Assembly: GCA_965228735.1 (NCBI GenBank)
Contig: OZ245838.1
Coordinates: 4,736,001-4,800,000, forward strand
Source: Planctomycetota bacterium
GTDB taxonomy: Bacteria; Planctomycetota; UBA1135; UBA2386
DNA length: 64,000 nucleotides
Direction: 5' to 3'
In this document: one piece after another, positions 1 to 64,000 of the stretch
Layout: the number at the start of each line of letters is the position of its first letter
Numbering within the stretch: the first letter of the stretch is position 1
Position numbers and translations under genes: made by a program
The notes under the pieces: generated by a model
Database searches by the model: none
What the model was told of the DNA's origin: nothing
The model's input: the letters and a program-made list of their open reading frames with translations, nothing else

Positions 1-733
1 CGGCGGTCATCTTGAGCCCGTAGCGATCTATCGGCTTACGCTCGCCGGCAGGCAGCGTGTCGTAGTTCTTCACGTGAAGCGCGCGGGCATCGCCCCTCCC
101 CGGGCTCACACCCGCCTGCACCGTCACGCGGACCTTCTCCGTCTTCTCGGCGCGCGCAGCGGCCTCCGCCGTCAAGCGCTCGAGCTGTTGGCGCAGGAAG
201 CGAGCTCTGGCCTGTTGCGGATCGTCGCCAGGCACGAAGCCCGGGTAGGTATTGAAGTCGATCTTGTCGATGTCAACGCCCGCGATTCCTAGCGCCTTTA
301 TCAGTGCTTCCAGCTGATCGTCGAGCTGGACGGCGTTGCTCACGGTCGCTGCCATGCGCTTCTCGATCGCTTTCAACGCGACCGGGTCCGTGAGGTCAAC
401 CTCGGCGAGATCGACGGCTTGCCGCTGCTTCTCCTGGTCCGCCCAGCTTTGCAGATAGGCGTTGATGGCCTGCCACTCGGGCGTCGCATCGGCCGCTGTC
501 ACCTCCTCCACCTTGAACGACACGATGACATCCGAGTTCGCGTCGATGACGTTCTTGCCATTGTTGACTGTCTTCAGCCAGTGCGAGCCATCGTGAGCGA
601 CCTCCTTGACTGAATACGAGACCCCTTCCACCGGCCGCAGGATGGTCTTGTCGCGCACGTTGGAACACGAGGTCCCCAGAACCACGATCGGCAGGACGCC
701 CATCGCGCCGAGCCCCGATGCGAAGCGTGTCAT
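1..733 (-). CDS. Putative lipoprotein, 3' end runs off the window
   Basis: Not in the ORF track. Hand translation from ATG 733 gives MTRFASGLGAMGVLPIVVLGTSC (lipobox-like Cys), and the frame stays open to base 1. The ATG overlaps the stop of 730..1077. Confidence 0.7.
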   Translation of the reverse strand, partial: MTRFASGLGAMGVLPIVVLGTSCSNVRDKTILRPVEGVSYSVKEVAHDGSHWLKTVNNGKNVIDANSDVIVSFKVEEVTAADATPEWQAINAYLQSWADQEKQRQAVDLAEVDLTDPVALKAIEKRMAATVSNAVQLDDQLEALIKALGIAGVDIDKIDFNTYPGFVPGDDPQQARARFLRQQLERLTAEAAARAEKTEKVRVTVQAGVSPGRGDARALHVKNYDTLPAGERKPIDRYGLKMTA

Positions 734-1077
734 GGTGCCTCGTTCTGCAGGAGTTCCGCGAAGATGCGGCGCATGGCTCTGGGGCTCTCGGCTTCCGAGA
801 GCTCGACGAGGCGGGTCGGCGTCCCGCCCAGCCCGAAAGCGACACCGACGGCAGCTCCGCTGACCCAACGGTCCAGCTTGGACACGTCGTTCGCGCGGTA
901 GATCCACAGCCGCGGCACGCCACCGCCCGTCCCGATCAGCACCTGCGCCGCTTGCCACGCCGTGCTCGACTCTTCTGCCGCGACGACGTAGCCGACATGA
1001 GAGGGATCACCTTCGAGCTTTTCTTGAACGTCGTCCGCCGTAACTGGCGGCAGATCTCCGACGTGTTCGGAAGCCAC
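730..1077 (-). CDS. Hypothetical protein (115 aa)
   Basis: AGGAG RBS before the GTG start; translationally coupled to the downstream lipoprotein. Confidence 0.65.
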   Translation of the reverse strand: MASEHVGDLPPVTADDVQEKLEGDPSHVGYVVAAEESSTAWQAAQVLIGTGGGVPRLWIYRANDVSKLDRWVSGAAVGVAFGLGGTPTRLVELSEAESPRAMRRIFAELLQNEAP

Positions 1078-1791
1078 TGCAACTCTCCTATCGTAACAGC
1101 GGGAGAATGCCCGCCATCGCTATCATAACCCCCGCACGACCGCCGCGTCAACGCGGCGGCTTCGTCATCAGCTCGTCGAGAACAGCGTCACGGTTGGCTC
1201 CGCGGAACGATGTCGCCGACTACGACTTCGTCACGATGGCAGACTTCATCGAGGAGTGCGACGTCGTAGGGTCGAATTGCGCAGAAACGGGCCCACCGGC
1301 CCGCAGCGAATGGCGTGCGACGCTCATGACTCTCCTAGGTTGTGACGACTCCGCGACGAACGCGGGCACCTCCCACGGTCGGAGAGGCTACACCGACCGG
1401 GGTCGCTGGGGGAACCCCCTCGCCAGGAAGAGGTCGCCTACGTGCCGACGAGCCGCTGAGCTGAGATCCACCCCGAGCCCACGATTGCCGCGGCAGCCCA
1501 GAATCCGAGTCCGTAGAGAAGCCCGTCGATCAGGCTGAGGCGGACTCTGTAGCCCACAGGTTGCTTCGTGTGTTGCATCGTTGCTCCCAGCATCCAGTGC
1601 TGTGGGAGGGGGATGCGCTGGCAGGGCTGCGGGGGCAGTTAAGTGTGCCGAGGGGAACTAGGGAAAAAAGGGGAAGAAGGAGAGTCGAGTTTTACGTCCC
1701 TCGAGAGGACAACCCCGGCACGTGTGTGCCCTTCAGCTAGGGCAGGCCTTCTCGGCGCGCAAGCCCCCGCCGCGCGTCGGAGCGCCGAGGC

Positions 1792-2142
1792 TCAGGCGAG
1801 CGCGTCCGCCACGATCGCATGCACGCGTTCCAGTGTCTTGCGCATCCGTTCCCGGTCGCGTTCGACCTGCTGCACTGCAACAAGCACGTTTGCCGTAGAG
1901 GTCGGTGACGTGACCTTCGAGCGTCGTGCCTTCGATCCCTTCGCTGCCTTCTTGCGCTTGCCGGCGCCGCGCACTTGGTAGACCAGCGGCAGCGAGCAGC
2001 CGACCTTCTTCGCGATGTCGACCGGCGCCACTCCGGTTTTCAGCAGCGCGCGGATCTGATCCGACTTCGAGTTCGGGTTTTTTGCCGCCGTCTTGCGTTG
2101 AGAGGTCTGCTTCTTCGCGGCCGTCTTCTTTCGTGTCGCCAT
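1792..2142 (-). CDS. Small Lys/Arg-rich HTH DNA-binding protein with C-terminal coiled coil (copy 1)
   Basis: HTH-like KSDQIRALLKTGVAPVDIAKKVGCSLPLVYQVR between basic tails; ORF conserved in copy 2. Confidence 0.8.
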   Translation of the reverse strand: MATRKKTAAKKQTSQRKTAAKNPNSKSDQIRALLKTGVAPVDIAKKVGCSLPLVYQVRGAGKRKKAAKGSKARRSKVTSPTSTANVLVAVQQVERDRERMRKTLERVHAIVADALA

Positions 2143-2379
2143 CGTAGTTGGATTCTTCGCGCGGGCTTGTGGCGGCGCGACAGTTCTGTTCGGAAATCGG
2201 TGACCGAAATCCGGAGAGTAGGTGCCTGCGATTCCGCTAACGCGGTCGCGAGGAGGCGCGGAGGCGGTGGGTTTTTCTGTGACCGTTTATGTCGGGGATG
2301 GAACGCCACTTCGGCCGCACGAGAAGTGGTTCTCGACGAGTGACTGTGAAACGCGCTTATGGAGCTGACGTAGTGGCTC

Positions 2380-2955
2380 GTGAACCCCTTCGAAGGAGCA
2401 GGCCCCCCAAGGATGAATCGAGGCGCAAACGTGCGTGCCCCTGGCACGTGCCCCCCGAGATCTGATGTCGGTGAGTCGTGGAATCGGCTTCACCGTCGAC
2501 TGCTGGCGGCACAACTACGGCGAACGTCTGATCCTAGGGTCGACGTGGAGAACGAAGTCGCCGAGACCGTTGCGGCGGCCTGGGGCCGTTTCGGTGACGA
2601 GCCGTGCGCCAGTGACGTGACCAGATGGTCGCGCAAGGTCTTATCGCGGCGCGTGCTGGCGGCGGACCGGGCACTCCGCGTTCGGGCCGTCACGGATCAC
2701 CGCGTCGAGCGCTGTCTGGGCATGGGGCCAACAGCTGAGCAGTTGGCCGAAGCTCGGGAGTGGATCGAGTCGGCACGAGCGATCCTCGCGGAGGGCGAGC
2801 GACACACCTTCGATCTGATGAGGCAGGGGGTTACCGCGAACTCCGAGCTCGCCCAGATCCAGCGGACGTCAGTGAGATGCGTGGAGAAGTCGAGGCTCAC
2901 GGTCCGGCGGTGCGTGGAGCAGTTGTCGGGCAGTTTTCCTGACTTGTGCGGGTGA
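2380..2955 (+). CDS. Degenerate ECF-type sigma-70 factor-like protein (copy 1)
   Basis: Region-2-like DVENEVAETVAAAW...W and region-4-like LAEGERHTFDLMRQGVTANSELAQIQRTSVRCVEKSR. Exact start uncertain. Confidence 0.6.
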   Translation: MNPFEGAGPPRMNRGANVRAPGTCPPRSDVGESWNRLHRRLLAAQLRRTSDPRVDVENEVAETVAAAWGRFGDEPCASDVTRWSRKVLSRRVLAADRALRVRAVTDHRVERCLGMGPTAEQLAEAREWIESARAILAEGERHTFDLMRQGVTANSELAQIQRTSVRCVEKSRLTVRRCVEQLSGSFPDLCG

Positions 2956-2982
2956 AGGGCGTCTCGGCCCTTTACCTAGTTG

Positions 2983-5900
2983 ATGACCACGAACCTGATC
3001 GCAGTTCGCTCGCCGTCGGCTCGCGTCGATTCCTGCTCAAGCAACGGGTCTGCCAGTCGCCGGGAATCTGCCCCGCTCTCAGGCTGGGCCCGACGCGCCG
3101 CGCTCTTCACGCTTGGGTGCATCCTGTTGGCGATCAGCGCCCCCGCTCAAGGCTTCTACATGGGTCAGGGCAATCGATGGGACCAAGGCACGTCCGCCTC
3201 GCAAGAGGCCCCCGACGAGACCGGCGCGGACGATCCCTGCCCGCCGAGCGGTGGCTCCACAGTCGACGTGAATGGCGATCCGGAGATCAATGATGGCCGA
3301 GAAGGCCGGACCATATTCGCGGGATCCGAACCGCAGTACGAACTCTACTTTCCGCGAATCCTCCCTGATGGGCCGGTCCATTTGGACGTGGTCGATCCGT
3401 GCCCTGGAGGTGGGGATGAGTGCCCCGGTGGTTGCGGAGCCTGTATCGAGGCGCCCGTTGGGGAAGCCGAGGGTGGCGCGCCTACGCCGACTTGGAGCCT
3501 CATGGTTCATGCGCCGGGAACCTCGAACCCCGCGAGCTCGCCGCACACGACCATCGGATACAAAGCGGCCGAAGGCGTATTCTATCATTTCCCGCATGAC
3601 GCAGGCGTGGCGCCGACCTCGTTTGAGCGGCGGTATGTGGATGGAACGGTCGAGAAGTTCGAACATGTTCACACATTCGGCAACGGCGACCGTCGCTTTC
3701 GACCGACCGAGCGTATCGACCCGTACGACAACCGCACCGTGTGGGAGTACAACGGCCCCGACGGCCGCGTGTCGCGTGTCTTCTTCCCGGACGGTGTCGA
3801 CCAGGTATGGGATTACTCGCCTAGCTGGATCGACGACCCCAACACGCAAGACGTCGAAGGCTGGTCGTCGGTGTATTACGCTGGCATCGAAGTGCGCTAC
3901 GTCGACCGGCTGAACGGCGACCAGGACCTCGGCCGAACAGAGTATCGCTTGTTCAAGAAGCGCACCGACGCGCAGGGCAACCTCGTTGGCAACACCCGCC
4001 CTTACGACGGGGATCCGTTGTATCGAATCTACCGACCGTCGGCAGAATCGCTCGACAGCCTTAGCGCCACTCAGCTGCTAGACGGCACCCTCTACGACGT
4101 TGCAACAGACGATGCTCGATACCCGGTCGTCGAGTTCGAGCACCTTTCGGGTGAAAGCTATATCACGAAGATCAGCCGCTTTACGGCCGATGGCGTGTTG
4201 CCGACCTCCAGCACGACTACGCCGCAGGAGATCGTGTCGTACACCTACGTCACGGTCGGTGCGCGCATGCGGGTGCTCAAGGAAACGCAGGCTCTCACAG
4301 GGCGCCAGTACGACTTTGTCTACGAGGTTGATGTCGACAGCAACAACCGGGTTCAGCGGGTGATACGAACCGACCACGATGGCGTTGAGGTGGATTGGAC
4401 GCTCGACGACTACAACCGTGTGCTGACGATCAAGACCACGCCCCCAAGCAGCAAGCTACCGCGCGCCTCGGACCCGGACAGTGGTGGATTCGATGCGCCG
4501 GCGAATATGACGCGGACGTTCACCTACTCGGGTTGTAGTCAGTGCAGCGGCAAACCATCGACCATCGAAGACCAGCCGAGCGGCCGACGTTGGGAATACG
4601 ACTATGACTTAGTGACCGGCCTGCTCGAGGAGAGTCGAGTCCCGGATCCTAGTGACGGAGTCGGTTTCGCAGTCACGAAGTTCACGTGGGTCCCCTCCAC
4701 TTCGGGCGACTTCTACGGCCAGTATCGACTGAGCAGCGTCGAGAGCGCCGACAACAAGATCACCACGTATGCCTACGTCGACACGGCACGCGTGGATGCG
4801 AGCTGGGGCGTCAAGGCGTCAGAGATGACTGTGAGCTCGCCGCCGACGACGATCGGTGGCACCACGGGCACTGTCGTGATCGAGCGTGAGACCAAGTTCA
4901 ACACCAGCTCTCCCCCGCTTGATCAAACGAATCAGCAGGAGGGACTCGTTGGCCAGGTGTCCGAGGAGACAGATGCGGACGGTGTTACGACTGCATTCAC
5001 CTATGATGCCCGCGGTCGACTGACGACCATCCAACGGCAGGGCGCGACGGAGACGGTTACTGCGACCACAGCCTTCAGTCTGCTCGGCGAGCTCTTGGAG
5101 ATGCGCCGTCGCGTTGGCTCGACGCTGCAGCTCGTGGAGAACTACACCTACGACGCCGCCGGGCAGCTGAAGACCAAGACATATACCGTCAACGGCCAAC
5201 CGCACGAGGAGCGTTTCTTCTACGACAGCTTCGGTAATCTCGTCGTGCACCAGACGAAGAACCGCACGCACGCCGGCCTCGCCCCGAACGACTTCGGGCC
5301 GTCGCCTCGGACCGACGCCGCGCGCGACTGGCTCCGCAACGAGTGGCACTACGAAGGCAACCGGCTGCGCGTGGCGTTCCTCGATCGGCGCGCGTTGGAT
5401 CGTGATGCGGATACACAGGATCCGGTCGCCGATGACCCCGACGCGAGGTTCGCGCGGGTGGACTACACCTGGAGCGCCGACGGTTGGCTGCTTCAGGTTG
5501 CGCACGCGAACGGGTCGGTGACGGCTCACGAATATGACGGTTATGGTGCGCTCTACCGGACCGATCGGCGTGACGGCGCAAGCTCCGTTAGTATGTTGGT
5601 GGGCAAGTTCTTCGTGAACGATGACCTGGAGGTCGTCAAGGAGTATCGGAGCACGGGCAGTGAAGACCTTGCGACGCTCCTGACTCGCAATGCGGCCGGC
5701 TTCGTCGAGGAGGTGCTCGAGCCCGAAGTCACGGCCCCAATCACGGGGATGGCCGTGCCCGCGTTCGCGAAGCGCGAGTTCGACTGGGACGTCATGGGCC
5801 GCCTGGTCGAAGAGCGAGTTCGTGATGGAGCGTCGCCGCATGCGCTGCGTGCAACCCGCTCGACGACCTATGACGAGATCGGTCGCCCTTACATCCGGAC

Positions 5901-8900
5901 GATTGTCGACCCCGGTGGAGCAACGCAGACGTTCACCACGCAGTGGACGGGTGGCGGCCAGCCGACGCTCACCACGGGGCCGGGCGGCCGAGCCGTGGAG
6001 CGGACGTTCGACGATCTTGGCCGGCTAAAGCGTATCTACCGCGGCGGTTCGGGAGCGAATCGCGACTTCGTGGAGTTCTTCTACGCGGCCGGGACGGACC
6101 TCGTCGACCGCACGGAACACAACGACTGGGACGACCTGAAGTCGGGCGGCGCCGGCCACGTTACGCGGCAGAAGGTCTACGAGCGCGACGCGCTCGGGCG
6201 CGTGTTGACCCTGCGAGATGGTCCGACTGGCAACTCGCTCGACCATGAGTTCGAGTATTACTCTACAGGCTTCACGGAGAGCTACACTGACCCCGCGGGC
6301 AAGGTCCATAAGTACCTCCCCGACGCCATGGGCCGCATTCGCGAGCATTCCCTCCCCGCGACGGTCGCCGCGCCGATTTGGAACGAGGTGCGCTATCTTG
6401 ACTGGACGGGCGGCTCGGACAGCTCCGAGGTCGTGCGCACCGATGGCCGCGGCCGCGTGACTCGCATCATCCGGGACTTTGCTGGTCGCGTCACTGTGGT
6501 GATGAATCCCGGGGCGTCCACCGAGCCAACTGCGGCGAGTCCGTCGCAGCCGTTCTCGCAGTTCTTCGAGTATGACGGCGCGTCGCGCGTGGTCGGTGTT
6601 CACCAGGGCGACGACGCGCACCTGCAGCTCGACCGCGACGGGATGGGGCGTCTGATCGTTCGCACGGTGACTGCCGGCGATTCGGATTACGTGTCGGCCT
6701 TCTACGGCCGGGACATCCTGGGGCGCGACGCGCTTGGGCAGGTCGTCCATAGCTACTCGCGCTTCGGCCTGAACGGCGTCGCCGGCCAGTATCTGGAGCA
6801 AGACTACGAGCGCGACGCTCTCGGGCGCACACACCGCGAATCGTTCCGCTACGAGGCGCCGCCCTGGGGCCCGAGCAACTGGGTCGACATCGAGAGCACG
6901 TTCTCGGGCGGCGACTGGTTCCGGACGGGCGTCGCCTACCGCAATAACCTCGGCAGCGGCACGGATGACCTCGAGCTCTACACCGCTCCAGACTCCGTCG
7001 GGCGACTCGCTACGTTGCAGTGGAGCTCGGACGGCGGCACCACAGTGAGGTCGCTCGCTGCCTACGTGCACCACGGCTGGCGGATCCGCCAGCGCACGAC
7101 GCACTGGGACGCCGGGACGAACGACAACTTCGACACGACCTACAGTTACGACGACTACGGTCGCATGGACGAGATCGAGCAATCGTTTAGCACAGGGGCG
7201 AACGACGCGGACGTCGCCTTCAGCTACGATGTCGCAAGCAACCTGATCAGCGAGGTCTACCAGAAGCAGGATGGCAGCGATGGCGACCGCTTTGAATACG
7301 ACGAGCACCACCGTCTCGTGGATGCGTGGCTCGGAGCTGACAGCACGGAGCTTGCCAATCCTGGGACTGGGACGTTCGTTCGTCGCCTGACCTACGGGTT
7401 GGACGCCGCGAACAACCGTTCGCAGGTCGACGACTACCTGAGCTCGCCCGGGACCACGACGACCACGACCTACGCCGTGGACGCGGACCCGCCGACGGTT
7501 TCGAACCCAGACAACCGCTACAACGCGGTCGGTGGCGTCACGTTCACCTACGACGAGCGTGGCAACACCACGTTCGACGGAAACCTCTACTACGTCTACG
7601 ACGCGCTGAATCGTCTGTCGGAGGTCTACCTCCTGGTCAGCGATGACACGACGGAGAGTTCGTCGGCAATGTCCGGAGGCTCGACGTCCCTGACCACCAT
7701 GTCGTCGTTGCGGCGACTGGAAGTGGCGTCGGGTCCATTCGTGATTCAGAACCAGCAGGTCCTGGCGGATGCTCGCGAGCGGATGCTGAGCGGTGTGCCT
7801 GGCGGTGCCGGCGGAATTCTGTGGCGGAGCCGTGAGCCGCTGTTCCGTGAGTATCTGAAGGAGTCGATTCCGTCGCAGGGCGCATGGCGCACGAGCGGGG
7901 GCTCGTCAACGACGTCGACCTCCAGCCTTGGCGGAGCCGAGTCCGCGACGCTCCATTTGGTCGCGGTCTACCAGTACGATCCCTCCAACCGCCGGGTTGC
8001 GCGGCTGCTGATGCCTTCACCGGATGGGGAGCCGGGTCAGTACTTCTTCTATGCCTGGGATGGCTGGCATGAAGCCGAGGAGCTGACGTCAAACCTGCAG
8101 AGCACGCAGGTCGTGCCCGAGCGCCAGTTCGCATGGGGCGAGCAGCTCGACGAACTGGTTGCGTATCGAATCCGGCAGTCGGGTTCGGGGTTTGCGGAGT
8201 ACTTTGTCGCGGAGGGTGGTGCGCACTGTCCTTCGCGGCTGCTCGATGACTCGGGGAGCGTCGTCGAAATCCAGGAGTATGGGCCTTACGGCGCGGTGTG
8301 GCACTTCTCGGGAGCGGGAGTGCCGAGGTCCGGATCAGATGCTACAGTCGGCAACGTCTTCGGATGGAAGATGATGCGGATCGATGGCGAGACAGGTCTC
8401 GGTTACAGGCGAAACAGATTCTACTCCACGAGTACGGGCCGATTCATGTCCGTCGACCCTTCCGGTATTTGGTGGGATGCTCACGGATTAGGTAATGGTT
8501 ATGTGTACGCGGGTAGCCGGCCGTTGACACATAACGATAGGATGGGATTGCAGGCGGATCCCGGTGCGCAACCGGACTTTCGATCCTTGCTCCTCGATCC
8601 ACTGCGAGACTCACTATCTGATGCCGCAAAACGGGAAGCGAAGGACAGTCTCTTGAAGCCAATCGGCGACCGCGACTACGGAGATGTGCGTTGGCCTGAC
8701 CTGGGGCGGATCCAGACGGACTTCAGCAGAAACTTGCGCCGTGCTCTGGAGGAGGCTGGCAGTGACTATAGGTGTCCCCCCTTTGGCAGTGATATCGGCG
8801 GGTATGATGACGATCCCTACGACCCCTGGGGGTCAAAGATCATTAGTGGAACGCTCGCGAAATGGCTTAGTGACTATCGCGGAGACTCTTGGAGGTTGAG

Positions 8901-9270
8901 AGGTTCATTGTATGGAGACCTAGTTCCCGGCGACGATTACCTCAGCGGTTTTGAGATGGGACTTGGCGCGGGGGTCATCATGGGGGGGAGGGCTGCTTTC
9001 GGGTATGGCGAAGCCGATGCGAGTTGGCTCGAGGGCGGTTCGTGGGCTGCCCTGGGCGCAGGTCTCGGCGCAGCCGCTGGTGGGATGCTCGGAGGCAGTG
9101 GAGCGCTAAGCGGCGCCGAACTGGAACTCTCAGTGACTCTAGGCGGCGGGAGTTTCGACCCTCTAAACCGCGGGAGTTTCAACCTTGAGGTCGAAGTTGG
9201 TTCAGACATCGGCTCCTTCCGTCCGGGATCTGCCGAGCAATACATTTGGGTAGGGTTCAGTATGAGATGA
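2983..9270 (+). CDS. RHS/YD-repeat polymorphic toxin 1, N-terminal signal peptide, Gly-rich tip of unknown activity
   Basis: Many YD repeats. Core RNRFYSTSTGRFMSVDP...PLTHNDRMGL; hydrophobic AALFTLGCILLAISAPAQ; tip ~8551-9270. Confidence 0.93.
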   Translation: MTTNLIAVRSPSARVDSCSSNGSASRRESAPLSGWARRAALFTLGCILLAISAPAQGFYMGQGNRWDQGTSASQEAPDETGADDPCPPSGGSTVDVNGDPEINDGREGRTIFAGSEPQYELYFPRILPDGPVHLDVVDPCPGGGDECPGGCGACIEAPVGEAEGGAPTPTWSLMVHAPGTSNPASSPHTTIGYKAAEGVFYHFPHDAGVAPTSFERRYVDGTVEKFEHVHTFGNGDRRFRPTERIDPYDNRTVWEYNGPDGRVSRVFFPDGVDQVWDYSPSWIDDPNTQDVEGWSSVYYAGIEVRYVDRLNGDQDLGRTEYRLFKKRTDAQGNLVGNTRPYDGDPLYRIYRPSAESLDSLSATQLLDGTLYDVATDDARYPVVEFEHLSGESYITKISRFTADGVLPTSSTTTPQEIVSYTYVTVGARMRVLKETQALTGRQYDFVYEVDVDSNNRVQRVIRTDHDGVEVDWTLDDYNRVLTIKTTPPSSKLPRASDPDSGGFDAPANMTRTFTYSGCSQCSGKPSTIEDQPSGRRWEYDYDLVTGLLEESRVPDPSDGVGFAVTKFTWVPSTSGDFYGQYRLSSVESADNKITTYAYVDTARVDASWGVKASEMTVSSPPTTIGGTTGTVVIERETKFNTSSPPLDQTNQQEGLVGQVSEETDADGVTTAFTYDARGRLTTIQRQGATETVTATTAFSLLGELLEMRRRVGSTLQLVENYTYDAAGQLKTKTYTVNGQPHEERFFYDSFGNLVVHQTKNRTHAGLAPNDFGPSPRTDAARDWLRNEWHYEGNRLRVAFLDRRALDRDADTQDPVADDPDARFARVDYTWSADGWLLQVAHANGSVTAHEYDGYGALYRTDRRDGASSVSMLVGKFFVNDDLEVVKEYRSTGSEDLATLLTRNAAGFVEEVLEPEVTAPITGMAVPAFAKREFDWDVMGRLVEERVRDGASPHALRATRSTTYDEIGRPYIRTIVDPGGATQTFTTQWTGGGQPTLTTGPGGRAVERTFDDLGRLKRIYRGGSGANRDFVEFFYAAGTDLVDRTEHNDWDDLKSGGAGHVTRQKVYERDALGRVLTLRDGPTGNSLDHEFEYYSTGFTESYTDPAGKVHKYLPDAMGRIREHSLPATVAAPIWNEVRYLDWTGGSDSSEVVRTDGRGRVTRIIRDFAGRVTVVMNPGASTEPTAASPSQPFSQFFEYDGASRVVGVHQGDDAHLQLDRDGMGRLIVRTVTAGDSDYVSAFYGRDILGRDALGQVVHSYSRFGLNGVAGQYLEQDYERDALGRTHRESFRYEAPPWGPSNWVDIESTFSGGDWFRTGVAYRNNLGSGTDDLELYTAPDSVGRLATLQWSSDGGTTVRSLAAYVHHGWRIRQRTTHWDAGTNDNFDTTYSYDDYGRMDEIEQSFSTGANDADVAFSYDVASNLISEVYQKQDGSDGDRFEYDEHHRLVDAWLGADSTELANPGTGTFVRRLTYGLDAANNRSQVDDYLSSPGTTTTTTYAVDADPPTVSNPDNRYNAVGGVTFTYDERGNTTFDGNLYYVYDALNRLSEVYLLVSDDTTESSSAMSGGSTSLTTMSSLRRLEVASGPFVIQNQQVLADARERMLSGVPGGAGGILWRSREPLFREYLKESIPSQGAWRTSGGSSTTSTSSLGGAESATLHLVAVYQYDPSNRRVARLLMPSPDGEPGQYFFYAWDGWHEAEELTSNLQSTQVVPERQFAWGEQLDELVAYRIRQSGSGFAEYFVAEGGAHCPSRLLDDSGSVVEIQEYGPYGAVWHFSGAGVPRSGSDATVGNVFGWKMMRIDGETGLGYRRNRFYSTSTGRFMSVDPSGIWWDAHGLGNGYVYAGSRPLTHNDRMGLQADPGAQPDFRSLLLDPLRDSLSDAAKREAKDSLLKPIGDRDYGDVRWPDLGRIQTDFSRNLRRALEEAGSDYRCPPFGSDIGGYDDDPYDPWGSKIISGTLAKWLSDYRGDSWRLRGSLYGDLVPGDDYLSGFEMGLGAGVIMGGRAAFGYGEADASWLEGGSWAALGAGLGAAAGGMLGGSGALSGAELELSVTLGGGSFDPLNRGSFNLEVEVGSDIGSFRPGSAEQYIWVGFSMR

Positions 9271-9313
9271 GTTTTCGTTTGCGTTCCGATAGAGAAGTTC
9301 CGAGGATTACAAT

Positions 9314-10108
9314 ATGCGCATGGTTTCCCTGGCAGCGGCCACCTCATTGGGGTTTGGTCTTGGTTTCGTCCCGTGGCAGCAAGGTAGTGAGTCGGAGGTC
9401 TACCGGGACTCCGACGGGAGGGTTCGTTGTCGTGTCGGGGCGCTAGAGTCGGGCGCAGGAGCTTTTGGCGTTGAAGTGCTTTCTGAGTCAGGAGACGTCG
9501 TAGTTGTCCTTAGTGCGGATTCAGCTGGTGCCCGAGTTTGTGCTGGTAGTCCGGGGGATGAGGGCAGCGTAGAGTTCACGTGCACAGATCGGGGTAGCGC
9601 TGTTAGACTTAGGTCGAACTCCGGCGACGCGATTGCACTGACATATGACCCAGGGGGAGGAGTGTCTCTCACGGGGGCTTCCAAGGATGGGAGCGCGTTC
9701 GAGCTCTCGAGCAATGCCACCGACGGGGCCCGCCTTACTGTCGAATCCCGTGAGGCGAGGTCCACGCTTCGGTCTTCAGATGGCAACGGTGTCTTCGAAA
9801 TGGCGTTGCGGGGAGAGAGGAGCGTTCGCGTGGCTTGCAGCTCAGACGGGTCTGCCGAAGTGGCCCTGGGAGCAAAGGGTGGAGCGGGTGTTAGACTTGA
9901 GAATCGGGTCGATGGTATCGATTCTGTTATCATTGGCGACCAAGCTCATGGCCCTGCGATTGTGATGCAATCGCGGGGTGACGAAGGCGCGGGCATCACA
10001 TTCTTTAACGACAAGCTGGTTCCAGTTCACCAGATTGGCTTGAAGGCCTCCGGCGAAGTATTCGACACATGGCCCGCAGTTAAGTCGCGCCGAGAGGCTG
10101 GCCGATGA
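9314..10108 (+). CDS. Exported beta-rich protein, putative immunity/accessory to RHS1
   Basis: Directly downstream of the RHS tip; hydrophobic N-terminus; short repeated beta-strand/Gly-turn pattern. Confidence 0.6.
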   Translation: MRMVSLAAATSLGFGLGFVPWQQGSESEVYRDSDGRVRCRVGALESGAGAFGVEVLSESGDVVVVLSADSAGARVCAGSPGDEGSVEFTCTDRGSAVRLRSNSGDAIALTYDPGGGVSLTGASKDGSAFELSSNATDGARLTVESREARSTLRSSDGNGVFEMALRGERSVRVACSSDGSAEVALGAKGGAGVRLENRVDGIDSVIIGDQAHGPAIVMQSRGDEGAGITFFNDKLVPVHQIGLKASGEVFDTWPAVKSRREAGR

Positions 10109-10830
10109 TGAGTCGTCTTGGGAGCTACTTTCCCTGGTTGGTTCTCTTAGTTGTCGTGGCTTGTGTTGCTCAGTCAGGCGGGTCGGTCGGGCGTGGACAT
10201 GCCTTTCACGCCTTCGGAGATGGGTCCGTTGAGTTTCGCATCAATGGTCCAGGTGGGGCTCGTGTCGCTCTCACATCCGGACTCGGGCGGGCGAGAGTAG
10301 AAGCCGCAGCGTCGCGGATGGCTGGGTCAGCGGCGATTCGGCTTGAAGCGGCGGGGGGCGCCGCGATTTCGAGCCGTGATTCGCTCGCGCTAGAGGTTGG
10401 TCCCGACCGGGAATCGCGAGTGGCGATTCGTCTTGGCGATGTTGCCATCGAGGCGGGCCAAGCTGATGGCGGTCGGGTGATCCTGGAGCGGGGTCAACGA
10501 GGCAACCGAGGAACGGACTTGTTGCCGCGCTCGATGGCAGTAGGTGGGCGGCTGCAATTGGTCGCAACCAGAGACGGTGGGGTTCTCGTATTGTATTCAA
10601 AAACCCGTTCGGGGGGCGGATTGCGTGCGTCGTTGGGGGCGCATCCTGGAGCAGATGACGATGGCGCTGTGGCGTTCAAACTGGGGAACTGCCTGGTCCA
10701 AGTTGCTGCCAGGATCGCGCGAACCCTACTGGGCGATGGTGGGAACGGTGGAGAGGGCTTGGAGTGGTCGGCAAAGGGGGGGTTCGTGTGGTTTGTACGT
10801 GCACGAGACGGTGGGCTCCAATTGAAGTGA
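10105..10830 (+). CDS. Putative lipoprotein, beta-rich, second immunity/accessory candidate
   Basis: WLVLLVVVAC lipobox-like; ATGA overlap with the previous gene. Confidence 0.55.
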   Translation: MMSRLGSYFPWLVLLVVVACVAQSGGSVGRGHAFHAFGDGSVEFRINGPGGARVALTSGLGRARVEAAASRMAGSAAIRLEAAGGAAISSRDSLALEVGPDRESRVAIRLGDVAIEAGQADGGRVILERGQRGNRGTDLLPRSMAVGGRLQLVATRDGGVLVLYSKTRSGGGLRASLGAHPGADDDGAVAFKLGNCLVQVAARIARTLLGDGGNGGEGLEWSAKGGFVWFVRARDGGLQLK

Positions 10831-10911
10831 TCCTTTCGTGGTGTTCGCAGTCAGCCAGTCAGTGTGACCATTCGGCTCAGTTTTCGGCCGTGCGGACCGC
10901 GCTTCCGCGTG

Positions 10912-11250
10912 AGTGTGCAACACAGTGTGCAACAGAATGTGCAGTGCCCTCGTTCACACCCTGACACGATTTGGCACAATGTGGCACAACCGCGCGACGC
11001 CCTGATCGCCACATCGCCCGACACGTGGCGCAGATAGGCACGATCTGGCACTGCCTGTCACACCCTGGCACAACCCCGCGCTCCGTCTTCGAGTCCTGCA
11101 GGGCCTATCACTCGCACTCCTCGAATGTGGCCGTTGACGGCCGATTCGAGGGGGTTCGGGGTCTGGGCGAGGGGCAGTGTGCAACAGAGTGTGCAACGGT
11201 CTTGTTCACAGCCTGGCACGACGTGGCACGATCTGGCACGGGGTGGCGTC
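10912..11250. other. attP-like junction: arm-type repeats and phased repeats on both sides of a tRNA-derived core
   Basis: AGTGTGCAACA-type 12-bp repeats at 10912/10924/10936 and 11176/11188. TGGCAC-type hexamers at 10-bp period (10962-10982, 11026-11066, 11214-11244). Confidence 0.8.
11088..11107 (+). repeat. att core 1: tRNA 3'-end fragment TTCGAGTCCTGCAGGGCCTA
   Basis: T-loop TTCGAGT, T-stem CCTGC, acceptor strand AGGGCCT, discriminator A. Identical copy at 48800-48819. Resembles Ile-type tRNA ends. Confidence 0.85.
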
Positions 11251-11432
11251 GGCGCTGCAGGGTGTGTCCTGCAGCGGAGCGCGTTTCGCCGGGTGCTGGT
11301 GCTCGGGGGCGTGTGCGGGCCGACGTTGCCCCGTGTGGGCGGCTTCTGGGCTGCGCAGAGATCCTGCGCCATCAGTGTTGCTGTCCTGGTGGGCAGCGCT
11401 CGCGGCCTCACTCGGTCGCGAGTAGCTTGGCA

Positions 11433-11942
11433 CTATCGTGAACGGAGAGCGGCCCCGAGCGCACCTAGCATGCCTGGGGCTATCTCACGGGCCAGTTCGG
11501 TTGTCGCCATGCTTGAGATCAACACAGCACGAAGAAGGTGAGTCTTCGTTGGAATCTGGTTGAGGATTCGATCGAAGAGTTCGCGGACACCGCTCTCCTC
11601 CAACGACAGCCATCGATCGGCGCTCCAGCCAGAGAATTGAATCGACCAGCATCGTCTGTCCGCTTCGCGCGTCTCAATCGTCGCGCTCAAGTTGGGAGCG
11701 ACTTCGCCCAACGGCACCATGTTCAGTGGGCCAGCTGTCTCGGCCTCACCCGTGGGCATCGAGTTGTACTCGAACCGAAAGATCACTGAATCAGGCGAGG
11801 CAGTGTCGTACTGCAAGGTGGCTGCAGACGGCATGTCTCGTGCCATCGCGTAGTAGCGATCGTTTCCGACGCGATGGGGACCCAGCTTTCTAAGCCGTTG
11901 GCCTGGCGAGATCGTGACTGATGCAGAATCGGTCATCGGCAT
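11433..11942 (-). CDS. Hypothetical protein
   Basis: GGAGG RBS; overlaps the end of the upstream TM-GAF gene. Confidence 0.65.
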   Translation of the reverse strand: MPMTDSASVTISPGQRLRKLGPHRVGNDRYYAMARDMPSAATLQYDTASPDSVIFRFEYNSMPTGEAETAGPLNMVPLGEVAPNLSATIETREADRRCWSIQFSGWSADRWLSLEESGVRELFDRILNQIPTKTHLLRAVLISSMATTELAREIAPGMLGALGAALRSR

Positions 11943-12862
11943 GCCTCCACTAGCTTGCGAAGAACACGGCGTGCGAAGTAGTCAATAGCGATGAACACGC
12001 TTGCCTCCATCTGCTGCAGGCGAGCTTTGAGTTCCACTTCGTTGTTGCTTGGTCGGGTCGTTTTCTCGAGATCCTCTAGCCGCTCACTACTGCCAAGGAC
12101 ATTCGCAGCTACGCGGGCATCGACACAAACTACTCCGATCTTGCCGCTGTGGTGCTCGGATTCGTGCCGCAGAGTCCCGGCGAGGACGTAGCTGGCTGGG
12201 CGCGACTCCATGCTGCTACTTAAGACGCCCATGGCATCGCGGTATTCCCTCGAACTCGAGTCTACGCTCCCATCCGCGCTTCGTGGTGCTGATTTCGCCA
12301 TGTTGGTTGAGTCACGCCACGCCATGCCGGCGACGCCGTCGTAACTTCCCTTGTTCGTGTCGATCTCCAACCAGCGCGACTGCGCAACGTCCGATCCCGG
12401 CGCGTTTCGAAGCAGCGGGCGAAGATACGTCTTGCCGTTCTTGGGGTCCTTATAGGTCATCAGAAGAGTGACCCGGAAGTCGCTGTTGTCGTTCAGCAAG
12501 TAGAAGATCCCCTCGAGAAACCGCTGCGCGCGCGTGAGCGCTTCATCCAGCAACTCATCACGTCGGGCGGCCTTGGCGGCCACCGGTATCAGTTCGGCGA
12601 ACGTTAGTGCGCCAAGCAGCCAGGCGGCATGAACCTTGGTGACCGAGAACCAACTGAGAACCGCCGCAGTGGCGAGCCCGATCCTCACGACGGATAGAAG
12701 CCAAAACCAGACCCAGCCGCCTTCGATCTTGAGAGCGATGCGGCCGAGGAAGCGAAGCACTGATCGGAGCCACTCGGTCCCCTTAGGCCAGCTACGACGC
12801 TGACTCTCGGCCCTTTCGAAGATCCGGTTGCAGTAGTCGGCATCATCCCGGACGACCCTCAT
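11933..12862 (-). CDS. 2-TM protein with GAF-like C-terminal domain
   Basis: Two hydrophobic helices, then FRVTLL...GVAGMAW...IGVVCVD, a GAF-like pattern. Confidence 0.6.
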   Translation of the reverse strand: MRVVRDDADYCNRIFERAESQRRSWPKGTEWLRSVLRFLGRIALKIEGGWVWFWLLSVVRIGLATAAVLSWFSVTKVHAAWLLGALTFAELIPVAAKAARRDELLDEALTRAQRFLEGIFYLLNDNSDFRVTLLMTYKDPKNGKTYLRPLLRNAPGSDVAQSRWLEIDTNKGSYDGVAGMAWRDSTNMAKSAPRSADGSVDSSSREYRDAMGVLSSSMESRPASYVLAGTLRHESEHHSGKIGVVCVDARVAANVLGSSERLEDLEKTTRPSNNEVELKARLQQMEASVFIAIDYFARRVLRKLVEACR

Positions 12863-12945
12863 TCTTCTGCAAGATCCCGCGCACGACCAATTCAGTCAAG
12901 AATCCGTCGCCCCGAAAGGTGGTTGTGGGGATCTGCCCTCTCCGA

Positions 12946-13402
12946 TTACGCGCCTGAGAACATTTTCGGCACCGGAAACGTCCCCGGCACCTCCCGGAAC
13001 AGGTCGTCCTCTCCAAGTTCGCCGTAGAGGTCCATCGTCAGCCGGATGTCCGAGTGCCGTAGGACCTGCTGTATGATCTTCGGGTGGACGTTGAGCTCGA
13101 TGAGGATCCGGGCGCAGCTCTTGCGTAGCGCGTGGAAGTCAACGCGTCGGGTCGTAGCACTGCGCTGCGGCGTCAGGCCGGCGTAGGCCGCGTCCTTGCG
13201 CACGATCTCGGCGATCTTCGAGGGCACCCGGAAGACGGGGTCCGTCTCGCGCACCGGGCCAGCGAGGCGCTCCATCTGTAGCTTGCTCCGGCGAGTCCGC
13301 ATGTTGCGCAGGGCTTGGGCGACGAAGTCCTGCAAGGGCACGAGAGCGTCGTCGCCGTTCTTCGTGAACTGGCCGGCCAGGCGCACGCACGGCTTGTCAC
13401 CC
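12946..13402 (-). pseudogene. Duplicated 3' third of the integrase at 15900-17135
   Basis: Peptide KPCVRLAGQFTKNG...FPVP nearly identical to the intact integrase; lacks the N-terminus and first catalytic Arg. Confidence 0.9.
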
Positions 13403-13444
13403 GAGCGCATCTTGCCGCCCTCTGCAAGTCCTGAGAACAAGCTG

Positions 13445-14188
13445 CTACTGCTCCTTGCTTTGGTCCTCTGGTGCAAGTGCCTTCTGCAGATGGTCCAGGA
13501 ATACGCCTTCGAGCTGCCCCGTCGTGACGGGCTCGGGATTCGTGGGTGTTGGTTGCACGTGCGCTTGAAGAAGTGAGATCAGGCGATCGGTGCTTTGGAT
13601 CGGTGCGCCCTCGAGGAAGTCGTGCCAGACCCAGCCGTTCCACAGCTTCAAGCTGTCGGCTGTCGACACGTTCACGTTAATCGTGACCTTTAGCTTCTCC
13701 TCCGCGAAGCGCGCGACGAAGACGTTGAAGCTCACGGCAGATCGACACGCTGCCGGCTCGCTAGTGACGATCGGATCCGGTTGCCGTTCCTCTTTCGTGA
13801 CTCTCCCTGTGGCGCGGACAACTGCGGCGTTCGCCGAGCCCTCGAAACGAACCGGTTCGAGCCATTGCTTCAGGATGTAGCGAGTGCTCGTGACGTTGCC
13901 GAGCTTGACGATCCCATCACCGTCCGAGCCGCTTGTCAGCATCTTCTTTGCGACGACGATGCCCGAGTCCTTCTCAAGAGTCTCGATCGAGATCTGCTGC
14001 TCCGCGAAGAACTGAATGATCGCTTCCCACGCCTTGTCGAACGACACGTTCTCGAACGTCCGTGAGTTTGCAACGGAAGGCACTGCGGGTGGAGTGTAGG
14101 CCTGCGCGAGCTGATGCGCCGTCCGAGTGGCTGTGCAGGCGGTGCATGCGAATGCAGCGAGAAGGGCGATCGTCGTCTTCTTCAGCAT
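13445..14188 (-). CDS. Lipoprotein with a BamC-like helix-grip N-terminal motif
   Basis: MLKKTTIALLAAFAC lipobox; SRTFENVSFDKAWEAIIQFF...IETLEKDSGIV. Confidence 0.7.
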   Translation of the reverse strand: MLKKTTIALLAAFACTACTATRTAHQLAQAYTPPAVPSVANSRTFENVSFDKAWEAIIQFFAEQQISIETLEKDSGIVVAKKMLTSGSDGDGIVKLGNVTSTRYILKQWLEPVRFEGSANAAVVRATGRVTKEERQPDPIVTSEPAACRSAVSFNVFVARFAEEKLKVTINVNVSTADSLKLWNGWVWHDFLEGAPIQSTDRLISLLQAHVQPTPTNPEPVTTGQLEGVFLDHLQKALAPEDQSKEQ

Positions 14189-14448
14189 GAGGGAGGCTCT
14201 CCTGGTCATTCTCCTCCCTCCAGCATGATCACGTGTGGAAGTTTGCGCAACTCGATTCCCTTGCCTGAGCGGTGTGGCTCCCTCACAACGCTTGGCAGTG
14301 AACTCGACGGCATGATCAAGGCACTGGCCGCCGTGGCGGTCGTCTTCGCGTTGAACCGGACCGCCAAGCCATGCGAGTCTTGGCTGTGCAGCGAGTTGAC
14401 CGTAAGTGTGAGCACGAAGTAACGACTGCGTTCGCGTAGGATGAAGGC

Positions 14449-15768
14449 ATGATCAAGAAGAAGGGGTCGCGATGGAATCCCGAGCATCTGGAAGTCGTCA
14501 GAGAGGGGGCTGAAGCGATTCGGCAGTGGCGCAAGAGACACCCGGGTGGGCAGCTTGAACTAGTAGGCGTCAAAGACCTTGCCGGTGCGAAACTAGCGCG
14601 TGCCGATCTGAGTGGTTCGAACCTCGCCGAGGCGAACCTCGTGCGGGCCGATCTGGCTGGAGCAGACCTCAGGAATGCCACACTCGATCGGGCTGATCTC
14701 AGTGACGCTGATTTGACCGCGGCGTTCCTCTCTGGGTCATCTCTCTGCGGCGCTCGTCTTCGGGGCGCCGACATCAGGGGCGCGAACCTTCGGGACGCGG
14801 AGATTAGCCACGCGGACCTGTCCAGCGCTTCGCTTGTCGACGCCGACCTCACAGGCGTGAACCTGGCGAGCTCTGATCTTTCGAACGCGACCCTCAAGCG
14901 GGCAAACCTAAAGAAATCCAATCTGTGCGAAGCGAACTTGTCCGATGCCTCCCTTGAATTCGCATATCTCGGGAGGGCGAACCTCGCGAGTGCAAATCTC
15001 TCTCGGGCGGAGCTGGGGTGGGCGGTACTGACGAACTGCAACTGGGAAGGGGCCGTCGTGGCTCGCCCGCAGATGCGGAATACCATCATCGGCTCAGATC
15101 TGACAGCCGCGGCCGTGCTTGATGTGTTCCATGGTGCGCGTTCCAAGATCACCTCCGATTGTCTGCTCCGGGCCACCCGGCGTCCCTGGCCCATCGAGTT
15201 CCTCCGCGGCGTCGGCCTCTCCAACGCCGAGATCGACTTTGCTCGATCGATGTCCTCTAACGCACTGGACTTCTACTCCGCCTTCATCAGCTACAGCGCC
15301 AAGGGCGAGGACGACCGCTTCGCCGTCAAGCTGCACGATGCGCTGCAGGTCACGGGCGTGCGCTGCTGGCTTGACAAGCACGAGGTTGATCCCGGCGATG
15401 ACGTACTCGAGCGCATCAACGAGGGTGTGCGTCTCTGGGACAAGGTACTGCTGGTTTGTTCTAGACAGTCACTCAAGAGCCACTGGGTCCGGCGCGAAGT
15501 AGAGCGTGCATTTCAGAAAGAGAAGGAGCTCGAGGATCGCCATGGCAAGCGGATTCTCTGCATCATGCCCATCGACCTCGACGGCTACCTCTTCAGCCGT
15601 CACTGCACCTTCAAGTTCACGAGCGACCTTCGCGAGCGCCACGCTGCCAAGTTCCGGGGTTGGCAGGACGACGAGAGCATCTTCGACACGCAACTGGAGC
15701 GGGTCGTCAAGGCACTCCGGTCGGGCGACATGGTGCGGCCGCCGCCGCCTACGTCAAAGCTAGGCTAG
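14449..15768 (+). CDS. Pentapeptide-repeat plus C-terminal TIR domain protein
   Basis: A(D/N)LxX repeats; TIR FISYS...CWLD...SHWVRREV with catalytic Glu. Confidence 0.9.
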   Translation: MIKKKGSRWNPEHLEVVREGAEAIRQWRKRHPGGQLELVGVKDLAGAKLARADLSGSNLAEANLVRADLAGADLRNATLDRADLSDADLTAAFLSGSSLCGARLRGADIRGANLRDAEISHADLSSASLVDADLTGVNLASSDLSNATLKRANLKKSNLCEANLSDASLEFAYLGRANLASANLSRAELGWAVLTNCNWEGAVVARPQMRNTIIGSDLTAAAVLDVFHGARSKITSDCLLRATRRPWPIEFLRGVGLSNAEIDFARSMSSNALDFYSAFISYSAKGEDDRFAVKLHDALQVTGVRCWLDKHEVDPGDDVLERINEGVRLWDKVLLVCSRQSLKSHWVRREVERAFQKEKELEDRHGKRILCIMPIDLDGYLFSRHCTFKFTSDLRERHAAKFRGWQDDESIFDTQLERVVKALRSGDMVRPPPPTSKLG

Positions 15769-15899
15769 TTGGTGCCACAGTCGCCGCCGCTTACTTCACT
15801 CGGAGGACTCGGTGGGCGACGTCGTTCACGGGGACGGTCTCGGCTGCGTCGGGGTGGGAGATGTTCAGCTCGTTCCCACGCGCAGCCGAACTTGTCTTC

Positions 15900-17135
15900 T
15901 TAGGCGAACAGCGATCTCCCAGGCGTCTCGGTCTCGTTGAACATTCTCGGCACCGGGAACGTCCCCGGCACCTCTCGGAACAGGTCGTCCTCGCCGAGCT
16001 CGCCGTAGAGGTCCATCGTGAGCCGGATGTCCGAGTGCCGCAGGACCTGCTGGATGATCTTCGGGTGGACGTTGAGCTCGATAAGGATCCGCGCGCAGCT
16101 CTTGCGCAGGCCGTGGAAGTCGACACGCCGAGTCGTCGCGCTGCGCTGCGGCGTCAAGCCGGCGTGGGCCGCGTCCTTGCGCACGATTTCGGCGATCTTG
16201 GACGGCACTCGGAACACCGGGTCCGTTTCGCGCACGGGGCCAGCGAGGCGCTCCATCTGTAGCTTGCTCCGGCGAGTCCGCATGTTGCGCAGGGCTTGGG
16301 CGACGAAGTCCTGCAAGGGCACGAGAGCGTCGTCGCCGTTCTTCGTGAACTGGCCGGCCAGGCGCACGCATGGCTTGTTGCCAGTCAGCGTCAGGTCCTC
16401 CCAGTAGATCGACGCGCACTCGTTGGCGCGGAAGCCCGTCGTCAGCGTGAACCAGTAGAGCACTTGCCGGTCGCGGACAGCCTCACCGCCATCGTGGGTT
16501 GGCGTTCCGCCGAGCACGCGCTCTTCCTCGAACCGCGCCCAGGCCGCTTCGACGAGTTGCTCGGCTTCCTCGAAGCGGAAGCCAACGCGCCGGTAGACGC
16601 GGTGCTTGTCGCGTTTCGGAGTGCGCACGCGTAGTTGATGGAACGGGTCGCGGTCCCAGCGTCCCGTGCGTTCAAGCCACCGGCCGAAAGCGCGGAGTGC
16701 CCCGGCGTGGTGGTCGCGCGTCTTGACGCTGCGCTTGGTGCGAATGCGCGCGAGGAAGCGCTCGACGTCCGGCAGCGCGATCGACGGAATCGTTGCGACC
16801 TTTGCGAACGATGCGAACGCCCGGATCTGTCGAATCGACTCGCGCACGTAGCGCGGGTTGCGGTCCTCGGACTCCAGGTTCGCCTTGTAGTCGTCGACCA
16901 GCTTGCCGATCGGCATTGTGCGGAACTCGGCGTAGCGGTCGACCTCGCCGAACTTGGCCTTCTCTACGTCGCGGACCTTTCGTGCCAGGGCGTCACGGGC
17001 GACGCGCAGGTCCTTCGTCTTGGCCGAGCGACGCCGCACGACCCCTGCTTCGTCGGTGTAGACAAAGTGCCAGTAGGGGCTCCCAGGTCGCTTGTACGGG
17101 TTGCCCCGCCAGGCGTTCTCCGGGCTTTTCTTCAC
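15900..17135 (-). CDS. Tyrosine integrase 1
   Basis: Arm-binding N-terminus; catalytic motifs GFRANE, TKNG, HGLR, RHSD...DLY. Confidence 0.95.
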   Translation of the reverse strand: MKKSPENAWRGNPYKRPGSPYWHFVYTDEAGVVRRRSAKTKDLRVARDALARKVRDVEKAKFGEVDRYAEFRTMPIGKLVDDYKANLESEDRNPRYVRESIRQIRAFASFAKVATIPSIALPDVERFLARIRTKRSVKTRDHHAGALRAFGRWLERTGRWDRDPFHQLRVRTPKRDKHRVYRRVGFRFEEAEQLVEAAWARFEEERVLGGTPTHDGGEAVRDRQVLYWFTLTTGFRANECASIYWEDLTLTGNKPCVRLAGQFTKNGDDALVPLQDFVAQALRNMRTRRSKLQMERLAGPVRETDPVFRVPSKIAEIVRKDAAHAGLTPQRSATTRRVDFHGLRKSCARILIELNVHPKIIQQVLRHSDIRLTMDLYGELGEDDLFREVPGTFPVPRMFNETETPGRSLFA

Positions 17136-17413
17136 GCGGCACCCTCGACGAACGCGAGCACTTCCGAGGCGACGAGCAGCGTGCGGCCGCGCAGGCGGCG
17201 TGGCTCGGGAAAGCCGGAATCGGGATCAGCCATCAACCGCCACACACTGCGCTTCGAGACGCCGACCATGAAGGCCGTTTCGGGGACAGACCAGAACCTC
17301 TTCTCCTCCAACTCGCATCGGTCGAAAGGTGCAGGTTTGTGGGTTGATGCCGTCGGCGGCGCATGGATGTCGCTCTCGCGGGCCGGTGGGGCGAGGTCGG
17401 GGTCGTGAGTCAT
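17132..17413 (-). CDS. Excisionase / AlpA-like HTH
   Basis: WSVPETAFMVGVSKRSVWRLM...FPEPRRLRGRTL; coupled to the integrase. Confidence 0.85.
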   Translation of the reverse strand: MTHDPDLAPPARESDIHAPPTASTHKPAPFDRCELEEKRFWSVPETAFMVGVSKRSVWRLMADPDSGFPEPRRLRGRTLLVASEVLAFVEGAA

Positions 17414-17706
17414 CGATGGCCCTCCGTTTCGAGTTCGGGGAGCAGTTGGCCGAGGACCTCGCGATCGATTCCGCGGCGAGTGCTGTCGTCAGCCGGGCGT
17501 ACGACGCTGTGGCGTTCGCCGGATCTCGAGATGCGCTTTGGCCAGGACAGTCCAAGGGCGCCGTCCGATTTCCGCCGCAATGTGACGCCGTCTACGACGA
17601 GGTTGCCGTAGTAGAGCGACAGGTAGCCGAGTAGCCCCCCGCGGACATCGGCGTCCGAGGCACGAACCCAGGTCCTGACACGGATGGTGGGTGACGGAGA
17701 GCTCAT
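17410..17706 (-). CDS. SpoVG-like small nucleic-acid-binding protein
   Basis: LLGYLSLYYGNLVVDGVTLRR...LGLSWP...VVRP pattern; lies in the replication operon. Confidence 0.6.
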   Translation of the reverse strand: MSSPSPTIRVRTWVRASDADVRGGLLGYLSLYYGNLVVDGVTLRRKSDGALGLSWPKRISRSGERHSVVRPADDSTRRGIDREVLGQLLPELETEGHR

Positions 17707-19538
17707 GCGACGCTCCTTTCGGGTGGTCGAACCGACCGGACTGCGACCGGACTCTGAACCGACTTCGAGTCCGGTCCGATCGCGTCCGTCAGAGTCAGGG
17801 CGTTTTTGGGGGCGCCTCCTTGGCGCCCCAACCGACCGGACTGGGTGTCCCCCTTTAGGGGGGAGAGTCTGCTCGTTGGATCGAGCCCTCCGGACGCAGC
17901 ATCGTTGTCCCCGTTGGGGGGCTCCTCAGTCGAACGACCGGACTCGGCGGACGGACCCGTCTGAGTCTGGTCGTCGGTTGGGTCCGGACTGAGAGGAATC
18001 GCGGCATCCGGGTCTCGGATCGCCTGGGGCCAGTCTTCGCCACACCAGCGGCCGACGATGACGGCGTTCTGCTCGGTGTCGATCAGGTCCGGGTAGGCCT
18101 TTGCCATTTCGGCGGCCCCGATGACGAAGGGTGACCCCCGCTTGGCCTGGGTCACGAGGGGGGATCGACCAGCTTGCGCTGCCAGTAGGGTCGAGAACGC
18201 CCGGTCGAACGTGGCCTTGCCGCGACCCACGATCCCGCGGAGTGTGTCCTTGTTCGTCGTCTTGGGGTTCAGCGCGAGCGCCACGGCAATCCGGCGCGTC
18301 GTGTCGACGTCCGCTTCGTCGCGCGCCCTGGCCTTTTCCTTCTCTCTTGCGACCGTCAGATCATCTTGCTCCTCGGTCGTGAGGGCCCGGAGGATGCCAT
18401 GCTCCTCCCGAGCAAGGATGACCCGGTCCTTGAACTCCATGCGCGGCCCGTGGTTGTTCTTGCGGATTCGGAACGCTACCTGGGCATTGGGGAGCGCCGC
18501 GAGATAGCCCTCGACCCGGACGGCGTCGAAGAGTCCTGACGTGCCGCGCGCATCGGGCTCGTCGTCTTCACGTGTGACGTTCGACCGCCGGCTGAGCTTG
18601 TTCGAATGGTGCGCAAACCAAACCGAGATCGGCTCATTTGCTTGCTGTACGAGCGATTCGAGCATTGCGACCCATGCGGTCCCGACCTCGCTCGACAGGT
18701 CGATATTGCCCGAGAGCAGTCGGGACAGAGGGTCGGCAACAACAAGTGCCGGCTGGACGTTCAGAACGCCGGTGGCCCACTCTCCAAAGCTAGAGCTCGT
18801 CATTGGGCTGCCGTTCAAGGTGTTGATGAGGAGCCGGTCTTGGCCGATGCCTGCCACAGAGGCGATGAAGAGCTTCGCCTCGATGTTGCGACGTTCGGCT
18901 GACGACACGTGCGCGAGCAGCTTTCGGGAGATCAGCTGCAAGCGACGGATGATCTGCTCTCGTCGATCCTCGCCGAAGACCAGGAACACTGGCCGACCCG
19001 CAGCGGCCTCGCCGACCGGGAACCTGCCCAGAAAGGGCATGTTGGCGGCAACTGCTACGGCAAGCTGCAGGAAGAACATCGACTTCCCCGCGGCCCCTTG
19101 CCCGACCAGCATTCCGACCTCGTTCATCGGAACGAGCGTGTCGCCATCGCATGGGTCGGCTACAGCCTGACCGCGGCGGGTCGGGTAGTGCAGCAGGGCT
19201 GGAGTTGGCGGAACGAGCTGGTCAAGCGTCCCGGGAGCGAGTGGTGCGCATGTCGTGCCCAAGCATGGAAACCCGACCGGGTGACTGTCGCTGGACTGCT
19301 TGGACTGAGCGTCATCGTTCTGACCACGCGAAGCCGCCTCGGTCAGGTCGTCGAAGACGTTGAGTTCTCGCCGGAGCACTTCCGACGTGTTCACCCCGCA
19401 CTCGGCGACCAACGTCGTGTCATGCTGTTCGGCGATGACTCGAAGGTGGCCTACAGGCACCACCAGCCGCGGTGCGCCGCACAGTTTTGCCATGCCGCTC
19501 AGGAACGCGCGCCCGATGTAGCTCCGGTCGTTGCTCAC
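17703..19538 (-). CDS. RepA-like AAA_25 (SF4-related) helicase
   Basis: Walker A GQGAAGKS, Walker B LVVADPL, HHSNK, ARGTSGL. Confidence 0.88.
   Translation of the reverse strand: MSNDRSYIGRAFLSGMAKLCGAPRLVVPVGHLRVIAEQHDTTLVAECGVNTSEVLRRELNVFDDLTEAASRGQNDDAQSKQSSDSHPVGFPCLGTTCAPLAPGTLDQLVPPTPALLHYPTRRGQAVADPCDGDTLVPMNEVGMLVGQGAAGKSMFFLQLAVAVAANMPFLGRFPVGEAAAGRPVFLVFGEDRREQIIRRLQLISRKLLAHVSSAERRNIEAKLFIASVAGIGQDRLLINTLNGSPMTSSSFGEWATGVLNVQPALVVADPLSRLLSGNIDLSSEVGTAWVAMLESLVQQANEPISVWFAHHSNKLSRRSNVTREDDEPDARGTSGLFDAVRVEGYLAALPNAQVAFRIRKNNHGPRMEFKDRVILAREEHGILRALTTEEQDDLTVAREKEKARARDEADVDTTRRIAVALALNPKTTNKDTLRGIVGRGKATFDRAFSTLLAAQAGRSPLVTQAKRGSPFVIGAAEMAKAYPDLIDTEQNAVIVGRWCGEDWPQAIRDPDAAIPLSPDPTDDQTQTGPSAESGRSTEEPPNGDNDAASGGLDPTSRLSPLKGDTQSGRLGRQGGAPKNALTLTDAIGPDSKSVQSPVAVRSVRPPERSVA
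17734..17990. repeat. Iteron-like GACCGGACT repeats around a CCCCCTTTAGGGGG near-palindrome (putative ori)
   Basis: Direct copies at 17734, 17745, 17834, 17936; inverted copy at 17768; one-mismatch copies at 17964 and 17982; near-palindrome at 17848-17864. Confidence 0.65.
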
Positions 19539-20710
19539 GAGAGTAGCTCCGCGAGGTGACGATCGTCGGAGCGGTAGATACAGCGGGCTTGGTCGGGGTC
19601 TCGCCTTTCAGGAACGATCGACATGTTGCTCCACTCCGCGACCAGGTGTTCGCCGCACTTCGAGCCGTAGAGCAGATCCGAAACTCCCCACAGGACGTTT
19701 CGCCACGCTTCGTAGCTCACCTCCGGTGGGACCCAGGCGAGGAGTTCTGCGGCCTCGGCGAAGTTCGCGCAATCGCCGCAAGTGCAACGCGCCTTGAACT
19801 GATACGGGCGCCGACTTGCCGATGCCCGCGCGTCGACCTTGGCGCCGTGCTCGGACCCTGCTGCGTTGTTGCGCGTGCGCGCCGCCTTCGCTTGACGGTG
19901 ACGCTTCCGAAGTCCGCTTGAGGTCGGTTGCGTGGCTCGTGACTCGAGAAGCGCTTGCAGCAGGGTGTCTGGCGGCGGGCGGATCCCTTCGACGCGGCCG
20001 CCGACGAGCTTGGGCAAGCCGTCGACGCACGTCCCGTCCGTGTCGAAGCGAATCTCCGGATATGGTTCCAAGCCGACGATCTCGCCCTCTGGATGATCGT
20101 CGCTGATCTCGATTCGTGGTGCTCCGCGAACCCACTCTCGGTGAGGGCAGACGCCGTTCGTCTCAATCGTGACGCCGCCGCTTTTCGGGCCTGCTCCGCG
20201 AACGTCGACACCAAGAAGCCAGCCGTTGCGGTTGCCGATCTTCGCCGCGAGCTCTGACTCGACCGCGTAGTGGAAGTGGACGCCCCTCTTGCTGGTTGAG
20301 AGTAGGTCGGTGCCGAAGCTGCCACCCATGAAACCGCTGAAGCTCGCCAGGCCGTCCCGGAACACGCGCTTGCTGATGCGACTCCCGTCTGATTCCTCGA
20401 CGACGACGAACTTCCAGCTGCGGTCGCAGTCGACCGTGAGCAGTCGGCTCGGCTTGGTGTGAATGCAGACATCCGCTCCGCGCGGGTCAGAGTCTGGCCC
20501 GAGCCAGTAGTCGCGAACTTCGTCCGGGTCGGTCGTGGGGCCCACGATTCGGCCGGCCTGCACCTCCTCTTCTTTCCAGGCGACCGTAGGGTGCTTGCCG
20601 CACGCGACCCCCTGCTTGTCAGGGTCGATTCGGTGATGGGATGGGGTAACGGCCCAGCCGATCTTGGCGTAGTGGAGTGCAACGAGGTGGGCAATGTCGC
20701 GGTCCTTCAC
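19535..20710 (-). CDS. Bifunctional primase-polymerase with PriCT-like C-terminus
   Basis: CGKHP, LLTVDCD, STSKRGVHFHY, GVDVRG; C-terminal SYEAWRNVLWGV...EWS. Confidence 0.85.
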   Translation of the reverse strand: MKDRDIAHLVALHYAKIGWAVTPSHHRIDPDKQGVACGKHPTVAWKEEEVQAGRIVGPTTDPDEVRDYWLGPDSDPRGADVCIHTKPSRLLTVDCDRSWKFVVVEESDGSRISKRVFRDGLASFSGFMGGSFGTDLLSTSKRGVHFHYAVESELAAKIGNRNGWLLGVDVRGAGPKSGGVTIETNGVCPHREWVRGAPRIEISDDHPEGEIVGLEPYPEIRFDTDGTCVDGLPKLVGGRVEGIRPPPDTLLQALLESRATQPTSSGLRKRHRQAKAARTRNNAAGSEHGAKVDARASASRRPYQFKARCTCGDCANFAEAAELLAWVPPEVSYEAWRNVLWGVSDLLYGSKCGEHLVAEWSNMSIVPERRDPDQARCIYRSDDRHLAELLS

Positions 20711-21012
20711 TGGGCCCCCTTCTCGTGCTTCGAGGTCAACGCGGCGAGCCAGCGGCGCACCTCCTCGACCGTGGTCGCCCAGGATCCTGCGCTGCGGAAC
20801 CGGCGAATGCGCAGCCCGTCAACGCCTCGAAGAGTCCATCGCCAGCACGTCGCGGGAGTGACTGGTTGACCGTCGGGGCGCGGAGCCACGAAGCGGGCGA
20901 TACGGGGGATGCGGATGATCGTCTCGCCGATCCACCATTCTCTGGTGTTACGCGATGCGACTTCCTGTGGCGTCGTCATGTGGCAGACGATGCCGTGTGA
21001 ATCGGACAGCAA
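20707..21012 (-). CDS. DUF1580-like HTH protein
   Basis: PATCWRWTLRGVDGLRI...WATTVEEVRRWL, typical of this Planctomycete-enriched family. Confidence 0.75.
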   Translation of the reverse strand: MLSDSHGIVCHMTTPQEVASRNTREWWIGETIIRIPRIARFVAPRPDGQPVTPATCWRWTLRGVDGLRIRRFRSAGSWATTVEEVRRWLAALTSKHEKGAQ

Positions 21013-21030
21013 ATGCCCGACCCTTCTTTG

Positions 21031-21606
21031 TCACTTCTTCCGTCGCTCGCCGGTCGGAGTCCAGAACCAGTGCTTCCCGACGAGGTCGACGAGGTGCCTC
21101 TCCCGAAGCCGGGTTAGGACGCGGTATAGGGACCGGTCGTCGGGGTTGAGACCGCGCAACTTGAAGTCCTCGGCCTTGAGCCCGCGATCTCCGGCTTCCA
21201 CCAGGCGATCGAGCGCCCGCAAGTGCTTCTCTTCCAACGGCGCGACGTGGTTCTTCGGCAGCCTAGGGCGTCCTCGTTTCTTCGGTGCGTGCTTCGCTTC
21301 GGTCGTGGCCAGTTTGGCGATGGCCTCGCCGAGCTTCCCAGCAAGGGTGACCTTGCTTGCTTCGGCGGTGTTCTTCTCCAACCGCACATCGACGAGCGCG
21401 AGCAGCAGCGTCAGCTCCGACTCGGTGAACGCTCCGCCGCGGACCAACTCGATGGCTCGCGTAACGGCATCGCTGGGTTCGGGGGGCTTGGCCACTGGTC
21501 TTCGACTGGTGAGCAGCTCCGTTCGGGAGCGACTGCCGTCCGCCGGCTGTCGAGTCGCGGACGAAGTGAGTGTAGCGTCGACGTGAGCGATGCTCCGGGT
21601 AGGCAC
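21031..21606 (-). CDS. Winged-helix DNA-binding protein
   Basis: KRGRPR hook plus SLYRVLTRLRERHLVD...WFWTPTG. Start uncertain. Confidence 0.6.
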   Translation of the reverse strand: MPTRSIAHVDATLTSSATRQPADGSRSRTELLTSRRPVAKPPEPSDAVTRAIELVRGGAFTESELTLLLALVDVRLEKNTAEASKVTLAGKLGEAIAKLATTEAKHAPKKRGRPRLPKNHVAPLEEKHLRALDRLVEAGDRGLKAEDFKLRGLNPDDRSLYRVLTRLRERHLVDLVGKHWFWTPTGERRKK

Positions 21607-22479
21607 CTATCGGCCGACTGCGACACGCAACCTTCTGCTATCAACGGACGTGTAGACCGTCGTCGACATGATCGAGCGGTGGTTCAATGCCGCCTGGACG
21701 ACTCGCAAGTCGCTCGTGCGGCTCAGAATCCTCTCGGCAAAGCTGTGTCGGAACGCATGGGCGCTCCTGCCAGTGATCTGGGCCTCGGCAAGCCACCCGG
21801 CGATCCGGCGTTGTGCGTGACGCATCGATACGCGGCGGTCGCCAGCCAAGAACACCGGACCGTCCTGACGTCCACGTAGGAAGCGCTGGATCTTCCGGGC
21901 GACCGCCTTCGGCAGCAGCGCCGTCGCTGGCCGATTACCCTTCGCGGAGCGCAGCGTGACCTCGCCGTGGGCGAAGTCGATGTCGCCGACATCGAGCGCG
22001 ATTGCGCTGCCGATTCGGATCCCACTCGCAAGGAGAAGTCGGATGAGCATCGCATCACGCTCGGCCTGCGGGCCTGGTGCGTTGGCGAGGACTGCGAGCA
22101 GGCGATCCTGCTCGTCCTGGCGCAAGGCTCGTGGCGGTGGGGGAGAGCACCTTGCTCGCTTCAGGAGCCGTGCGGCGTTCATCGGTGCGAGGCCGGACTC
22201 GTGCGCCCACTTGAAGAAGCAGCGCAGCGAGGTGCGCTGCGCGTTCGCCGACGTCGCCTTCTTCGTTCCGCCGCGCGCGCTGAGCTGTGCGGTGTCCGAG
22301 GCGAAGAATTCAGCGACGACCGCGGGCGTCATGGCCTCGATGTCGGTTGGTCGGTCAGTCGACGTGAGCCAGGCGATCAGGCTCGCTACGTGTCGCTGAT
22401 ACTGCTTCCGGGTGTGCTCTGATCGGCCGTCGGCTTGGAGTTGAACTTGGAAGTGCCCGAGGGCGTCTTGGAGGTGCAT
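21607..22479 (-). CDS. XerC/D-like tyrosine recombinase (no arm-binding domain)
   Basis: GRSEHT SAM-like start; GIRIGS, AKGN, HAFRHSFA, LNHRSIMSTTVY. Confidence 0.92.
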   Translation of the reverse strand: MHLQDALGHFQVQLQADGRSEHTRKQYQRHVASLIAWLTSTDRPTDIEAMTPAVVAEFFASDTAQLSARGGTKKATSANAQRTSLRCFFKWAHESGLAPMNAARLLKRARCSPPPPRALRQDEQDRLLAVLANAPGPQAERDAMLIRLLLASGIRIGSAIALDVGDIDFAHGEVTLRSAKGNRPATALLPKAVARKIQRFLRGRQDGPVFLAGDRRVSMRHAQRRIAGWLAEAQITGRSAHAFRHSFAERILSRTSDLRVVQAALNHRSIMSTTVYTSVDSRRLRVAVGR

Positions 22480-22611
22480 GCCGCCATGAGGCCATCGTCC
22501 GGAACCTGCGTTCAAGTCGCATTCCGCCGCCCCTGTCGCTGCAACATCCAGTCCAGGGCCGACGTCACATTCGGGAGGAAATCGGGCTTCTTCGGTAGCT
22601 GAAGGTCGCCG

Positions 22612-22950
22612 TCAGAAGTCGTGCCCTTGCTTGTCGAGAAGGTGGCCGAAACCGTGGTGCATCTCCAGAGCGCCGAGTGCCTGCAGGCACCAGACGATGT
22701 TTCTATCTCGTGGGTGACCTTGAAACCCTCCCTTGCCATCGAGTCCGTCGAAGTGGGCTTCGAGTGAGTCGAGCTTCTCGTGGATGTAACTCTTCAGCCC
22801 TGCCTCGACGCGAAGGTCGTGGATTCGTTCTTTCGCTTTCTCAACAAGAAAGCCGGTGTCGACGGCGTCGACTCCCGACAGATCGTCCACAATCCCCCGC
22901 AAGGCATCGAGTGCTTTCCTGATCCCCGCATTGTTTGGGCGGTCGCTCAT
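22612..22950 (-). CDS. Hypothetical helical protein downstream of the TIR-TM gene
   Basis: AGGA RBS, ATG start, protein-like composition. Confidence 0.6.
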   Translation of the reverse strand: MSDRPNNAGIRKALDALRGIVDDLSGVDAVDTGFLVEKAKERIHDLRVEAGLKSYIHEKLDSLEAHFDGLDGKGGFQGHPRDRNIVWCLQALGALEMHHGFGHLLDKQGHDF

Positions 22951-23010
22951 TCCTAGATGCTATTCCATCTGGTTGTGCGCAGAAACGCTGATGGAAGGGT
23001 TGGACACTAG

Positions 23011-24363
23011 CTAGCCGCCGGTCCACGAGCAGTCGACGACGTGGTTCTCGCCGGCTTCGAGCTCCGACAGTTTCATCCTTGGCGGCAGCTGACACTCCGT
23101 GAAGCTGCAGCCGCGAAACCAGGACGGTGGGATATCGCCTCGAAAAACGCAGGTCTCGAACACCACGTTAGTGAAGCTGACCTCGGTGTTGGGAGACGTA
23201 AAGTCGAGCCGTTGGTCTGCGTCCGGCGGCGGTTCGTCGACGACCAAGCGCTCAATCACGCATCGGTCGAGCGCGGTGACTCGGCCGGCGCCGACAACAT
23301 GCGGGCTAGACTTCTCGGCAGAGCGGAAGCGCACCTGGGAGAATTCGCTGACGCCGAAGTACGTCCCGTAGAACATCGAGTTCTCGAAGTCGACTGCGAG
23401 CATCTTCGTGCCAGATACCTGTCCGCCCCAGAAGCGGCACTCTTCGAACCGACAAGAGGACACTGTGAGATTCTCGCCGGGGCCCCAAGCTACGCCGCTG
23501 AACGATACATCGTCGAACCGCACGTCGTGCAACCTGCCGCTTGCGAATGTTGTTTCGACGAGCGACCCGCCGGAGAAGTCCGAGGCTGCCCAAGTAAGGT
23601 CCTGCAGATACTGGCGCCCCGACGCATTGCGCGGTCCAAGGAGAGCATCAGCCGCAATGCTTGCGTTCAGTCGCTGCAACGGTGTGTGCTCGGAGTTCTC
23701 CCGGATCAACAGAAGCCGGGAAACCATCACTTCGTCCTCGCGGTGCTCGGATGCCAGATGGTTGATGACGTCGCGACGGACGATGGTCTCTGAGCGAAGG
23801 ATTCGATCCTTCGTCGCCTCACGGTCGTTCGCGACCGTCCACATGTTCACGCGTGCCACCACGTCGGACGCGAGCCAGGTCGCGAGGGCGATCAACGCGA
23901 CGACGATCCCGATACTCGCCGCGATCCGTTTTCGTCGTCGAGCCTTCGCGAACGATAACCGTTGCCGCACTTTGACCACCGCCAGGCGCAGCTCGTCCGG
24001 CTCGTTCACGGTCTCGTAGTTGAGCTCTCGCATTATCGAGTCGAGCGGTCGCGGCCAGACGACGGGCTCGGTTCCGAGGCGCACGGGCGTCATCGCCTTG
24101 CCGATGGCGTTGGCGTGGTAGATCTCCGCTTGGCACCATTCACTGCACACCGAGCGCGGCGACACCACGGGCACTACGGCATCGCAGTCCCGTAGCTCCG
24201 CGCGGATGCGGTTCGTGAAGTCTTCTCCGATCAGCGTCTCGTGCGTGTCGTGGTAGGCGTGGAAGCCGCTCGCTTTGAGCTCCTGGTAGAGGACGTCCAC
24301 GTCTTTGGCGTCTTCTCTTGCGTAGCTGATGAATACGGATGCCTTCCGAATCGGGTTGCGCAT
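23011..24363 (-). CDS. TIR - single TM - pentapeptide-repeat protein
   Basis: VFISYARED...SEWCQAEI TIR; RRRKR then IAASIGIVVALIALATWLA TM; C-terminal xFxxx repeats. Confidence 0.88.
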   Translation of the reverse strand: MRNPIRKASVFISYAREDAKDVDVLYQELKASGFHAYHDTHETLIGEDFTNRIRAELRDCDAVVPVVSPRSVCSEWCQAEIYHANAIGKAMTPVRLGTEPVVWPRPLDSIMRELNYETVNEPDELRLAVVKVRQRLSFAKARRRKRIAASIGIVVALIALATWLASDVVARVNMWTVANDREATKDRILRSETIVRRDVINHLASEHREDEVMVSRLLLIRENSEHTPLQRLNASIAADALLGPRNASGRQYLQDLTWAASDFSGGSLVETTFASGRLHDVRFDDVSFSGVAWGPGENLTVSSCRFEECRFWGGQVSGTKMLAVDFENSMFYGTYFGVSEFSQVRFRSAEKSSPHVVGAGRVTALDRCVIERLVVDEPPPDADQRLDFTSPNTEVSFTNVVFETCVFRGDIPPSWFRGCSFTECQLPPRMKLSELEAGENHVVDCSWTGG

Positions 24364-24674
24364 GTCGAACCGGCCTTGGTTGGGCGGAGGTGCTCTCCGG
24401 CCCCATTACACCCGGCGCGGGCTTGGAGGTCAGCGGAATCCCGCGCGCAAGTCTCGGCCGCAGAACGAAGCATGAGGGGTTGAGCACCTTGACGTTCCGC
24501 TGAGACCTCATCTTGCGCTATCGGGCGTGCAGGTCGCTTGATGATGGGGCCGCCTCGAAGAACTAGTTCTCACCGCGCGTGGCTCGTCGTCGGAAAGCCG
24601 GTTGCTCCAACGAGAGGCCGCGGCTCTCCTCTTGGCATTGACAAGCTGCGGCAAAAGGACCGACACTTCCCCCG

Positions 24675-25079
24675 ATGGCTGAGAGGAAAACAGAGCACTT
24701 GCAGATGATCCAGGGGGTCGTGAGCCGGCTGTCCACGAACTCATTCTTGCTCAAGGGCTGGTCTGTGGTCCTCGTCTCAGCGCTCTTCGGACTCTCCACG
24801 CAAGTCGAGAACCGCACGCCTTTCCTAGCACTCGCCTACTTCCCTGCACTCGCGTTTTGGATCCTCGATGCCTACTTCCTTTCACAAGAACGCCGTTTCC
24901 GCGCGCTTTTCGACCATGTGCGTATGCAGTTGGAGGACAAGATCGACTTCTCGATGAGCACCGTTGCGCACGTTAGTCCGCGTTGCTCGTGGCCTGCCGC
25001 CTTCTTGTCACGAACGGTGCTCATCTTCCACGGGGTGGTCGTCGCTTCCATCTTTCTCGTGATGTTGCTCTTGGGGTAG
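24675..25079 (+). CDS. Small 3-TM protein, putative effector of the adjacent TIR
   Basis: HLQMIQGVVSRLSTNSFLLKGW...FWILDAYFLSQERRFR, a membrane family I recall beside DUF1863 TIR genes. Confidence 0.75.
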   Translation: MAERKTEHLQMIQGVVSRLSTNSFLLKGWSVVLVSALFGLSTQVENRTPFLALAYFPALAFWILDAYFLSQERRFRALFDHVRMQLEDKIDFSMSTVAHVSPRCSWPAAFLSRTVLIFHGVVVASIFLVMLLLG

Positions 25080-25086
25080 TGCATCG

Positions 25087-25578
25087 ATGGCCCGCATCAT
25101 CTTTCCCAGTTTCCACTACGAACGGGATGCGTGGCGCGCTGGCGTCGTCCGCAATTCGTGGCGGACCCAGGGTTTCAAGGCTTCAGGCTTCCGTGACGGA
25201 GCTCGATGGGAGCAGGTAGAGCGCCACGGCAAGGAAGCGGTGGAGCGCTGGATTGAGGATCAGCTCAAAGGGGCTTCTGTGACCATCGTCCTCATCGGTG
25301 CGCAGACTGCAGAGCGCGAGTGGGTCATGCACGAGATCCGGCGCAGCTGCGCGCTCCGGATGGGGCTCGTTGGTATTCGCATCCACGGCATCAGAAACAA
25401 TCACCGGCTCGTCGACGTCGCTGGCGCCAACCCTTTCGATTCTCTCTGGTATGATTCGCCTGGCGGTGTTCGTCAGTACTTGTCAAGCATCTACAGCACC
25501 TACGACTACGTGGCGGACAACGGCTACCAGAATCTTGGTGCGTGGATCGAAGCAGCGGCGCGTGCGGCAGGTCGATAG
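25087..25578 (+). CDS. thsB: Thoeris ThsB-like TIR (MTH538/DUF1863)
   Basis: FPSFHYERDAWRAGVVRNSW...VTIVLIGAQTAEREWVMHEI...YDYVADNGYQNLGAWIE. Confidence 0.85.
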   Translation: MARIIFPSFHYERDAWRAGVVRNSWRTQGFKASGFRDGARWEQVERHGKEAVERWIEDQLKGASVTIVLIGAQTAEREWVMHEIRRSCALRMGLVGIRIHGIRNNHRLVDVAGANPFDSLWYDSPGGVRQYLSSIYSTYDYVADNGYQNLGAWIEAAARAAGR

Positions 25579-25671
25579 CTGCTTAGCCCGCGTAGAGTTT
25601 GCGGTAGGCCCCAGCGCTGTTGGGCGATGCCTGCTCATTTCTCCACGGCTTCGCCGCAAGCACGATCTAGG

Positions 25672-26010
25672 CTAGCCCGATAGACACGCTAGTGAGGGCG
25701 GCCGAACTGCTTGGTCCGTAATTGCTTGCCAAGCATTACTAGCCTTCGCAGGTATCACGGTCTCGGGCACGCCTGCACGGATCGCCCAGGTCCGTTCCCG
25801 ATGGACCCAAGTAGATAGCCGAGAGTTCACGGAGTCGACTACGAGAACACGCGTCGCGTTTCGAATGGCTGAGAACACTTGTTTCTCGAGGCCCTGGGTC
25901 AGGTCGAGCGAAACGTAGTCGATCCAAGTGGGAAAGCCGTGACGGCGAAGAAAGCCCTCAAGGCTTCTAGCGAGAACGGCGTCACGCCATGAGTAGCTGA
26001 CGAAGATCAT
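25672..26010 (-). CDS. Stand-alone TIR_2 domain protein (112 aa)
   Basis: MIFVSYSWRD...WIDY...STWVHRE. The ATG at 26010 overlaps the upstream TGA (ATGA). Confidence 0.8.
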   Translation of the reverse strand: MIFVSYSWRDAVLARSLEGFLRRHGFPTWIDYVSLDLTQGLEKQVFSAIRNATRVLVVDSVNSRLSTWVHRERTWAIRAGVPETVIPAKASNAWQAITDQAVRPPSLACLSG

Positions 26011-26582
26011 TCGGAGGGATCGTCTTGATGTGAATCCCGGGCAACGAGAACACGCCCCGCTCCATCGGCTTCCCCCTCGATGATCGCATTCGGAACGTAG
26101 CTTATGGCTTCGGCAACGTTCCAGTCGCCTCTCGGAGTCAGGAACTTGGTCGAGACCTGCACGACGCAGCCCCCTCCCCGCACTTGCATCGCCTTCGTGC
26201 TCCTTGCCCATGTTGGGCCAACTGCCTTGAAGAGCAACTGGAAATTGTCCGGGCGCCCTACTGTCTCGACGGGTCCCTCTACGTCGCTGGTTTCCCTAAC
26301 GGCTTTGAGGACTCCGCCCTTTAGCGCGTCGATGAACTGCCGCGGGTCGATTCCAGCGTATTCACTAGGTGCGTAGAAGACGAAGGGGCGGAAGAAGAGG
26401 CAGGTGAAGAAGCCACCGGCAACGAGCACTGGGAAGGCGGTCACGAATATGACGAGACTCAGTTGGACGTTGCCTTCAGACTGAGTAGCGGCGATTCCGA
26501 CAACGGTCTCAGTCAGCCCAACAAACGCCGCAATCACCCAAAGGGGAGTGAGTCTCTTTTCTATCGGCTTGTCGTCAGGCAT
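26007..26582 (-). CDS. 2-TM protein with a C-terminal beta domain (STKAM/GCVVQV/VAEA motifs)
   Basis: GGAG RBS before ATG 26582; TPLWVIAAF...FPVLV...FYAPSEY 2-TM region; coupled to the TIR gene. Confidence 0.8.
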   Translation of the reverse strand: MPDDKPIEKRLTPLWVIAAFVGLTETVVGIAATQSEGNVQLSLVIFVTAFPVLVAGGFFTCLFFRPFVFYAPSEYAGIDPRQFIDALKGGVLKAVRETSDVEGPVETVGRPDNFQLLFKAVGPTWARSTKAMQVRGGGCVVQVSTKFLTPRGDWNVAEAISYVPNAIIEGEADGAGRVLVARDSHQDDPSE

Positions 26583-26941
26583 CTCTAGTCTCCGTATCTG
26601 GGCGGGTGTTCCTCGGGGCTTCCCTTCCTCGGTTGCGCCGAAACCCGTCAACGAATGTATTTGAGTCATGGCGCATGCCAAAGGAAATGCGCCCCTCACG
26701 ACCCGGCCGGAACGCCCGCCGTCTCGGTGGGCCGTCACCGTTTCTAAACGGTGAAAAACGGTGGGTAGCGGTCAGCCACGCCGCTGGATTCTCGCGCAAC
26801 AGACCTACGCAGTGTCAGTTACGCCCGTCTCCGAGCCGGGCGGCTTGTGGGAAAACGGTGCCTGCCCTAAGCTCCCGTCGCCAGCGCCCTTCCGTCCAAG
26901 CAAACCTCCAAGCGGGCGATACCCCGATCGAGGTCTGCTCA

Positions 26942-27418
26942 GTGGCCAAGCCAGCGACAACGCGAGACAGTCAGGGCCGGTTCTCCCGCGGCAACGCCGG
27001 AGGACCAGGCCGGCCCAAGGGCGGCGGCACGCGCGAACTGCAGCAAGCGATCACCGAGGCCGTTGGCCCGGAGCACATGCAGGCGATCATGCGCAAGGCG
27101 CTGATCCTCGCGCTCAACGGCAACCTCTCGGCGATGAAGTTCGTCGCCGACCGGGCCTGCGGTAAGCCAACCGACGCGCCGGCAGCAGCCGATCCGATCG
27201 ACATCGAACTTCCACGCCTGCGGAATACAGCCGATTGCGACCGAGCGCTCGACGTCGTGGTCCAGGGAGTCTGCAGCGGCACCGTCGATCGGGACACGGC
27301 GCGCCTGTTCACAGACCTGATCCAGGCCCGCGTGAAGACGATCGAAGCCAAGGAGCTCGAGCAGCGGATCGCCGAGTTGGAGCAGACCCTGTCCGCTACC
27401 GGTCACCAACCGCGGTGA
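26942..27418 (+). CDS. DUF5681 / terminase-small-subunit-like protein
   Basis: RDSQGRFSRGNAGGPGRPKG N-terminal motif; C-terminal ELEQRIAELE coiled coil; GAGG before the GTG. Confidence 0.6.
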   Translation: MAKPATTRDSQGRFSRGNAGGPGRPKGGGTRELQQAITEAVGPEHMQAIMRKALILALNGNLSAMKFVADRACGKPTDAPAAADPIDIELPRLRNTADCDRALDVVVQGVCSGTVDRDTARLFTDLIQARVKTIEAKELEQRIAELEQTLSATGHQPR

Positions 27419-27962
27419 TGCGCCGGATCGCAGATAGCGTCAGGGCGCTCTGCCCGTCGTGTTCGCAGCCGACCGCGACGACCGTCGACAAGACGGTCCA
27501 TTCGTGCCCACGAGATGTCGTGACCGTGGTCGCCGACATAATGGCCACACCGCCGCGCGTGGGCTCGATTCGCAAGTTCCGTTCGCCGAGGGTGGCGAGC
27601 CCTTCTCCCGGCTCGACTGCGAGCCGAGCGTCTGTCAGTTGGCATTCGCACCGATAGCCACTACCGCGCCTGTGTGCGGCCACAGTGCCCACAATCGTGC
27701 CAACCTCTGCGCCGCCTTCGGTCAGAGCATCAGCGCGACACCGAGCCACCACGGGCTCGTCGTGGCCCACGACGAGCCCACGGCTCAGTGCCGCGAGGAA
27801 GTCGATGCCGACGAGGTGCGCGAACGTCGCATCGAACGCGAGCACGGGCTCCGTTGACGTTGGCGTGAACGCCACTGCATCGGGCCGCACTACACCGGAG
27901 CCCTCGGTTCGAACTGGATGTCCGCTCGTGCTGCCTGTGAGCACGTATTCGAACTTGGTCAC
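27396..27962 (-). CDS. Hypothetical protein
   Basis: ORF directly downstream of the controller-like gene; no family recognised. Confidence 0.45.
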   Translation of the reverse strand: MTKFEYVLTGSTSGHPVRTEGSGVVRPDAVAFTPTSTEPVLAFDATFAHLVGIDFLAALSRGLVVGHDEPVVARCRADALTEGGAEVGTIVGTVAAHRRGSGYRCECQLTDARLAVEPGEGLATLGERNLRIEPTRGGVAIMSATTVTTSRGHEWTVLSTVVAVGCEHDGQSALTLSAIRRITAVGDR

Positions 27963-27999
27963 ACCGGCATGCTTGCTCTGATGCGCCGGTCAGATCCAG

Positions 28000-28245
28000 T
28001 CACTTCTTGCTGCGTTCTGCGCTTCGCAGCAGCCCGGCGGGTGTCGTGCCCAGGGCCTGAGTCAGCCGGATCAGCGTCGCGACCGTGGGGTTGCGGATAC
28101 CGCGCTCGATGCCACTTACGTAGGTCCGGTCCAGTTCGACTTCGAAAGCGAACTGCTCCTGAGACAGCCCGAGTTTCTCCCGGTATCGCCTGACCGAACG
28201 CCCGAGGGCGGCAAGGTAGGCGTCGGATCCGGGGGTTTCGCGCAC
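28000..28245 (-). CDS. XRE HTH regulator resembling restriction-modification controller (C) proteins
   Basis: LSQEQFAFEVELDRTYVSGIERGIRNPTVATLIRL; C-box upstream; start placed at GTG 28245. Confidence 0.88.
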   Translation of the reverse strand: MRETPGSDAYLAALGRSVRRYREKLGLSQEQFAFEVELDRTYVSGIERGIRNPTVATLIRLTQALGTTPAGLLRSAERSKK

Positions 28246-28267
28246 GCCGAAACGGTCTCGCCGTGCA

Positions 28268-28297
28268 GACTGGAGGACCACGGACTATAAGTCACAC
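28268..28297 (-). promoter_or_regulatory. C-box operator (GACTTATAGTC-CGTG-degenerate second site)
   Basis: Minus strand reads TGTGACTTATAGTCCGTGGTCCTCCAGTC, matching the GACT-N3-AGTC C.Esp1396I/C.AhdI-type box. Confidence 0.75.
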
Positions 28298-28341
28298 TCC
28301 GGACTTGCTCTGGTCGGGAACACAGAGGTAGGACTGGGCTT

Positions 28342-28656
28342 ATGAGTCGACGCCGGAGAGCGAAGCCAGCGCACTCGCCTGCCGGGGGCGTGATCAAGAT
28401 GCTCCTGATCTGCTGGACCATCTTCTGCGCCGTCTGGGTCCTGTTCTCGTTTTTCCTTGGCACCCTTCGTGGCAAGGAACCAGGCGAAGAGGCCGCCTAC
28501 GCGTGCATGTCGATCTTCGGTTCCGCGACCGGGCTGGTGGCCTGGTTCGTTGGCGTTGTGCCGCTCGGAATCCTGTTCGCGGTTTTCGGCCAGCCCCGCA
28601 GGCACGACTACGCCGAGGACGACCTGCCCCCGATTCGACGACGGAGAAGACGATGA
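28342..28656 (+). CDS. Small 2-TM membrane protein
   Basis: Two hydrophobic helices; ATGA overlap with the next gene. Confidence 0.6.
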   Translation: MSRRRRAKPAHSPAGGVIKMLLICWTIFCAVWVLFSFFLGTLRGKEPGEEAAYACMSIFGSATGLVAWFVGVVPLGILFAVFGQPRRHDYAEDDLPPIRRRRRR

Positions 28657-29510
28657 AGAACACGCAGATGCTGATCGGCGCGGTGCTCTGGTGGATCAGT
28701 GCAAGCCCTGCCCTTGCCGCTCCCCAGACCGAGGTCAAGCCGGAGCGGCGCGCGACGTCCGAGGTCGAAGCAGCCTCACGGGCCCTTGCGACGCTCTCTG
28801 CACGGCTCGCAGAGCTGCAAGTGCAGGTTCGCGAGGCGATCGAGCAGGCTCGCGCTTCCGAGACAGCGGAGGAAGAGGCAGCGTTCTCGGAGCGGGTGCT
28901 CGCACTGAACGAGGAGCTTGCCTCGGTCGCTGCGGAGTTCGCGGAGCGGGCCGCAGCGCTTCGTGACGCTACGGATCCGACGAAGTCGCGGATCCTCGCT
29001 GCGCTCCGGCTTCCGGACCTGGATGAGGTCGAGAACGAGCTAGAAGCCATCGAGTCCGAGCTAGAGAAGCGGGAGAACGCGGACGTGTCGCGGCGCATGC
29101 TCGGGCTCGTGACCTACTACATCGCCGACACCATGCGGGAGCGGGCGGAACGGATGGCGCGGTCGAATCGGGACGACCGGAGGGCCGCCGGCATCTATTC
29201 GAGGGCGAGCAAGAAGTTCGGGAAGGTCCTGGATCACGTCGACGTCAGCGTTCCCGAGATCGGATCCTCCCTGCATGCAGCCGCACTGCACCGAATTGCG
29301 CACGCAGAAGCGATCCTGAGCGCCGGTTACACCGCGCTAGTCAAGCGGGGCCACAACGCCAGGTCGTCGCGGTCGAAGGCTCAGACGCACTGGAAGCGCG
29401 CGAGCCATGCGCTAGCCGAGCTGGAGCGCCTCCACGCCGACAAGCGGTATGCGAACCGGCGCAGCATCCTCGAAGCCGCCAAGTCGGATGTTCGCCGCCT
29501 CGTGCGGTGA
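28653..29510 (+). CDS. Secreted helical/coiled-coil protein
   Basis: GGAG RBS; signal peptide MKNTQMLIGAVLWWISASPALA-APQ. Confidence 0.7.
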   Translation: MKNTQMLIGAVLWWISASPALAAPQTEVKPERRATSEVEAASRALATLSARLAELQVQVREAIEQARASETAEEEAAFSERVLALNEELASVAAEFAERAAALRDATDPTKSRILAALRLPDLDEVENELEAIESELEKRENADVSRRMLGLVTYYIADTMRERAERMARSNRDDRRAAGIYSRASKKFGKVLDHVDVSVPEIGSSLHAAALHRIAHAEAILSAGYTALVKRGHNARSSRSKAQTHWKRASHALAELERLHADKRYANRRSILEAAKSDVRRLVR

Positions 29511-29528
29511 CGTTCAGCAGGCTGGCGC

Positions 29529-30224
29529 TTAACGAGATCGCTGCGCCATGAGGCTCTGCAGATGCTGCAGCGCTATAGCCTTCTCGTCATCGGTCGCCGC
29601 CGCCACCTGATCGAACGCCGCCAGAAGCTCGGCGTCCTCCTCGCCGCCGAGGATCGGATGAAGCGCCAGGAACTCGGCGAACGCGACGACAGCATCACGC
29701 AAGCTCTCGTGCTCTGGTAGTTCTCCGAGCCTGGAGAAGCGGGAACAGGCCTCTGCGAGCTTCCGAAACCGGAAGTCGTTTCGGCCGAAGGATGCGCACA
29801 GTGTCTTGTGCTTCTCGATCGCGCGCTTGGCCTGTGCCTCATACGGAGGCTGAATCAGGATCTCTGGCCAGCCGAGCAAGTGCAGCCCGATGCTGCCGAA
29901 CTCCGGCACCTCCATCCCCTCATCGACGAAGTTCCGGTTCGTGACGTCGAAGCCGGCTCGAATGGCGAGTCGTAGGGCCAGCCGCGCCACGTTCCTCGCG
30001 CCAGGTCGACTGCCAACGGCTTCACTGAGCAACGCCTGGCGAATCGATACGAGTTGTGACGCACGAAGCGCCTCTTCCGCTGTTCGCTGCGCGAGTTCCT
30101 TGTGGTCGGGAAGCTTGCCGGTTTCCTGAAAGCTTGCGAGTGCGGCTTCCACTGCCTGTGGCGTCGCAGGCATCGCTTGCACGCTGTCGTGGATCTTGCT
30201 GAGTCGTTTGTTCCGGTTGCGCAT
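29529..30224 (-). CDS. Hypothetical protein co-transcribed with the ParB-MTase
   Basis: GAGGAG RBS; 15 bp downstream of the MTase. Confidence 0.7.
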   Translation of the reverse strand: MRNRNKRLSKIHDSVQAMPATPQAVEAALASFQETGKLPDHKELAQRTAEEALRASQLVSIRQALLSEAVGSRPGARNVARLALRLAIRAGFDVTNRNFVDEGMEVPEFGSIGLHLLGWPEILIQPPYEAQAKRAIEKHKTLCASFGRNDFRFRKLAEACSRFSRLGELPEHESLRDAVVAFAEFLALHPILGGEEDAELLAAFDQVAAATDDEKAIALQHLQSLMAQRSR

Positions 30225-30239
30225 GTCTCCTCACGTAGT

Positions 30240-31526
30240 TCACTGCAGCATGTCGTTGACCGCGTCCCGCTCCGCCGCGATCTCGGTAAAGGTCCGGCCG
30301 TCGCCGTCTCGCATTGCTTCCTTGCCCGTGGCGGATTGCCAGCGGCGAATGGAAACGTCGACGAAGGGTGGACTGATCTCGATCGCGCGGCATCGACGGC
30401 CAGTCTTCTGCGCCGCGATGATTTGCGACCCGCTGCCCGAGAACGGTTCGAACACAACGTCGCCGGGCCTCGTGTGCTTCTTGAGCGGGCGAACGAACAG
30501 CTCGACCGGCTTCGATGTTGGGTGCTCTGCCCCCGTAGAGCGGGCCTTGCCGTCGAAGTCGATCTCCCACACGGAATCGTGATCGTGGACTCCGTCGTGC
30601 TCGGGTTGGTCGCCCTTTCGCCATCCCATCACGCATGGCTCATGGCGGAAGTGCCAATAGACGCGACCGAACACCGGGCTCGGCTTCACCCAGATAATCT
30701 GCTGGTGGTCGAGGATGCCGAGCTCGCGCCAGATGCGCTGCAGGTCGCCGCTCCGCTTGTGCGCGTGCCAGCAGTAGATTGCAGCCTTGTGCCCGAGCAC
30801 CTCCAGGACGTTCTTGAACACAGCGCGGAAGAACGCGTCGGGGTCTTTGATCGACACCTCGTCGTAGCGGTCCGTCCAGTCCTTACCCGCGTCGTTTGGT
30901 CGGTCGCCGGTGTAGTCGACAAGGTAGGGCGGGTCGGTTGCGACGAGCGCGGCCTTCTCGCCGTCCATGATGCGGAGGACGTCGTTCAGGTTCGTGGAGT
31001 CGCCGCAGAGCAGGCGGTGTTCGCCCAGGATCCAGAGTTCACCCGGCTTCGCGATCGCGACATCGGGCGGATCGTCAGCCCCGTCATCATCCGTATCGTC
31101 GTCATCGTCCTCGTCGCGCAGCCTCGCGAGCAGGTCGTCGACTTCGTCTTCGGTGTAGCCGACGCCGTCGAGTTCGTCCTCGGACTTGAGTTGCTCGAGC
31201 AGCTGGGCCAGCTCAGTCTCGTTCCACTCCGCGAACTCGTGGGTGCGGTTGTCCGCGATAGCGAACGCGGCCGCGTCGAGGTCGTTGCCGTCGAACCACC
31301 AGACCGGGACCTCGGTCATGCCGAGGCTCTCCGCTGCCTTCAAACGTGTATTGCCGGCGACGACTTCACCCGAGCGTCGTGCGACGATTGGCTGTTGCCA
31401 ACCGAACCGCCGCAAGCTCGCAGCGACGTGTGGAATGGCCGCGTCGTTGCGGCGTGGGTTCGTGGGTGAGCAGTGGAGCCGATCGATCGCGACGGTCTCG
31501 ATCGGCGGAGAGTTGGAATTGTCCAA
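30240..31526 (-). CDS. ParB-N plus N6/N4 DNA methyltransferase (phage-type)
   Basis: NPRRN...FGWQQPI...AGNTRL...ADNR ParB domain; DPPY; HPTSKP; FEPFSGSGS. Confidence 0.93.
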   Translation of the reverse strand: MDNSNSPPIETVAIDRLHCSPTNPRRNDAAIPHVAASLRRFGWQQPIVARRSGEVVAGNTRLKAAESLGMTEVPVWWFDGNDLDAAAFAIADNRTHEFAEWNETELAQLLEQLKSEDELDGVGYTEDEVDDLLARLRDEDDDDDTDDDGADDPPDVAIAKPGELWILGEHRLLCGDSTNLNDVLRIMDGEKAALVATDPPYLVDYTGDRPNDAGKDWTDRYDEVSIKDPDAFFRAVFKNVLEVLGHKAAIYCWHAHKRSGDLQRIWRELGILDHQQIIWVKPSPVFGRVYWHFRHEPCVMGWRKGDQPEHDGVHDHDSVWEIDFDGKARSTGAEHPTSKPVELFVRPLKKHTRPGDVVFEPFSGSGSQIIAAQKTGRRCRAIEISPPFVDVSIRRWQSATGKEAMRDGDGRTFTEIAAERDAVNDMLQ

Positions 31527-31727
31527 GATCGCACCTCATGCGGGAGGGGAGCCGCTTGGAGGTGAGCTTGGACGGTGGCTCGGCCTGTGCAGTCTAGCGC
31601 AGAGATGCCGCCCACCGCGCGCATACTTGAGGGATAGCGGGAGCCTCTGCCGTAGTCTGGGGTGGTCGCCCAGGGGGCAGGTGCACGCGGAGAGCGTGCC
31701 GCGCTGCCCGCGAAAGCTCAGGTTCGC

Positions 31728-32426
31728 ATGCCAAAGTCGATCAAGTTCTTCCAGATGGATCACGAGGACGCCCCGCGTCGGGTGCTCGAAGCGAAATTCG
31801 AAGACTCTGAGTGGGCCGCGATCGAGCGGTTCGTCGAATGCGCGCAGCGCATTGTGGAGAACGGGATCACAACCGACGCCTATCCACTCGGATCGAAGCT
31901 GCACTGGGAAGCCGGCGAGCTGCGGACGGAAGTGACGCTGCCGCCCATCGAGGCGCAGGAGTCCTTTCTGCTTCGCATGCGGATGGTGCTCTTACAGAAA
32001 GAGCCGACCTACTTTGGCAAGATCGCCAACCACCTTGCCCGCCGGGTCGCCGACGACAAGTTCAGGTCCGCGATCGAGATCCTCAAGCAGCAGTTCGCCG
32101 GAACAGTCATCCGATCGAAGCTGCGCGTCAGGGCCTACGCGAGTTCGAAGGAGTCCCTGGAGATTACGAGCGAAGAGGCGTTGGACGTCTGGCTGAACAG
32201 CGAGCTCTATCACGGCGACGCGGACAAGCGGGAGCTGCTTCGCCGTGTGCATGGGCTGATGCCGATGGAGTCGTCGCGCGTTCTGTTCCTCTTCCTGCTG
32301 CGTGACAAGGCCCTCGCTTGCGTCAATCTCGCGAACTTCATCCGCGTGCTCGATGGCAGGCAGGAGTCGTTCTCTTTTCGAACAGGTGACCAGTCTCTAC
32401 CCAGCGCCGACGAGGACGCCCGATGA
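31728..32426 (+). CDS. Hypothetical protein, possibly HEPN-like helical fold
   Basis: FLLRMR...EPTYF...WLNSELYHGD; coupled to the next gene. Confidence 0.6.
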   Translation: MPKSIKFFQMDHEDAPRRVLEAKFEDSEWAAIERFVECAQRIVENGITTDAYPLGSKLHWEAGELRTEVTLPPIEAQESFLLRMRMVLLQKEPTYFGKIANHLARRVADDKFRSAIEILKQQFAGTVIRSKLRVRAYASSKESLEITSEEALDVWLNSELYHGDADKRELLRRVHGLMPMESSRVLFLFLLRDKALACVNLANFIRVLDGRQESFSFRTGDQSLPSADEDAR

Positions 32427-33193
32427 TCGACATCGAACATGAGATGAACGCCTGCGCGCGCAGCATCGGTGGTGAGGTGCTCGATGAGGTGCTTCCCGCC
32501 AAGCGCGACTTCAAGAACGCGGACTACCGATTCGAAGACGCCGCGGTCATCGCTGAGCTCAAGACCATCGAGACGGACGTCGCCAACGACGACACCTTCA
32601 AGGACCGCGCCGGGGCGCTGCACAAGAGATGGCTGGATGAGGGTCGGATCTCGCCGGCCATCCTCAAGCCGATCGGGAATGACCTCTACGAGTTCAACAT
32701 TGGCGACCTGCCGGAGGACTGCCGATTCGAACTCCTTGGTGTTGTGCGCAACCGCGTCTTCGGCGAAGCCCTCAAGGGGGCGAGCAAGCAGCTCCGGCAA
32801 ACTAGAGAGCGATTAGGACCTCCCAATGCTAAGGGGCTACTGCTGCTGTGCATCGACGCAGACACTGGCCTAAGCTTGCGCGTGGTCCAGCACACGGTCG
32901 GCGAGCTGATGATGCGACACGGCTCGCGCAACCGGGGGATCGCGAGCATTGTGCTTTTCTCCGCCAACTACTGCATCGACATGCCTGGAGGCGCTCCGGT
33001 TCGCCCATGGATGTTCCTCACCGGCATCGACCGCGATGCGATCAGCACGGGTTTCGCCCGAAAGCTCGGGCAGGCGTGGGAAGCACGGATGGAAACGCAC
33101 GGCGGGCCGCCCGTTCTGCGCATGGGAGACGGCAGTCTCGCCGTCCCCGACGCATTGAGCGACCAGAACTTGCGGCCTATTGAGCGGCACTGA
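32423..33193 (+). CDS. Putative PD-(D/E)XK nuclease-fold protein
   Basis: KNADYRF...VIAELKT motif. Confidence 0.55.
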   Translation: MIDIEHEMNACARSIGGEVLDEVLPAKRDFKNADYRFEDAAVIAELKTIETDVANDDTFKDRAGALHKRWLDEGRISPAILKPIGNDLYEFNIGDLPEDCRFELLGVVRNRVFGEALKGASKQLRQTRERLGPPNAKGLLLLCIDADTGLSLRVVQHTVGELMMRHGSRNRGIASIVLFSANYCIDMPGGAPVRPWMFLTGIDRDAISTGFARKLGQAWEARMETHGGPPVLRMGDGSLAVPDALSDQNLRPIERH

Positions 33194-33456
33194 ACCCCGC
33201 GACCGAGCTGGGGATGCCGAAGAGTTTGTGCGCTACCGGCAGGTAAGCACCCGGTCGCTCTCCTCAAGCTCGACCAGGTGACCGCGAATCTCCTCGATCC
33301 GCTCGGGTGAGTGTCGTGCCATCCGCGCAGTCTGGCGCGCGGAGCTGCGATCAACAGATGGGAGCTACCGGGTGCTTACGGAAGAAGTCAGATGCTTGAG
33401 GAAATGCGACGGCCCGGGACGCCGCGACCGGCAGTCTACGGTCGTAGAGTGGCCGG

Positions 33457-34650
33457 ATGCCCGAGCACCAGACCGGTATTCCTGGCGACTACACCCTCGG
33501 CGAGCTGCACGACTTGCTTTGGTCGGTGACGCTGCCAACGGCGGCCCGTCGGCTCGATTGCGACAAGGACTGGCTGCGTGAGTTCTGCGACTACTCGGTG
33601 ATCCCCCTTCCGAAAGCCGACTACTGGCAGAAGAAGCGTTCGGGCAAGCGCGTTCATCAGCGCCGCCTGCCGAAGGGGCTAGACCGACGAGAGACGATCG
33701 CCGCGTTGGTCGAGCGTAGGCGTCGAGGTCAGCCACCAATCGATCCGATCGAGGACGAGCAAGACGTGCTCGACTTGATCGCCGTGATCGATGAGTTGGA
33801 GGTCGAGTTTCGTTCGCCAGACTCGAAGGCTCGGCTTCACCCCGTCGTGGCCGCTACGCGACGGGTGATGAAGAAGACAGCGCGCGACCAGTGGTCGACA
33901 CGATTCAACCGCATTCGGCGACGCTCGTCCTTCGCCGAACCGGTGTTCATCGCCGAGGTCGGCGTCGAGTCCGTTGTCCGGACGGCCCACCTCTTGCAGG
34001 GGCTCGTCGAGGCGGTGCGCAAACTAGGCGGTGATGTTGACGCGTCGCGCGGTGATGTTGCCTGCATCGAGCTACTTGGCGTGCTTCACCGCGTTCGAGT
34101 TCGTGAGCGGCTCAAGCGCCACCGCGAGGCCGCCGAGTCACGCGAGACGGTGCGAGAGTGTTGGCGGCCGACAGGAGTGCTCGAACTGCACGTGGAGTCG
34201 TGGCTCGGCGGTGATCTCTTGGAGAAGTGGACGGATCGCCGAGCGCCGCTCGAAGCCCAGATGCGCGACATTCTGGTTGGTCTGGTTCGAGTTGCGCAGG
34301 TCACGCGTGCCGAGCACCGGGCTCGTCAGCTCGCCGAGGAGCAGGCCAAGCGGGAGCGGGAGGAGCGTCGGCGCGAGGCCGAAGAAGCCGAGCGCCACAA
34401 GCACCGTGGCAAGGCCCTACTTGAAGTCGCACAACAACACGCGGCTTGGAGCACTGTTGCGCGGCTGCTTCATGGCTTCCGAGGGGGCGGCGCGTTGCCC
34501 GGTGACCTTGAGCACTGGTTGTTTCGGGCCGAGGCTGCGGCCCAAGAGCTCAACCCGCTGGCTGACGGTGTCGCGTCCCTACGCGACGCAGTGGAGAAGC
34601 GGGTCGACGAGCAGATGCGCGGTTGGCACTACTACGACCGGCACTACTGA
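33457..34650 (+). CDS. Conserved island hypothetical protein with N-terminal HTH-like domain
   Basis: ELHDLLWS...AARRL...C...IPLPKADYWQK, a motif common in integrative elements. Confidence 0.75.
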   Translation: MPEHQTGIPGDYTLGELHDLLWSVTLPTAARRLDCDKDWLREFCDYSVIPLPKADYWQKKRSGKRVHQRRLPKGLDRRETIAALVERRRRGQPPIDPIEDEQDVLDLIAVIDELEVEFRSPDSKARLHPVVAATRRVMKKTARDQWSTRFNRIRRRSSFAEPVFIAEVGVESVVRTAHLLQGLVEAVRKLGGDVDASRGDVACIELLGVLHRVRVRERLKRHREAAESRETVRECWRPTGVLELHVESWLGGDLLEKWTDRRAPLEAQMRDILVGLVRVAQVTRAEHRARQLAEEQAKREREERRREAEEAERHKHRGKALLEVAQQHAAWSTVARLLHGFRGGGALPGDLEHWLFRAEAAAQELNPLADGVASLRDAVEKRVDEQMRGWHYYDRHY

Positions 34651-34943
34651 TGAGCACCGCTGTTGTGCGCCGCCACCGTTGCCGACTCCGGCGAGGCTCG
34701 AAACAAACGGTGCTGCCATAAGCGAGTTGAAGAGCGCTACCGACTACCCTGCTATCGTCTGAGTTGCGATTATGAATACCTCGCAAGCTGCTAGACCAGA
34801 AATAGCCGCGATCAGCTCGTTGTGTTTCCTCAGTCCTTGCCTGGTGGGATTCGCGTTATTTGCCAGTGGGCGTTTTCGCGAGTCGAACGGGGAATGATCG
34901 CTCCGTTATTGAAGCCGAGCCACTCAGGTCTGGGGATGAACGA

Positions 34944-36307
34944 GGGAGTGTGCGATGAACGGTGTATTCGCGTGACGGCTGGTGGGATCCTCTGACCCGT
35001 AGGGAGCCCACCGATGACCCCGAAGAAGAATGACCGCCACCGAATCCCGGACGAGCTGATCGACCAGCTCCTCGCCAACTACGAGAAGCCAGAAGACCTG
35101 ACAGGAAAGGACGGCATCCTCAAGGAGCTGACGGCCCGGCTGCTCGGCCGAGCCCTCGAAGGCGAGATGACCGAGCACCTCGGCTACGAGAAGCACGCAC
35201 CGCGTGCCGAGGGCACGAGCAACGCGCGCAACGGATCACGCAGCAAGACGATCAAGGTCGAGGACGGCGAGCTCGAGATCGAGGTGCCGCGCGATCGCGA
35301 CAGCACGTTCGAGCCCGAGATCGTCAAGAAGCGCCAGAGACGCTTCGCGGGCTTCGACGAGAAGATCCTGGCGCTCTACGCCCGCGGCATGACCGTCCGC
35401 GACATCCAGGGCCACCTGGAGGAGCTGTACGGCGTCGAGGTCTCGCCATCGCTGATCTCGAGCGCCACGTCGGCGGTCCACGAAGACGTCCTGGCCTGGC
35501 AGAGCCGGCCGCTCGAGCCGGTCTACCCGATCGTCTTCCTCGATGCGCTCGTCGTGAAGGTGCGCGACGAAAGCGTCGTCCGAAACAAGTCGGTTTACCT
35601 GGCGATCGGCGTCACGCTCGACGGCCGCCGCGAAGTCCTCGGGATCTGGATCGAGCAGACTGAGGGCGCGAAGTTCTGGCTGAAGGTCATGAACGAGCTG
35701 AAGACGCGCGGCGTCCAGGACATCCTGATTGCGTGCTGCGATGGCCTGAAGGGCTTCCCGGACGCGATCGAGCATGTGTTCCCGCAGGCCACCGTGCAGA
35801 CCTGCATCGTGCACATGATCCGGAACTCGCTGCGCTTCGTCAGCTACAAGGATCGCAAGGCCGTCGCCAAGGACCTCAAGCCGATCTACACGGCCGCCAA
35901 CCGCGAAGCGGCCGAGGCAGCGCTGGATGCCTTCGACAAGAAGTGGGGCCGCCGCTACGAGATGATCACCTCGTCCTGGCGAGCGAACTGGGAGCGTGTC
36001 GTGCCGTTCCTCGACTTCCCGCCCGAGGTCCGGCGCGTGATCTACACGACCAACCAGATCGAGGCGCTCAACTCGAGCCTGCGCAAGCTGCTGCAGTACC
36101 GCGGCCACTTCCCGGACGACAAGTCCGTCACCAAGCTGCTCTACCTCGCGCTGCGTCGCTTCGAGAAGAAGTGGACGCGTGCGCTCTGGAATTGGAGCGC
36201 CGTCCTCGGGCAGCTCGCTATCTTCTTTCAAGGCAGGATACCTGCCCTGTAACCGTGACCTCACTCCGCCAGCTGGTCGCCGTTTACACCGTTAGCTGCA
36301 CACTCCC
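34944..36307 (+). mobile_element. IS256-family insertion sequence
   Basis: Terminal IRs GGGAGTGTGC..AACGGTGTA; 8-bp target duplication ATGAACGA at 34936-34943 and 36308-36315. Confidence 0.95.
35014..36252 (+). CDS. IS256 (Mutator-family) DDE transposase
   Basis: VFLDAL, CDGLKG, QTCIVH, IYTTNQIE motifs. Confidence 0.97.
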   Translation: MTPKKNDRHRIPDELIDQLLANYEKPEDLTGKDGILKELTARLLGRALEGEMTEHLGYEKHAPRAEGTSNARNGSRSKTIKVEDGELEIEVPRDRDSTFEPEIVKKRQRRFAGFDEKILALYARGMTVRDIQGHLEELYGVEVSPSLISSATSAVHEDVLAWQSRPLEPVYPIVFLDALVVKVRDESVVRNKSVYLAIGVTLDGRREVLGIWIEQTEGAKFWLKVMNELKTRGVQDILIACCDGLKGFPDAIEHVFPQATVQTCIVHMIRNSLRFVSYKDRKAVAKDLKPIYTAANREAAEAALDAFDKKWGRRYEMITSSWRANWERVVPFLDFPPEVRRVIYTTNQIEALNSSLRKLLQYRGHFPDDKSVTKLLYLALRRFEKKWTRALWNWSAVLGQLAIFFQGRIPAL

Positions 36308-37049
36308 ATGAACGACTTCGCGCTCGCTTCCTCGGTTGCCGTTCTCAGCGTTCCGAACTGAAGTTGAATCGTGTCGTGGTTGCGAACAATGGTCTCGTCG
36401 CCGTCGACCACTTCCTTGATCAGAGTTGCAATGGCGGTCCCATCTTCTTTCACGTTGTCCGTGAATTCCTTGAGGAGCCTTCTATACTCTTTGTCGGCCG
36501 TGACCCGCGCAGCCTCCGCGGCTTTCTGGGCGATGTCCGCCGCTTCTCTTGCCTGCCGTTCTGCCCGTTCCGCTTCGTGCTTCGACCTTGTTGCGGCACT
36601 GGCGACGAGGTTCGTCATACGGCCCATTATTTCTGTATGGGTCTCGATTGCTTTCTCTGACGCATCTCGCGCGATATTCTCATACCACAAGTGGCCGGTG
36701 CCAAGTGAGAGCAGGAAGCCGAGAGCGATAGCGATGACTGTGCCCACCAGGCTCGACTTCCGACGCCTGGCAAGCTCAGCGTCGTGAACGGCCTTCCACC
36801 GTTCGACTTCTTCGTGGACATCGGCGGTGATCTTTGCACGGATATCTGCGAGCTCCATTAGCCTCTTCTCCTTGGGCGTGACTTCCCGGCCGGCGAAACT
36901 CGGCCCCGGCTCGCAATGGTAGTCGACGCGTCGCACGGCGCAAGTGGAGAGCACGCGGGCGGCGACGGAGCCCACGAAGTCTGAGTCTCCGGGAGGCTAA
37001 TGGCGCCGCATTCTACAGGAAATGCGACGTCGCAGTCCCGGTCTCGTGA

Positions 37050-37397
37050 CTAGGAGCAGGCGTCCCACACTCCATTGCATGTTCCCACGGCTTCGTCCGT
37101 GCAGCAGTACTCTACGCCGCCCAGACATCGACTTCGACCGTCTGCGCAGTGTTGGCTGGCCTGGCGAGGTGTGCCGAGCCTGAGTCCTTTGGGGATGCGG
37201 ATCCCCAGCGCACGGGCTCCTCGCCTAACGTACACGAGCCGCGCGCTCTCAAACTGCACGTCTGATGATCGCATCTCAATTGCCACACGGGGATGGTTCC
37301 GTGGGAAGAGCACGGTAGATGTTGCGTCGATTTGAGCTTTGCCTCGGAATCGAAGCCACTCGGGTTGCGTGGGGTGTTGGGGGCTATTCGATGACAT
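37050..37397 (-). CDS. Small protein with Cys-rich C-terminus
   Basis: HCADGRSRCLGGVEYCCTDEAVGTCNGVWDACS; GAGG before the ATG. Confidence 0.5.
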   Translation of the reverse strand: MSSNSPQHPTQPEWLRFRGKAQIDATSTVLFPRNHPRVAIEMRSSDVQFESARLVYVRRGARALGIRIPKGLRLGTPRQASQHCADGRSRCLGGVEYCCTDEAVGTCNGVWDACS

Positions 37398-37414
37398 GGA
37401 CAGCCTCGGAAGTT

Positions 37415-38029
37415 CTACGGTGCGGAGAAGATGCTGATCGTGCAGAGCGTCAAAGCGACAATCATTGACAGGCCTGCCAGGGCGAGAATGCCTGCGCACG
37501 CAAGCTGCACGGGCTTGCGAACATGTTCTAGGGTCTCTCTCGCGTGGACCGCGAAGTCCTCCATCTTGAGGTCTGTGAGATCGTCCAAGCTGGTCAGCAG
37601 CTGGCTGTAGTTCGCCTTGTCGGGGAGTTGTCCCAGGCCGCAGAGCTTGCGGAGATGTGCGAGAGTGTTCCTAAGATCGCGCTCGCCGATGACATCTTTG
37701 TGAGCTCGGAGATCCTTCTTCCAGAGGTTCCAGAGTTCGCTCGTCCCCCCTTGGTTGGCGGACTCCTTCAGCGCGCGAGTCGCCTTAACGGTAGTTGGCG
37801 CAGCGATTGTCACCAATGCCGCGTATGCGGCGAATGCTATCGAGGACGCAACAGCAAGTTGAGTCCTGAGCGGAAGGCTCTTGCCGAGCAAGGCTAAGCC
37901 GTCAGCTAGCAGTGCGAGTGCGAAGAGTGTTGCGATCGACAACGGGCTAGACAGACGAAGCGCCAGCAGGTGCGACCAGTTGAGCCAAGAGCGAAGGCGG
38001 ATGGCGAGTTTCGATGGCAACTTGGCCAT
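37415..38029 (-). CDS. 3-TM membrane protein
   Basis: Two N-terminal and one C-terminal hydrophobic helices; abuts the upstream stop. Confidence 0.6.
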   Translation of the reverse strand: MAKLPSKLAIRLRSWLNWSHLLALRLSSPLSIATLFALALLADGLALLGKSLPLRTQLAVASSIAFAAYAALVTIAAPTTVKATRALKESANQGGTSELWNLWKKDLRAHKDVIGERDLRNTLAHLRKLCGLGQLPDKANYSQLLTSLDDLTDLKMEDFAVHARETLEHVRKPVQLACAGILALAGLSMIVALTLCTISIFSAP

Positions 38030-38530
38030 TCAGAAGAGCCTGAGGATTCCGTGGCCGGCAACCCCGACCCATAGCACTAGAAACAGCCAGGGCGTCAATC
38101 GACCCCAGTTCTTCGTGGACAGCCCGTCTCGTAGGAAGCTCCGGCGTGGTCGAAAGTAGTCTTCGGTGTCCGGCCGCGCGGTCAGCATCCGCCTCCCTTC
38201 GGGAACGACGGAGAGCTCCAGTCTGCGGATCAGCTCCTCCTTGTTTCGAAGGTGGTAGAGGAGCCGTGCTGCAGACGTGGCCCAGGCGAAGGCGAGGAGC
38301 GTCCCAGCACATCCAACAGCGAGAACGATGCTCGCAGGAAGTGCATCGAAGAGTCTACTTTCCTTGCCGCCGCTCAAGAGCGCCGCCATCAAGGCCGCGA
38401 ACGCGACTAGCGCAGAGTGAAGGGTTGCGAAGACCCGGAAGACGTTCCAGAAGTGCTGGCTTGCCGAGGACCGAGTCGCGAAAAGAAGCTTGAGCTGCTC
38501 AGCAGCGCTGATTGTTTCTTCGGGGTGCAT
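38030..38530 (-). CDS. 3-TM protein, RipA-like pattern
   Basis: FWNVFRVFATLHSAL...W...LRNKEELIRRLE...PWLFLVLW. Confidence 0.55.
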   Translation of the reverse strand: MHPEETISAAEQLKLLFATRSSASQHFWNVFRVFATLHSALVAFAALMAALLSGGKESRLFDALPASIVLAVGCAGTLLAFAWATSAARLLYHLRNKEELIRRLELSVVPEGRRMLTARPDTEDYFRPRRSFLRDGLSTKNWGRLTPWLFLVLWVGVAGHGILRLF

Positions 38531-38554
38531 CGGCTGGACTGAGTTGTTGTTGCG

Positions 38555-39715
38555 CTATTGGACGTAGGACACGCTGAGATTGCCGTTGGCCGTCAAGACG
38601 ATCGAAATGTGGTCGTCGCCAGTTGGATCCGCATGCCCCTCTGGTCCGGACTCTTCGTGGTCCCACTCATCGTCGCCCTCGTGATCGCCCCGATCTGTTC
38701 GGAAGATGTTGGCAAGCGCGACGCCGTTCGCCAGATAGCGCTGGGCCGCAGCTGATCGCGGGTGTTCGTGCGCGTGGCCTGCGGAGAACACGACGTGGGT
38801 AGGGGAGACGGCCTGGATAAACGCCGTGGAGCTCCCGTTGTCGGCGCCGTGATGCGGGGCGATCAACACGTCCGAGTCGATCGTCACGGCGGGTGAGTAA
38901 TCGACCATGTGTCTCTCCGTTGCGATGCACACGTCGTTCGGGTCGCCGATGTGGCGTCCGACGGCGTCTCCTGCGAAGAGAACGGAGCGGCTTCGGTAGG
39001 TCAGGCGCACGCAGATGCTGCCCGCGTTCCGGCGTTCGCTCAGGCTGTTAAGGCCCCAGTCGTCGGGCGGTTGGTGGAAGCCGCAAAGGAACGTGACGAA
39101 GACATCGCCGAAACGAAGCGTCGCTCCGGGCCGGACCGTGCGATGGGCGAGGTTGATGTCCTCGCAGTCTTCATGCTCGACTTCGATGGCGATTGCTTCG
39201 TTCGCGTTGCGCCATGTCGCCGTCGTTCGAGGCAGACCAGTGCGGAGCACACGGCGGACTGTGTAGGCATCCAGGATCTCGTCGACAGCGCCGAGGTGAT
39301 CGGCATCGCTGTGACTTAGGACCATGATCTCGATCTCCTCTGCGTCGTCCTCGATGAAGTCCTGGATCGCTTCGAACGAGCGATTGCCGCCTCCGGAGTA
39401 GTGGCCGGCGTCGTAGATCATGTAGCGGTGTGTTGTCTCTCCTGGCAGTAGCGGCAGCCGCGCGACGCAGGCGAGTCCGGCGCCGATGTCGAGGACCCGG
39501 ATCTCAAGGTCGCCTGGCCCTTGCGGCGTTGGGGCGACGGTTTCCGTTCGCGCTGCTCGATGCTCGTGGTCACCCCACGAGATCGTCGGAGACAGCTGGC
39601 AGGCGCCGAGCGCGACAAGCAGCAGTGTCGAGAATGCGGTCCGAGCGATGTGTTGGACCCGGACGACGACAGACACGGGCCGATCGGCCCGCAGCGAATG
39701 GCGTGCGACGCTCAT
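38555..39715 (-). CDS. ComEC/Rec2-like metallo-beta-lactamase-fold hydrolase, lipoprotein
   Basis: LDIGAG, YDAG, SHSDADHLG, FAGDA, PHHG, HEHP; LVALGAC lipobox; AGGAG RBS before ATG 39715. Confidence 0.9.
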   Translation of the reverse strand: MSVARHSLRADRPVSVVVRVQHIARTAFSTLLLVALGACQLSPTISWGDHEHRAARTETVAPTPQGPGDLEIRVLDIGAGLACVARLPLLPGETTHRYMIYDAGHYSGGGNRSFEAIQDFIEDDAEEIEIMVLSHSDADHLGAVDEILDAYTVRRVLRTGLPRTTATWRNANEAIAIEVEHEDCEDINLAHRTVRPGATLRFGDVFVTFLCGFHQPPDDWGLNSLSERRNAGSICVRLTYRSRSVLFAGDAVGRHIGDPNDVCIATERHMVDYSPAVTIDSDVLIAPHHGADNGSSTAFIQAVSPTHVVFSAGHAHEHPRSAAAQRYLANGVALANIFRTDRGDHEGDDEWDHEESGPEGHADPTGDDHISIVLTANGNLSVSYVQ

Positions 39716-40177
39716 GACTCTCCTAGGTTGTGACGACTCCGCGACGAACGCGGACACCTCCCACGGTCGGAGAGGCTACACCGACCTGGGTCGCTGGGGG
39801 AACCCCCTCGCCAGGACGAGGTCGCCTACGTGCCGACGAGCCGCTGAGCTGCGATCCATGCCCAGCCGACGATCGCGGCCGCAGCCCAGAATCCGAGTCC
39901 GTAGAGAAGCCCGTCGATCAGGCTGAGGCGGGCTCTGTAGCCCACAGGTTGCTTCGTGTGTTGCATCGTTGCTCCCAGCATCCAGTGCAGTGGGAGGGGG
40001 ATGCGCTGGCAGGGCTGCGGGGGCAGGTAAGTGTGCCGAGGGGAACTAGGGAAAAAGGGAAGAAGGAGAGTCGAGTTTTACGTCCCTCGAGAGGACAACC
40101 CCGGCACGTGTGTGCCCTCCAGCTAGGGCAGGCCGTCTCAGCGCGCAAGCCCCCGCCGCGCGCCGGAGCGCCGAGGC

Positions 40178-40528
40178 TCAGGCGAGCGCGTCCGCCACGA
40201 TCGCATGCACGCGTTCCAGTGCCTTGCGCATCCGTTCCCGGTCGCGTTCGACCTGCTGCACTGCAACAAGCACGCTTGCCGTAGAGGTCGGTGACGTGAC
40301 CTTCGAGCGTCGTGCCTTCGATCCCTTCGCTGCCTTCTTGCGCTTGCCGGCGCCGCGCACTTGGTAGACCAGCGGCAGCGAGCAGCCGACCTTCTTCGCG
40401 ATGTCGACCGGCGCCACTCCGATTTTCAGCAGCGCGCGGATCTGATCCGACTTCGAGTTCGGTTTCTCCGACGCCGCTTTGCGCCGAGTGGTCTGCTTCT
40501 TCGCGGTCGTCTTCTTTCGGTTCGCCAT
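40178..40528 (-). CDS. Small Lys/Arg-rich HTH protein (copy 2)
   Basis: Paralog of 1792..2142. Confidence 0.8.
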   Translation of the reverse strand: MANRKKTTAKKQTTRRKAASEKPNSKSDQIRALLKIGVAPVDIAKKVGCSLPLVYQVRGAGKRKKAAKGSKARRSKVTSPTSTASVLVAVQQVERDRERMRKALERVHAIVADALA

Positions 40529-40765
40529 CGTAGTTGGATTCTTCGCGCGGCGTTGTGGCGGCGCGACAGTTCTGTTCGGAAATCGGTGACCGGAATCCGG
40601 AGAGTAGTGCGTGCGATTCCGCCAACGTGGTCGCGAGGAGGCGCGGAGGCGGGTGAGTTTTTCTGCGACCGTCTATGTCGGGGATGGAACGCGACTTGGG
40701 CCGCACGAGAAGTGCTTCTCGACGAGTGACTGTGAAACGCGCTTATGGAGGTGACGTAGTGGCCT

Positions 40766-41365
40766 GTGAACCCCTTCGAAGGAGCAGGCCCCCCAAGGAT
40801 GAATCGAGGCGCAAACGTGCGTGCCCCTGGCACGTGCCCCCCGAGATCTGATGTCGGTGAGTCGTGGAATCGGCTTCACCGTCGACTGCTGGCGGCACAA
40901 CTACGGCGAACGTCTGATCCTAGGGTCGACGTGGAGAACGAAGTCGCCGAGACCGTTGCGGCGGCCTGGGGCCGCTTCGGTGACGAGCCGTGCGCCAGTG
41001 ACGTGACCAGATGGTCGCGCAAGGTCTTGTCGCGGCGCGTGCGGTCTGCGGACCGGGGGCTTCGTGTTCGTGCCGTCACGGATCACCGCGTCGAGCGCTG
41101 TCTGGACATGGGGCCAACAGCTGATCAGTTGGCTGAAGCGCGGGAGTGGACCGACTCGGCACGGGCGATGCTCGCGGAGGGCGAGTGCCACACATTCGAT
41201 CTGATGAGGCAGGGGGTTACCGCGAACTCCGAGCTCGCCCAGATCCAGCGGACGTCCGTGAGATGCGTGGAAGAGTCGAGGCGGGCCGTGCGGCAGCGCC
41301 TGGCTCGCTTGTCGGGCAGTTTTGCCGACCTGTGTGGGCAGGGGGCCTCTCAGGCCTTTACCTAG
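40766..41365 (+). CDS. Degenerate ECF sigma factor-like protein (copy 2)
   Basis: Paralog of 2380..2955, 8 aa longer. Confidence 0.6.
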   Translation: MNPFEGAGPPRMNRGANVRAPGTCPPRSDVGESWNRLHRRLLAAQLRRTSDPRVDVENEVAETVAAAWGRFGDEPCASDVTRWSRKVLSRRVRSADRGLRVRAVTDHRVERCLDMGPTADQLAEAREWTDSARAMLAEGECHTFDLMRQGVTANSELAQIQRTSVRCVEESRRAVRQRLARLSGSFADLCGQGASQAFT

Positions 41366-41367
41366 TG

Positions 41368-44300
41368 ATGGCCGCAAACCTAGTTGTTCATCCTGAGCGT
41401 TGCCCGGCGCTTGAGCACATCTCTTGCTTGCTCGGTCGACGGGTCACCCTCGCCGTGCTGGCGTGCCTGCTGCTCGCGCTGGGTCTCGGAGCTCAGAAAG
41501 ACTGTCCACCGAACAAGTCGCCATCGGGTCCGCCCAAATGCCGGTGCGATCCGATCACTCCTGGCGCGAGTGGAGTGGCCCACCACGGTCCGTCCGGCCC
41601 ATTGGGTGGTGGGGCGGGTTCAACTGGCGGCGGGGGCTCCACCGGCGGGGGGGCTGCCGAGACGGGCGATCGAGGTGGCACCAGATCTGACGGGACCTCG
41701 GGCCGGAGGGCGGGCGGGCTCCCCGTTCCGACGACGGGTGGACCGAGTAGGCCAAATCCGTGCTGCGGGTCAGACAAGCCTCTTCCTAACTATGCGGCTC
41801 ATTGGCCTGGCGATGACAAGGTTGCGACAGAGCCCGAGGTTCCGTTCAGGGTGATCGGGCGACCGGACCCCGCTCCATATCCGCCGCCGATATTGTATCC
41901 TTACCCCGGCCCATGCTCGAACATCTGCCCGTCATGTGGCGTCGATCACGAGTGTGTTTTCACCACGCGCCCGCGCCCCCCCATCGGCGCGCCGGCAGAT
42001 CCGGTCCTCAATTTCGGATCGTCCCCACTCGGCTCGCATCCGAATGGCCACGTGGCATATTACAGTGAGCCAGGATCGGGTCTATTCTACCACCAGCCAC
42101 ACGCCGATAACGGGACTCTTCTCGATTACATTGATGTCCATACCGTGGACGGATTCGTCGCACGATACAGAATGGTCACCATGACAGGTGGCGTTCGCTA
42201 CGCGGTCATCGAGTCGATGACTGATAGTCGAGACAACGTAACGTATTATATCTATGATCAGCAAGATCGCTTGAGCTGCGTGCAGCATCCGACCGGGATC
42301 CATGAGTGCTGGAACTACGATCCAACATGGATCGGGCAGGGCGCTGGGAAGTGGGATGACACGAACTACAGCGGCGTCGAGGTTACGTTCTTCGACGTGG
42401 ACACGGGTTCGACCGTCTCCGGCCGGACGCGCTACTACCTGTTTCACCGCCTTCGGAACCCGCAGGGCAATCTCGTTCCCAACGCGCGCCCGTTCGGTGG
42501 CGACCTTCTGTATCGGACCTACCAGGCGAGCTTCTTCGTCTTAGACCCCGTTGCGGCTGGCAGCGTGGCGCAGCTTCCAACGGGGCTGTCGCAGAGTGTC
42601 GAGCGCTACGCGGTCACGGAGCTAACCTATCACTCTGGCACGCGGCGTGTTCACGAGTTCCGAAGTCTTGTTGTCGACGGCGTGGCTCACGGACTGCCTG
42701 TATCGCAGCAGCAGACACTCGTCGCCTACCAGTACGAGGATTGGCCGGCTGGTTCGGGCTACCGGCGGGTCAAGACGGAGTACTTCCCGCAAGAGGGCCT
42801 GCGTCTTCAGTATTCCTACGTCTTCGGCGACTCGTCTTCGCCGAATCGAGTTACGCAGTTCACGCGTCTGGAGCAGGCTGCGTCTTCCGAGCTAGGGCCG
42901 TCAGTTGAAGACTTCGTGCAACGCGTAGAGGTTCTCGATAGTTTCGGACGCCCAACCGAGGTTACGACGACACCACTCAGCTCAAACTCATTTCCCCGGA
43001 CGTCTGACCCAGACAACGGAGGGTGGGTCGAACCAACTAGTCGGAAGTTCATCTATCAGTACGGGGCGTGCAACTTATGTGCGGCGAAGCCAACGCTCGT
43101 CCGCGACGATGACGCCAATCGCGTATATGAGTTTGACTACGACTCGCTGACGGGCTTGTTGACGGAGGAGCGATTCCCGAGCCCGACCGGCACCGGTGTC
43201 GCTACTCGCAAGTATGTCTACGAGGTTAGAACGCCAGGTCAGATCTACTCCGCCTACGACATTGACTACGAGGAGGATGAGTTCGGGCGGACTTTCAACT
43301 ACTCTTACGGACGTATCACGCGCGCGGTGGCATCGCATGGCGCCAAGAACCAGTGGGTCGATCGATCTAGTCCCGGTATTACTCTCGCGGACGGAACAAC
43401 GGGCCCCCCGGTGCAGGAGACCATCTACTACGACACGTCCGTGCCGCAGTTCTACACTCAAGGCGGACAGAAGGCCTACGTCGGCCACGTATCCAGCGTG
43501 AACGATGGCGATGGTGTCACAACGAACTACGAGGTCGATGCAGACGGGCGCCCTTGGCGGGTGATCGTCAATCCGAGCGGTGGCGCAGACGAGATCGAAT
43601 CGCGCGAGGTTCGAGATCACCTAGGTCGCGTCACTACATACATCTCGAACTACGGCTCGGCGCTCCAGCAAGAGACGCACGTCGAATACAACAGCGCTGA
43701 CATGGTGACTCGCGTGTGGCGAACCGTCGGCGCGCAGACGATGGACGAGCGGTTCTTCTACGACTCCCTCGGACATCTCACAGTCCATCTCGAGCGGAAT
43801 GTCACTTCAACAGACTCCGCGCCGGTCGACTTTGGATCCCCCGGTCGCTCGGAGACGGCGCGAGAGTGGTTGAGAAGCGAGTATCAGTATGAAGGTGTTC
43901 GACTCGCTACGCTGTTGGTAGATCGCCGCCCATTGGATCGCGACGACAGCGGCTCGGTCGCGGACGCTGCCGGAGCAAGGTTCCTCAGGACTGACTTTGG
44001 CTACCACCCTCGTGGTTGGGTGACGCACGTATACCGACCGAACGGTGCGGTGGAAGAGTCCACGTTCGATGGATATGGGGCACTCTACAAGCGCTCGCTG
44101 CAATCGACGGGGCAAGATCCGGTTGTCGAGCGGTGGTTCGTCAACGACGCGCTGGAGGTGGTCCGACACGTGAAGGGGGACGGCGCCGTGGAGTTGGCGA
44201 CCGACTTGGAGCGGAACTCTACTGGGGTCGTCGAGAAGGTCACGGAGCCGAGAGTGGCTCCACCAGGCACGTGGTATCCCGTGACGACGAACTACGTGGC

Positions 44301-47300
44301 GTTCGGGATTCGCGAGTTTGATACCGACGTTGGGGGCAATGTCGTGGAAAGCCGAATCTACGACGGCTCGACTGCGACTCCGACTCTGCTCGCGCGAACC
44401 GTGAATACCTACGACGAGCTGGGCCGAGTCTATCGAGTAGACAGATTCGATCCGCCGGGAGCGAGCGCAGCCGCTCGCTCGATGAGCGTGCTGTGGGGCG
44501 GCGCGAGTCAATCTGACAAGGTCACCCTTGACTTCAATCCAGCGAACCCGGGGACGCAGACGAGAACTGTCGAAAGCGTCTTCGACGCAGCTGGTCGACT
44601 AACTGAACGCTTCGATTCGCTGCCAGCGACCCCCAACCGCGTCATTCGCACGTTCGAGGCGAAAACTTGGCTTACCAAGACGGTGACCCGAAAGCTCCGA
44701 GACGAACATCCTGGGACGGCAGGCTACGTCGACCGTGTAGTTCAGTATTCGCGAGACGGGCTAGGCCGTGTCGTGCAAATCCTGCAAGAGCCAAACGCGA
44801 CCTCACCTTTGTCGCACACGTTCACCTACTACAGCAACGGGAGAACGGAGTCATACACCGATCCAGCTGGCAAGGTGCAGAACTACCTTCCCGATGCCCT
44901 AGGGCGTCTCGTCGAGCACTACTTGCCCGGTGTGGACCCGATCTGGAACGAGTCGAAGTTCCAAGTCTGGACTGGCACCGACGATCGTTCTGAAACTGTT
45001 CGGACGGACGGCCGTGGTCGAGTGACGCGGTCGATTGTCGATTTCGCGGGGCGCGTTCAGGCGATCATGAATCCGGGGGCGACGGTTGAGCCGACGTCTG
45101 CTTCGCCGCACCAAGCCTTCGCGAAGTTCTTTGCCTACAACTCAGCGTCGCAGCTGACCGGTGTCTCTCAGGGTAATGGCGTGCATACGGCACATTACCG
45201 AGACGGCATGGGTAGACTGATTGCGCGATCAACGCCGACGGCCGGTGCAAACCAGTTCGTTTCTTTGTATCACGGTCGGGACATCCTCGTCCGAAACGGA
45301 CTCGGGCAAGTCACCTACGCGGCGAACTACTATGGGCCAGATGGCTCATGGGGTCTCTACCAGCAAGAAATATTCGGACCGGACTCTCTGGGGCGCAACC
45401 ATCTCGAGTCTTTCAGGTTCCTATTCGGTAACAACTGGGTGGAAGTCGATAGCGGCTTCACCAATGGAGACTCTGTCCGCACAGCGCTCACCTACGATAA
45501 CAATGCGGGCGGGGACGGTCTGTGGCTGGACTATTTGCCCGATGCGATTGGTCGACTGAGTCGCGTGGACTGGCGAACCTCGAGCGGCGGAACGCCCGAG
45601 ACCCTGGCGGATTACTTGCACGAGGGTGGTCGAATTCGACGGCGCACCACGCACTGGGGTCCCGGCGCGTCTGATGAGTTCGATACAGACTATCGATACG
45701 ACGTGTTCGGCCGGATGGATCAAATCACACAATCCTTCAGCGCGTCCGCTACGGTCGGCTTCTTCTACGATGATGCCAGCAGCTTGCTGAAGGAAGAGTA
45801 TCAGAAGCAGGGTGGCGTCAACGAGAAGGGTGACCGGTTCACCTATGACGAGCATCACCGGCTCGAGAGCGCTTGGCTCGGGGCCAACCAGGCTGAGTTG
45901 GACAACCCGGGGACGGGCACGTTCATCAAGAAGCTGACATACAATCTCGACGCGGCGAACAACCGTGAGTCAGTGACTACTCAGATTGGGCCGATGGGTG
46001 TCCCCTCCACAGCAAACTACGATACGCAGGACGCAGCGCCTCAGGGGCCAAGCAATCGTTACGAGGACGCTGAAGGCGTGGCGCCGCTCTACGACGAGCG
46101 CGGCAACACGATATTCGACGGAAACTTCTGCTACGTCTACGATGACCTCAACCGGATCAGTGAGGTGTACATACTGACGGGCCAGGACGCGTCTTCGATG
46201 TCCAGCGTTCAGTCGTTTGGTGCATCAGGGCAGTCAGGCTCTCTTTCGAGCTTACGGGAGGCGGAGCTGGCGCGCGGTAAGTTCGCCGTTACAGACCCCG
46301 GGGTTCTGCGCGCGGCGAGGCGACGAATCCTCGGCCGAGTTCCGGAACATCCAGGGCGAATTCATCAGCTGCATTGGGACCCTTCGTTCAGGCGGCGCTT
46401 GAGTGAGCCGCTCCCTCCCATGGCTGCGACCCGCACCGCACAGCCCGCGAGCGGCTCGGCGACGTCGTCGAGTGCGGGCAGTTCGGGTGGCGAAGCCGAG
46501 AACGCAACGATGACGCTGTACGCGGTCTATCAGTACGATGCGATGAACCGACGCGTTAATCGTAGCGTCATCGGTGTTCAGACCTGGTTTTATGCCTGGG
46601 ATGGGTGGCAGGAGGCCGAGGAGTTGACGTGGGACGGCACGAATGTGGTGCCGCAGCGGCAGTTTGTATGGGGCGAGCAACTTGATGAGCTGGTCGCCTA
46701 CCGATACCGCCAGCCTGGGCAAAGCGCGTTCGCGGAATTCTTTGTTGCCGAGGGCGGTGCTCATTGCCCGAGCCGGGTTCTGGACGACCAGGGGCAAGTC
46801 GTGGAGGTGCAAGAGTATGATTCCTACGGCAAGGCAAGTTTCTTCGATGGCAGTGGTGGATATGTCGGCGGCGGGACACAGTTTGCTGTCGGGAGCGTGT
46901 TCCGGTGGAAAGGCCACCGGGCGGATCCAGAGACCGGGTTGGTTCTGATCAGAAATCGGTATTACGCGCCGGAGAGTGGTCGGTTCTACTCAATGGACCC
47001 CGGGGGGGTGTGGTTCGATAAGGCCGCGAGGGGTAACGCATACAACTACGGAGCGGCTAGCCCCTTGGTGGATTGGGATCCACTGGGTTTGCAAGTCATC
47101 CCTACCCCCCAAGTTATCATCCACATGTTCGACAATCCGCTGATTGCCGGGATTGGAGATGTGGCGCATGAAATCGCGTTTGGTGTGCAGGACGGGATCC
47201 AGTACGGCGGTGAGCTTTCACTATCGGTGACCGTGGGTCAGATTACAGGTAACTGGGATCCGTTCAACGAGCTGGTTGACGAGGCTTATGACGGGGTCCT

Positions 47301-47757
47301 GTCGTTGCCAGAGAATATTGGTAACGAGGTTGCTGGAATATGGGACGGCCTTGCTAGTGGAGATCCGCGTTCGATGGCTGCGGCTGTCACCAAGATTGTT
47401 ACCGCCGGCGGAGCCGCGGCTGGGCTCGGTCGCAAGATACTGCGACGTAGCAATAAGCCTCTGGTTGGGCCTAATGGCGGAACGAGCTGGGAAACCGCTA
47501 GACGCGTATACTGGAAGCGATATGGGGTTTGCGGTGAGGCGCCGAGGCGGATTGTGTTGGTGGAGTACCACAAGAGGCCAGGCAAGAAATTTTATATCGA
47601 GGAGACCAAAGAATTGCACCATATCAAGGCACAGAAAGACGGGGGCAAGCACACTCCCAGAAATCTGAAAGAGGTGTGGCCTAAGGAGCACGAGCGTATT
47701 GATCCGTATCGCTTCACTGGCTACAATGTGGTGAGAGTTATTGGCCCTGGTAGGTAG
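41368..47757 (+). CDS. RHS/YD-repeat polymorphic toxin 2, signal peptide, HNH-nuclease tip
   Basis: Start placed by homology with RHS1; VTLAVLACLLLALGLGAQ; core ends PLVDWDPLGL; tip ELHHIKAQKDGGKHTPRNL...EHERIDPYR. Confidence 0.93.
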   Translation: MAANLVVHPERCPALEHISCLLGRRVTLAVLACLLLALGLGAQKDCPPNKSPSGPPKCRCDPITPGASGVAHHGPSGPLGGGAGSTGGGGSTGGGAAETGDRGGTRSDGTSGRRAGGLPVPTTGGPSRPNPCCGSDKPLPNYAAHWPGDDKVATEPEVPFRVIGRPDPAPYPPPILYPYPGPCSNICPSCGVDHECVFTTRPRPPIGAPADPVLNFGSSPLGSHPNGHVAYYSEPGSGLFYHQPHADNGTLLDYIDVHTVDGFVARYRMVTMTGGVRYAVIESMTDSRDNVTYYIYDQQDRLSCVQHPTGIHECWNYDPTWIGQGAGKWDDTNYSGVEVTFFDVDTGSTVSGRTRYYLFHRLRNPQGNLVPNARPFGGDLLYRTYQASFFVLDPVAAGSVAQLPTGLSQSVERYAVTELTYHSGTRRVHEFRSLVVDGVAHGLPVSQQQTLVAYQYEDWPAGSGYRRVKTEYFPQEGLRLQYSYVFGDSSSPNRVTQFTRLEQAASSELGPSVEDFVQRVEVLDSFGRPTEVTTTPLSSNSFPRTSDPDNGGWVEPTSRKFIYQYGACNLCAAKPTLVRDDDANRVYEFDYDSLTGLLTEERFPSPTGTGVATRKYVYEVRTPGQIYSAYDIDYEEDEFGRTFNYSYGRITRAVASHGAKNQWVDRSSPGITLADGTTGPPVQETIYYDTSVPQFYTQGGQKAYVGHVSSVNDGDGVTTNYEVDADGRPWRVIVNPSGGADEIESREVRDHLGRVTTYISNYGSALQQETHVEYNSADMVTRVWRTVGAQTMDERFFYDSLGHLTVHLERNVTSTDSAPVDFGSPGRSETAREWLRSEYQYEGVRLATLLVDRRPLDRDDSGSVADAAGARFLRTDFGYHPRGWVTHVYRPNGAVEESTFDGYGALYKRSLQSTGQDPVVERWFVNDALEVVRHVKGDGAVELATDLERNSTGVVEKVTEPRVAPPGTWYPVTTNYVAFGIREFDTDVGGNVVESRIYDGSTATPTLLARTVNTYDELGRVYRVDRFDPPGASAAARSMSVLWGGASQSDKVTLDFNPANPGTQTRTVESVFDAAGRLTERFDSLPATPNRVIRTFEAKTWLTKTVTRKLRDEHPGTAGYVDRVVQYSRDGLGRVVQILQEPNATSPLSHTFTYYSNGRTESYTDPAGKVQNYLPDALGRLVEHYLPGVDPIWNESKFQVWTGTDDRSETVRTDGRGRVTRSIVDFAGRVQAIMNPGATVEPTSASPHQAFAKFFAYNSASQLTGVSQGNGVHTAHYRDGMGRLIARSTPTAGANQFVSLYHGRDILVRNGLGQVTYAANYYGPDGSWGLYQQEIFGPDSLGRNHLESFRFLFGNNWVEVDSGFTNGDSVRTALTYDNNAGGDGLWLDYLPDAIGRLSRVDWRTSSGGTPETLADYLHEGGRIRRRTTHWGPGASDEFDTDYRYDVFGRMDQITQSFSASATVGFFYDDASSLLKEEYQKQGGVNEKGDRFTYDEHHRLESAWLGANQAELDNPGTGTFIKKLTYNLDAANNRESVTTQIGPMGVPSTANYDTQDAAPQGPSNRYEDAEGVAPLYDERGNTIFDGNFCYVYDDLNRISEVYILTGQDASSMSSVQSFGASGQSGSLSSLREAELARGKFAVTDPGVLRAARRRILGRVPEHPGRIHQLHWDPSFRRRLSEPLPPMAATRTAQPASGSATSSSAGSSGGEAENATMTLYAVYQYDAMNRRVNRSVIGVQTWFYAWDGWQEAEELTWDGTNVVPQRQFVWGEQLDELVAYRYRQPGQSAFAEFFVAEGGAHCPSRVLDDQGQVVEVQEYDSYGKASFFDGSGGYVGGGTQFAVGSVFRWKGHRADPETGLVLIRNRYYAPESGRFYSMDPGGVWFDKAARGNAYNYGAASPLVDWDPLGLQVIPTPQVIIHMFDNPLIAGIGDVAHEIAFGVQDGIQYGGELSLSVTVGQITGNWDPFNELVDEAYDGVLSLPENIGNEVAGIWDGLASGDPRSMAAAVTKIVTAGGAAAGLGRKILRRSNKPLVGPNGGTSWETARRVYWKRYGVCGEAPRRIVLVEYHKRPGKKFYIEETKELHHIKAQKDGGKHTPRNLKEVWPKEHERIDPYRFTGYNVVRVIGPGR

Positions 47758-48355
47758 CGTAGATGAGGACGAGAGTGTGAAAGACGGATCAAGTGTGTCG
47801 CCGCCCCCCGATGCGTTTGGGGAGAAGGTCAAGTGGCCAGCGGGCTACGAACAGGACCTTCGAAAGGTTGGCTCATGGTCGCTGGACGGGCTGTTTGGCC
47901 TGACGTCTATCGAGGCCTTTAGCGTTTGTTGGGATTGTTCGTTGGCCGTGCCCCCCCAGAGCGGGGAGATGGTCACTTTTCACGCGACGCTGTATGGTAT
48001 GGATGCGGAGGTCATAGAAGTGGCGTCAATGCGACAGGTAAACGGGATCGTTTTTGGCGATGGATCCGAGGCGCTAGACTGGATCCCGGTTCGGAAACGG
48101 GGCAAGGGGCGTTTGAGGTCCATCGGAAGTGATCCGCGGTGGGTGGATCCAACGAACGCGAATTGGCCAACATGCGAGGGCGAGCCGGCAGTCTTCGTAG
48201 GCGATGTCGATGTGCCACCGGACGACGATCGTTTGGGCGGGTTTCGGGTCTACATGTTCCTGGGGCAGAAGAATGGCGATAGGGTCGTACCGAAGGTGCT
48301 GATCGAGGACACTTCTCAGCAGACGGCCGACGAGCACTACCGGCTTGAGGATTGA
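47741..48355 (+). CDS. Putative cytoplasmic immunity protein for the HNH tip
   Basis: Overlaps the toxin end; no signal peptide; start uncertain. Confidence 0.65.
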   Translation: MALVGSVDEDESVKDGSSVSPPPDAFGEKVKWPAGYEQDLRKVGSWSLDGLFGLTSIEAFSVCWDCSLAVPPQSGEMVTFHATLYGMDAEVIEVASMRQVNGIVFGDGSEALDWIPVRKRGKGRLRSIGSDPRWVDPTNANWPTCEGEPAVFVGDVDVPPDDDRLGGFRVYMFLGQKNGDRVVPKVLIEDTSQQTADEHYRLED

Positions 48356-48635
48356 GTTCGGCGTTGGGTGTCTTGTCTCTAGTGCTTACTGGACGCTCGG
48401 CAGGGCCACCGGGAGAATCGAAACGCACCGCAATGCGCCGCTGGCTTAGGCGTCTGAACGCGGATCAGCTTCGCGCCCTCTGTCGGATGGGTAGCTGGTC
48501 GTGAGGGACGGCCGACGAACGACAGGATCGCGGCGACCAGCCGTGAGTTCCGGCGCCACAGTCATCGCTTTCCCCAACCCTGGCAGAGAGCAGGAAAGGC
48601 AGACCGATGACCGATTCGCAGATTGCGACCGGGTG

Positions 48636-48820
48636 ACTGTGCAACAGAGTGTGCAACGCCCCCGGTCACACCCTGACACGGTCTGGCACAACGTGGCACG
48701 ACGGCGCGCCGCTCTGATTACCGCATCGCCCGTCACGTGGCGCAGATAGGCACGATCTGGCACTACCTGTCACTCCCTGGCACGACCCGGCGCTCCGTCT
48801 TCGAGTCCTGCAGGGCCTAT
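48636..48820. repeat. att arm plus core 2 (homologous to 10924-11108)
   Basis: GTGCAACAGAGTGTGCAAC; 10-bp-phased TGGCAC hexamers; core at 48800-48819; offset 37712. Confidence 0.88.
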
Positions 48821-48879
48821 TCACTTGCGGCTTCGGCCAGCGCAGGTCGGCGGAGGCCGTGAGCGGTCGTAAGCGACGG

Positions 48880-50169
48880 TCAGCCACGGTCTCCGCCCTC
48901 CGCCACCCCATGCGACTTCGGTCCCGACAGGCCAGTGTCGGCCGGCGTGAGACGATCGCTAGCTGTCACCAGAGCTGTCACACCTGAACCGAGCAGCATG
49001 GCGAGCTGAGCCTGCCCAGCGACGAGGTCGTGGTGGTTGAGCTTGGTGTAGACATCCATCGTGATGCGCACGTCGGAGTGTCTGAGCAGCTTGCAGGCCG
49101 TCTGCACCGGAACCCCCGCACGGGCGAGACTCGTCGCGTAGGTGGTCCTCAGCGCGTGCAGGTCAAGCTTGAGATTGTCGGGGACCCGAATGCTGGCCCA
49201 GCGTGCGTCGTCCCGCAGTCGGTCGGGAATCGCGTCGGGCATTCGCACGACCCGGTCGTCGGGGTTGGGCATCCGCCCGGTGCGTTCATGCACGCGGCTG
49301 AGGTGGTTTTGGAGCAGCGTTGCTGTGTCTTGGATGAGCGGCAGCGTGGCACCTCGACCGGACTTTTCGACCTCCGCCCGGATCGTCACCGAAGGATGTT
49401 CGCCGAGTCTGAGATCCGACCACCGCAGGGTCTCGATCTCGCCGCGCCGGAGTCCGCTCGTCGCGGCCAAGGCGTAGATCACCGCCCGGCACCGTCCCTC
49501 GAACGCGAGGTCGGCGAGGAGACTTGCGGGAGCGTTGGGGTGCCTGCTCCGGTAGCCCTCGACCGGGCGCTCGACGGCCGCCGACAGAAGCATCGGGATC
49601 TGCTCCGGTTCCAGTGCGTAGCGCACGACCTTGGCATCTGCTGGCTTGAACACACGGGAGAGGCTCTGCAAGGGGTTCCGAGGTAGTCGGTCGGTTCTGA
49701 CGAGCCAACGTCCGAACTGTTGGCCGAGCGCCGCGTAGTGGTCGCGAGTTCTCGCGGAGGCGCCATCGTCGAGCAGCCTTGCCAGAGCCTCTTGTGCTGC
49801 CCCGAGTCGGTAATCCGAGAGTTGGTGAGCGGCCATCAAGCTGAGCAGTCGAGTCAGTCGAGTCCGCGTGATGCTGACGTAACGCTCGCTGCGGTTGTCG
49901 GCTTCCAGTGACCGCACGAACGCCGCGGCAAGATCGCTCAAGTTCTCGCGGCACTCGGCGCTCACCGGGTCAGGCAGCCCGGCCTTCCGGCGTTCGACTC
50001 GGAGCAGTTCACCGGCCAGCGCAGCCTCCGCGACGCTCTTGTCTGCGGACACGCGCCGGCCGATTCGGCGACCGCTCTCGTCCGTCCACTGAATGGAGTA
50101 GGTGTCCTCTCGCAACCCGTCGCGGGTCTTGCGCTTGAACACCGAACCTCTCGCTCTCTTCTGACTCAT
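48880..50169 (-). CDS. Tyrosine integrase 2
   Basis: Start MSQKRARGSVFKR; GLRRGE, EKSG, HALR, RHSD...DVY; AGCTGTCAC arm-like repeats at 48961/48973 in its 3' end. Confidence 0.95.
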   Translation of the reverse strand: MSQKRARGSVFKRKTRDGLREDTYSIQWTDESGRRIGRRVSADKSVAEAALAGELLRVERRKAGLPDPVSAECRENLSDLAAAFVRSLEADNRSERYVSITRTRLTRLLSLMAAHQLSDYRLGAAQEALARLLDDGASARTRDHYAALGQQFGRWLVRTDRLPRNPLQSLSRVFKPADAKVVRYALEPEQIPMLLSAAVERPVEGYRSRHPNAPASLLADLAFEGRCRAVIYALAATSGLRRGEIETLRWSDLRLGEHPSVTIRAEVEKSGRGATLPLIQDTATLLQNHLSRVHERTGRMPNPDDRVVRMPDAIPDRLRDDARWASIRVPDNLKLDLHALRTTYATSLARAGVPVQTACKLLRHSDVRITMDVYTKLNHHDLVAGQAQLAMLLGSGVTALVTASDRLTPADTGLSGPKSHGVAEGGDRG

Positions 50170-50176
50170 CTCGACA

Positions 50177-50395
50177 TCACCGCTTCGTTGGCAGTTGAGC
50201 GATGGCTCGCCGGACTTCGTCGAGGACGAACACTGTCCGTCGCCCGAGCTTCCTCGGTGAGGGGAGCTGGCCCCGGTGAACCATGCGTTGGAGTTCTCGC
50301 CGCGAGATCCCGAGTAGCGCCGTGAGATCGTCGTAGCTGACGAGGAGGGGCTCGAAGCGTTCACTCTCGGAGCCTGTCAGAGGAGGTATCGACAT
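50177..50395 (-). CDS. Excisionase / AlpA-like HTH
   Basis: LTALLGISRRELQRMVHRGQLPSPRKLGRRTVF. Confidence 0.85.
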   Translation of the reverse strand: MSIPPLTGSESERFEPLLVSYDDLTALLGISRRELQRMVHRGQLPSPRKLGRRTVFVLDEVRRAIAQLPTKR

Positions 50396-50524
50396 CGGAT
50401 GCAAGTCAGAGGTGGGTTGTGACGCCCACAAAACCTGCATCAGCGCCGGGATTCTGCCCCGAGCACCTGCTAGCAGCTTGTCGCAGCTTCTCGGCGACCC
50501 AGCGGATTCTCCCGGGCTGCCCGC

Positions 50525-51331
50525 CTACGTCTGCGACGTCAGCAACCCGAAGACCTGCCATCCGAGTGCAGTCAGCGAGAAGGACGACCCCTTCGTCTTC
50601 GGCGGGTCCTTCGGGATCAGATCGTGCTTTCGCAGCCGGCTCGGCATTCCTTGGGATGTCGAGACGTCGATGTCGAGGTGGTTCGCGATGGCCTGATGGC
50701 CGATCTCGGTCTTGCCGAAGTTGAGCAGTTCACCGAGCGCGACAACCCATGCTCGCTCGGCGGGCTTGAGCGAGGCGGCCACATCGCTGGCGGGTGGGGC
50801 TTGGGTGATGCCGCGGGCCTTTGTCGAGATCGGGATGGAGGCAAGTTCGGCTAACGCGTGTGCGCGGACTTTCGCTACCAGATCGTGCGTGACGTGTTTC
50901 TGGATTCCCGAACGAATCTCGTCGGCAACGCCCTGGGCACCGTCAAGGCGGAGTTCATCGAGACCCCAGTGATCTGGGACCCGAACTAGCCTGACGGGCG
51001 CTTCACGATCGCGAATCGTCAGATGCGAGAACCAGAGCATCGCGAGCACCAAGCCCATCGCTGCTTCTACACCGCACGGCTCAGTTGGACTCCCGATCGG
51101 GCCGGCAGAGTGCGCGCGAGCAAGCCGCACGACCTTGGGGTCGGGTTCTGTTGCCGCCAGTTCGAGGAGGGCGTTCAGTGTCGCTGCGACTCTTGTCGCG
51201 TTGGTTGTGGGTGATGCGCTCGATCCAGCGGCGGACTTGGGAAGGAGCCACCGGGTCGTGATGGTGAAGTCGCGAACCCACTCCTCTGTCGCTGTGATGG
51301 CGGCTGCGGTGACTTCGGAATCGGACGACAT
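50525..51331 (-). CDS. Protein with C-terminal winged helix
   Basis: GHQAIANHL...RLRKHDLI...FSLTALG; same position relative to xis as 21031..21606. Confidence 0.65.
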   Translation of the reverse strand: MSSDSEVTAAAITATEEWVRDFTITTRWLLPKSAAGSSASPTTNATRVAATLNALLELAATEPDPKVVRLARAHSAGPIGSPTEPCGVEAAMGLVLAMLWFSHLTIRDREAPVRLVRVPDHWGLDELRLDGAQGVADEIRSGIQKHVTHDLVAKVRAHALAELASIPISTKARGITQAPPASDVAASLKPAERAWVVALGELLNFGKTEIGHQAIANHLDIDVSTSQGMPSRLRKHDLIPKDPPKTKGSSFSLTALGWQVFGLLTSQT

Positions 51332-51700
51332 GACTGGTTTGACGGCGCTGATGACGGAGCTGTTTCTTTCATCGGCCGGACCCCGACCCAGTCTTTGCTG
51401 GACGGTTTGGGCGAGGATCGCGACGGGAGCGATGAGACGTCTGGCCGTAGACAGAATCCCGCTGAGCCAGTGCGTGGCTTCGCTCTGTCACTGCGCGCTG
51501 ACCTGCAACGCAGCGCGCAAGAGAAGCCACTGAAGGAGTCTGGTTCGAGCCGTCGGGGTGACCCTGCCGAGTCGTCTAGTCTAGTCGTTTCAAGGGTAAG
51601 CGGCCGATAGCCCCTACCTCACGCGGCAGCGCGCGGCTCGGGCCGTCGCTCAAACTCCGGAAGCTGATCGAGTAGCACCTAGCCGCTATCCTCGGCACGT

Positions 51701-52339
51701 ATGAGGGTGGTTCTCAACGACGACAAGCAGGGTGGCCTGGGGATCCCCTATGGCTTCGAGGACGAGCGCCGGTTCTGGAACCTGCGCCGGTTCCCGGATC
51801 TCATCGACCGAGTTCCAGAGCTGGCAGAGGACCCCGGCCTCCTCAGCTTCGTTCGATCGGTGAACCTTCCTGAAAGCCGCTTCGCCACGCTTGGATGCCA
51901 AGGTTGGACGAAATCACTCGATTGGAAGGACAGCTGGATCGATCGATTATGCGGTGCCTATGTTGACGTGAGCGGGGATCGCATGGAGCTGATCTCGCGG
52001 GAGAACTATGTCGTCGTCCAACAGGCCCTCGCCGAGCGGGGCCAGGAGATGCGACATGAGGACGAATCCTCGGATCTCACCCAGATTGAGGTGGAGCCCC
52101 AGCGAGTCTCATTCAACGACCTTCGCGTCAGCGGATGGGTCGGCACTTTCTGGGTGCTCGGATACGGCAACACGGATGATATGGCGCGCCACTACCGCGA
52201 TCGCGGTCTAGAAGAACTTGCCGCGCTCCTGGAACGAGACTCGCGCAGCATTACTGAATGCCACGGCCTCAAGGGCACAAGAATCTTCGAGCGCCTGACC
52301 GACAACGGTAGTGGTGAAGAAGTGGCCTTGGAGATGTAG
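51701..52339 (+). CDS. Hypothetical protein
   Basis: Protein-like 212-aa ORF; no family recognised. Confidence 0.65.
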   Translation: MRVVLNDDKQGGLGIPYGFEDERRFWNLRRFPDLIDRVPELAEDPGLLSFVRSVNLPESRFATLGCQGWTKSLDWKDSWIDRLCGAYVDVSGDRMELISRENYVVVQQALAERGQEMRHEDESSDLTQIEVEPQRVSFNDLRVSGWVGTFWVLGYGNTDDMARHYRDRGLEELAALLERDSRSITECHGLKGTRIFERLTDNGSGEEVALEM

Positions 52340-52342
52340 CGA

Positions 52343-52819
52343 GTGTTCTGGAACCAGCCGGGAGTCCCGCACAAGGGGTGGACGTGCATCGGGGTCGACG
52401 ACGTTCGCGATGGCGGCACGATCTCGGTCGAGGAGACGGACTACGCGATTTGCGAGATGTGCGGGAAGGAGCAAGTGCGCTTCGTTCACAACATGGTCCA
52501 CGACGACTACGCCGACACTCTCCGGGTCGGGTGCGTCTGCGCGGGCAAGATGGAGGACCCCTACGCGGCGGAGAGACGCGAGAAAGTGGCTCGGAACCGC
52601 GCCAGCCGGAAGTCCCGCTGGCTCTCGCGGCGTTGGCGAGTGTCGGCCAAGGGGAACGACTTCCTCAACGTCGACGGCCACAACGTCGGCGTCCATCGTA
52701 AGGGGAACGGTTGGGGGTGGCGCATCGGTGGTGACTTCGGGAGGAAGGCCTACCCCACCGAGGACGAAGCCAAGCTCGCGCTATTCGATGAGTGCTGGGA
52801 ACGGTTCTGGGCGGAGTAG
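52343..52819 (+). CDS. Putative Zn-finger conserved hypothetical protein
   Basis: PGVPHKGW...CEMC...VH...VGCVCAGKM. Confidence 0.7.
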   Translation: MFWNQPGVPHKGWTCIGVDDVRDGGTISVEETDYAICEMCGKEQVRFVHNMVHDDYADTLRVGCVCAGKMEDPYAAERREKVARNRASRKSRWLSRRWRVSAKGNDFLNVDGHNVGVHRKGNGWGWRIGGDFGRKAYPTEDEAKLALFDECWERFWAE

Positions 52820-52824
52820 AATCG

Positions 52825-52965
52825 GGCCATGCGGGCCTTGATGAGGTAGTTGTGTTCGTTCCACTCGTTCGTCACGACCAGATCCTTCAGGATCTCGATG
52901 CCGAGCTGATCGACTGGGCGATCACGCACGGTTCTGACGCGGTCCAGGGTCAAGCCCAACAACCC
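52825..52965 (-). pseudogene. Possible gene remnant resembling the N-terminus of TIGR02391-family proteins
   Basis: LLGLTLDRVR...PVDQLGIEILKDLVVTNEWNEHNYLI, then loses protein-like character; family recalled from memory. Confidence 0.25.
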
Positions 52966-53103
52966 TGTGGCTGATTCCCGGCCATGATCCCACCGGTTCG
53001 ATCGACCTCGTTCGTCGGTCAGCGAGTCCACAGTTGATGAACCGTGCTCCGTGGCTCGACCGCCGCGTCGCGTTGGAACTGACTCACGAGCAGGCGACGA
53101 CCA

Positions 53104-53778
53104 TCAGAGGAGGAGCAACGACACCTGCGCAACTCGGTCAACTTCGGCACCAATTGCCGAGACGAGGTTGATGCACTCCTGGGCCTTCGGGCGTTGGATC
53201 TGCGGGCTCTTCCCCTGATGCACGATCGCGTGCCGGTTGTCAGTCCACTTCTGGAGCTGGTCAGCCGGCTTGGTCCAGGTCGTTTCCAAGGCGCTCCAGA
53301 CGGTCTCGGGCTTGCCGCCGATGCGCTGCACGGCTGTGGACACCCCCTTCGGTCCGTGATGGCTCACCTTGTTGTAGAGATGGTCCGCCAGCGCCTCATG
53401 CACTCTGTCGCGCTTGGCACTCGCAGACGGTAGCAAGGCCACCTCCAACGATAGCGTCGGAAGCTCCTTCTGGATCTTCGCGAGGAGATCGCGAACGTCG
53501 GATGTGGCCTGCGCGCCTTCCAGGATCTGGAGGAGAACTTCCGCCGAGACATCGGAGAGGTAAGCATCAAGCGCACCAACCGCGAAAACCACTGCCGCGC
53601 GCGGAAGTTCGCGGGTCGGAGTTACAGGAGCGCCGCGTTTGCCGCCTTGGAACTCCTTGTGGAGTTCGAGGAAGTAGCCGGCGCGTCTGCAGTTCGTGTC
53701 GAAGGTCTTCTTGGCGGAGGTCGATCCTTCTGAGGTCGGCTTCTTCCCCGCCCGCTTTTTGGGCTTTTGGGTCATCAT
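53104..53778 (-). CDS. HEPN-domain protein
   Basis: RAAVVFAVGALDAYL N-terminal helix; R-x4-H motif RHAIVH. Confidence 0.8.
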   Translation of the reverse strand: MMTQKPKKRAGKKPTSEGSTSAKKTFDTNCRRAGYFLELHKEFQGGKRGAPVTPTRELPRAAVVFAVGALDAYLSDVSAEVLLQILEGAQATSDVRDLLAKIQKELPTLSLEVALLPSASAKRDRVHEALADHLYNKVSHHGPKGVSTAVQRIGGKPETVWSALETTWTKPADQLQKWTDNRHAIVHQGKSPQIQRPKAQECINLVSAIGAEVDRVAQVSLLLL

Positions 53779-53814
53779 CGGTCTCGTCTGCCGGCTCCCT
53801 CGCGAACCACGTCA

Positions 53815-56124
53815 CTACAGCGACGGTGGAGCCACTCCACCTGCGAACTGTGTGAACTCAATCACTCTCGTGGCGTAGCGCTGAAGCTCCTGAGAGTTCA
53901 CGTTGGTGATGTTTTCCTGCCACTGCTCGCTGCCGCTGTGGTGAAAGCGGTTCGCGTAGTTTCGGAGCTTGTCGAGTTCCCGCCATCGCTCATCCGACAT
54001 GACGCGATCGCCGTTCGCTGCTGCGTTCTTGGCGCGATCTAGAAACTGGCCGAGCAAGGTCCCCGGCGGGCAGTGCTCGTTGAATGCGATCCTGACGAAA
54101 CGCTCAAGCACCATTCGGAGTGCAGGAGCGACTCTGTCTGTTTCGCCCCTGCCCGTCTTCGCGAACCCCCGCACAAGCTCGTGGTTTCGGTCGTATTCGT
54201 CGATCGCCGCTGAGTCGATGTCCCATACCTCGATTGTTGACTCGTTCGCTGCTGCGTTGCAGATGGTAAGCGCCGAAACACCGCCCCCAGACTGATCCCG
54301 CAACTGGCAGAGAAGCCCAGCAGAGTGCGAGAACACGACGACCTGCTCAGTGCGTCCGATCAGATCGACGATCTCTTCAACTGTGGATCGAGTGCGGTGG
54401 TCGTCGAGACTCGAAACAGGGTCGTCGAATACCACCGTCGCATTCGACAAGTCGGATCGCTCCTCTAGCTGGACGAAGAACATCGCGAGAGCAAGTGTCG
54501 TTCTGTCCCCACAACTCAGCGCGGTTCGGAATGAGGGCTCCGGCGCAGCGTCTTTCTTCAGGCCGAGGGGCACGCGGCCCTCGTTCACTCCGATCTGATA
54601 CTGCGAACTTGCGCCACCCTTTCCATCGAAGGAGCTGAAGTCTTCGAGCCGAAAGTCCGCGTTGAACTTCCGAAGGAAGGTGTTCACGGAGGCTTCGTAG
54701 CGGCGAAACGCCTTGGCTCGATGCTCGTTGAGGCTCTCCCGGACCGTCTTCTTCTCCTTCTCGGCATCGCTGAGCGCCTTCGAGGCGTTTAGGTAGTCGT
54801 TGCACAGGCTTGCTACGTCTCCGCTGAACCGACGCTTTGTCGCTTCAAGCAGTGCGAGGTGTGCCTTCTCTTCAGCGAGGTTGCCATGCTTCGCCTTCTC
54901 TCTTGCAAGCTCGACCCTGTTGTTCAGCGCGAGGAGCTTGGACGCGGTCTCACTGACCCGCTCGCTTAGTGCGTGATATGCATCGACGACATCTTGCTCT
55001 TGCCCCGAAAGAGCCCGGCTGTCGAGTGGCGCTTTCGCCTTCTCATCGAGGGCAACAGCCAGCGTGTCTCTGGCCGCCTTCCAGGTCCGCTCCAAGTCCT
55101 CGGTGTCGATCTGGAACTCAGGGAGCTTGAGGTATCTTGACCAGAACGAATGTCGTTCCTTCGCTGCCTGGAGCGTGCGGTGAAACCTCGCCAACGCGTC
55201 TCCTCCAAGCGCGTGGTTGAGGGCGGATCGAGCGTCGCCGATTCTCTGCTTGTGCGCCTTGTAGGCATCCGAGAAGTAGCTGCGGTAGTGCCCGATGATG
55301 GACGCATCGGCAGAATGCTGCCTGCAGAACGGGCAAGCGTTCTCCTTGCCGAGGAAATCCAAGCCCTTCGATGTCCAGTCCTCGCTGCCTGAGCCCAATG
55401 CCGCAAGGTGGGCGCTCACGGCTTCCAGCGCCGACGATTCGACTTTGGGGAGAGAGTCTTCCAAGACCGAATGTGCTTCAGTGGGTAGGACGGGGAGGCC
55501 CAGGGGTCCAAACCCTGGAGTCTGTTCCACCTTCTGGGCCTCTTGCAGCACCTTGACCCCTTCCGAGGCGGACGTGATCTTCTGCTCGATCCCGTCCAGT
55601 TCAGGCAGCGCACAGAAATCCTTGATCGAGTAGTCCCCAAGGATTGCGGGAGTGAGCAGCCTCTCGGTCTTGCCCTGCTCCTCTCGTAGGCTCGATATCT
55701 TCGCGGCGATGGAATCGACCGCATGGGCCAACGTGACGCCATCCTCACCAATCACCAAGCCATGCAGTTTCTGTCTGTGACCGGGGCTCACCTCAAGGCC
55801 GGAATAGACATGCGTGTCGGTGAAGTGATCGTCGAAGACGAGCACCTTGGGTCCGGCTTGGTTCCACTTGCTACCATCGAAGGCGCATTCTCTGCCATCT
55901 GACTTCACGACTGCGGTGGCCTTGCCAGACCCGGGAATGCGACGACGCTCAAGGATGGGATCGGGGAGTCCTGATGTCAGCGACCTCAGGATTGCGCACA
56001 AGGTTGTCTTGCCGCGACCGTTCTCAGAGTAGACGAGTGTGACCCTCTTGAACTCTGTGCTCGGCGTTCCCGTGTGGTGCGCATAGCGCCCCACGTTCTT
56101 GATGTGCTTGAACTGCTCCAGCAT
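53815..56124 (-). CDS. RloC-like SMC/ABC ATPase (AAA_13) with C-terminal HEPN
   Basis: ENGRGKTT, CPFC zinc hook, LSCGD, VVFDDPVSSLD, FSH, RNYANRFHH. Confidence 0.85.
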   Translation of the reverse strand: MLEQFKHIKNVGRYAHHTGTPSTEFKRVTLVYSENGRGKTTLCAILRSLTSGLPDPILERRRIPGSGKATAVVKSDGRECAFDGSKWNQAGPKVLVFDDHFTDTHVYSGLEVSPGHRQKLHGLVIGEDGVTLAHAVDSIAAKISSLREEQGKTERLLTPAILGDYSIKDFCALPELDGIEQKITSASEGVKVLQEAQKVEQTPGFGPLGLPVLPTEAHSVLEDSLPKVESSALEAVSAHLAALGSGSEDWTSKGLDFLGKENACPFCRQHSADASIIGHYRSYFSDAYKAHKQRIGDARSALNHALGGDALARFHRTLQAAKERHSFWSRYLKLPEFQIDTEDLERTWKAARDTLAVALDEKAKAPLDSRALSGQEQDVVDAYHALSERVSETASKLLALNNRVELAREKAKHGNLAEEKAHLALLEATKRRFSGDVASLCNDYLNASKALSDAEKEKKTVRESLNEHRAKAFRRYEASVNTFLRKFNADFRLEDFSSFDGKGGASSQYQIGVNEGRVPLGLKKDAAPEPSFRTALSCGDRTTLALAMFFVQLEERSDLSNATVVFDDPVSSLDDHRTRSTVEEIVDLIGRTEQVVVFSHSAGLLCQLRDQSGGGVSALTICNAAANESTIEVWDIDSAAIDEYDRNHELVRGFAKTGRGETDRVAPALRMVLERFVRIAFNEHCPPGTLLGQFLDRAKNAAANGDRVMSDERWRELDKLRNYANRFHHSGSEQWQENITNVNSQELQRYATRVIEFTQFAGGVAPPSL

Positions 56125-56443
56125 CCGTCAGCCTCCCGGGCTCCTTTCCGATCGCTCGTGACTCTCCTCCAGCCCGCGCATCGAGTTCGGCAGTGCGAAG
56201 ACTCGACGCGCACCTTATCGCAGGGATCTCGATGGCGAAATCATGTCCGTGGTGCGAGCCAGACAGCCTGGAGAAGGCTGAGCGGAAGTGATCACCAACG
56301 GGACGGAGGACGCTTCAGGCTCTGCCGATCGCTTGCTGGTCCGCAGATCGTGTGGTTGTGTGTCCGTGGAGGCCGTCCATGGATTTGTAGATCCACGGTC
56401 AGCAGAGCACCGCAAACCGGCATAACACCGGGAGTTCAGCCCC

Positions 56444-57142
56444 CTGAAGCACAAGAACGCAGTCAGCTACCTCCGCGTGAGCAGTGGCGGCCAGATCGAC
56501 GGCGACGGGCTCGATCGACAGAGAGATGTCGTGGCTGCCTACGCCAAGAAGACCGGGGTCGAGCTGGTGGCGGAGTTCGTAGACGCGGGCGTTTCGGGCA
56601 CTCTGGCGCTGGCTGACCGACCGGGCTTGTCGGAACTGCTGGCCAAGATCCTCGGGAACGGGGTGCGCCTCGTGCTCGTAGAGAAGGCGGACCGGCTGGC
56701 GCGCGACTTGGTCGAGGGCGAGTTGTTACTGCGGGAGTTCCGGCGCGTGGGCGTTTCGGTCATCGAGGCCGAAGGCGGAACCAACCTGAGCGAAGGGGAT
56801 GACGCGAATCCCACGGCCAAGCTGATCCGGCAGGTGCTCGGCGCAGTGGCGGAGTTCGAAAAGAGCGGGTTGGTTCTGAAGCTCCGAGCGGCACGACGGC
56901 GAGTGAAGGCTGAGCGTGGCCGCTGTGAGGGAGCAGTGCCGTTCGGCGAACGCGAAGGCGAAGCTGGTGCGCTGGAGCGGCTAATCGTGCTCTCGCGGAA
57001 ACCGCGAAGCAAGCCGCGTCGATCTCTTGCCGAGATCGCGGCCTGCATGAACGAAGAGGGGTGGCCGACGCGCCGAGGTGGGCCGTGGTCGCGATCGACG
57101 GTCCAGGCCATCCTGCAGCGGCGGAGAGGCAAGGGCAAATGA
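56444..57142 (+). CDS. Serine recombinase (resolvase/invertase family)
   Basis: AVSYLRVSSGGQ, DAGVSG, DRPGL, DRLARD. Needs a CTG start at 56444 (in-frame TAA at 56423). Confidence 0.9.
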   Translation: MKHKNAVSYLRVSSGGQIDGDGLDRQRDVVAAYAKKTGVELVAEFVDAGVSGTLALADRPGLSELLAKILGNGVRLVLVEKADRLARDLVEGELLLREFRRVGVSVIEAEGGTNLSEGDDANPTAKLIRQVLGAVAEFEKSGLVLKLRAARRRVKAERGRCEGAVPFGEREGEAGALERLIVLSRKPRSKPRRSLAEIAACMNEEGWPTRRGGPWSRSTVQAILQRRRGKGK

Positions 57143-57175
57143 CACTGTGTCACGCATGATGGAGGTGCCGGTCGA

Positions 57176-57541
57176 ATGTGGTTGGTGACGAGGCTCGGGA
57201 TGTTCAGCGTTGTTCTCGCGGACTCGGTTCCCGGTAGCGGGCGCGCCGATCCGGACCAGATGATGGTCCGTGCTCGGGCGCGGGATCACCTCGTGGCGCT
57301 TCAGGCGGAACACGGATCCCTCGCGCCCTTTCCAATCGTGGAGTCAGCAGCGGGGCTCGACTATCGATGGCGGATCATCGCGCCGAAGACGGAGGTTGTT
57401 GCAGCGATCGCCTCCCTCGTAGACGGGATCGACTACCGCAACTTCAAGCGCGCTGCCGGGCAGAGTCGATCGGTGGTCGGTGACGACTACATCACCGCGC
57501 TGCACGCGGTTTGGGCGGAGTTCCGGCGACTGCAGGATTGA
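57176..57541 (+). CDS. Conserved hypothetical protein (phage/island type)
   Basis: GGAGG RBS; MW...GMFSVV...MVRAR...DYRWR...IDYRNFK. Confidence 0.75.
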   Translation: MWLVTRLGMFSVVLADSVPGSGRADPDQMMVRARARDHLVALQAEHGSLAPFPIVESAAGLDYRWRIIAPKTEVVAAIASLVDGIDYRNFKRAAGQSRSVVGDDYITALHAVWAEFRRLQD

Positions 57542-57546
57542 GCCCG

Positions 57547-58461
57547 CTACCGCTCTGGAGCTGCTCCGTGCATCACGAACACCGTTCTGCCACTCTCGCT
57601 GGTTACCCAGTGGGCGTCGAGGCTGCCGTCCTCGTTCCAGCGTCGGAACGTTCCGAACTCTTCGCCGTTGCGGAACTCGGCCTCCAGCGCGGGCCGGCCG
57701 TTCGCGAAGAACACGCGTTCGGTGCCGCTCTTCTTGCCGCGCACATATGGCGTCTCACGCTCGATCCGGCCGTTCGCGTGCCACTGGCTCTCTACGCCGT
57801 GCTTCTCGCCTTGCCGGTAGTAGGTCTCCGCAGCGAGTTGGCCGTTCGCATGCCACGAACGTGAGAGCGCCTTCTCTCCCGAGCGGTAGTGCTCTTCGGA
57901 CTTCGTGACTGCCCCTGCGCCCGCCGAAGTGGTTTCTGTCTTCCAGACTCCAATGCGCTTGCCGTGTTGGTATTCGCCGGCCGTCGTGGTGCTCCACCCA
58001 GTCGCTCGGTTGAACTGGGATGATGTGCATGGTCCGTGCTCAGTGCCGCGGACGTAGGTGATCGTCAGCGAAGAGCGCGGACTGCTGCTACTGCACAGGC
58101 CGTGGAGCTGCCCGTTCTCGTAGTTGCGCTCTCCGACCATGTCGCTGCCTCGCCACCTCGTCCAGGTTCCCTCTCGGACGCCATGTGCGTAGCGACCGAT
58201 CTCGTGACCGCCATCTTCGCAGGGTTCTCGCCATTCGCCGTGCTTTCGGCCGGCGTCATCGTGCTTTCCGCCTACCTCAGGTGTCTTCGCCGAGGCTCCC
58301 GGTGTTGTTTCAACAGCCGTTCCGCCTGCGTTCGTTCGCTTCGGCGGCTGATCGAATACCAGCGGCTGCGGGTGCTCCGGGAACAGGGACGTGGCGAACG
58401 CGATTGCGCCGACGGCAACCACTCCGACCACGGCCAAGACAGGTGCGTTGATCTTCGTCAT
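57547..58461 (-). CDS. Membrane-anchored MORN-variant/YwqK-like repeat protein
   Basis: N-terminal TM; repeats WHANG...YxxGEKHG. Confidence 0.85.
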   Translation of the reverse strand: MTKINAPVLAVVGVVAVGAIAFATSLFPEHPQPLVFDQPPKRTNAGGTAVETTPGASAKTPEVGGKHDDAGRKHGEWREPCEDGGHEIGRYAHGVREGTWTRWRGSDMVGERNYENGQLHGLCSSSSPRSSLTITYVRGTEHGPCTSSQFNRATGWSTTTAGEYQHGKRIGVWKTETTSAGAGAVTKSEEHYRSGEKALSRSWHANGQLAAETYYRQGEKHGVESQWHANGRIERETPYVRGKKSGTERVFFANGRPALEAEFRNGEEFGTFRRWNEDGSLDAHWVTSESGRTVFVMHGAAPER

Positions 58462-58462
58462 C

Positions 58463-58494
58463 TATCCTCAAACGGGATATCCCAAGACAGGATG
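58463..58494. promoter_or_regulatory. Tandem TATCC-N7-GGAT(A/G) operators
   Basis: TATCCtcaaacgGGATA (58463-79) and TATCCcaagacaGGATG (58478-94), between divergent XRE and MORN genes. Confidence 0.55.
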
Positions 58495-58555
58495 GTGAAC
58501 TTCTTCGGCCTTCGAGGCCGCAAGCTTGAACTGATGTGGCCCGAGGGCGAGCTGT

Positions 58556-58792
58556 ATGAAGGCCGCCCAGCACGACTCCCGCTACCGAGCCTTTCGCAAG
58601 AGGCTTCGCGAGGCGCGCGAACAAGCCGGGCTGACGCAGACCGAGGTCGCGCGTCAGCTCCGGAGGCCCCAGAGCTGGGTCTCCAAGTGCGAATCGGGCG
58701 AGCGCCGCGTCGATGTTGTGGAGCTGTGTGAGCTGGCGAAGCTCTACGACAAGCCGGTGCAGTTCTTCGTGCCGGCATTTCCGCTGGGCTGA
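58556..58792 (+). CDS. XRE-family HTH regulator
   Basis: AREQAGLTQTEVARQLRRPQSWVSKCESGERRVDVVE. Confidence 0.9.
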   Translation: MKAAQHDSRYRAFRKRLREAREQAGLTQTEVARQLRRPQSWVSKCESGERRVDVVELCELAKLYDKPVQFFVPAFPLG

Positions 58793-59040
58793 TCCAGCTC
58801 CAGGTGCTCGGCAAGCAACGGCCACAGCAGGTGGAAGCGCGGCACACTGAAGCGGCTCTCGCGGTTGCCGACGACGCGAACGACGAACGGCATCACATCG
58901 GGTGTGCCGGGAACGCGTTCGTGCCCAACGATGTAGGTCCCTGCGGGGATAGACTCACGCCGACGCCAGTCGTGACGTGAATCGGCTGCGGACCACGGGT
59001 TCGGGATCGCGCAACGGAGCAAGTAGGTTCCCGGTTCCAT
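58744..59040 (-). CDS. Small hypothetical protein
   Basis: MEPGTYLLRCAIPNP...; overlaps the XRE 3' end convergently. Confidence 0.35.
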   Translation of the reverse strand: MEPGTYLLRCAIPNPWSAADSRHDWRRRESIPAGTYIVGHERVPGTPDVMPFVVRVVGNRESRFSVPRFHLLWPLLAEHLELDQPSGNAGTKNCTGLS

Positions 59041-59135
59041 GTGCGGTCCGTTCGGCGTAGGCGAAGGCGATCTGGAGTTGATTGTCGTCGGCCGCCGCGA
59101 GTGATTCAGGCTGAGACTGGCTGCCGGATGACGGC

Positions 59136-62100
59136 TCAGTCGGACTCTTCGGCCTCTCCCTGAATGCGAGGTGTCGCCAGTTCTCGGTAGCGGCAGAGTC
59201 CGTTGGCCATGTTCATCTGTTCTGGCGTTCGACACTCGGGCTCGAAAAGCCTCGGGCTCGCAACGACGATGACGCAGCAACGGGCGCGGCTGGTTGCGAC
59301 ATTGAACCGATGCGGGTCGTAGAGGAACGCCATGCCGCGAGGCGCGTCCTCAGGCGAAGAGCTGGTGCAGGAGTAGACCACGACGGGTGCCTCCTGGCCT
59401 TGGAAGCGATCGACCGTCCCGACTCGCTCGACGCCACGGCTGGCGAGAGCTTGCTGGAGTGCCGCTACCTGGGCGTTGTAGGGGGCGACGACCAGCACGT
59501 CTTGGGCCGTCAGCGGGTGTATTGCACCCTTTCGATCCATCCAGGTCGCGCCATCAACGAGGAGTTCATCAACGATGTTGAGCACCTCGCTGACCTCCTC
59601 GGGGGAGCTGGCTTGGTTTCCCTCGTGCTCGACTTCGATCAAGTGGAGGGCTTGGCCTGCAAAGCGAGTCGGGCCGCCAATGACTTGTTGTTCCAGGCCC
59701 GCGATCGGCATGAGGCGATTGTCGTAGTAGCACTCCGAGGTGAAGGCGCAGATGGCGGGATGGAGACGCCAAGTTCGATCCAGGAACAGGCCCTGAGTCG
59801 GTTCGAGTGTGGATCCGCCAGGACCGACAACGTGAACGAGCGCCGCGACCTCCGTGCCATCGGGGTGGGATCCACGCCGGGGTTGTTCGAGTTGTTGCGG
59901 ATCTCCAAGCAGGATGAGGTTTCGTGCAGCCCGGGAAGCGGCCAGAACCTGCGCGAGCGCCATCTGTCCGGCTTCGTCGACGAACAGGTAGTCGAGTGAC
60001 TCTGCGGCATCTGGCCGAGACCAGAGCCACGCCGTGGCACCAACGACGCAGTTCGTGTCGATTGCCTCGATGGCCTTCTTGTTGTCTGAGATCGATTCGA
60101 TCACCGAGGTGTCGGGTTCGTCTCCGCCAAGGTGAACGAGTCGCACGGTCTTGCTTAGTTCCTTGGCAGCGACCCGAACCTCGTTGAGGAGGTTGCTTAT
60201 CACCTTGTGGCTCACCGCCGTGATGCCAACCTTGTGTCCGGCGGCGACCAGCGAGGCGATCATGCGAGATCCGGCGAAGGTCTTGCCACTACCTGGAGGG
60301 CCCTGGATCGGAAGCGTTCCGCCGTCAAGCTCGTGTGCCAGGCGTATCGCGGCGTCCAGAAGCTTCTCTCCCTCGTTGCGGACAGCGTTGCCGGTAGACG
60401 GTCCGCGTCGAGGCGGTAGCCGAAGTAGCAAGTCGCGAGCGGCTTGGAAAGGGCCAGGGCCATCCAGCCCATTCGCATTCGCTTGTGTTCCGAGTGCAAG
60501 AAGCGAGTCTTCGAGGGCATCGCTCCGAACGACTTGTTCTCGGAACACCGCTCCGGGGTGCATGGACGCGGTCTTCCCGGTCTTCTTGAGGTCGACGGTG
60601 CCGTTCGTCAGGTCGATGGCGACCACTTCGCCGAAACCTCTGTCTTCCGGATCGTCGATCGATGGGGTCCGGACCTTCTTTCCGGCGCGTAGCGCGATCT
60701 CCTGCTGGGGGAATCGGTAGCGGTGCGTTGGCACGCGCTGCCTGCCCTTCAGCGGTAGTTCCGACTCGAACTGTAGGCCGCTGACGGCCTCGCGTTCTGT
60801 CAGCAGGTCCTCGTGATCCAGCTCTCGGAGCCGAAAGTGCTCCCACCAACCGCACTTCTCTTCGCGATGGAAGTAGCCGGCCATCTGGGCGAGGAGCCAT
60901 CGTGCTTGTTGGTCCTGGGTCCGGGCCTCTGGGTCATCTGAAAGGTCGGTCATCAGCGCGTCGACGACGGCTCCGATCTTCACTTCTCTGGCAGTGACGT
61001 TCTCGGAGGCGGCGTCTTCGACGATGAGCGGGCGCGGAACGTCGTGGCCTTGATCGATCAGTTCGGCTCGGCGGTCCTCCAGCCAGTCTCGCAGTGCCTT
61101 GGTGGACTCGCAGTCCTCGCGGTTGTAGTCCGTGACGCGCTCGCGGAGTTCTTTGGAGATCGACTCTCCGGCTCCGCGTTCGAGGGCCAGTTCAACGTCT
61201 CTGCGAGCGACCCCGGCCTCTTTGAGATCGAGCGCCCGCTCGTATCCCGTCAGCGCCTCCATCTCCTTCAGGCCGTAGCGTTCGATGCCAACCTGCATGG
61301 ACTCGCGGATCACCGCGCGAAGATCGACCATCCGACGGCCACGCAGAAGGCGGTCTAGGACGTCGGCGCGCGTTCCGTAGCGGCCAACGAGTCGCTTGAG
61401 CGCGGACGGCTCATAGTGATGGAAGTGGTAGATGTGGAACTCGGCGCTCGCGTCCATCCGTTCTGCAACGAAGTCCATGAACGCTTCGAAGGCGCGCTTC
61501 TCTTTCTCACGATTGATCGCCCAAGCGTCGTGATAGACGGGGCCTCCAGGTTCGAGCGCGATCCATCCGGTCAGGTATTCAAGCCCGCCGGCGTCCACGA
61601 AGGGGTCGCCCTCGAAGTCGAAGAATACGTCGGCCGGTGATGGCTCCGGCAACCGCGCGAGCCCCCGTTCTGGCGGAGGCGGCGTGAGATACTCGAACGG
61701 TGGTTTCGCCGAAGACCGAGCGATGATCTGGAGCTTTGCTTGCGTCTCCAGTCGATCGAAGGTCTCGCGTGTGCCACGGCTTGGTGGCTCGGGAAGTCCG
61801 CCGAGTGCGCCGAGCTGTTCGACGGTCGCAACGTCCTGGCGGACCAGCTCGCGAATGTGCAGCGTGTGTATTCCGGCGACGAGACTCAAGTGGTCGTCGG
61901 TTCGGCGGCGAGACTCGCATTCGGACCACCAGCGGCACACGTCGCAGTGCGGCACGGGCTCCGGGTAGGTTGCCTGCGCTGGCTCCTGCACGGCCGCGAG
62001 GAGCTTGCGCCGCACGAAGCGAAAATAGGCTGCGACCGAGTTGGTTCGATAGGTTTCGTGCGCGATCGGCGTCACGACATGCAGGTGCTCTGGAGGCTTG

Positions 62101-62570
62101 CCGATCAAGGCCGTGACCATGTCCGCGTAGGCGCTGAGCTGGAGGATCGTGCCCGCGCGGGTCTCGGCCGCCAACTTGGTATCGACTGGTTCGTAGGCGG
62201 AGAAGTCTGCTGTGTCGTCCTGGCGTCGCAGGAGGATGTCGGCTCGCCCGGTCCATTGGCCCTCCGTTAGTGGGGCCTGCACGATGACGTCTGTCTGCGC
62301 AGCGATGGCCTCCCTTGTCGCGTCGAGGTCCCCGGGGGTTGCCTCTCGCAAGTCCACCACTGATCGGCCTGAGGCGCGTAGCTTCTCGACGAACGCGGCC
62401 TCGTGCTCGTTACCTCGCTCGATCAGTGATTCGAGGAACGGATCGTGTCTCGCGGGAGCTGTCCGGAGCCCTCGCGCAACTCCGAGGTTGAGCTGAGTCA
62501 GGTGGCGACAGGCCAGATGCCCGGCGAGGTCGCTTGGCGATAGTCTGAGCCCGGAGTCACTGTTGTGCAT
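59136..62570 (-). CDS. TM0106-family RecB-like nuclease / RNase H-like / SF1 (DNA2-NAM7) helicase fusion
   Basis: GRADIL...PVDTK...QLSAY; FFDFEG, YNREDC; QGPPGSGKT, DEAGQ, GDPQQL, FQGQE, NVATSRA. Confidence 0.92.
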   Translation of the reverse strand: MHNSDSGLRLSPSDLAGHLACRHLTQLNLGVARGLRTAPARHDPFLESLIERGNEHEAAFVEKLRASGRSVVDLREATPGDLDATREAIAAQTDVIVQAPLTEGQWTGRADILLRRQDDTADFSAYEPVDTKLAAETRAGTILQLSAYADMVTALIGKPPEHLHVVTPIAHETYRTNSVAAYFRFVRRKLLAAVQEPAQATYPEPVPHCDVCRWWSECESRRRTDDHLSLVAGIHTLHIRELVRQDVATVEQLGALGGLPEPPSRGTRETFDRLETQAKLQIIARSSAKPPFEYLTPPPPERGLARLPEPSPADVFFDFEGDPFVDAGGLEYLTGWIALEPGGPVYHDAWAINREKEKRAFEAFMDFVAERMDASAEFHIYHFHHYEPSALKRLVGRYGTRADVLDRLLRGRRMVDLRAVIRESMQVGIERYGLKEMEALTGYERALDLKEAGVARRDVELALERGAGESISKELRERVTDYNREDCESTKALRDWLEDRRAELIDQGHDVPRPLIVEDAASENVTAREVKIGAVVDALMTDLSDDPEARTQDQQARWLLAQMAGYFHREEKCGWWEHFRLRELDHEDLLTEREAVSGLQFESELPLKGRQRVPTHRYRFPQQEIALRAGKKVRTPSIDDPEDRGFGEVVAIDLTNGTVDLKKTGKTASMHPGAVFREQVVRSDALEDSLLALGTQANANGLDGPGPFQAARDLLLRLPPRRGPSTGNAVRNEGEKLLDAAIRLAHELDGGTLPIQGPPGSGKTFAGSRMIASLVAAGHKVGITAVSHKVISNLLNEVRVAAKELSKTVRLVHLGGDEPDTSVIESISDNKKAIEAIDTNCVVGATAWLWSRPDAAESLDYLFVDEAGQMALAQVLAASRAARNLILLGDPQQLEQPRRGSHPDGTEVAALVHVVGPGGSTLEPTQGLFLDRTWRLHPAICAFTSECYYDNRLMPIAGLEQQVIGGPTRFAGQALHLIEVEHEGNQASSPEEVSEVLNIVDELLVDGATWMDRKGAIHPLTAQDVLVVAPYNAQVAALQQALASRGVERVGTVDRFQGQEAPVVVYSCTSSSPEDAPRGMAFLYDPHRFNVATSRARCCVIVVASPRLFEPECRTPEQMNMANGLCRYRELATPRIQGEAEESD

Positions 62571-62654
62571 TCTGTCTTCCCGCTTCTGGTCCCGTTCACC
62601 AAGGATACCGGGTTGCTCGGGAAATCGCGCGATCGATCGAGCAAGCCCTCTGGG

Positions 62655-63683
62655 CTAGGCACCTGGGGGCTTCGGCAGGATCGCCGACGAAAGCCGCGGG
62701 TCCTTCATCATCGATCCGATGCTTCCTTCTCGGAACGCTTCGACGAGATACATGATTTCGTTGGGGCCGCCGAGGCCACATCTGTTCAGGCGGAGCTGAA
62801 CCTCGTCGGTAAACCCACTGGTTGTCATGACGGCCCCTGTGTCTTCTCCGCTCATCGCACTCTCTAGTCGCTCGATGACCTTGATCCCGACGCGGTGCGA
62901 TCTCCAACGCTTGAGTTCGATCAAGAAGTTGCCGTTGTCCGTCTTGATGACGAGGTCTTTCCCGCCATCGCGTGTCTCCGGCGTGAGTTCCACTTCGTAG
63001 CCAAGTTCTTGATAGAGATGGCGCATGAAGTGCTCGAAGGCGCGAGGCTCCATCTCAAGCAAGTCCTCGGTCTCCGTTGCGCGATCCATGAATCGCTTCA
63101 CGAGTTGCCGCATTCCCTGCTCGAACTTGCTTTCCGTCGGTTGGATCAGCTTGATGGTGAACCGGTCCAGGTTTCGCGTTAGGTGGAGAAGCTCGCACGC
63201 GCAACGAACAAGTTCTGCGCGGTCGTTCGCGATCAGTCTCGATGGGTCGACTTGTGCCAACGGCAGATCGAGGAGGCTGAGTCGAAACACACGATCTTGG
63301 AACTGGTTGCCAACTCTGGCTCGTAGCCGCTTCGTGAACGGGGGGAGCACGACCTCGACATCCCCATCTTGCGTCGGGATAGACTCTGGGACCGTTAACA
63401 GAACAACGACGACGGGCTTCCCAATTGACCCTGCGAAGTCGAGTTCCGATTCGACTAGCGTGTCGCCCTGCACGGTTTGAATGTGCGGGTCATTGGCCCC
63501 CATGATCAGAACGAAGTAGTCGGCTGCCTCGATCAGTTCGGCTGCGACATCAGGGACAGAGCCATCTTTGTAGGTGACGTTCAATCCCACAAGCGGTGCT
63601 AGGTGCATGAGAGCCTCTCGGGCGATGCTGCCGTTTCCCGCGAATGATCCAGACACGAAGAGCGTTGGTTGTTTCCCCGGCAT
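62655..63683 (-). CDS. DUF4062/TIR-like N-domain plus Mrr-type restriction endonuclease domain
   Basis: LFVSGS...ESELDFA...GKPV; PRAFEH...GYEVELT...RDGGKDL...IELKRW. Confidence 0.8.
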   Translation of the reverse strand: MPGKQPTLFVSGSFAGNGSIAREALMHLAPLVGLNVTYKDGSVPDVAAELIEAADYFVLIMGANDPHIQTVQGDTLVESELDFAGSIGKPVVVVLLTVPESIPTQDGDVEVVLPPFTKRLRARVGNQFQDRVFRLSLLDLPLAQVDPSRLIANDRAELVRCACELLHLTRNLDRFTIKLIQPTESKFEQGMRQLVKRFMDRATETEDLLEMEPRAFEHFMRHLYQELGYEVELTPETRDGGKDLVIKTDNGNFLIELKRWRSHRVGIKVIERLESAMSGEDTGAVMTTSGFTDEVQLRLNRCGLGGPNEIMYLVEAFREGSIGSMMKDPRLSSAILPKPPGA

Positions 63684-63885
63684 GCGCGGATGATAACCGG
63701 CATCGGACGCCGCAGTATGGCTGAGGGCTAGCTGCTGCGGGGTTGCGTCGGCTGCTTGCGCGACCTAGGTCTTGCGCGGAAGCATGTCGCCTTGGGCGAG
63801 CAGGCGTTTAGGTGTGCAACAGTGCGACGGCAGGTCGATCGACCGTTTGGTCAGGTCCGCAGGTGAACAGGCAGCGGCCGCTTCC

Positions 63886-64000
63886 GGGAGTGTGCGATGA
63901 ACGGTGTATTCGCGTGACGGCTGGTGGGATCCTCTGACCCGTAGGGAGCCCACCGATGACCCCGAAGAAGAATGACCGCCACCGAATCCCAGACGAGCTG
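63886..64000 (+). mobile_element. Left end of a second IS256 copy (transposase ATG at 63956, truncated by window)
   Basis: Matches 34944-35058 with one substitution. Confidence 0.95.

Follow-up and report, generated by a model that had tools for sequence, protein, structure and literature searches.

Results

Three separable units in a mobile island

A 64,000-nucleotide stretch of a Planctomycetota genome (contig OZ245838.1; hereafter, the window) carries a compact cluster of TIR and membrane-protein genes, raising the question of which immune systems these genes encode and whether any of them is new. Every ORF of the cluster was found where the initial annotation had placed it (Table 1), and the catalytic Glu reported there for all TIRs is present within a WxxxE motif in each, including the fourth TIR at 14449. 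The reported absence of a canonical ThsA, of a SIR2-SLOG effector, and of a caspase effector in the window was likewise borne out: SIR2_2 matches numbered zero genome-wide, tblastn with ThsA, caspase, ThcB4, and HET queries returned no match, and one caspase-family gene lies ~4 Mb from the cluster. A STALD search was silent in every control genome and is thus uninformative here. The cluster lies in a mobile island of low GC and can be divided into three units. Of the two arrangements originally offered, separate two-gene systems are supported, and cross-wiring is not needed.

Positions 22400-27000 are present on a single contig with zero differences in each of three public runs, which may themselves be the source of the window DNA. 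A fusion or frameshift between the two genes at 25672..26582 was considered and rejected, with the genes being separate at all loci and the sequence being that of the three runs. A promoter scan gave two sites scoring 9/12, neither decisive.

Table 1. Features of the TIR cluster and its surroundings, in window coordinates
Feature	Position	Strand	Remarks
Pentapeptide-repeat - TIR protein (fourth TIR)	14449..15768	+	E350; far side of integrase-primase module from cluster
Mobile module beside TIR cluster	15900..22515	-	Context
Integrase	15900..17135	-	Mobile module
AAA_25	17703..19538	-	Mobile module
Prim-Pol	19535..20710	-	Mobile module
Second integrase	21607..22515	-	Mobile module
112-aa ORF	22612..22950	-	Start of the annotated interval; no family matched
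TIR - single TM - pentapeptide-repeat protein, 450 aa	23011..24363	-	E80; TIR_2 E 3e-19; hydrophobic segment 147-165
3TM protein, 134 aa	24675..25079	+	Three hydrophobic segments; PADLOC PDC-M50A E 2e-44
ThsB-type TIR	25087..25578	+	E83; ThsB_TIR E 2e-22; PADLOC ThsB E 8e-57, PDC-M50B E 3e-53
Mini-TIR, 112 aa	25672..26010	-	E72; TIR_2 E 1e-13; ATGA overlap with 2TM-Lockin gene
2TM-Lockin, 191 aa	26007..26582	-	Two N-terminal TM helices (14-32, 41-59) and C-terminal Lockin-like domain
Lockin-like domain, residues about 98-182	26037..26291	-	Alignment to 9P8L

As to whether all pairs would map onto catalogued systems, the answer differs between the two. The 3TM protein and its ThsB-type partner match PDC-M50A and PDC-M50B full length and in tandem, with zero differences found; judged by these matches, the pair is a separate system already catalogued as PADLOC candidate PDC-M50. 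A Pfam scan of the 3TM protein found no match, its sole ESM Atlas lead was 8xMP at 0.85, and profile-profile comparison (hhalign) with DUF2270, the ThsF effector of type V Thoeris, was not significant (probability 0.4%, E 0.15, shallow alignments). The second pair, annotated as a two-helix protein with an unnamed domain "X" followed by a TIR, has no counterpart among the PADLOC, NCBIfam, and older Pfam models; the novel part of the cluster is the identity of X as a Lockin sponge-like domain.

A sponge-like domain on a membrane protein

Lockin has been described as a soluble, ~100-aa phage sponge that forms a homo-hexamer binding six 3'cADPR (Tal et al. 2025, bioRxiv 10.1101/2025.07.12.664507; PDB 9P8L). 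By both sequence and fold homology to LockinA, the C-terminal domain of 2TM-Lockin belongs to this family: 9P8L was the sole PDB match at E<=10 (phmmer E 5e-9), Lockin provided the top three Foldseek matches, and structural comparison gave Z 9.7 and rmsd 2.8 with 79 residues aligned, of which about 38% are identical, the next row reaching Z 5.9. The six 3'cADPR contact positions are all kept, with one K-to-R change, as LockinA K35, K45, S46, T47, K48, and Q59 correspond to K119, R127, S128, T129, K130, and Q142 (chain and paper numbering of LockinA being offset by one, as inferred from the KSTK motif). Across relatives, five of these positions are invariant in 51/51 proteins and the sixth is either K (28) or R (23). 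Pfam PF26760 is the precomputed assignment on the Lockin-type family found here; 2TM-Lockin went unmatched in PADLOC, NCBIfam, and the older Pfam models, and ESM Atlas gave no match above 0.78.

Unlike the stand-alone phage protein, the window domain is bacterial, fused to TM helices, and coupled to a TIR; its loop before W125 is also two residues shorter. In a quick tree, membrane-fused Lockin domains cluster apart from the viral sponges, and the same domain clade carries two unrelated membrane anchors. From this architecture, 2TM-Lockin is predicted to be both signal receptor and membrane effector. A putative hexamer would follow the Lockin precedent; four-copy complex prediction for the domain gave a median of 0.26, the mark being 0.42. 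Comparisons of the 2TM protein with the 3TM protein and with DUF2270 were not significant by hhalign (shallow alignments). When 109 proteins bearing the same 2TM module with other C-termini were scanned against Pfam and PADLOC, TPR was matched in 5/109 and other families once each, none of them a known nucleotide-sensor partner; the module is accordingly no more than a presumed toxin.

A minimal TIR coupled to the Lockin gene

The TIR gene is joined to 2TM-Lockin by an ATGA stop/start overlap. Its product is a minimal domain, with the conserved core stopping near residue 88 and no extra domain, in which E72, W68, Y6, W8, D10, and D31 are invariant in 23/23 mini-TIRs. This core closes after the fourth strand and the usual fifth strand is absent; catalysis is therefore not assured.

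Of 25 2TM-Lockin loci, four were cut by contig ends, and the assessable ones form nine groups at 70% identity. A mini-TIR adjoins the gene in 21/21 of these, or 22/22 with L007, where the pair spans the origin. A mini-TIR also follows 7/10 1TM-Lockin genes, as opposed to 0/40 soluble Lockins and 0/80 viral ones (the best 80 of 429 IMG/VR loci). Those 80 loci held no phage-borne TM-Lockin, and searches of 72,556 plasmids and 50,697 phage records returned partial matches only. Two 1TM-Lockin loci, L026 and L031, lie in possibly incomplete assemblies holding no member of the mini-TIR clade. Three 1TM-Lockins adjoin a different TIR-like gene: a ThsB-type TIR at L031, and Nuc_deoxyri_tr2 at L026 and, by eye, at L074.

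In most genomes the pair is solitary, with most copies amid housekeeping genes. Thoeris-type neighbours were found at 3/19 scanned pair loci (plus the window) and no defence neighbour at 14/19; Thoeris-type genes adjoin the pair in the window, L046, L027 (a Loktanella genome), and L031. At L046 the Lockin/TIR and 3TM+ThsB pairs again lie side by side, and the sharing of islands by the two pairs is real. Strong ThsB matches occur in 7/16 genomes vs 3/18 controls, four of those seven being kin from one lineage rather than independent cases.

Gene loss within the pair is asymmetric. Across 168 genomes of one phylum, a mini-TIR is present in 10, and the effector has been lost in 7 of these 10 via four different junctions; no effector without a mini-TIR was found in that set. 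Three further loci retain a broken effector adjoining an intact TIR. The orphan mini-TIRs are intact (pN/pS 0-0.37).

Discussion

In our best reading, 2TM-Lockin and the mini-TIR would form a new kind of TIR system comprising a signal and its receptor; the favoured wiring, to which we assign a probability of roughly 0.4, is that of a Panoptes-like guard. In such a guard, the mini-TIR would constantly convert NAD+ to a cADPR-type nucleotide, binding of that nucleotide by the Lockin domain would keep the membrane helices closed, and its removal by a phage sponge would release membrane damage; the guard might protect the neighbouring PDC-M50 pair. We regard the pair as a likely antiviral alarm of a kind not yet described, which would fire once a phage takes up a TIR-made signal, with repression rather than activation being the least certain part of this scheme. 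That it represents the first TIR-based guard is a possibility that we hold tentatively: the decoy, a cADPR-type signal, would come from a minimal TIR and be read by a membrane effector through the domain that phages deploy as the Lockin sponge, and the receptor of the host and the inhibitor of the virus would have a common origin.

Panoptes and PanDA (PMC12657218, PMC13640721), together with Panoptoo, are likewise two-gene guard systems pairing a minimal nucleotide synthase, lacking a regulatory domain and operonic with its effector, with a TM protein bearing a beta-rich ligand domain, and they are sometimes adjacent to the signalling system that each could guard. The present pair differs in having a TIR as synthase, where those systems have mCpol or DAC, and a Lockin-like receptor, where they have S-2TMbeta or CARF. 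It is also less strongly linked to a guarded system, and constitutive synthesis and repression are only putative. The minimal mini-TIR, resembling the Panoptes and PanDA synthases, supports guard polarity, as do the Thoeris-type neighbours and the seven genomes and three broken-effector loci in which the TIR outlasts its effector. This last argument is weak: gene length on its own gives ~0.055 for seven such losses, misassembly may account for three of them, and shedding a costly effector would fit an ordinary Thoeris system too. Counted against a guard are the linkage of 3/19 loci vs about half of cases for Panoptes-CBASS (PMC12657218), the 14/19 loci with no defence neighbour, the ThsB excess that owes four of its seven genomes to one lineage, the intact orphan TIRs (since a partnerless constitutive NAD+ consumer might be expected to decay), the 1TM-Lockins of L026 and L031, the missing fifth strand, and the observation in Yirmiya et al. 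2025 (bioRxiv 10.64898/2025.12.03.692087) that TIRs with an identified product formed it after infection.

This last point leads to the close rival, toward which we lean less: a new phage-activated Thoeris type, in which an infection-made cADPR-type signal would bind the Lockin domain and open the helices. Lockin homology and gene coupling serve it equally well, and a stand-alone TIR with a catalytic Glu, operonic with a TM effector, is what Thoeris types II and V-VII present; types V-VII, as described in that text, have TM effectors with predicted, positively charged inter-protomer nucleotide pockets and signal upon infection. The mostly solitary pair and the three 1TM-Lockins adjoining another TIR-like gene would also suit it, whereas the mini-TIR leaves little space for a phage sensor and the 168 genomes hold no effector-only remnant. 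Lockin is none of the effector domains that the main text lists by name (SIR2-SLOG, Macro, caspase, DUF2270, DUF6650, SLATT, CMP hydrolase, ion channel, and hydrolase, a list without type IX), the mini-TIR is a truncated TIR_2-type domain, and 2TM-Lockin gave no Pfam, PADLOC, or NCBIfam match to ThsA-ThsL, in libraries without ThsF-ThsL models.

It is unlikely that the TIR is a toxic or signalling arm restrained by a membrane-tethered sponge, be it an antitoxin, a threshold device, or anti-defence cargo of a mobile element. Sponges are the only characterized Lockins, the pocket is unchanged, and the window copy sits in a low-GC mobile island; yet seven genomes retain an intact TIR that, if toxic, should forbid loss of the Lockin gene, housekeeping genes surround most copies, the TM form is absent from the best 80 of 429 viral loci, and two unrelated anchors occur on one domain clade. 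Similarly improbable is that the truncated TIR, instead of being a free signal synthase, attaches to the membrane protein as its subunit, or that the pair is engaged in non-immune signalling; translational coupling, the shortened core, and the 14/19 loci devoid of defence neighbours would fit, but the invariant TIR residues and the partner's invariant nucleotide pocket would then be difficult to explain.

With either polarity, the pair would be a new type of TIR system; no description of a TM-Lockin/TIR pair was found in the literature compared, in which the 29 effectors of Yirmiya 2025 are represented by the text rather than by the figure and table. TM-Lockin is also a new candidate for the domain by which signals made by TIRs are received. 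The homology links a sponge with which phages counter Thoeris to a family of bacterial immune proteins and thus bears on sponge origins. The Discussion of PMC12657218 contains an open prediction of guards for the Thoeris signal pool; if our reading is true, the pair would be the Thoeris-guarding, Panoptes-like system speculated upon there, and two genes of <1 kb provide a compact construct for testing that prediction.

The remaining unit of the cluster, the TIR-TM-pentapeptide protein, has a rare architecture: relatives were absent from 200 other genomes of the phylum, and three full-length relatives were found in all.

A membrane-anchored Lockin protein encoded with a minimal TIR

The C-terminal part of the 2TM protein in the TIR cluster is a Lockin domain: residues 107-170 match PDB 9P8L (E 5e-9), the sole PDB sequence match, and in a Foldseek search with the AlphaFold2 model (pLDDT 83.6) the top three matches are all 9P8L, with a structural Z of 9.7. 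According to the preprint text, LockinA contacts 3'cADPR through K35, K45, S46, T47, K48 and residue 59, at the protomer interfaces of a hexamer (Tal 2025, 10.1101/2025.07.12.664507). The aligned counterparts in 2TM-Lockin are K119, R127, S128, T129, K130 and Q142; five of these positions are invariant in 51/51 relatives, and the sixth, 127, is occupied by K (28 sequences) or R (23). Pfam family PF26760 already covers such proteins; among 401 genomes of the window's own phylum, only that of the window encodes a full 2TM-Lockin. This same 2TM module is fused to many unannotated C-terminal domains in a large, unnamed modular family (P0070-P0206; the best 150 matches fall into >100 clusters at 50% identity), and a 305-aa protein (P0071) combines a single TM segment with two Lockin-like domains in tandem.

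The 119 loci examined comprise every genome-contig locus (39) and, from metagenomes, the best 80 of 422. Twenty-five encode 2TM+Lockin, and a mini-TIR gene comes next in all 21 that were assessable (≥250 nt downstream); with one further pair spanning the origin (L007), the 22 coupled loci collapse to 14 groups when clustered at 90% identity and to 9 at 70%, with named hosts including Latescibacterota, Binatia and Acetobacteraceae. Using a TIR profile built from these same loci, which also detects the other TIR_2 domains of the window, no mini-TIR-type match was found beside soluble Lockins (0/40 assessable loci) or 2TM proteins without Lockin (0/24 assessable); one such control (L060) sits behind a ThsB+3TM pair. 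In a second architecture, 1TM-Lockin, the anchor is a different, single TM segment (ten loci, five reclassed by eye at hydropathy 1.65-1.76 against a script cut of 1.8), and a mini-TIR is next in seven (Loktanella, cyanobacteria, Actinomycetes, Chloroflexaceae). L059, with its N-terminus cut, was excluded from these counts; it has a mini-TIR. The 1TM-Lockin of L031 instead has a convergent ThsB-type TIR and another TIR_2 gene. At L026, an upstream Nuc_deoxyri_tr2 gene takes the place of a TIR, and by eye a similar fragment precedes 1TM-Lockin at L074, which may represent a further signal-enzyme pairing. The same uncharacterised ~160-aa gene follows 1TM-Lockin at both loci.

Twelve positions are invariant in 23 aligned mini-TIRs, including Y6, W8, D31, W68 and E72; conservation stops near residue 88, and some copies are only 88-92 aa long. 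The mini-TIR model has four strands, without a fifth, and matches the TIRs of SARM1, AbTir and SPARTA. In TIRs of these types, the region absent from the mini-TIR helps build a two-protomer active site; going by the model, mini-TIR assembly and product may thus be unusual.

Of 429 viral loci, we inspected the best 80; each encodes a soluble Lockin, and none has a TIR on the coding strand. In a quick tree of 120 Lockin domains, one side of a split with SH-aLRT 100 gathers 36 of the 37 rows that are TM-fused or TIR-linked; the remaining row is a long branch. As the tree is unrooted, this separation gives no direction of transfer. A signal-handling domain common to host and virus has precedent in the AcrIII-1/Crn2 ring nuclease. 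Some viral Lockins are fused to other phage domains (L082/L178, L102-L105, L174, L185, L205, L224), one of which presumably resembles Acb4.

A possible guard or phage-activated Thoeris

The conserved nucleotide pocket, invariant catalytic Glu and strict coupling together argue that 2TM-Lockin and mini-TIR are a signal-receptor pair (probability roughly 0.75). Our preferred, though tentative, reading is a Panoptes-like guard, at somewhat below even odds, in which the TIR signal would hold the effector shut; activation of a Thoeris system by phage is only slightly less probable. The guard is favoured because the mini-TIR is a predicted minimal synthase without a sensor, as is the hallmark of Panoptes and PanDA in the published text (PMC12657218, PMC13640721). 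It is also favoured because the effector is lost first: 168 Latescibacterota-phylum genomes hold 10 mini-TIRs, with the effector intact beside three, absent from seven and never found without a mini-TIR. The orphans (L035-L038, L271-L273) reflect at least four distinct effector-gene deletions with TIR frames intact; elsewhere, the effector is broken beside an intact TIR at L009, L028 and L051, and both are broken at L039. However, this asymmetry reaches only p ~0.055, and the orphans show no sign of decay. Placement in TIR islands likewise favours a guard, with PDC-M50, three ThsB and ThsA beside the pair at L046, and ThcB4, a HET-domain gene, ThsB and a caspase preceding 1TM-Lockin and mini-TIR at L027 (Loktanella sp. 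D2R18, a named genome suitable for cloning that pair), but 14/19 loci lack a defence neighbour and ThsB enrichment at genome level is weak. Phage activation would also accord with Thoeris TIRs of identified product, which, in the preprint text, are phage-induced (Yirmiya 2025, 10.64898/2025.12.03.692087).

In the openly accessible paper text that we searched, we found neither a TM-fused or bacterial immune Lockin nor a TIR-based guard; "transmembrane" is absent from the text of the Tal preprint, and "Lockin" from that of Yirmiya, although 2TM-Lockin may figure under another label among the 29 putative effectors of the latter (Fig. 1C, Table S1).

Remaining genes of the cluster and island

The five ORFs of the initial annotation, with their strands, membrane segments and WxxxE motifs, were all borne out by ORF, domain and motif checks, and its report of no SIR2 extends genome-wide (no SIR2_2 match; genome 93% complete). 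The genome's three TIR_2 matches all lie within the window. Judged by sequence, 3TM and ThsB are the already catalogued PDC-M50 pair (3TM to PADLOC PDC-M50A, E 2e-44; ThsB to PDC-M50B, E 3e-53, and ThsB, E 8e-57). Relatives of 3TM are present in 102 plasmid records, with an adjacent TIR gene in 5/5 inspected; 3TM gave no significant match to DUF2270. The pair may be type V Thoeris, the effector of which has three TM helices in the preprint text (Yirmiya 2025). The TIR-TM-pentapeptide protein has three full-length relatives (37-40% identity), all keeping the TIR Glu and entire architecture; its single TM segment would give a receptor-like layout, TIR inside and repeats outside.

An integrase - AAA_25 - Prim-Pol - integrase module adjoins the cluster, within a ~100-kb island of 62-64% GC (genome, 69%) containing repeated integrase copies. 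The cluster stretch is unchanged, on a single contig, in three public runs, possibly the source of this DNA.

Coordinates of window features and related loci
Feature	Position	Strand	Observation
RHS-repeat proteins, two	2980-9270; 41146-47757	+	upstream regions duplicated (1282-2996 vs 39670-41381, 94% match)
309-aa ORF and 169-aa partner	11433-12862	-	ORF: weak PADLOC 2TM effector match (E 0.03); no clear family
Integrase partial duplicate	12946-13476		of integrase at 15900
TIR-TM-pentapeptide	23011-24363	-	
3TM	24675-25079	+	
ThsB	25087-25578	+	
mini-TIR	25672-26010	-	
2TM-Lockin	26007-26582	-	
Mutator-family IS	34941-36307		~10 near-identical genomic copies
8xMP (PF24838) octameric membrane protein	37415-38530	-	E 4e-15; then 204-aa ORF with hydrophobic start, without family
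AAA_13 ATPase, then HEPN (RiboL-PSP)	53104-56124	-	defence-like pair
Mrr-like endonuclease + RNase_H-like/superfamily 1 helicase gene	59136-63683	-	
L027 island	941-6602		
L026 Nuc_deoxyri_tr2, 1TM-Lockin	5256-6315		
L074 Nuc_deoxyri_tr2 fragment, 1TM-Lockin	1-799		
L082/L178 viral Lockin fusion	680-1804		
L196 (viral contig)	991-1722		soluble Lockin behind N-terminal domain, Nuc_deoxyri_tr2-like by eye
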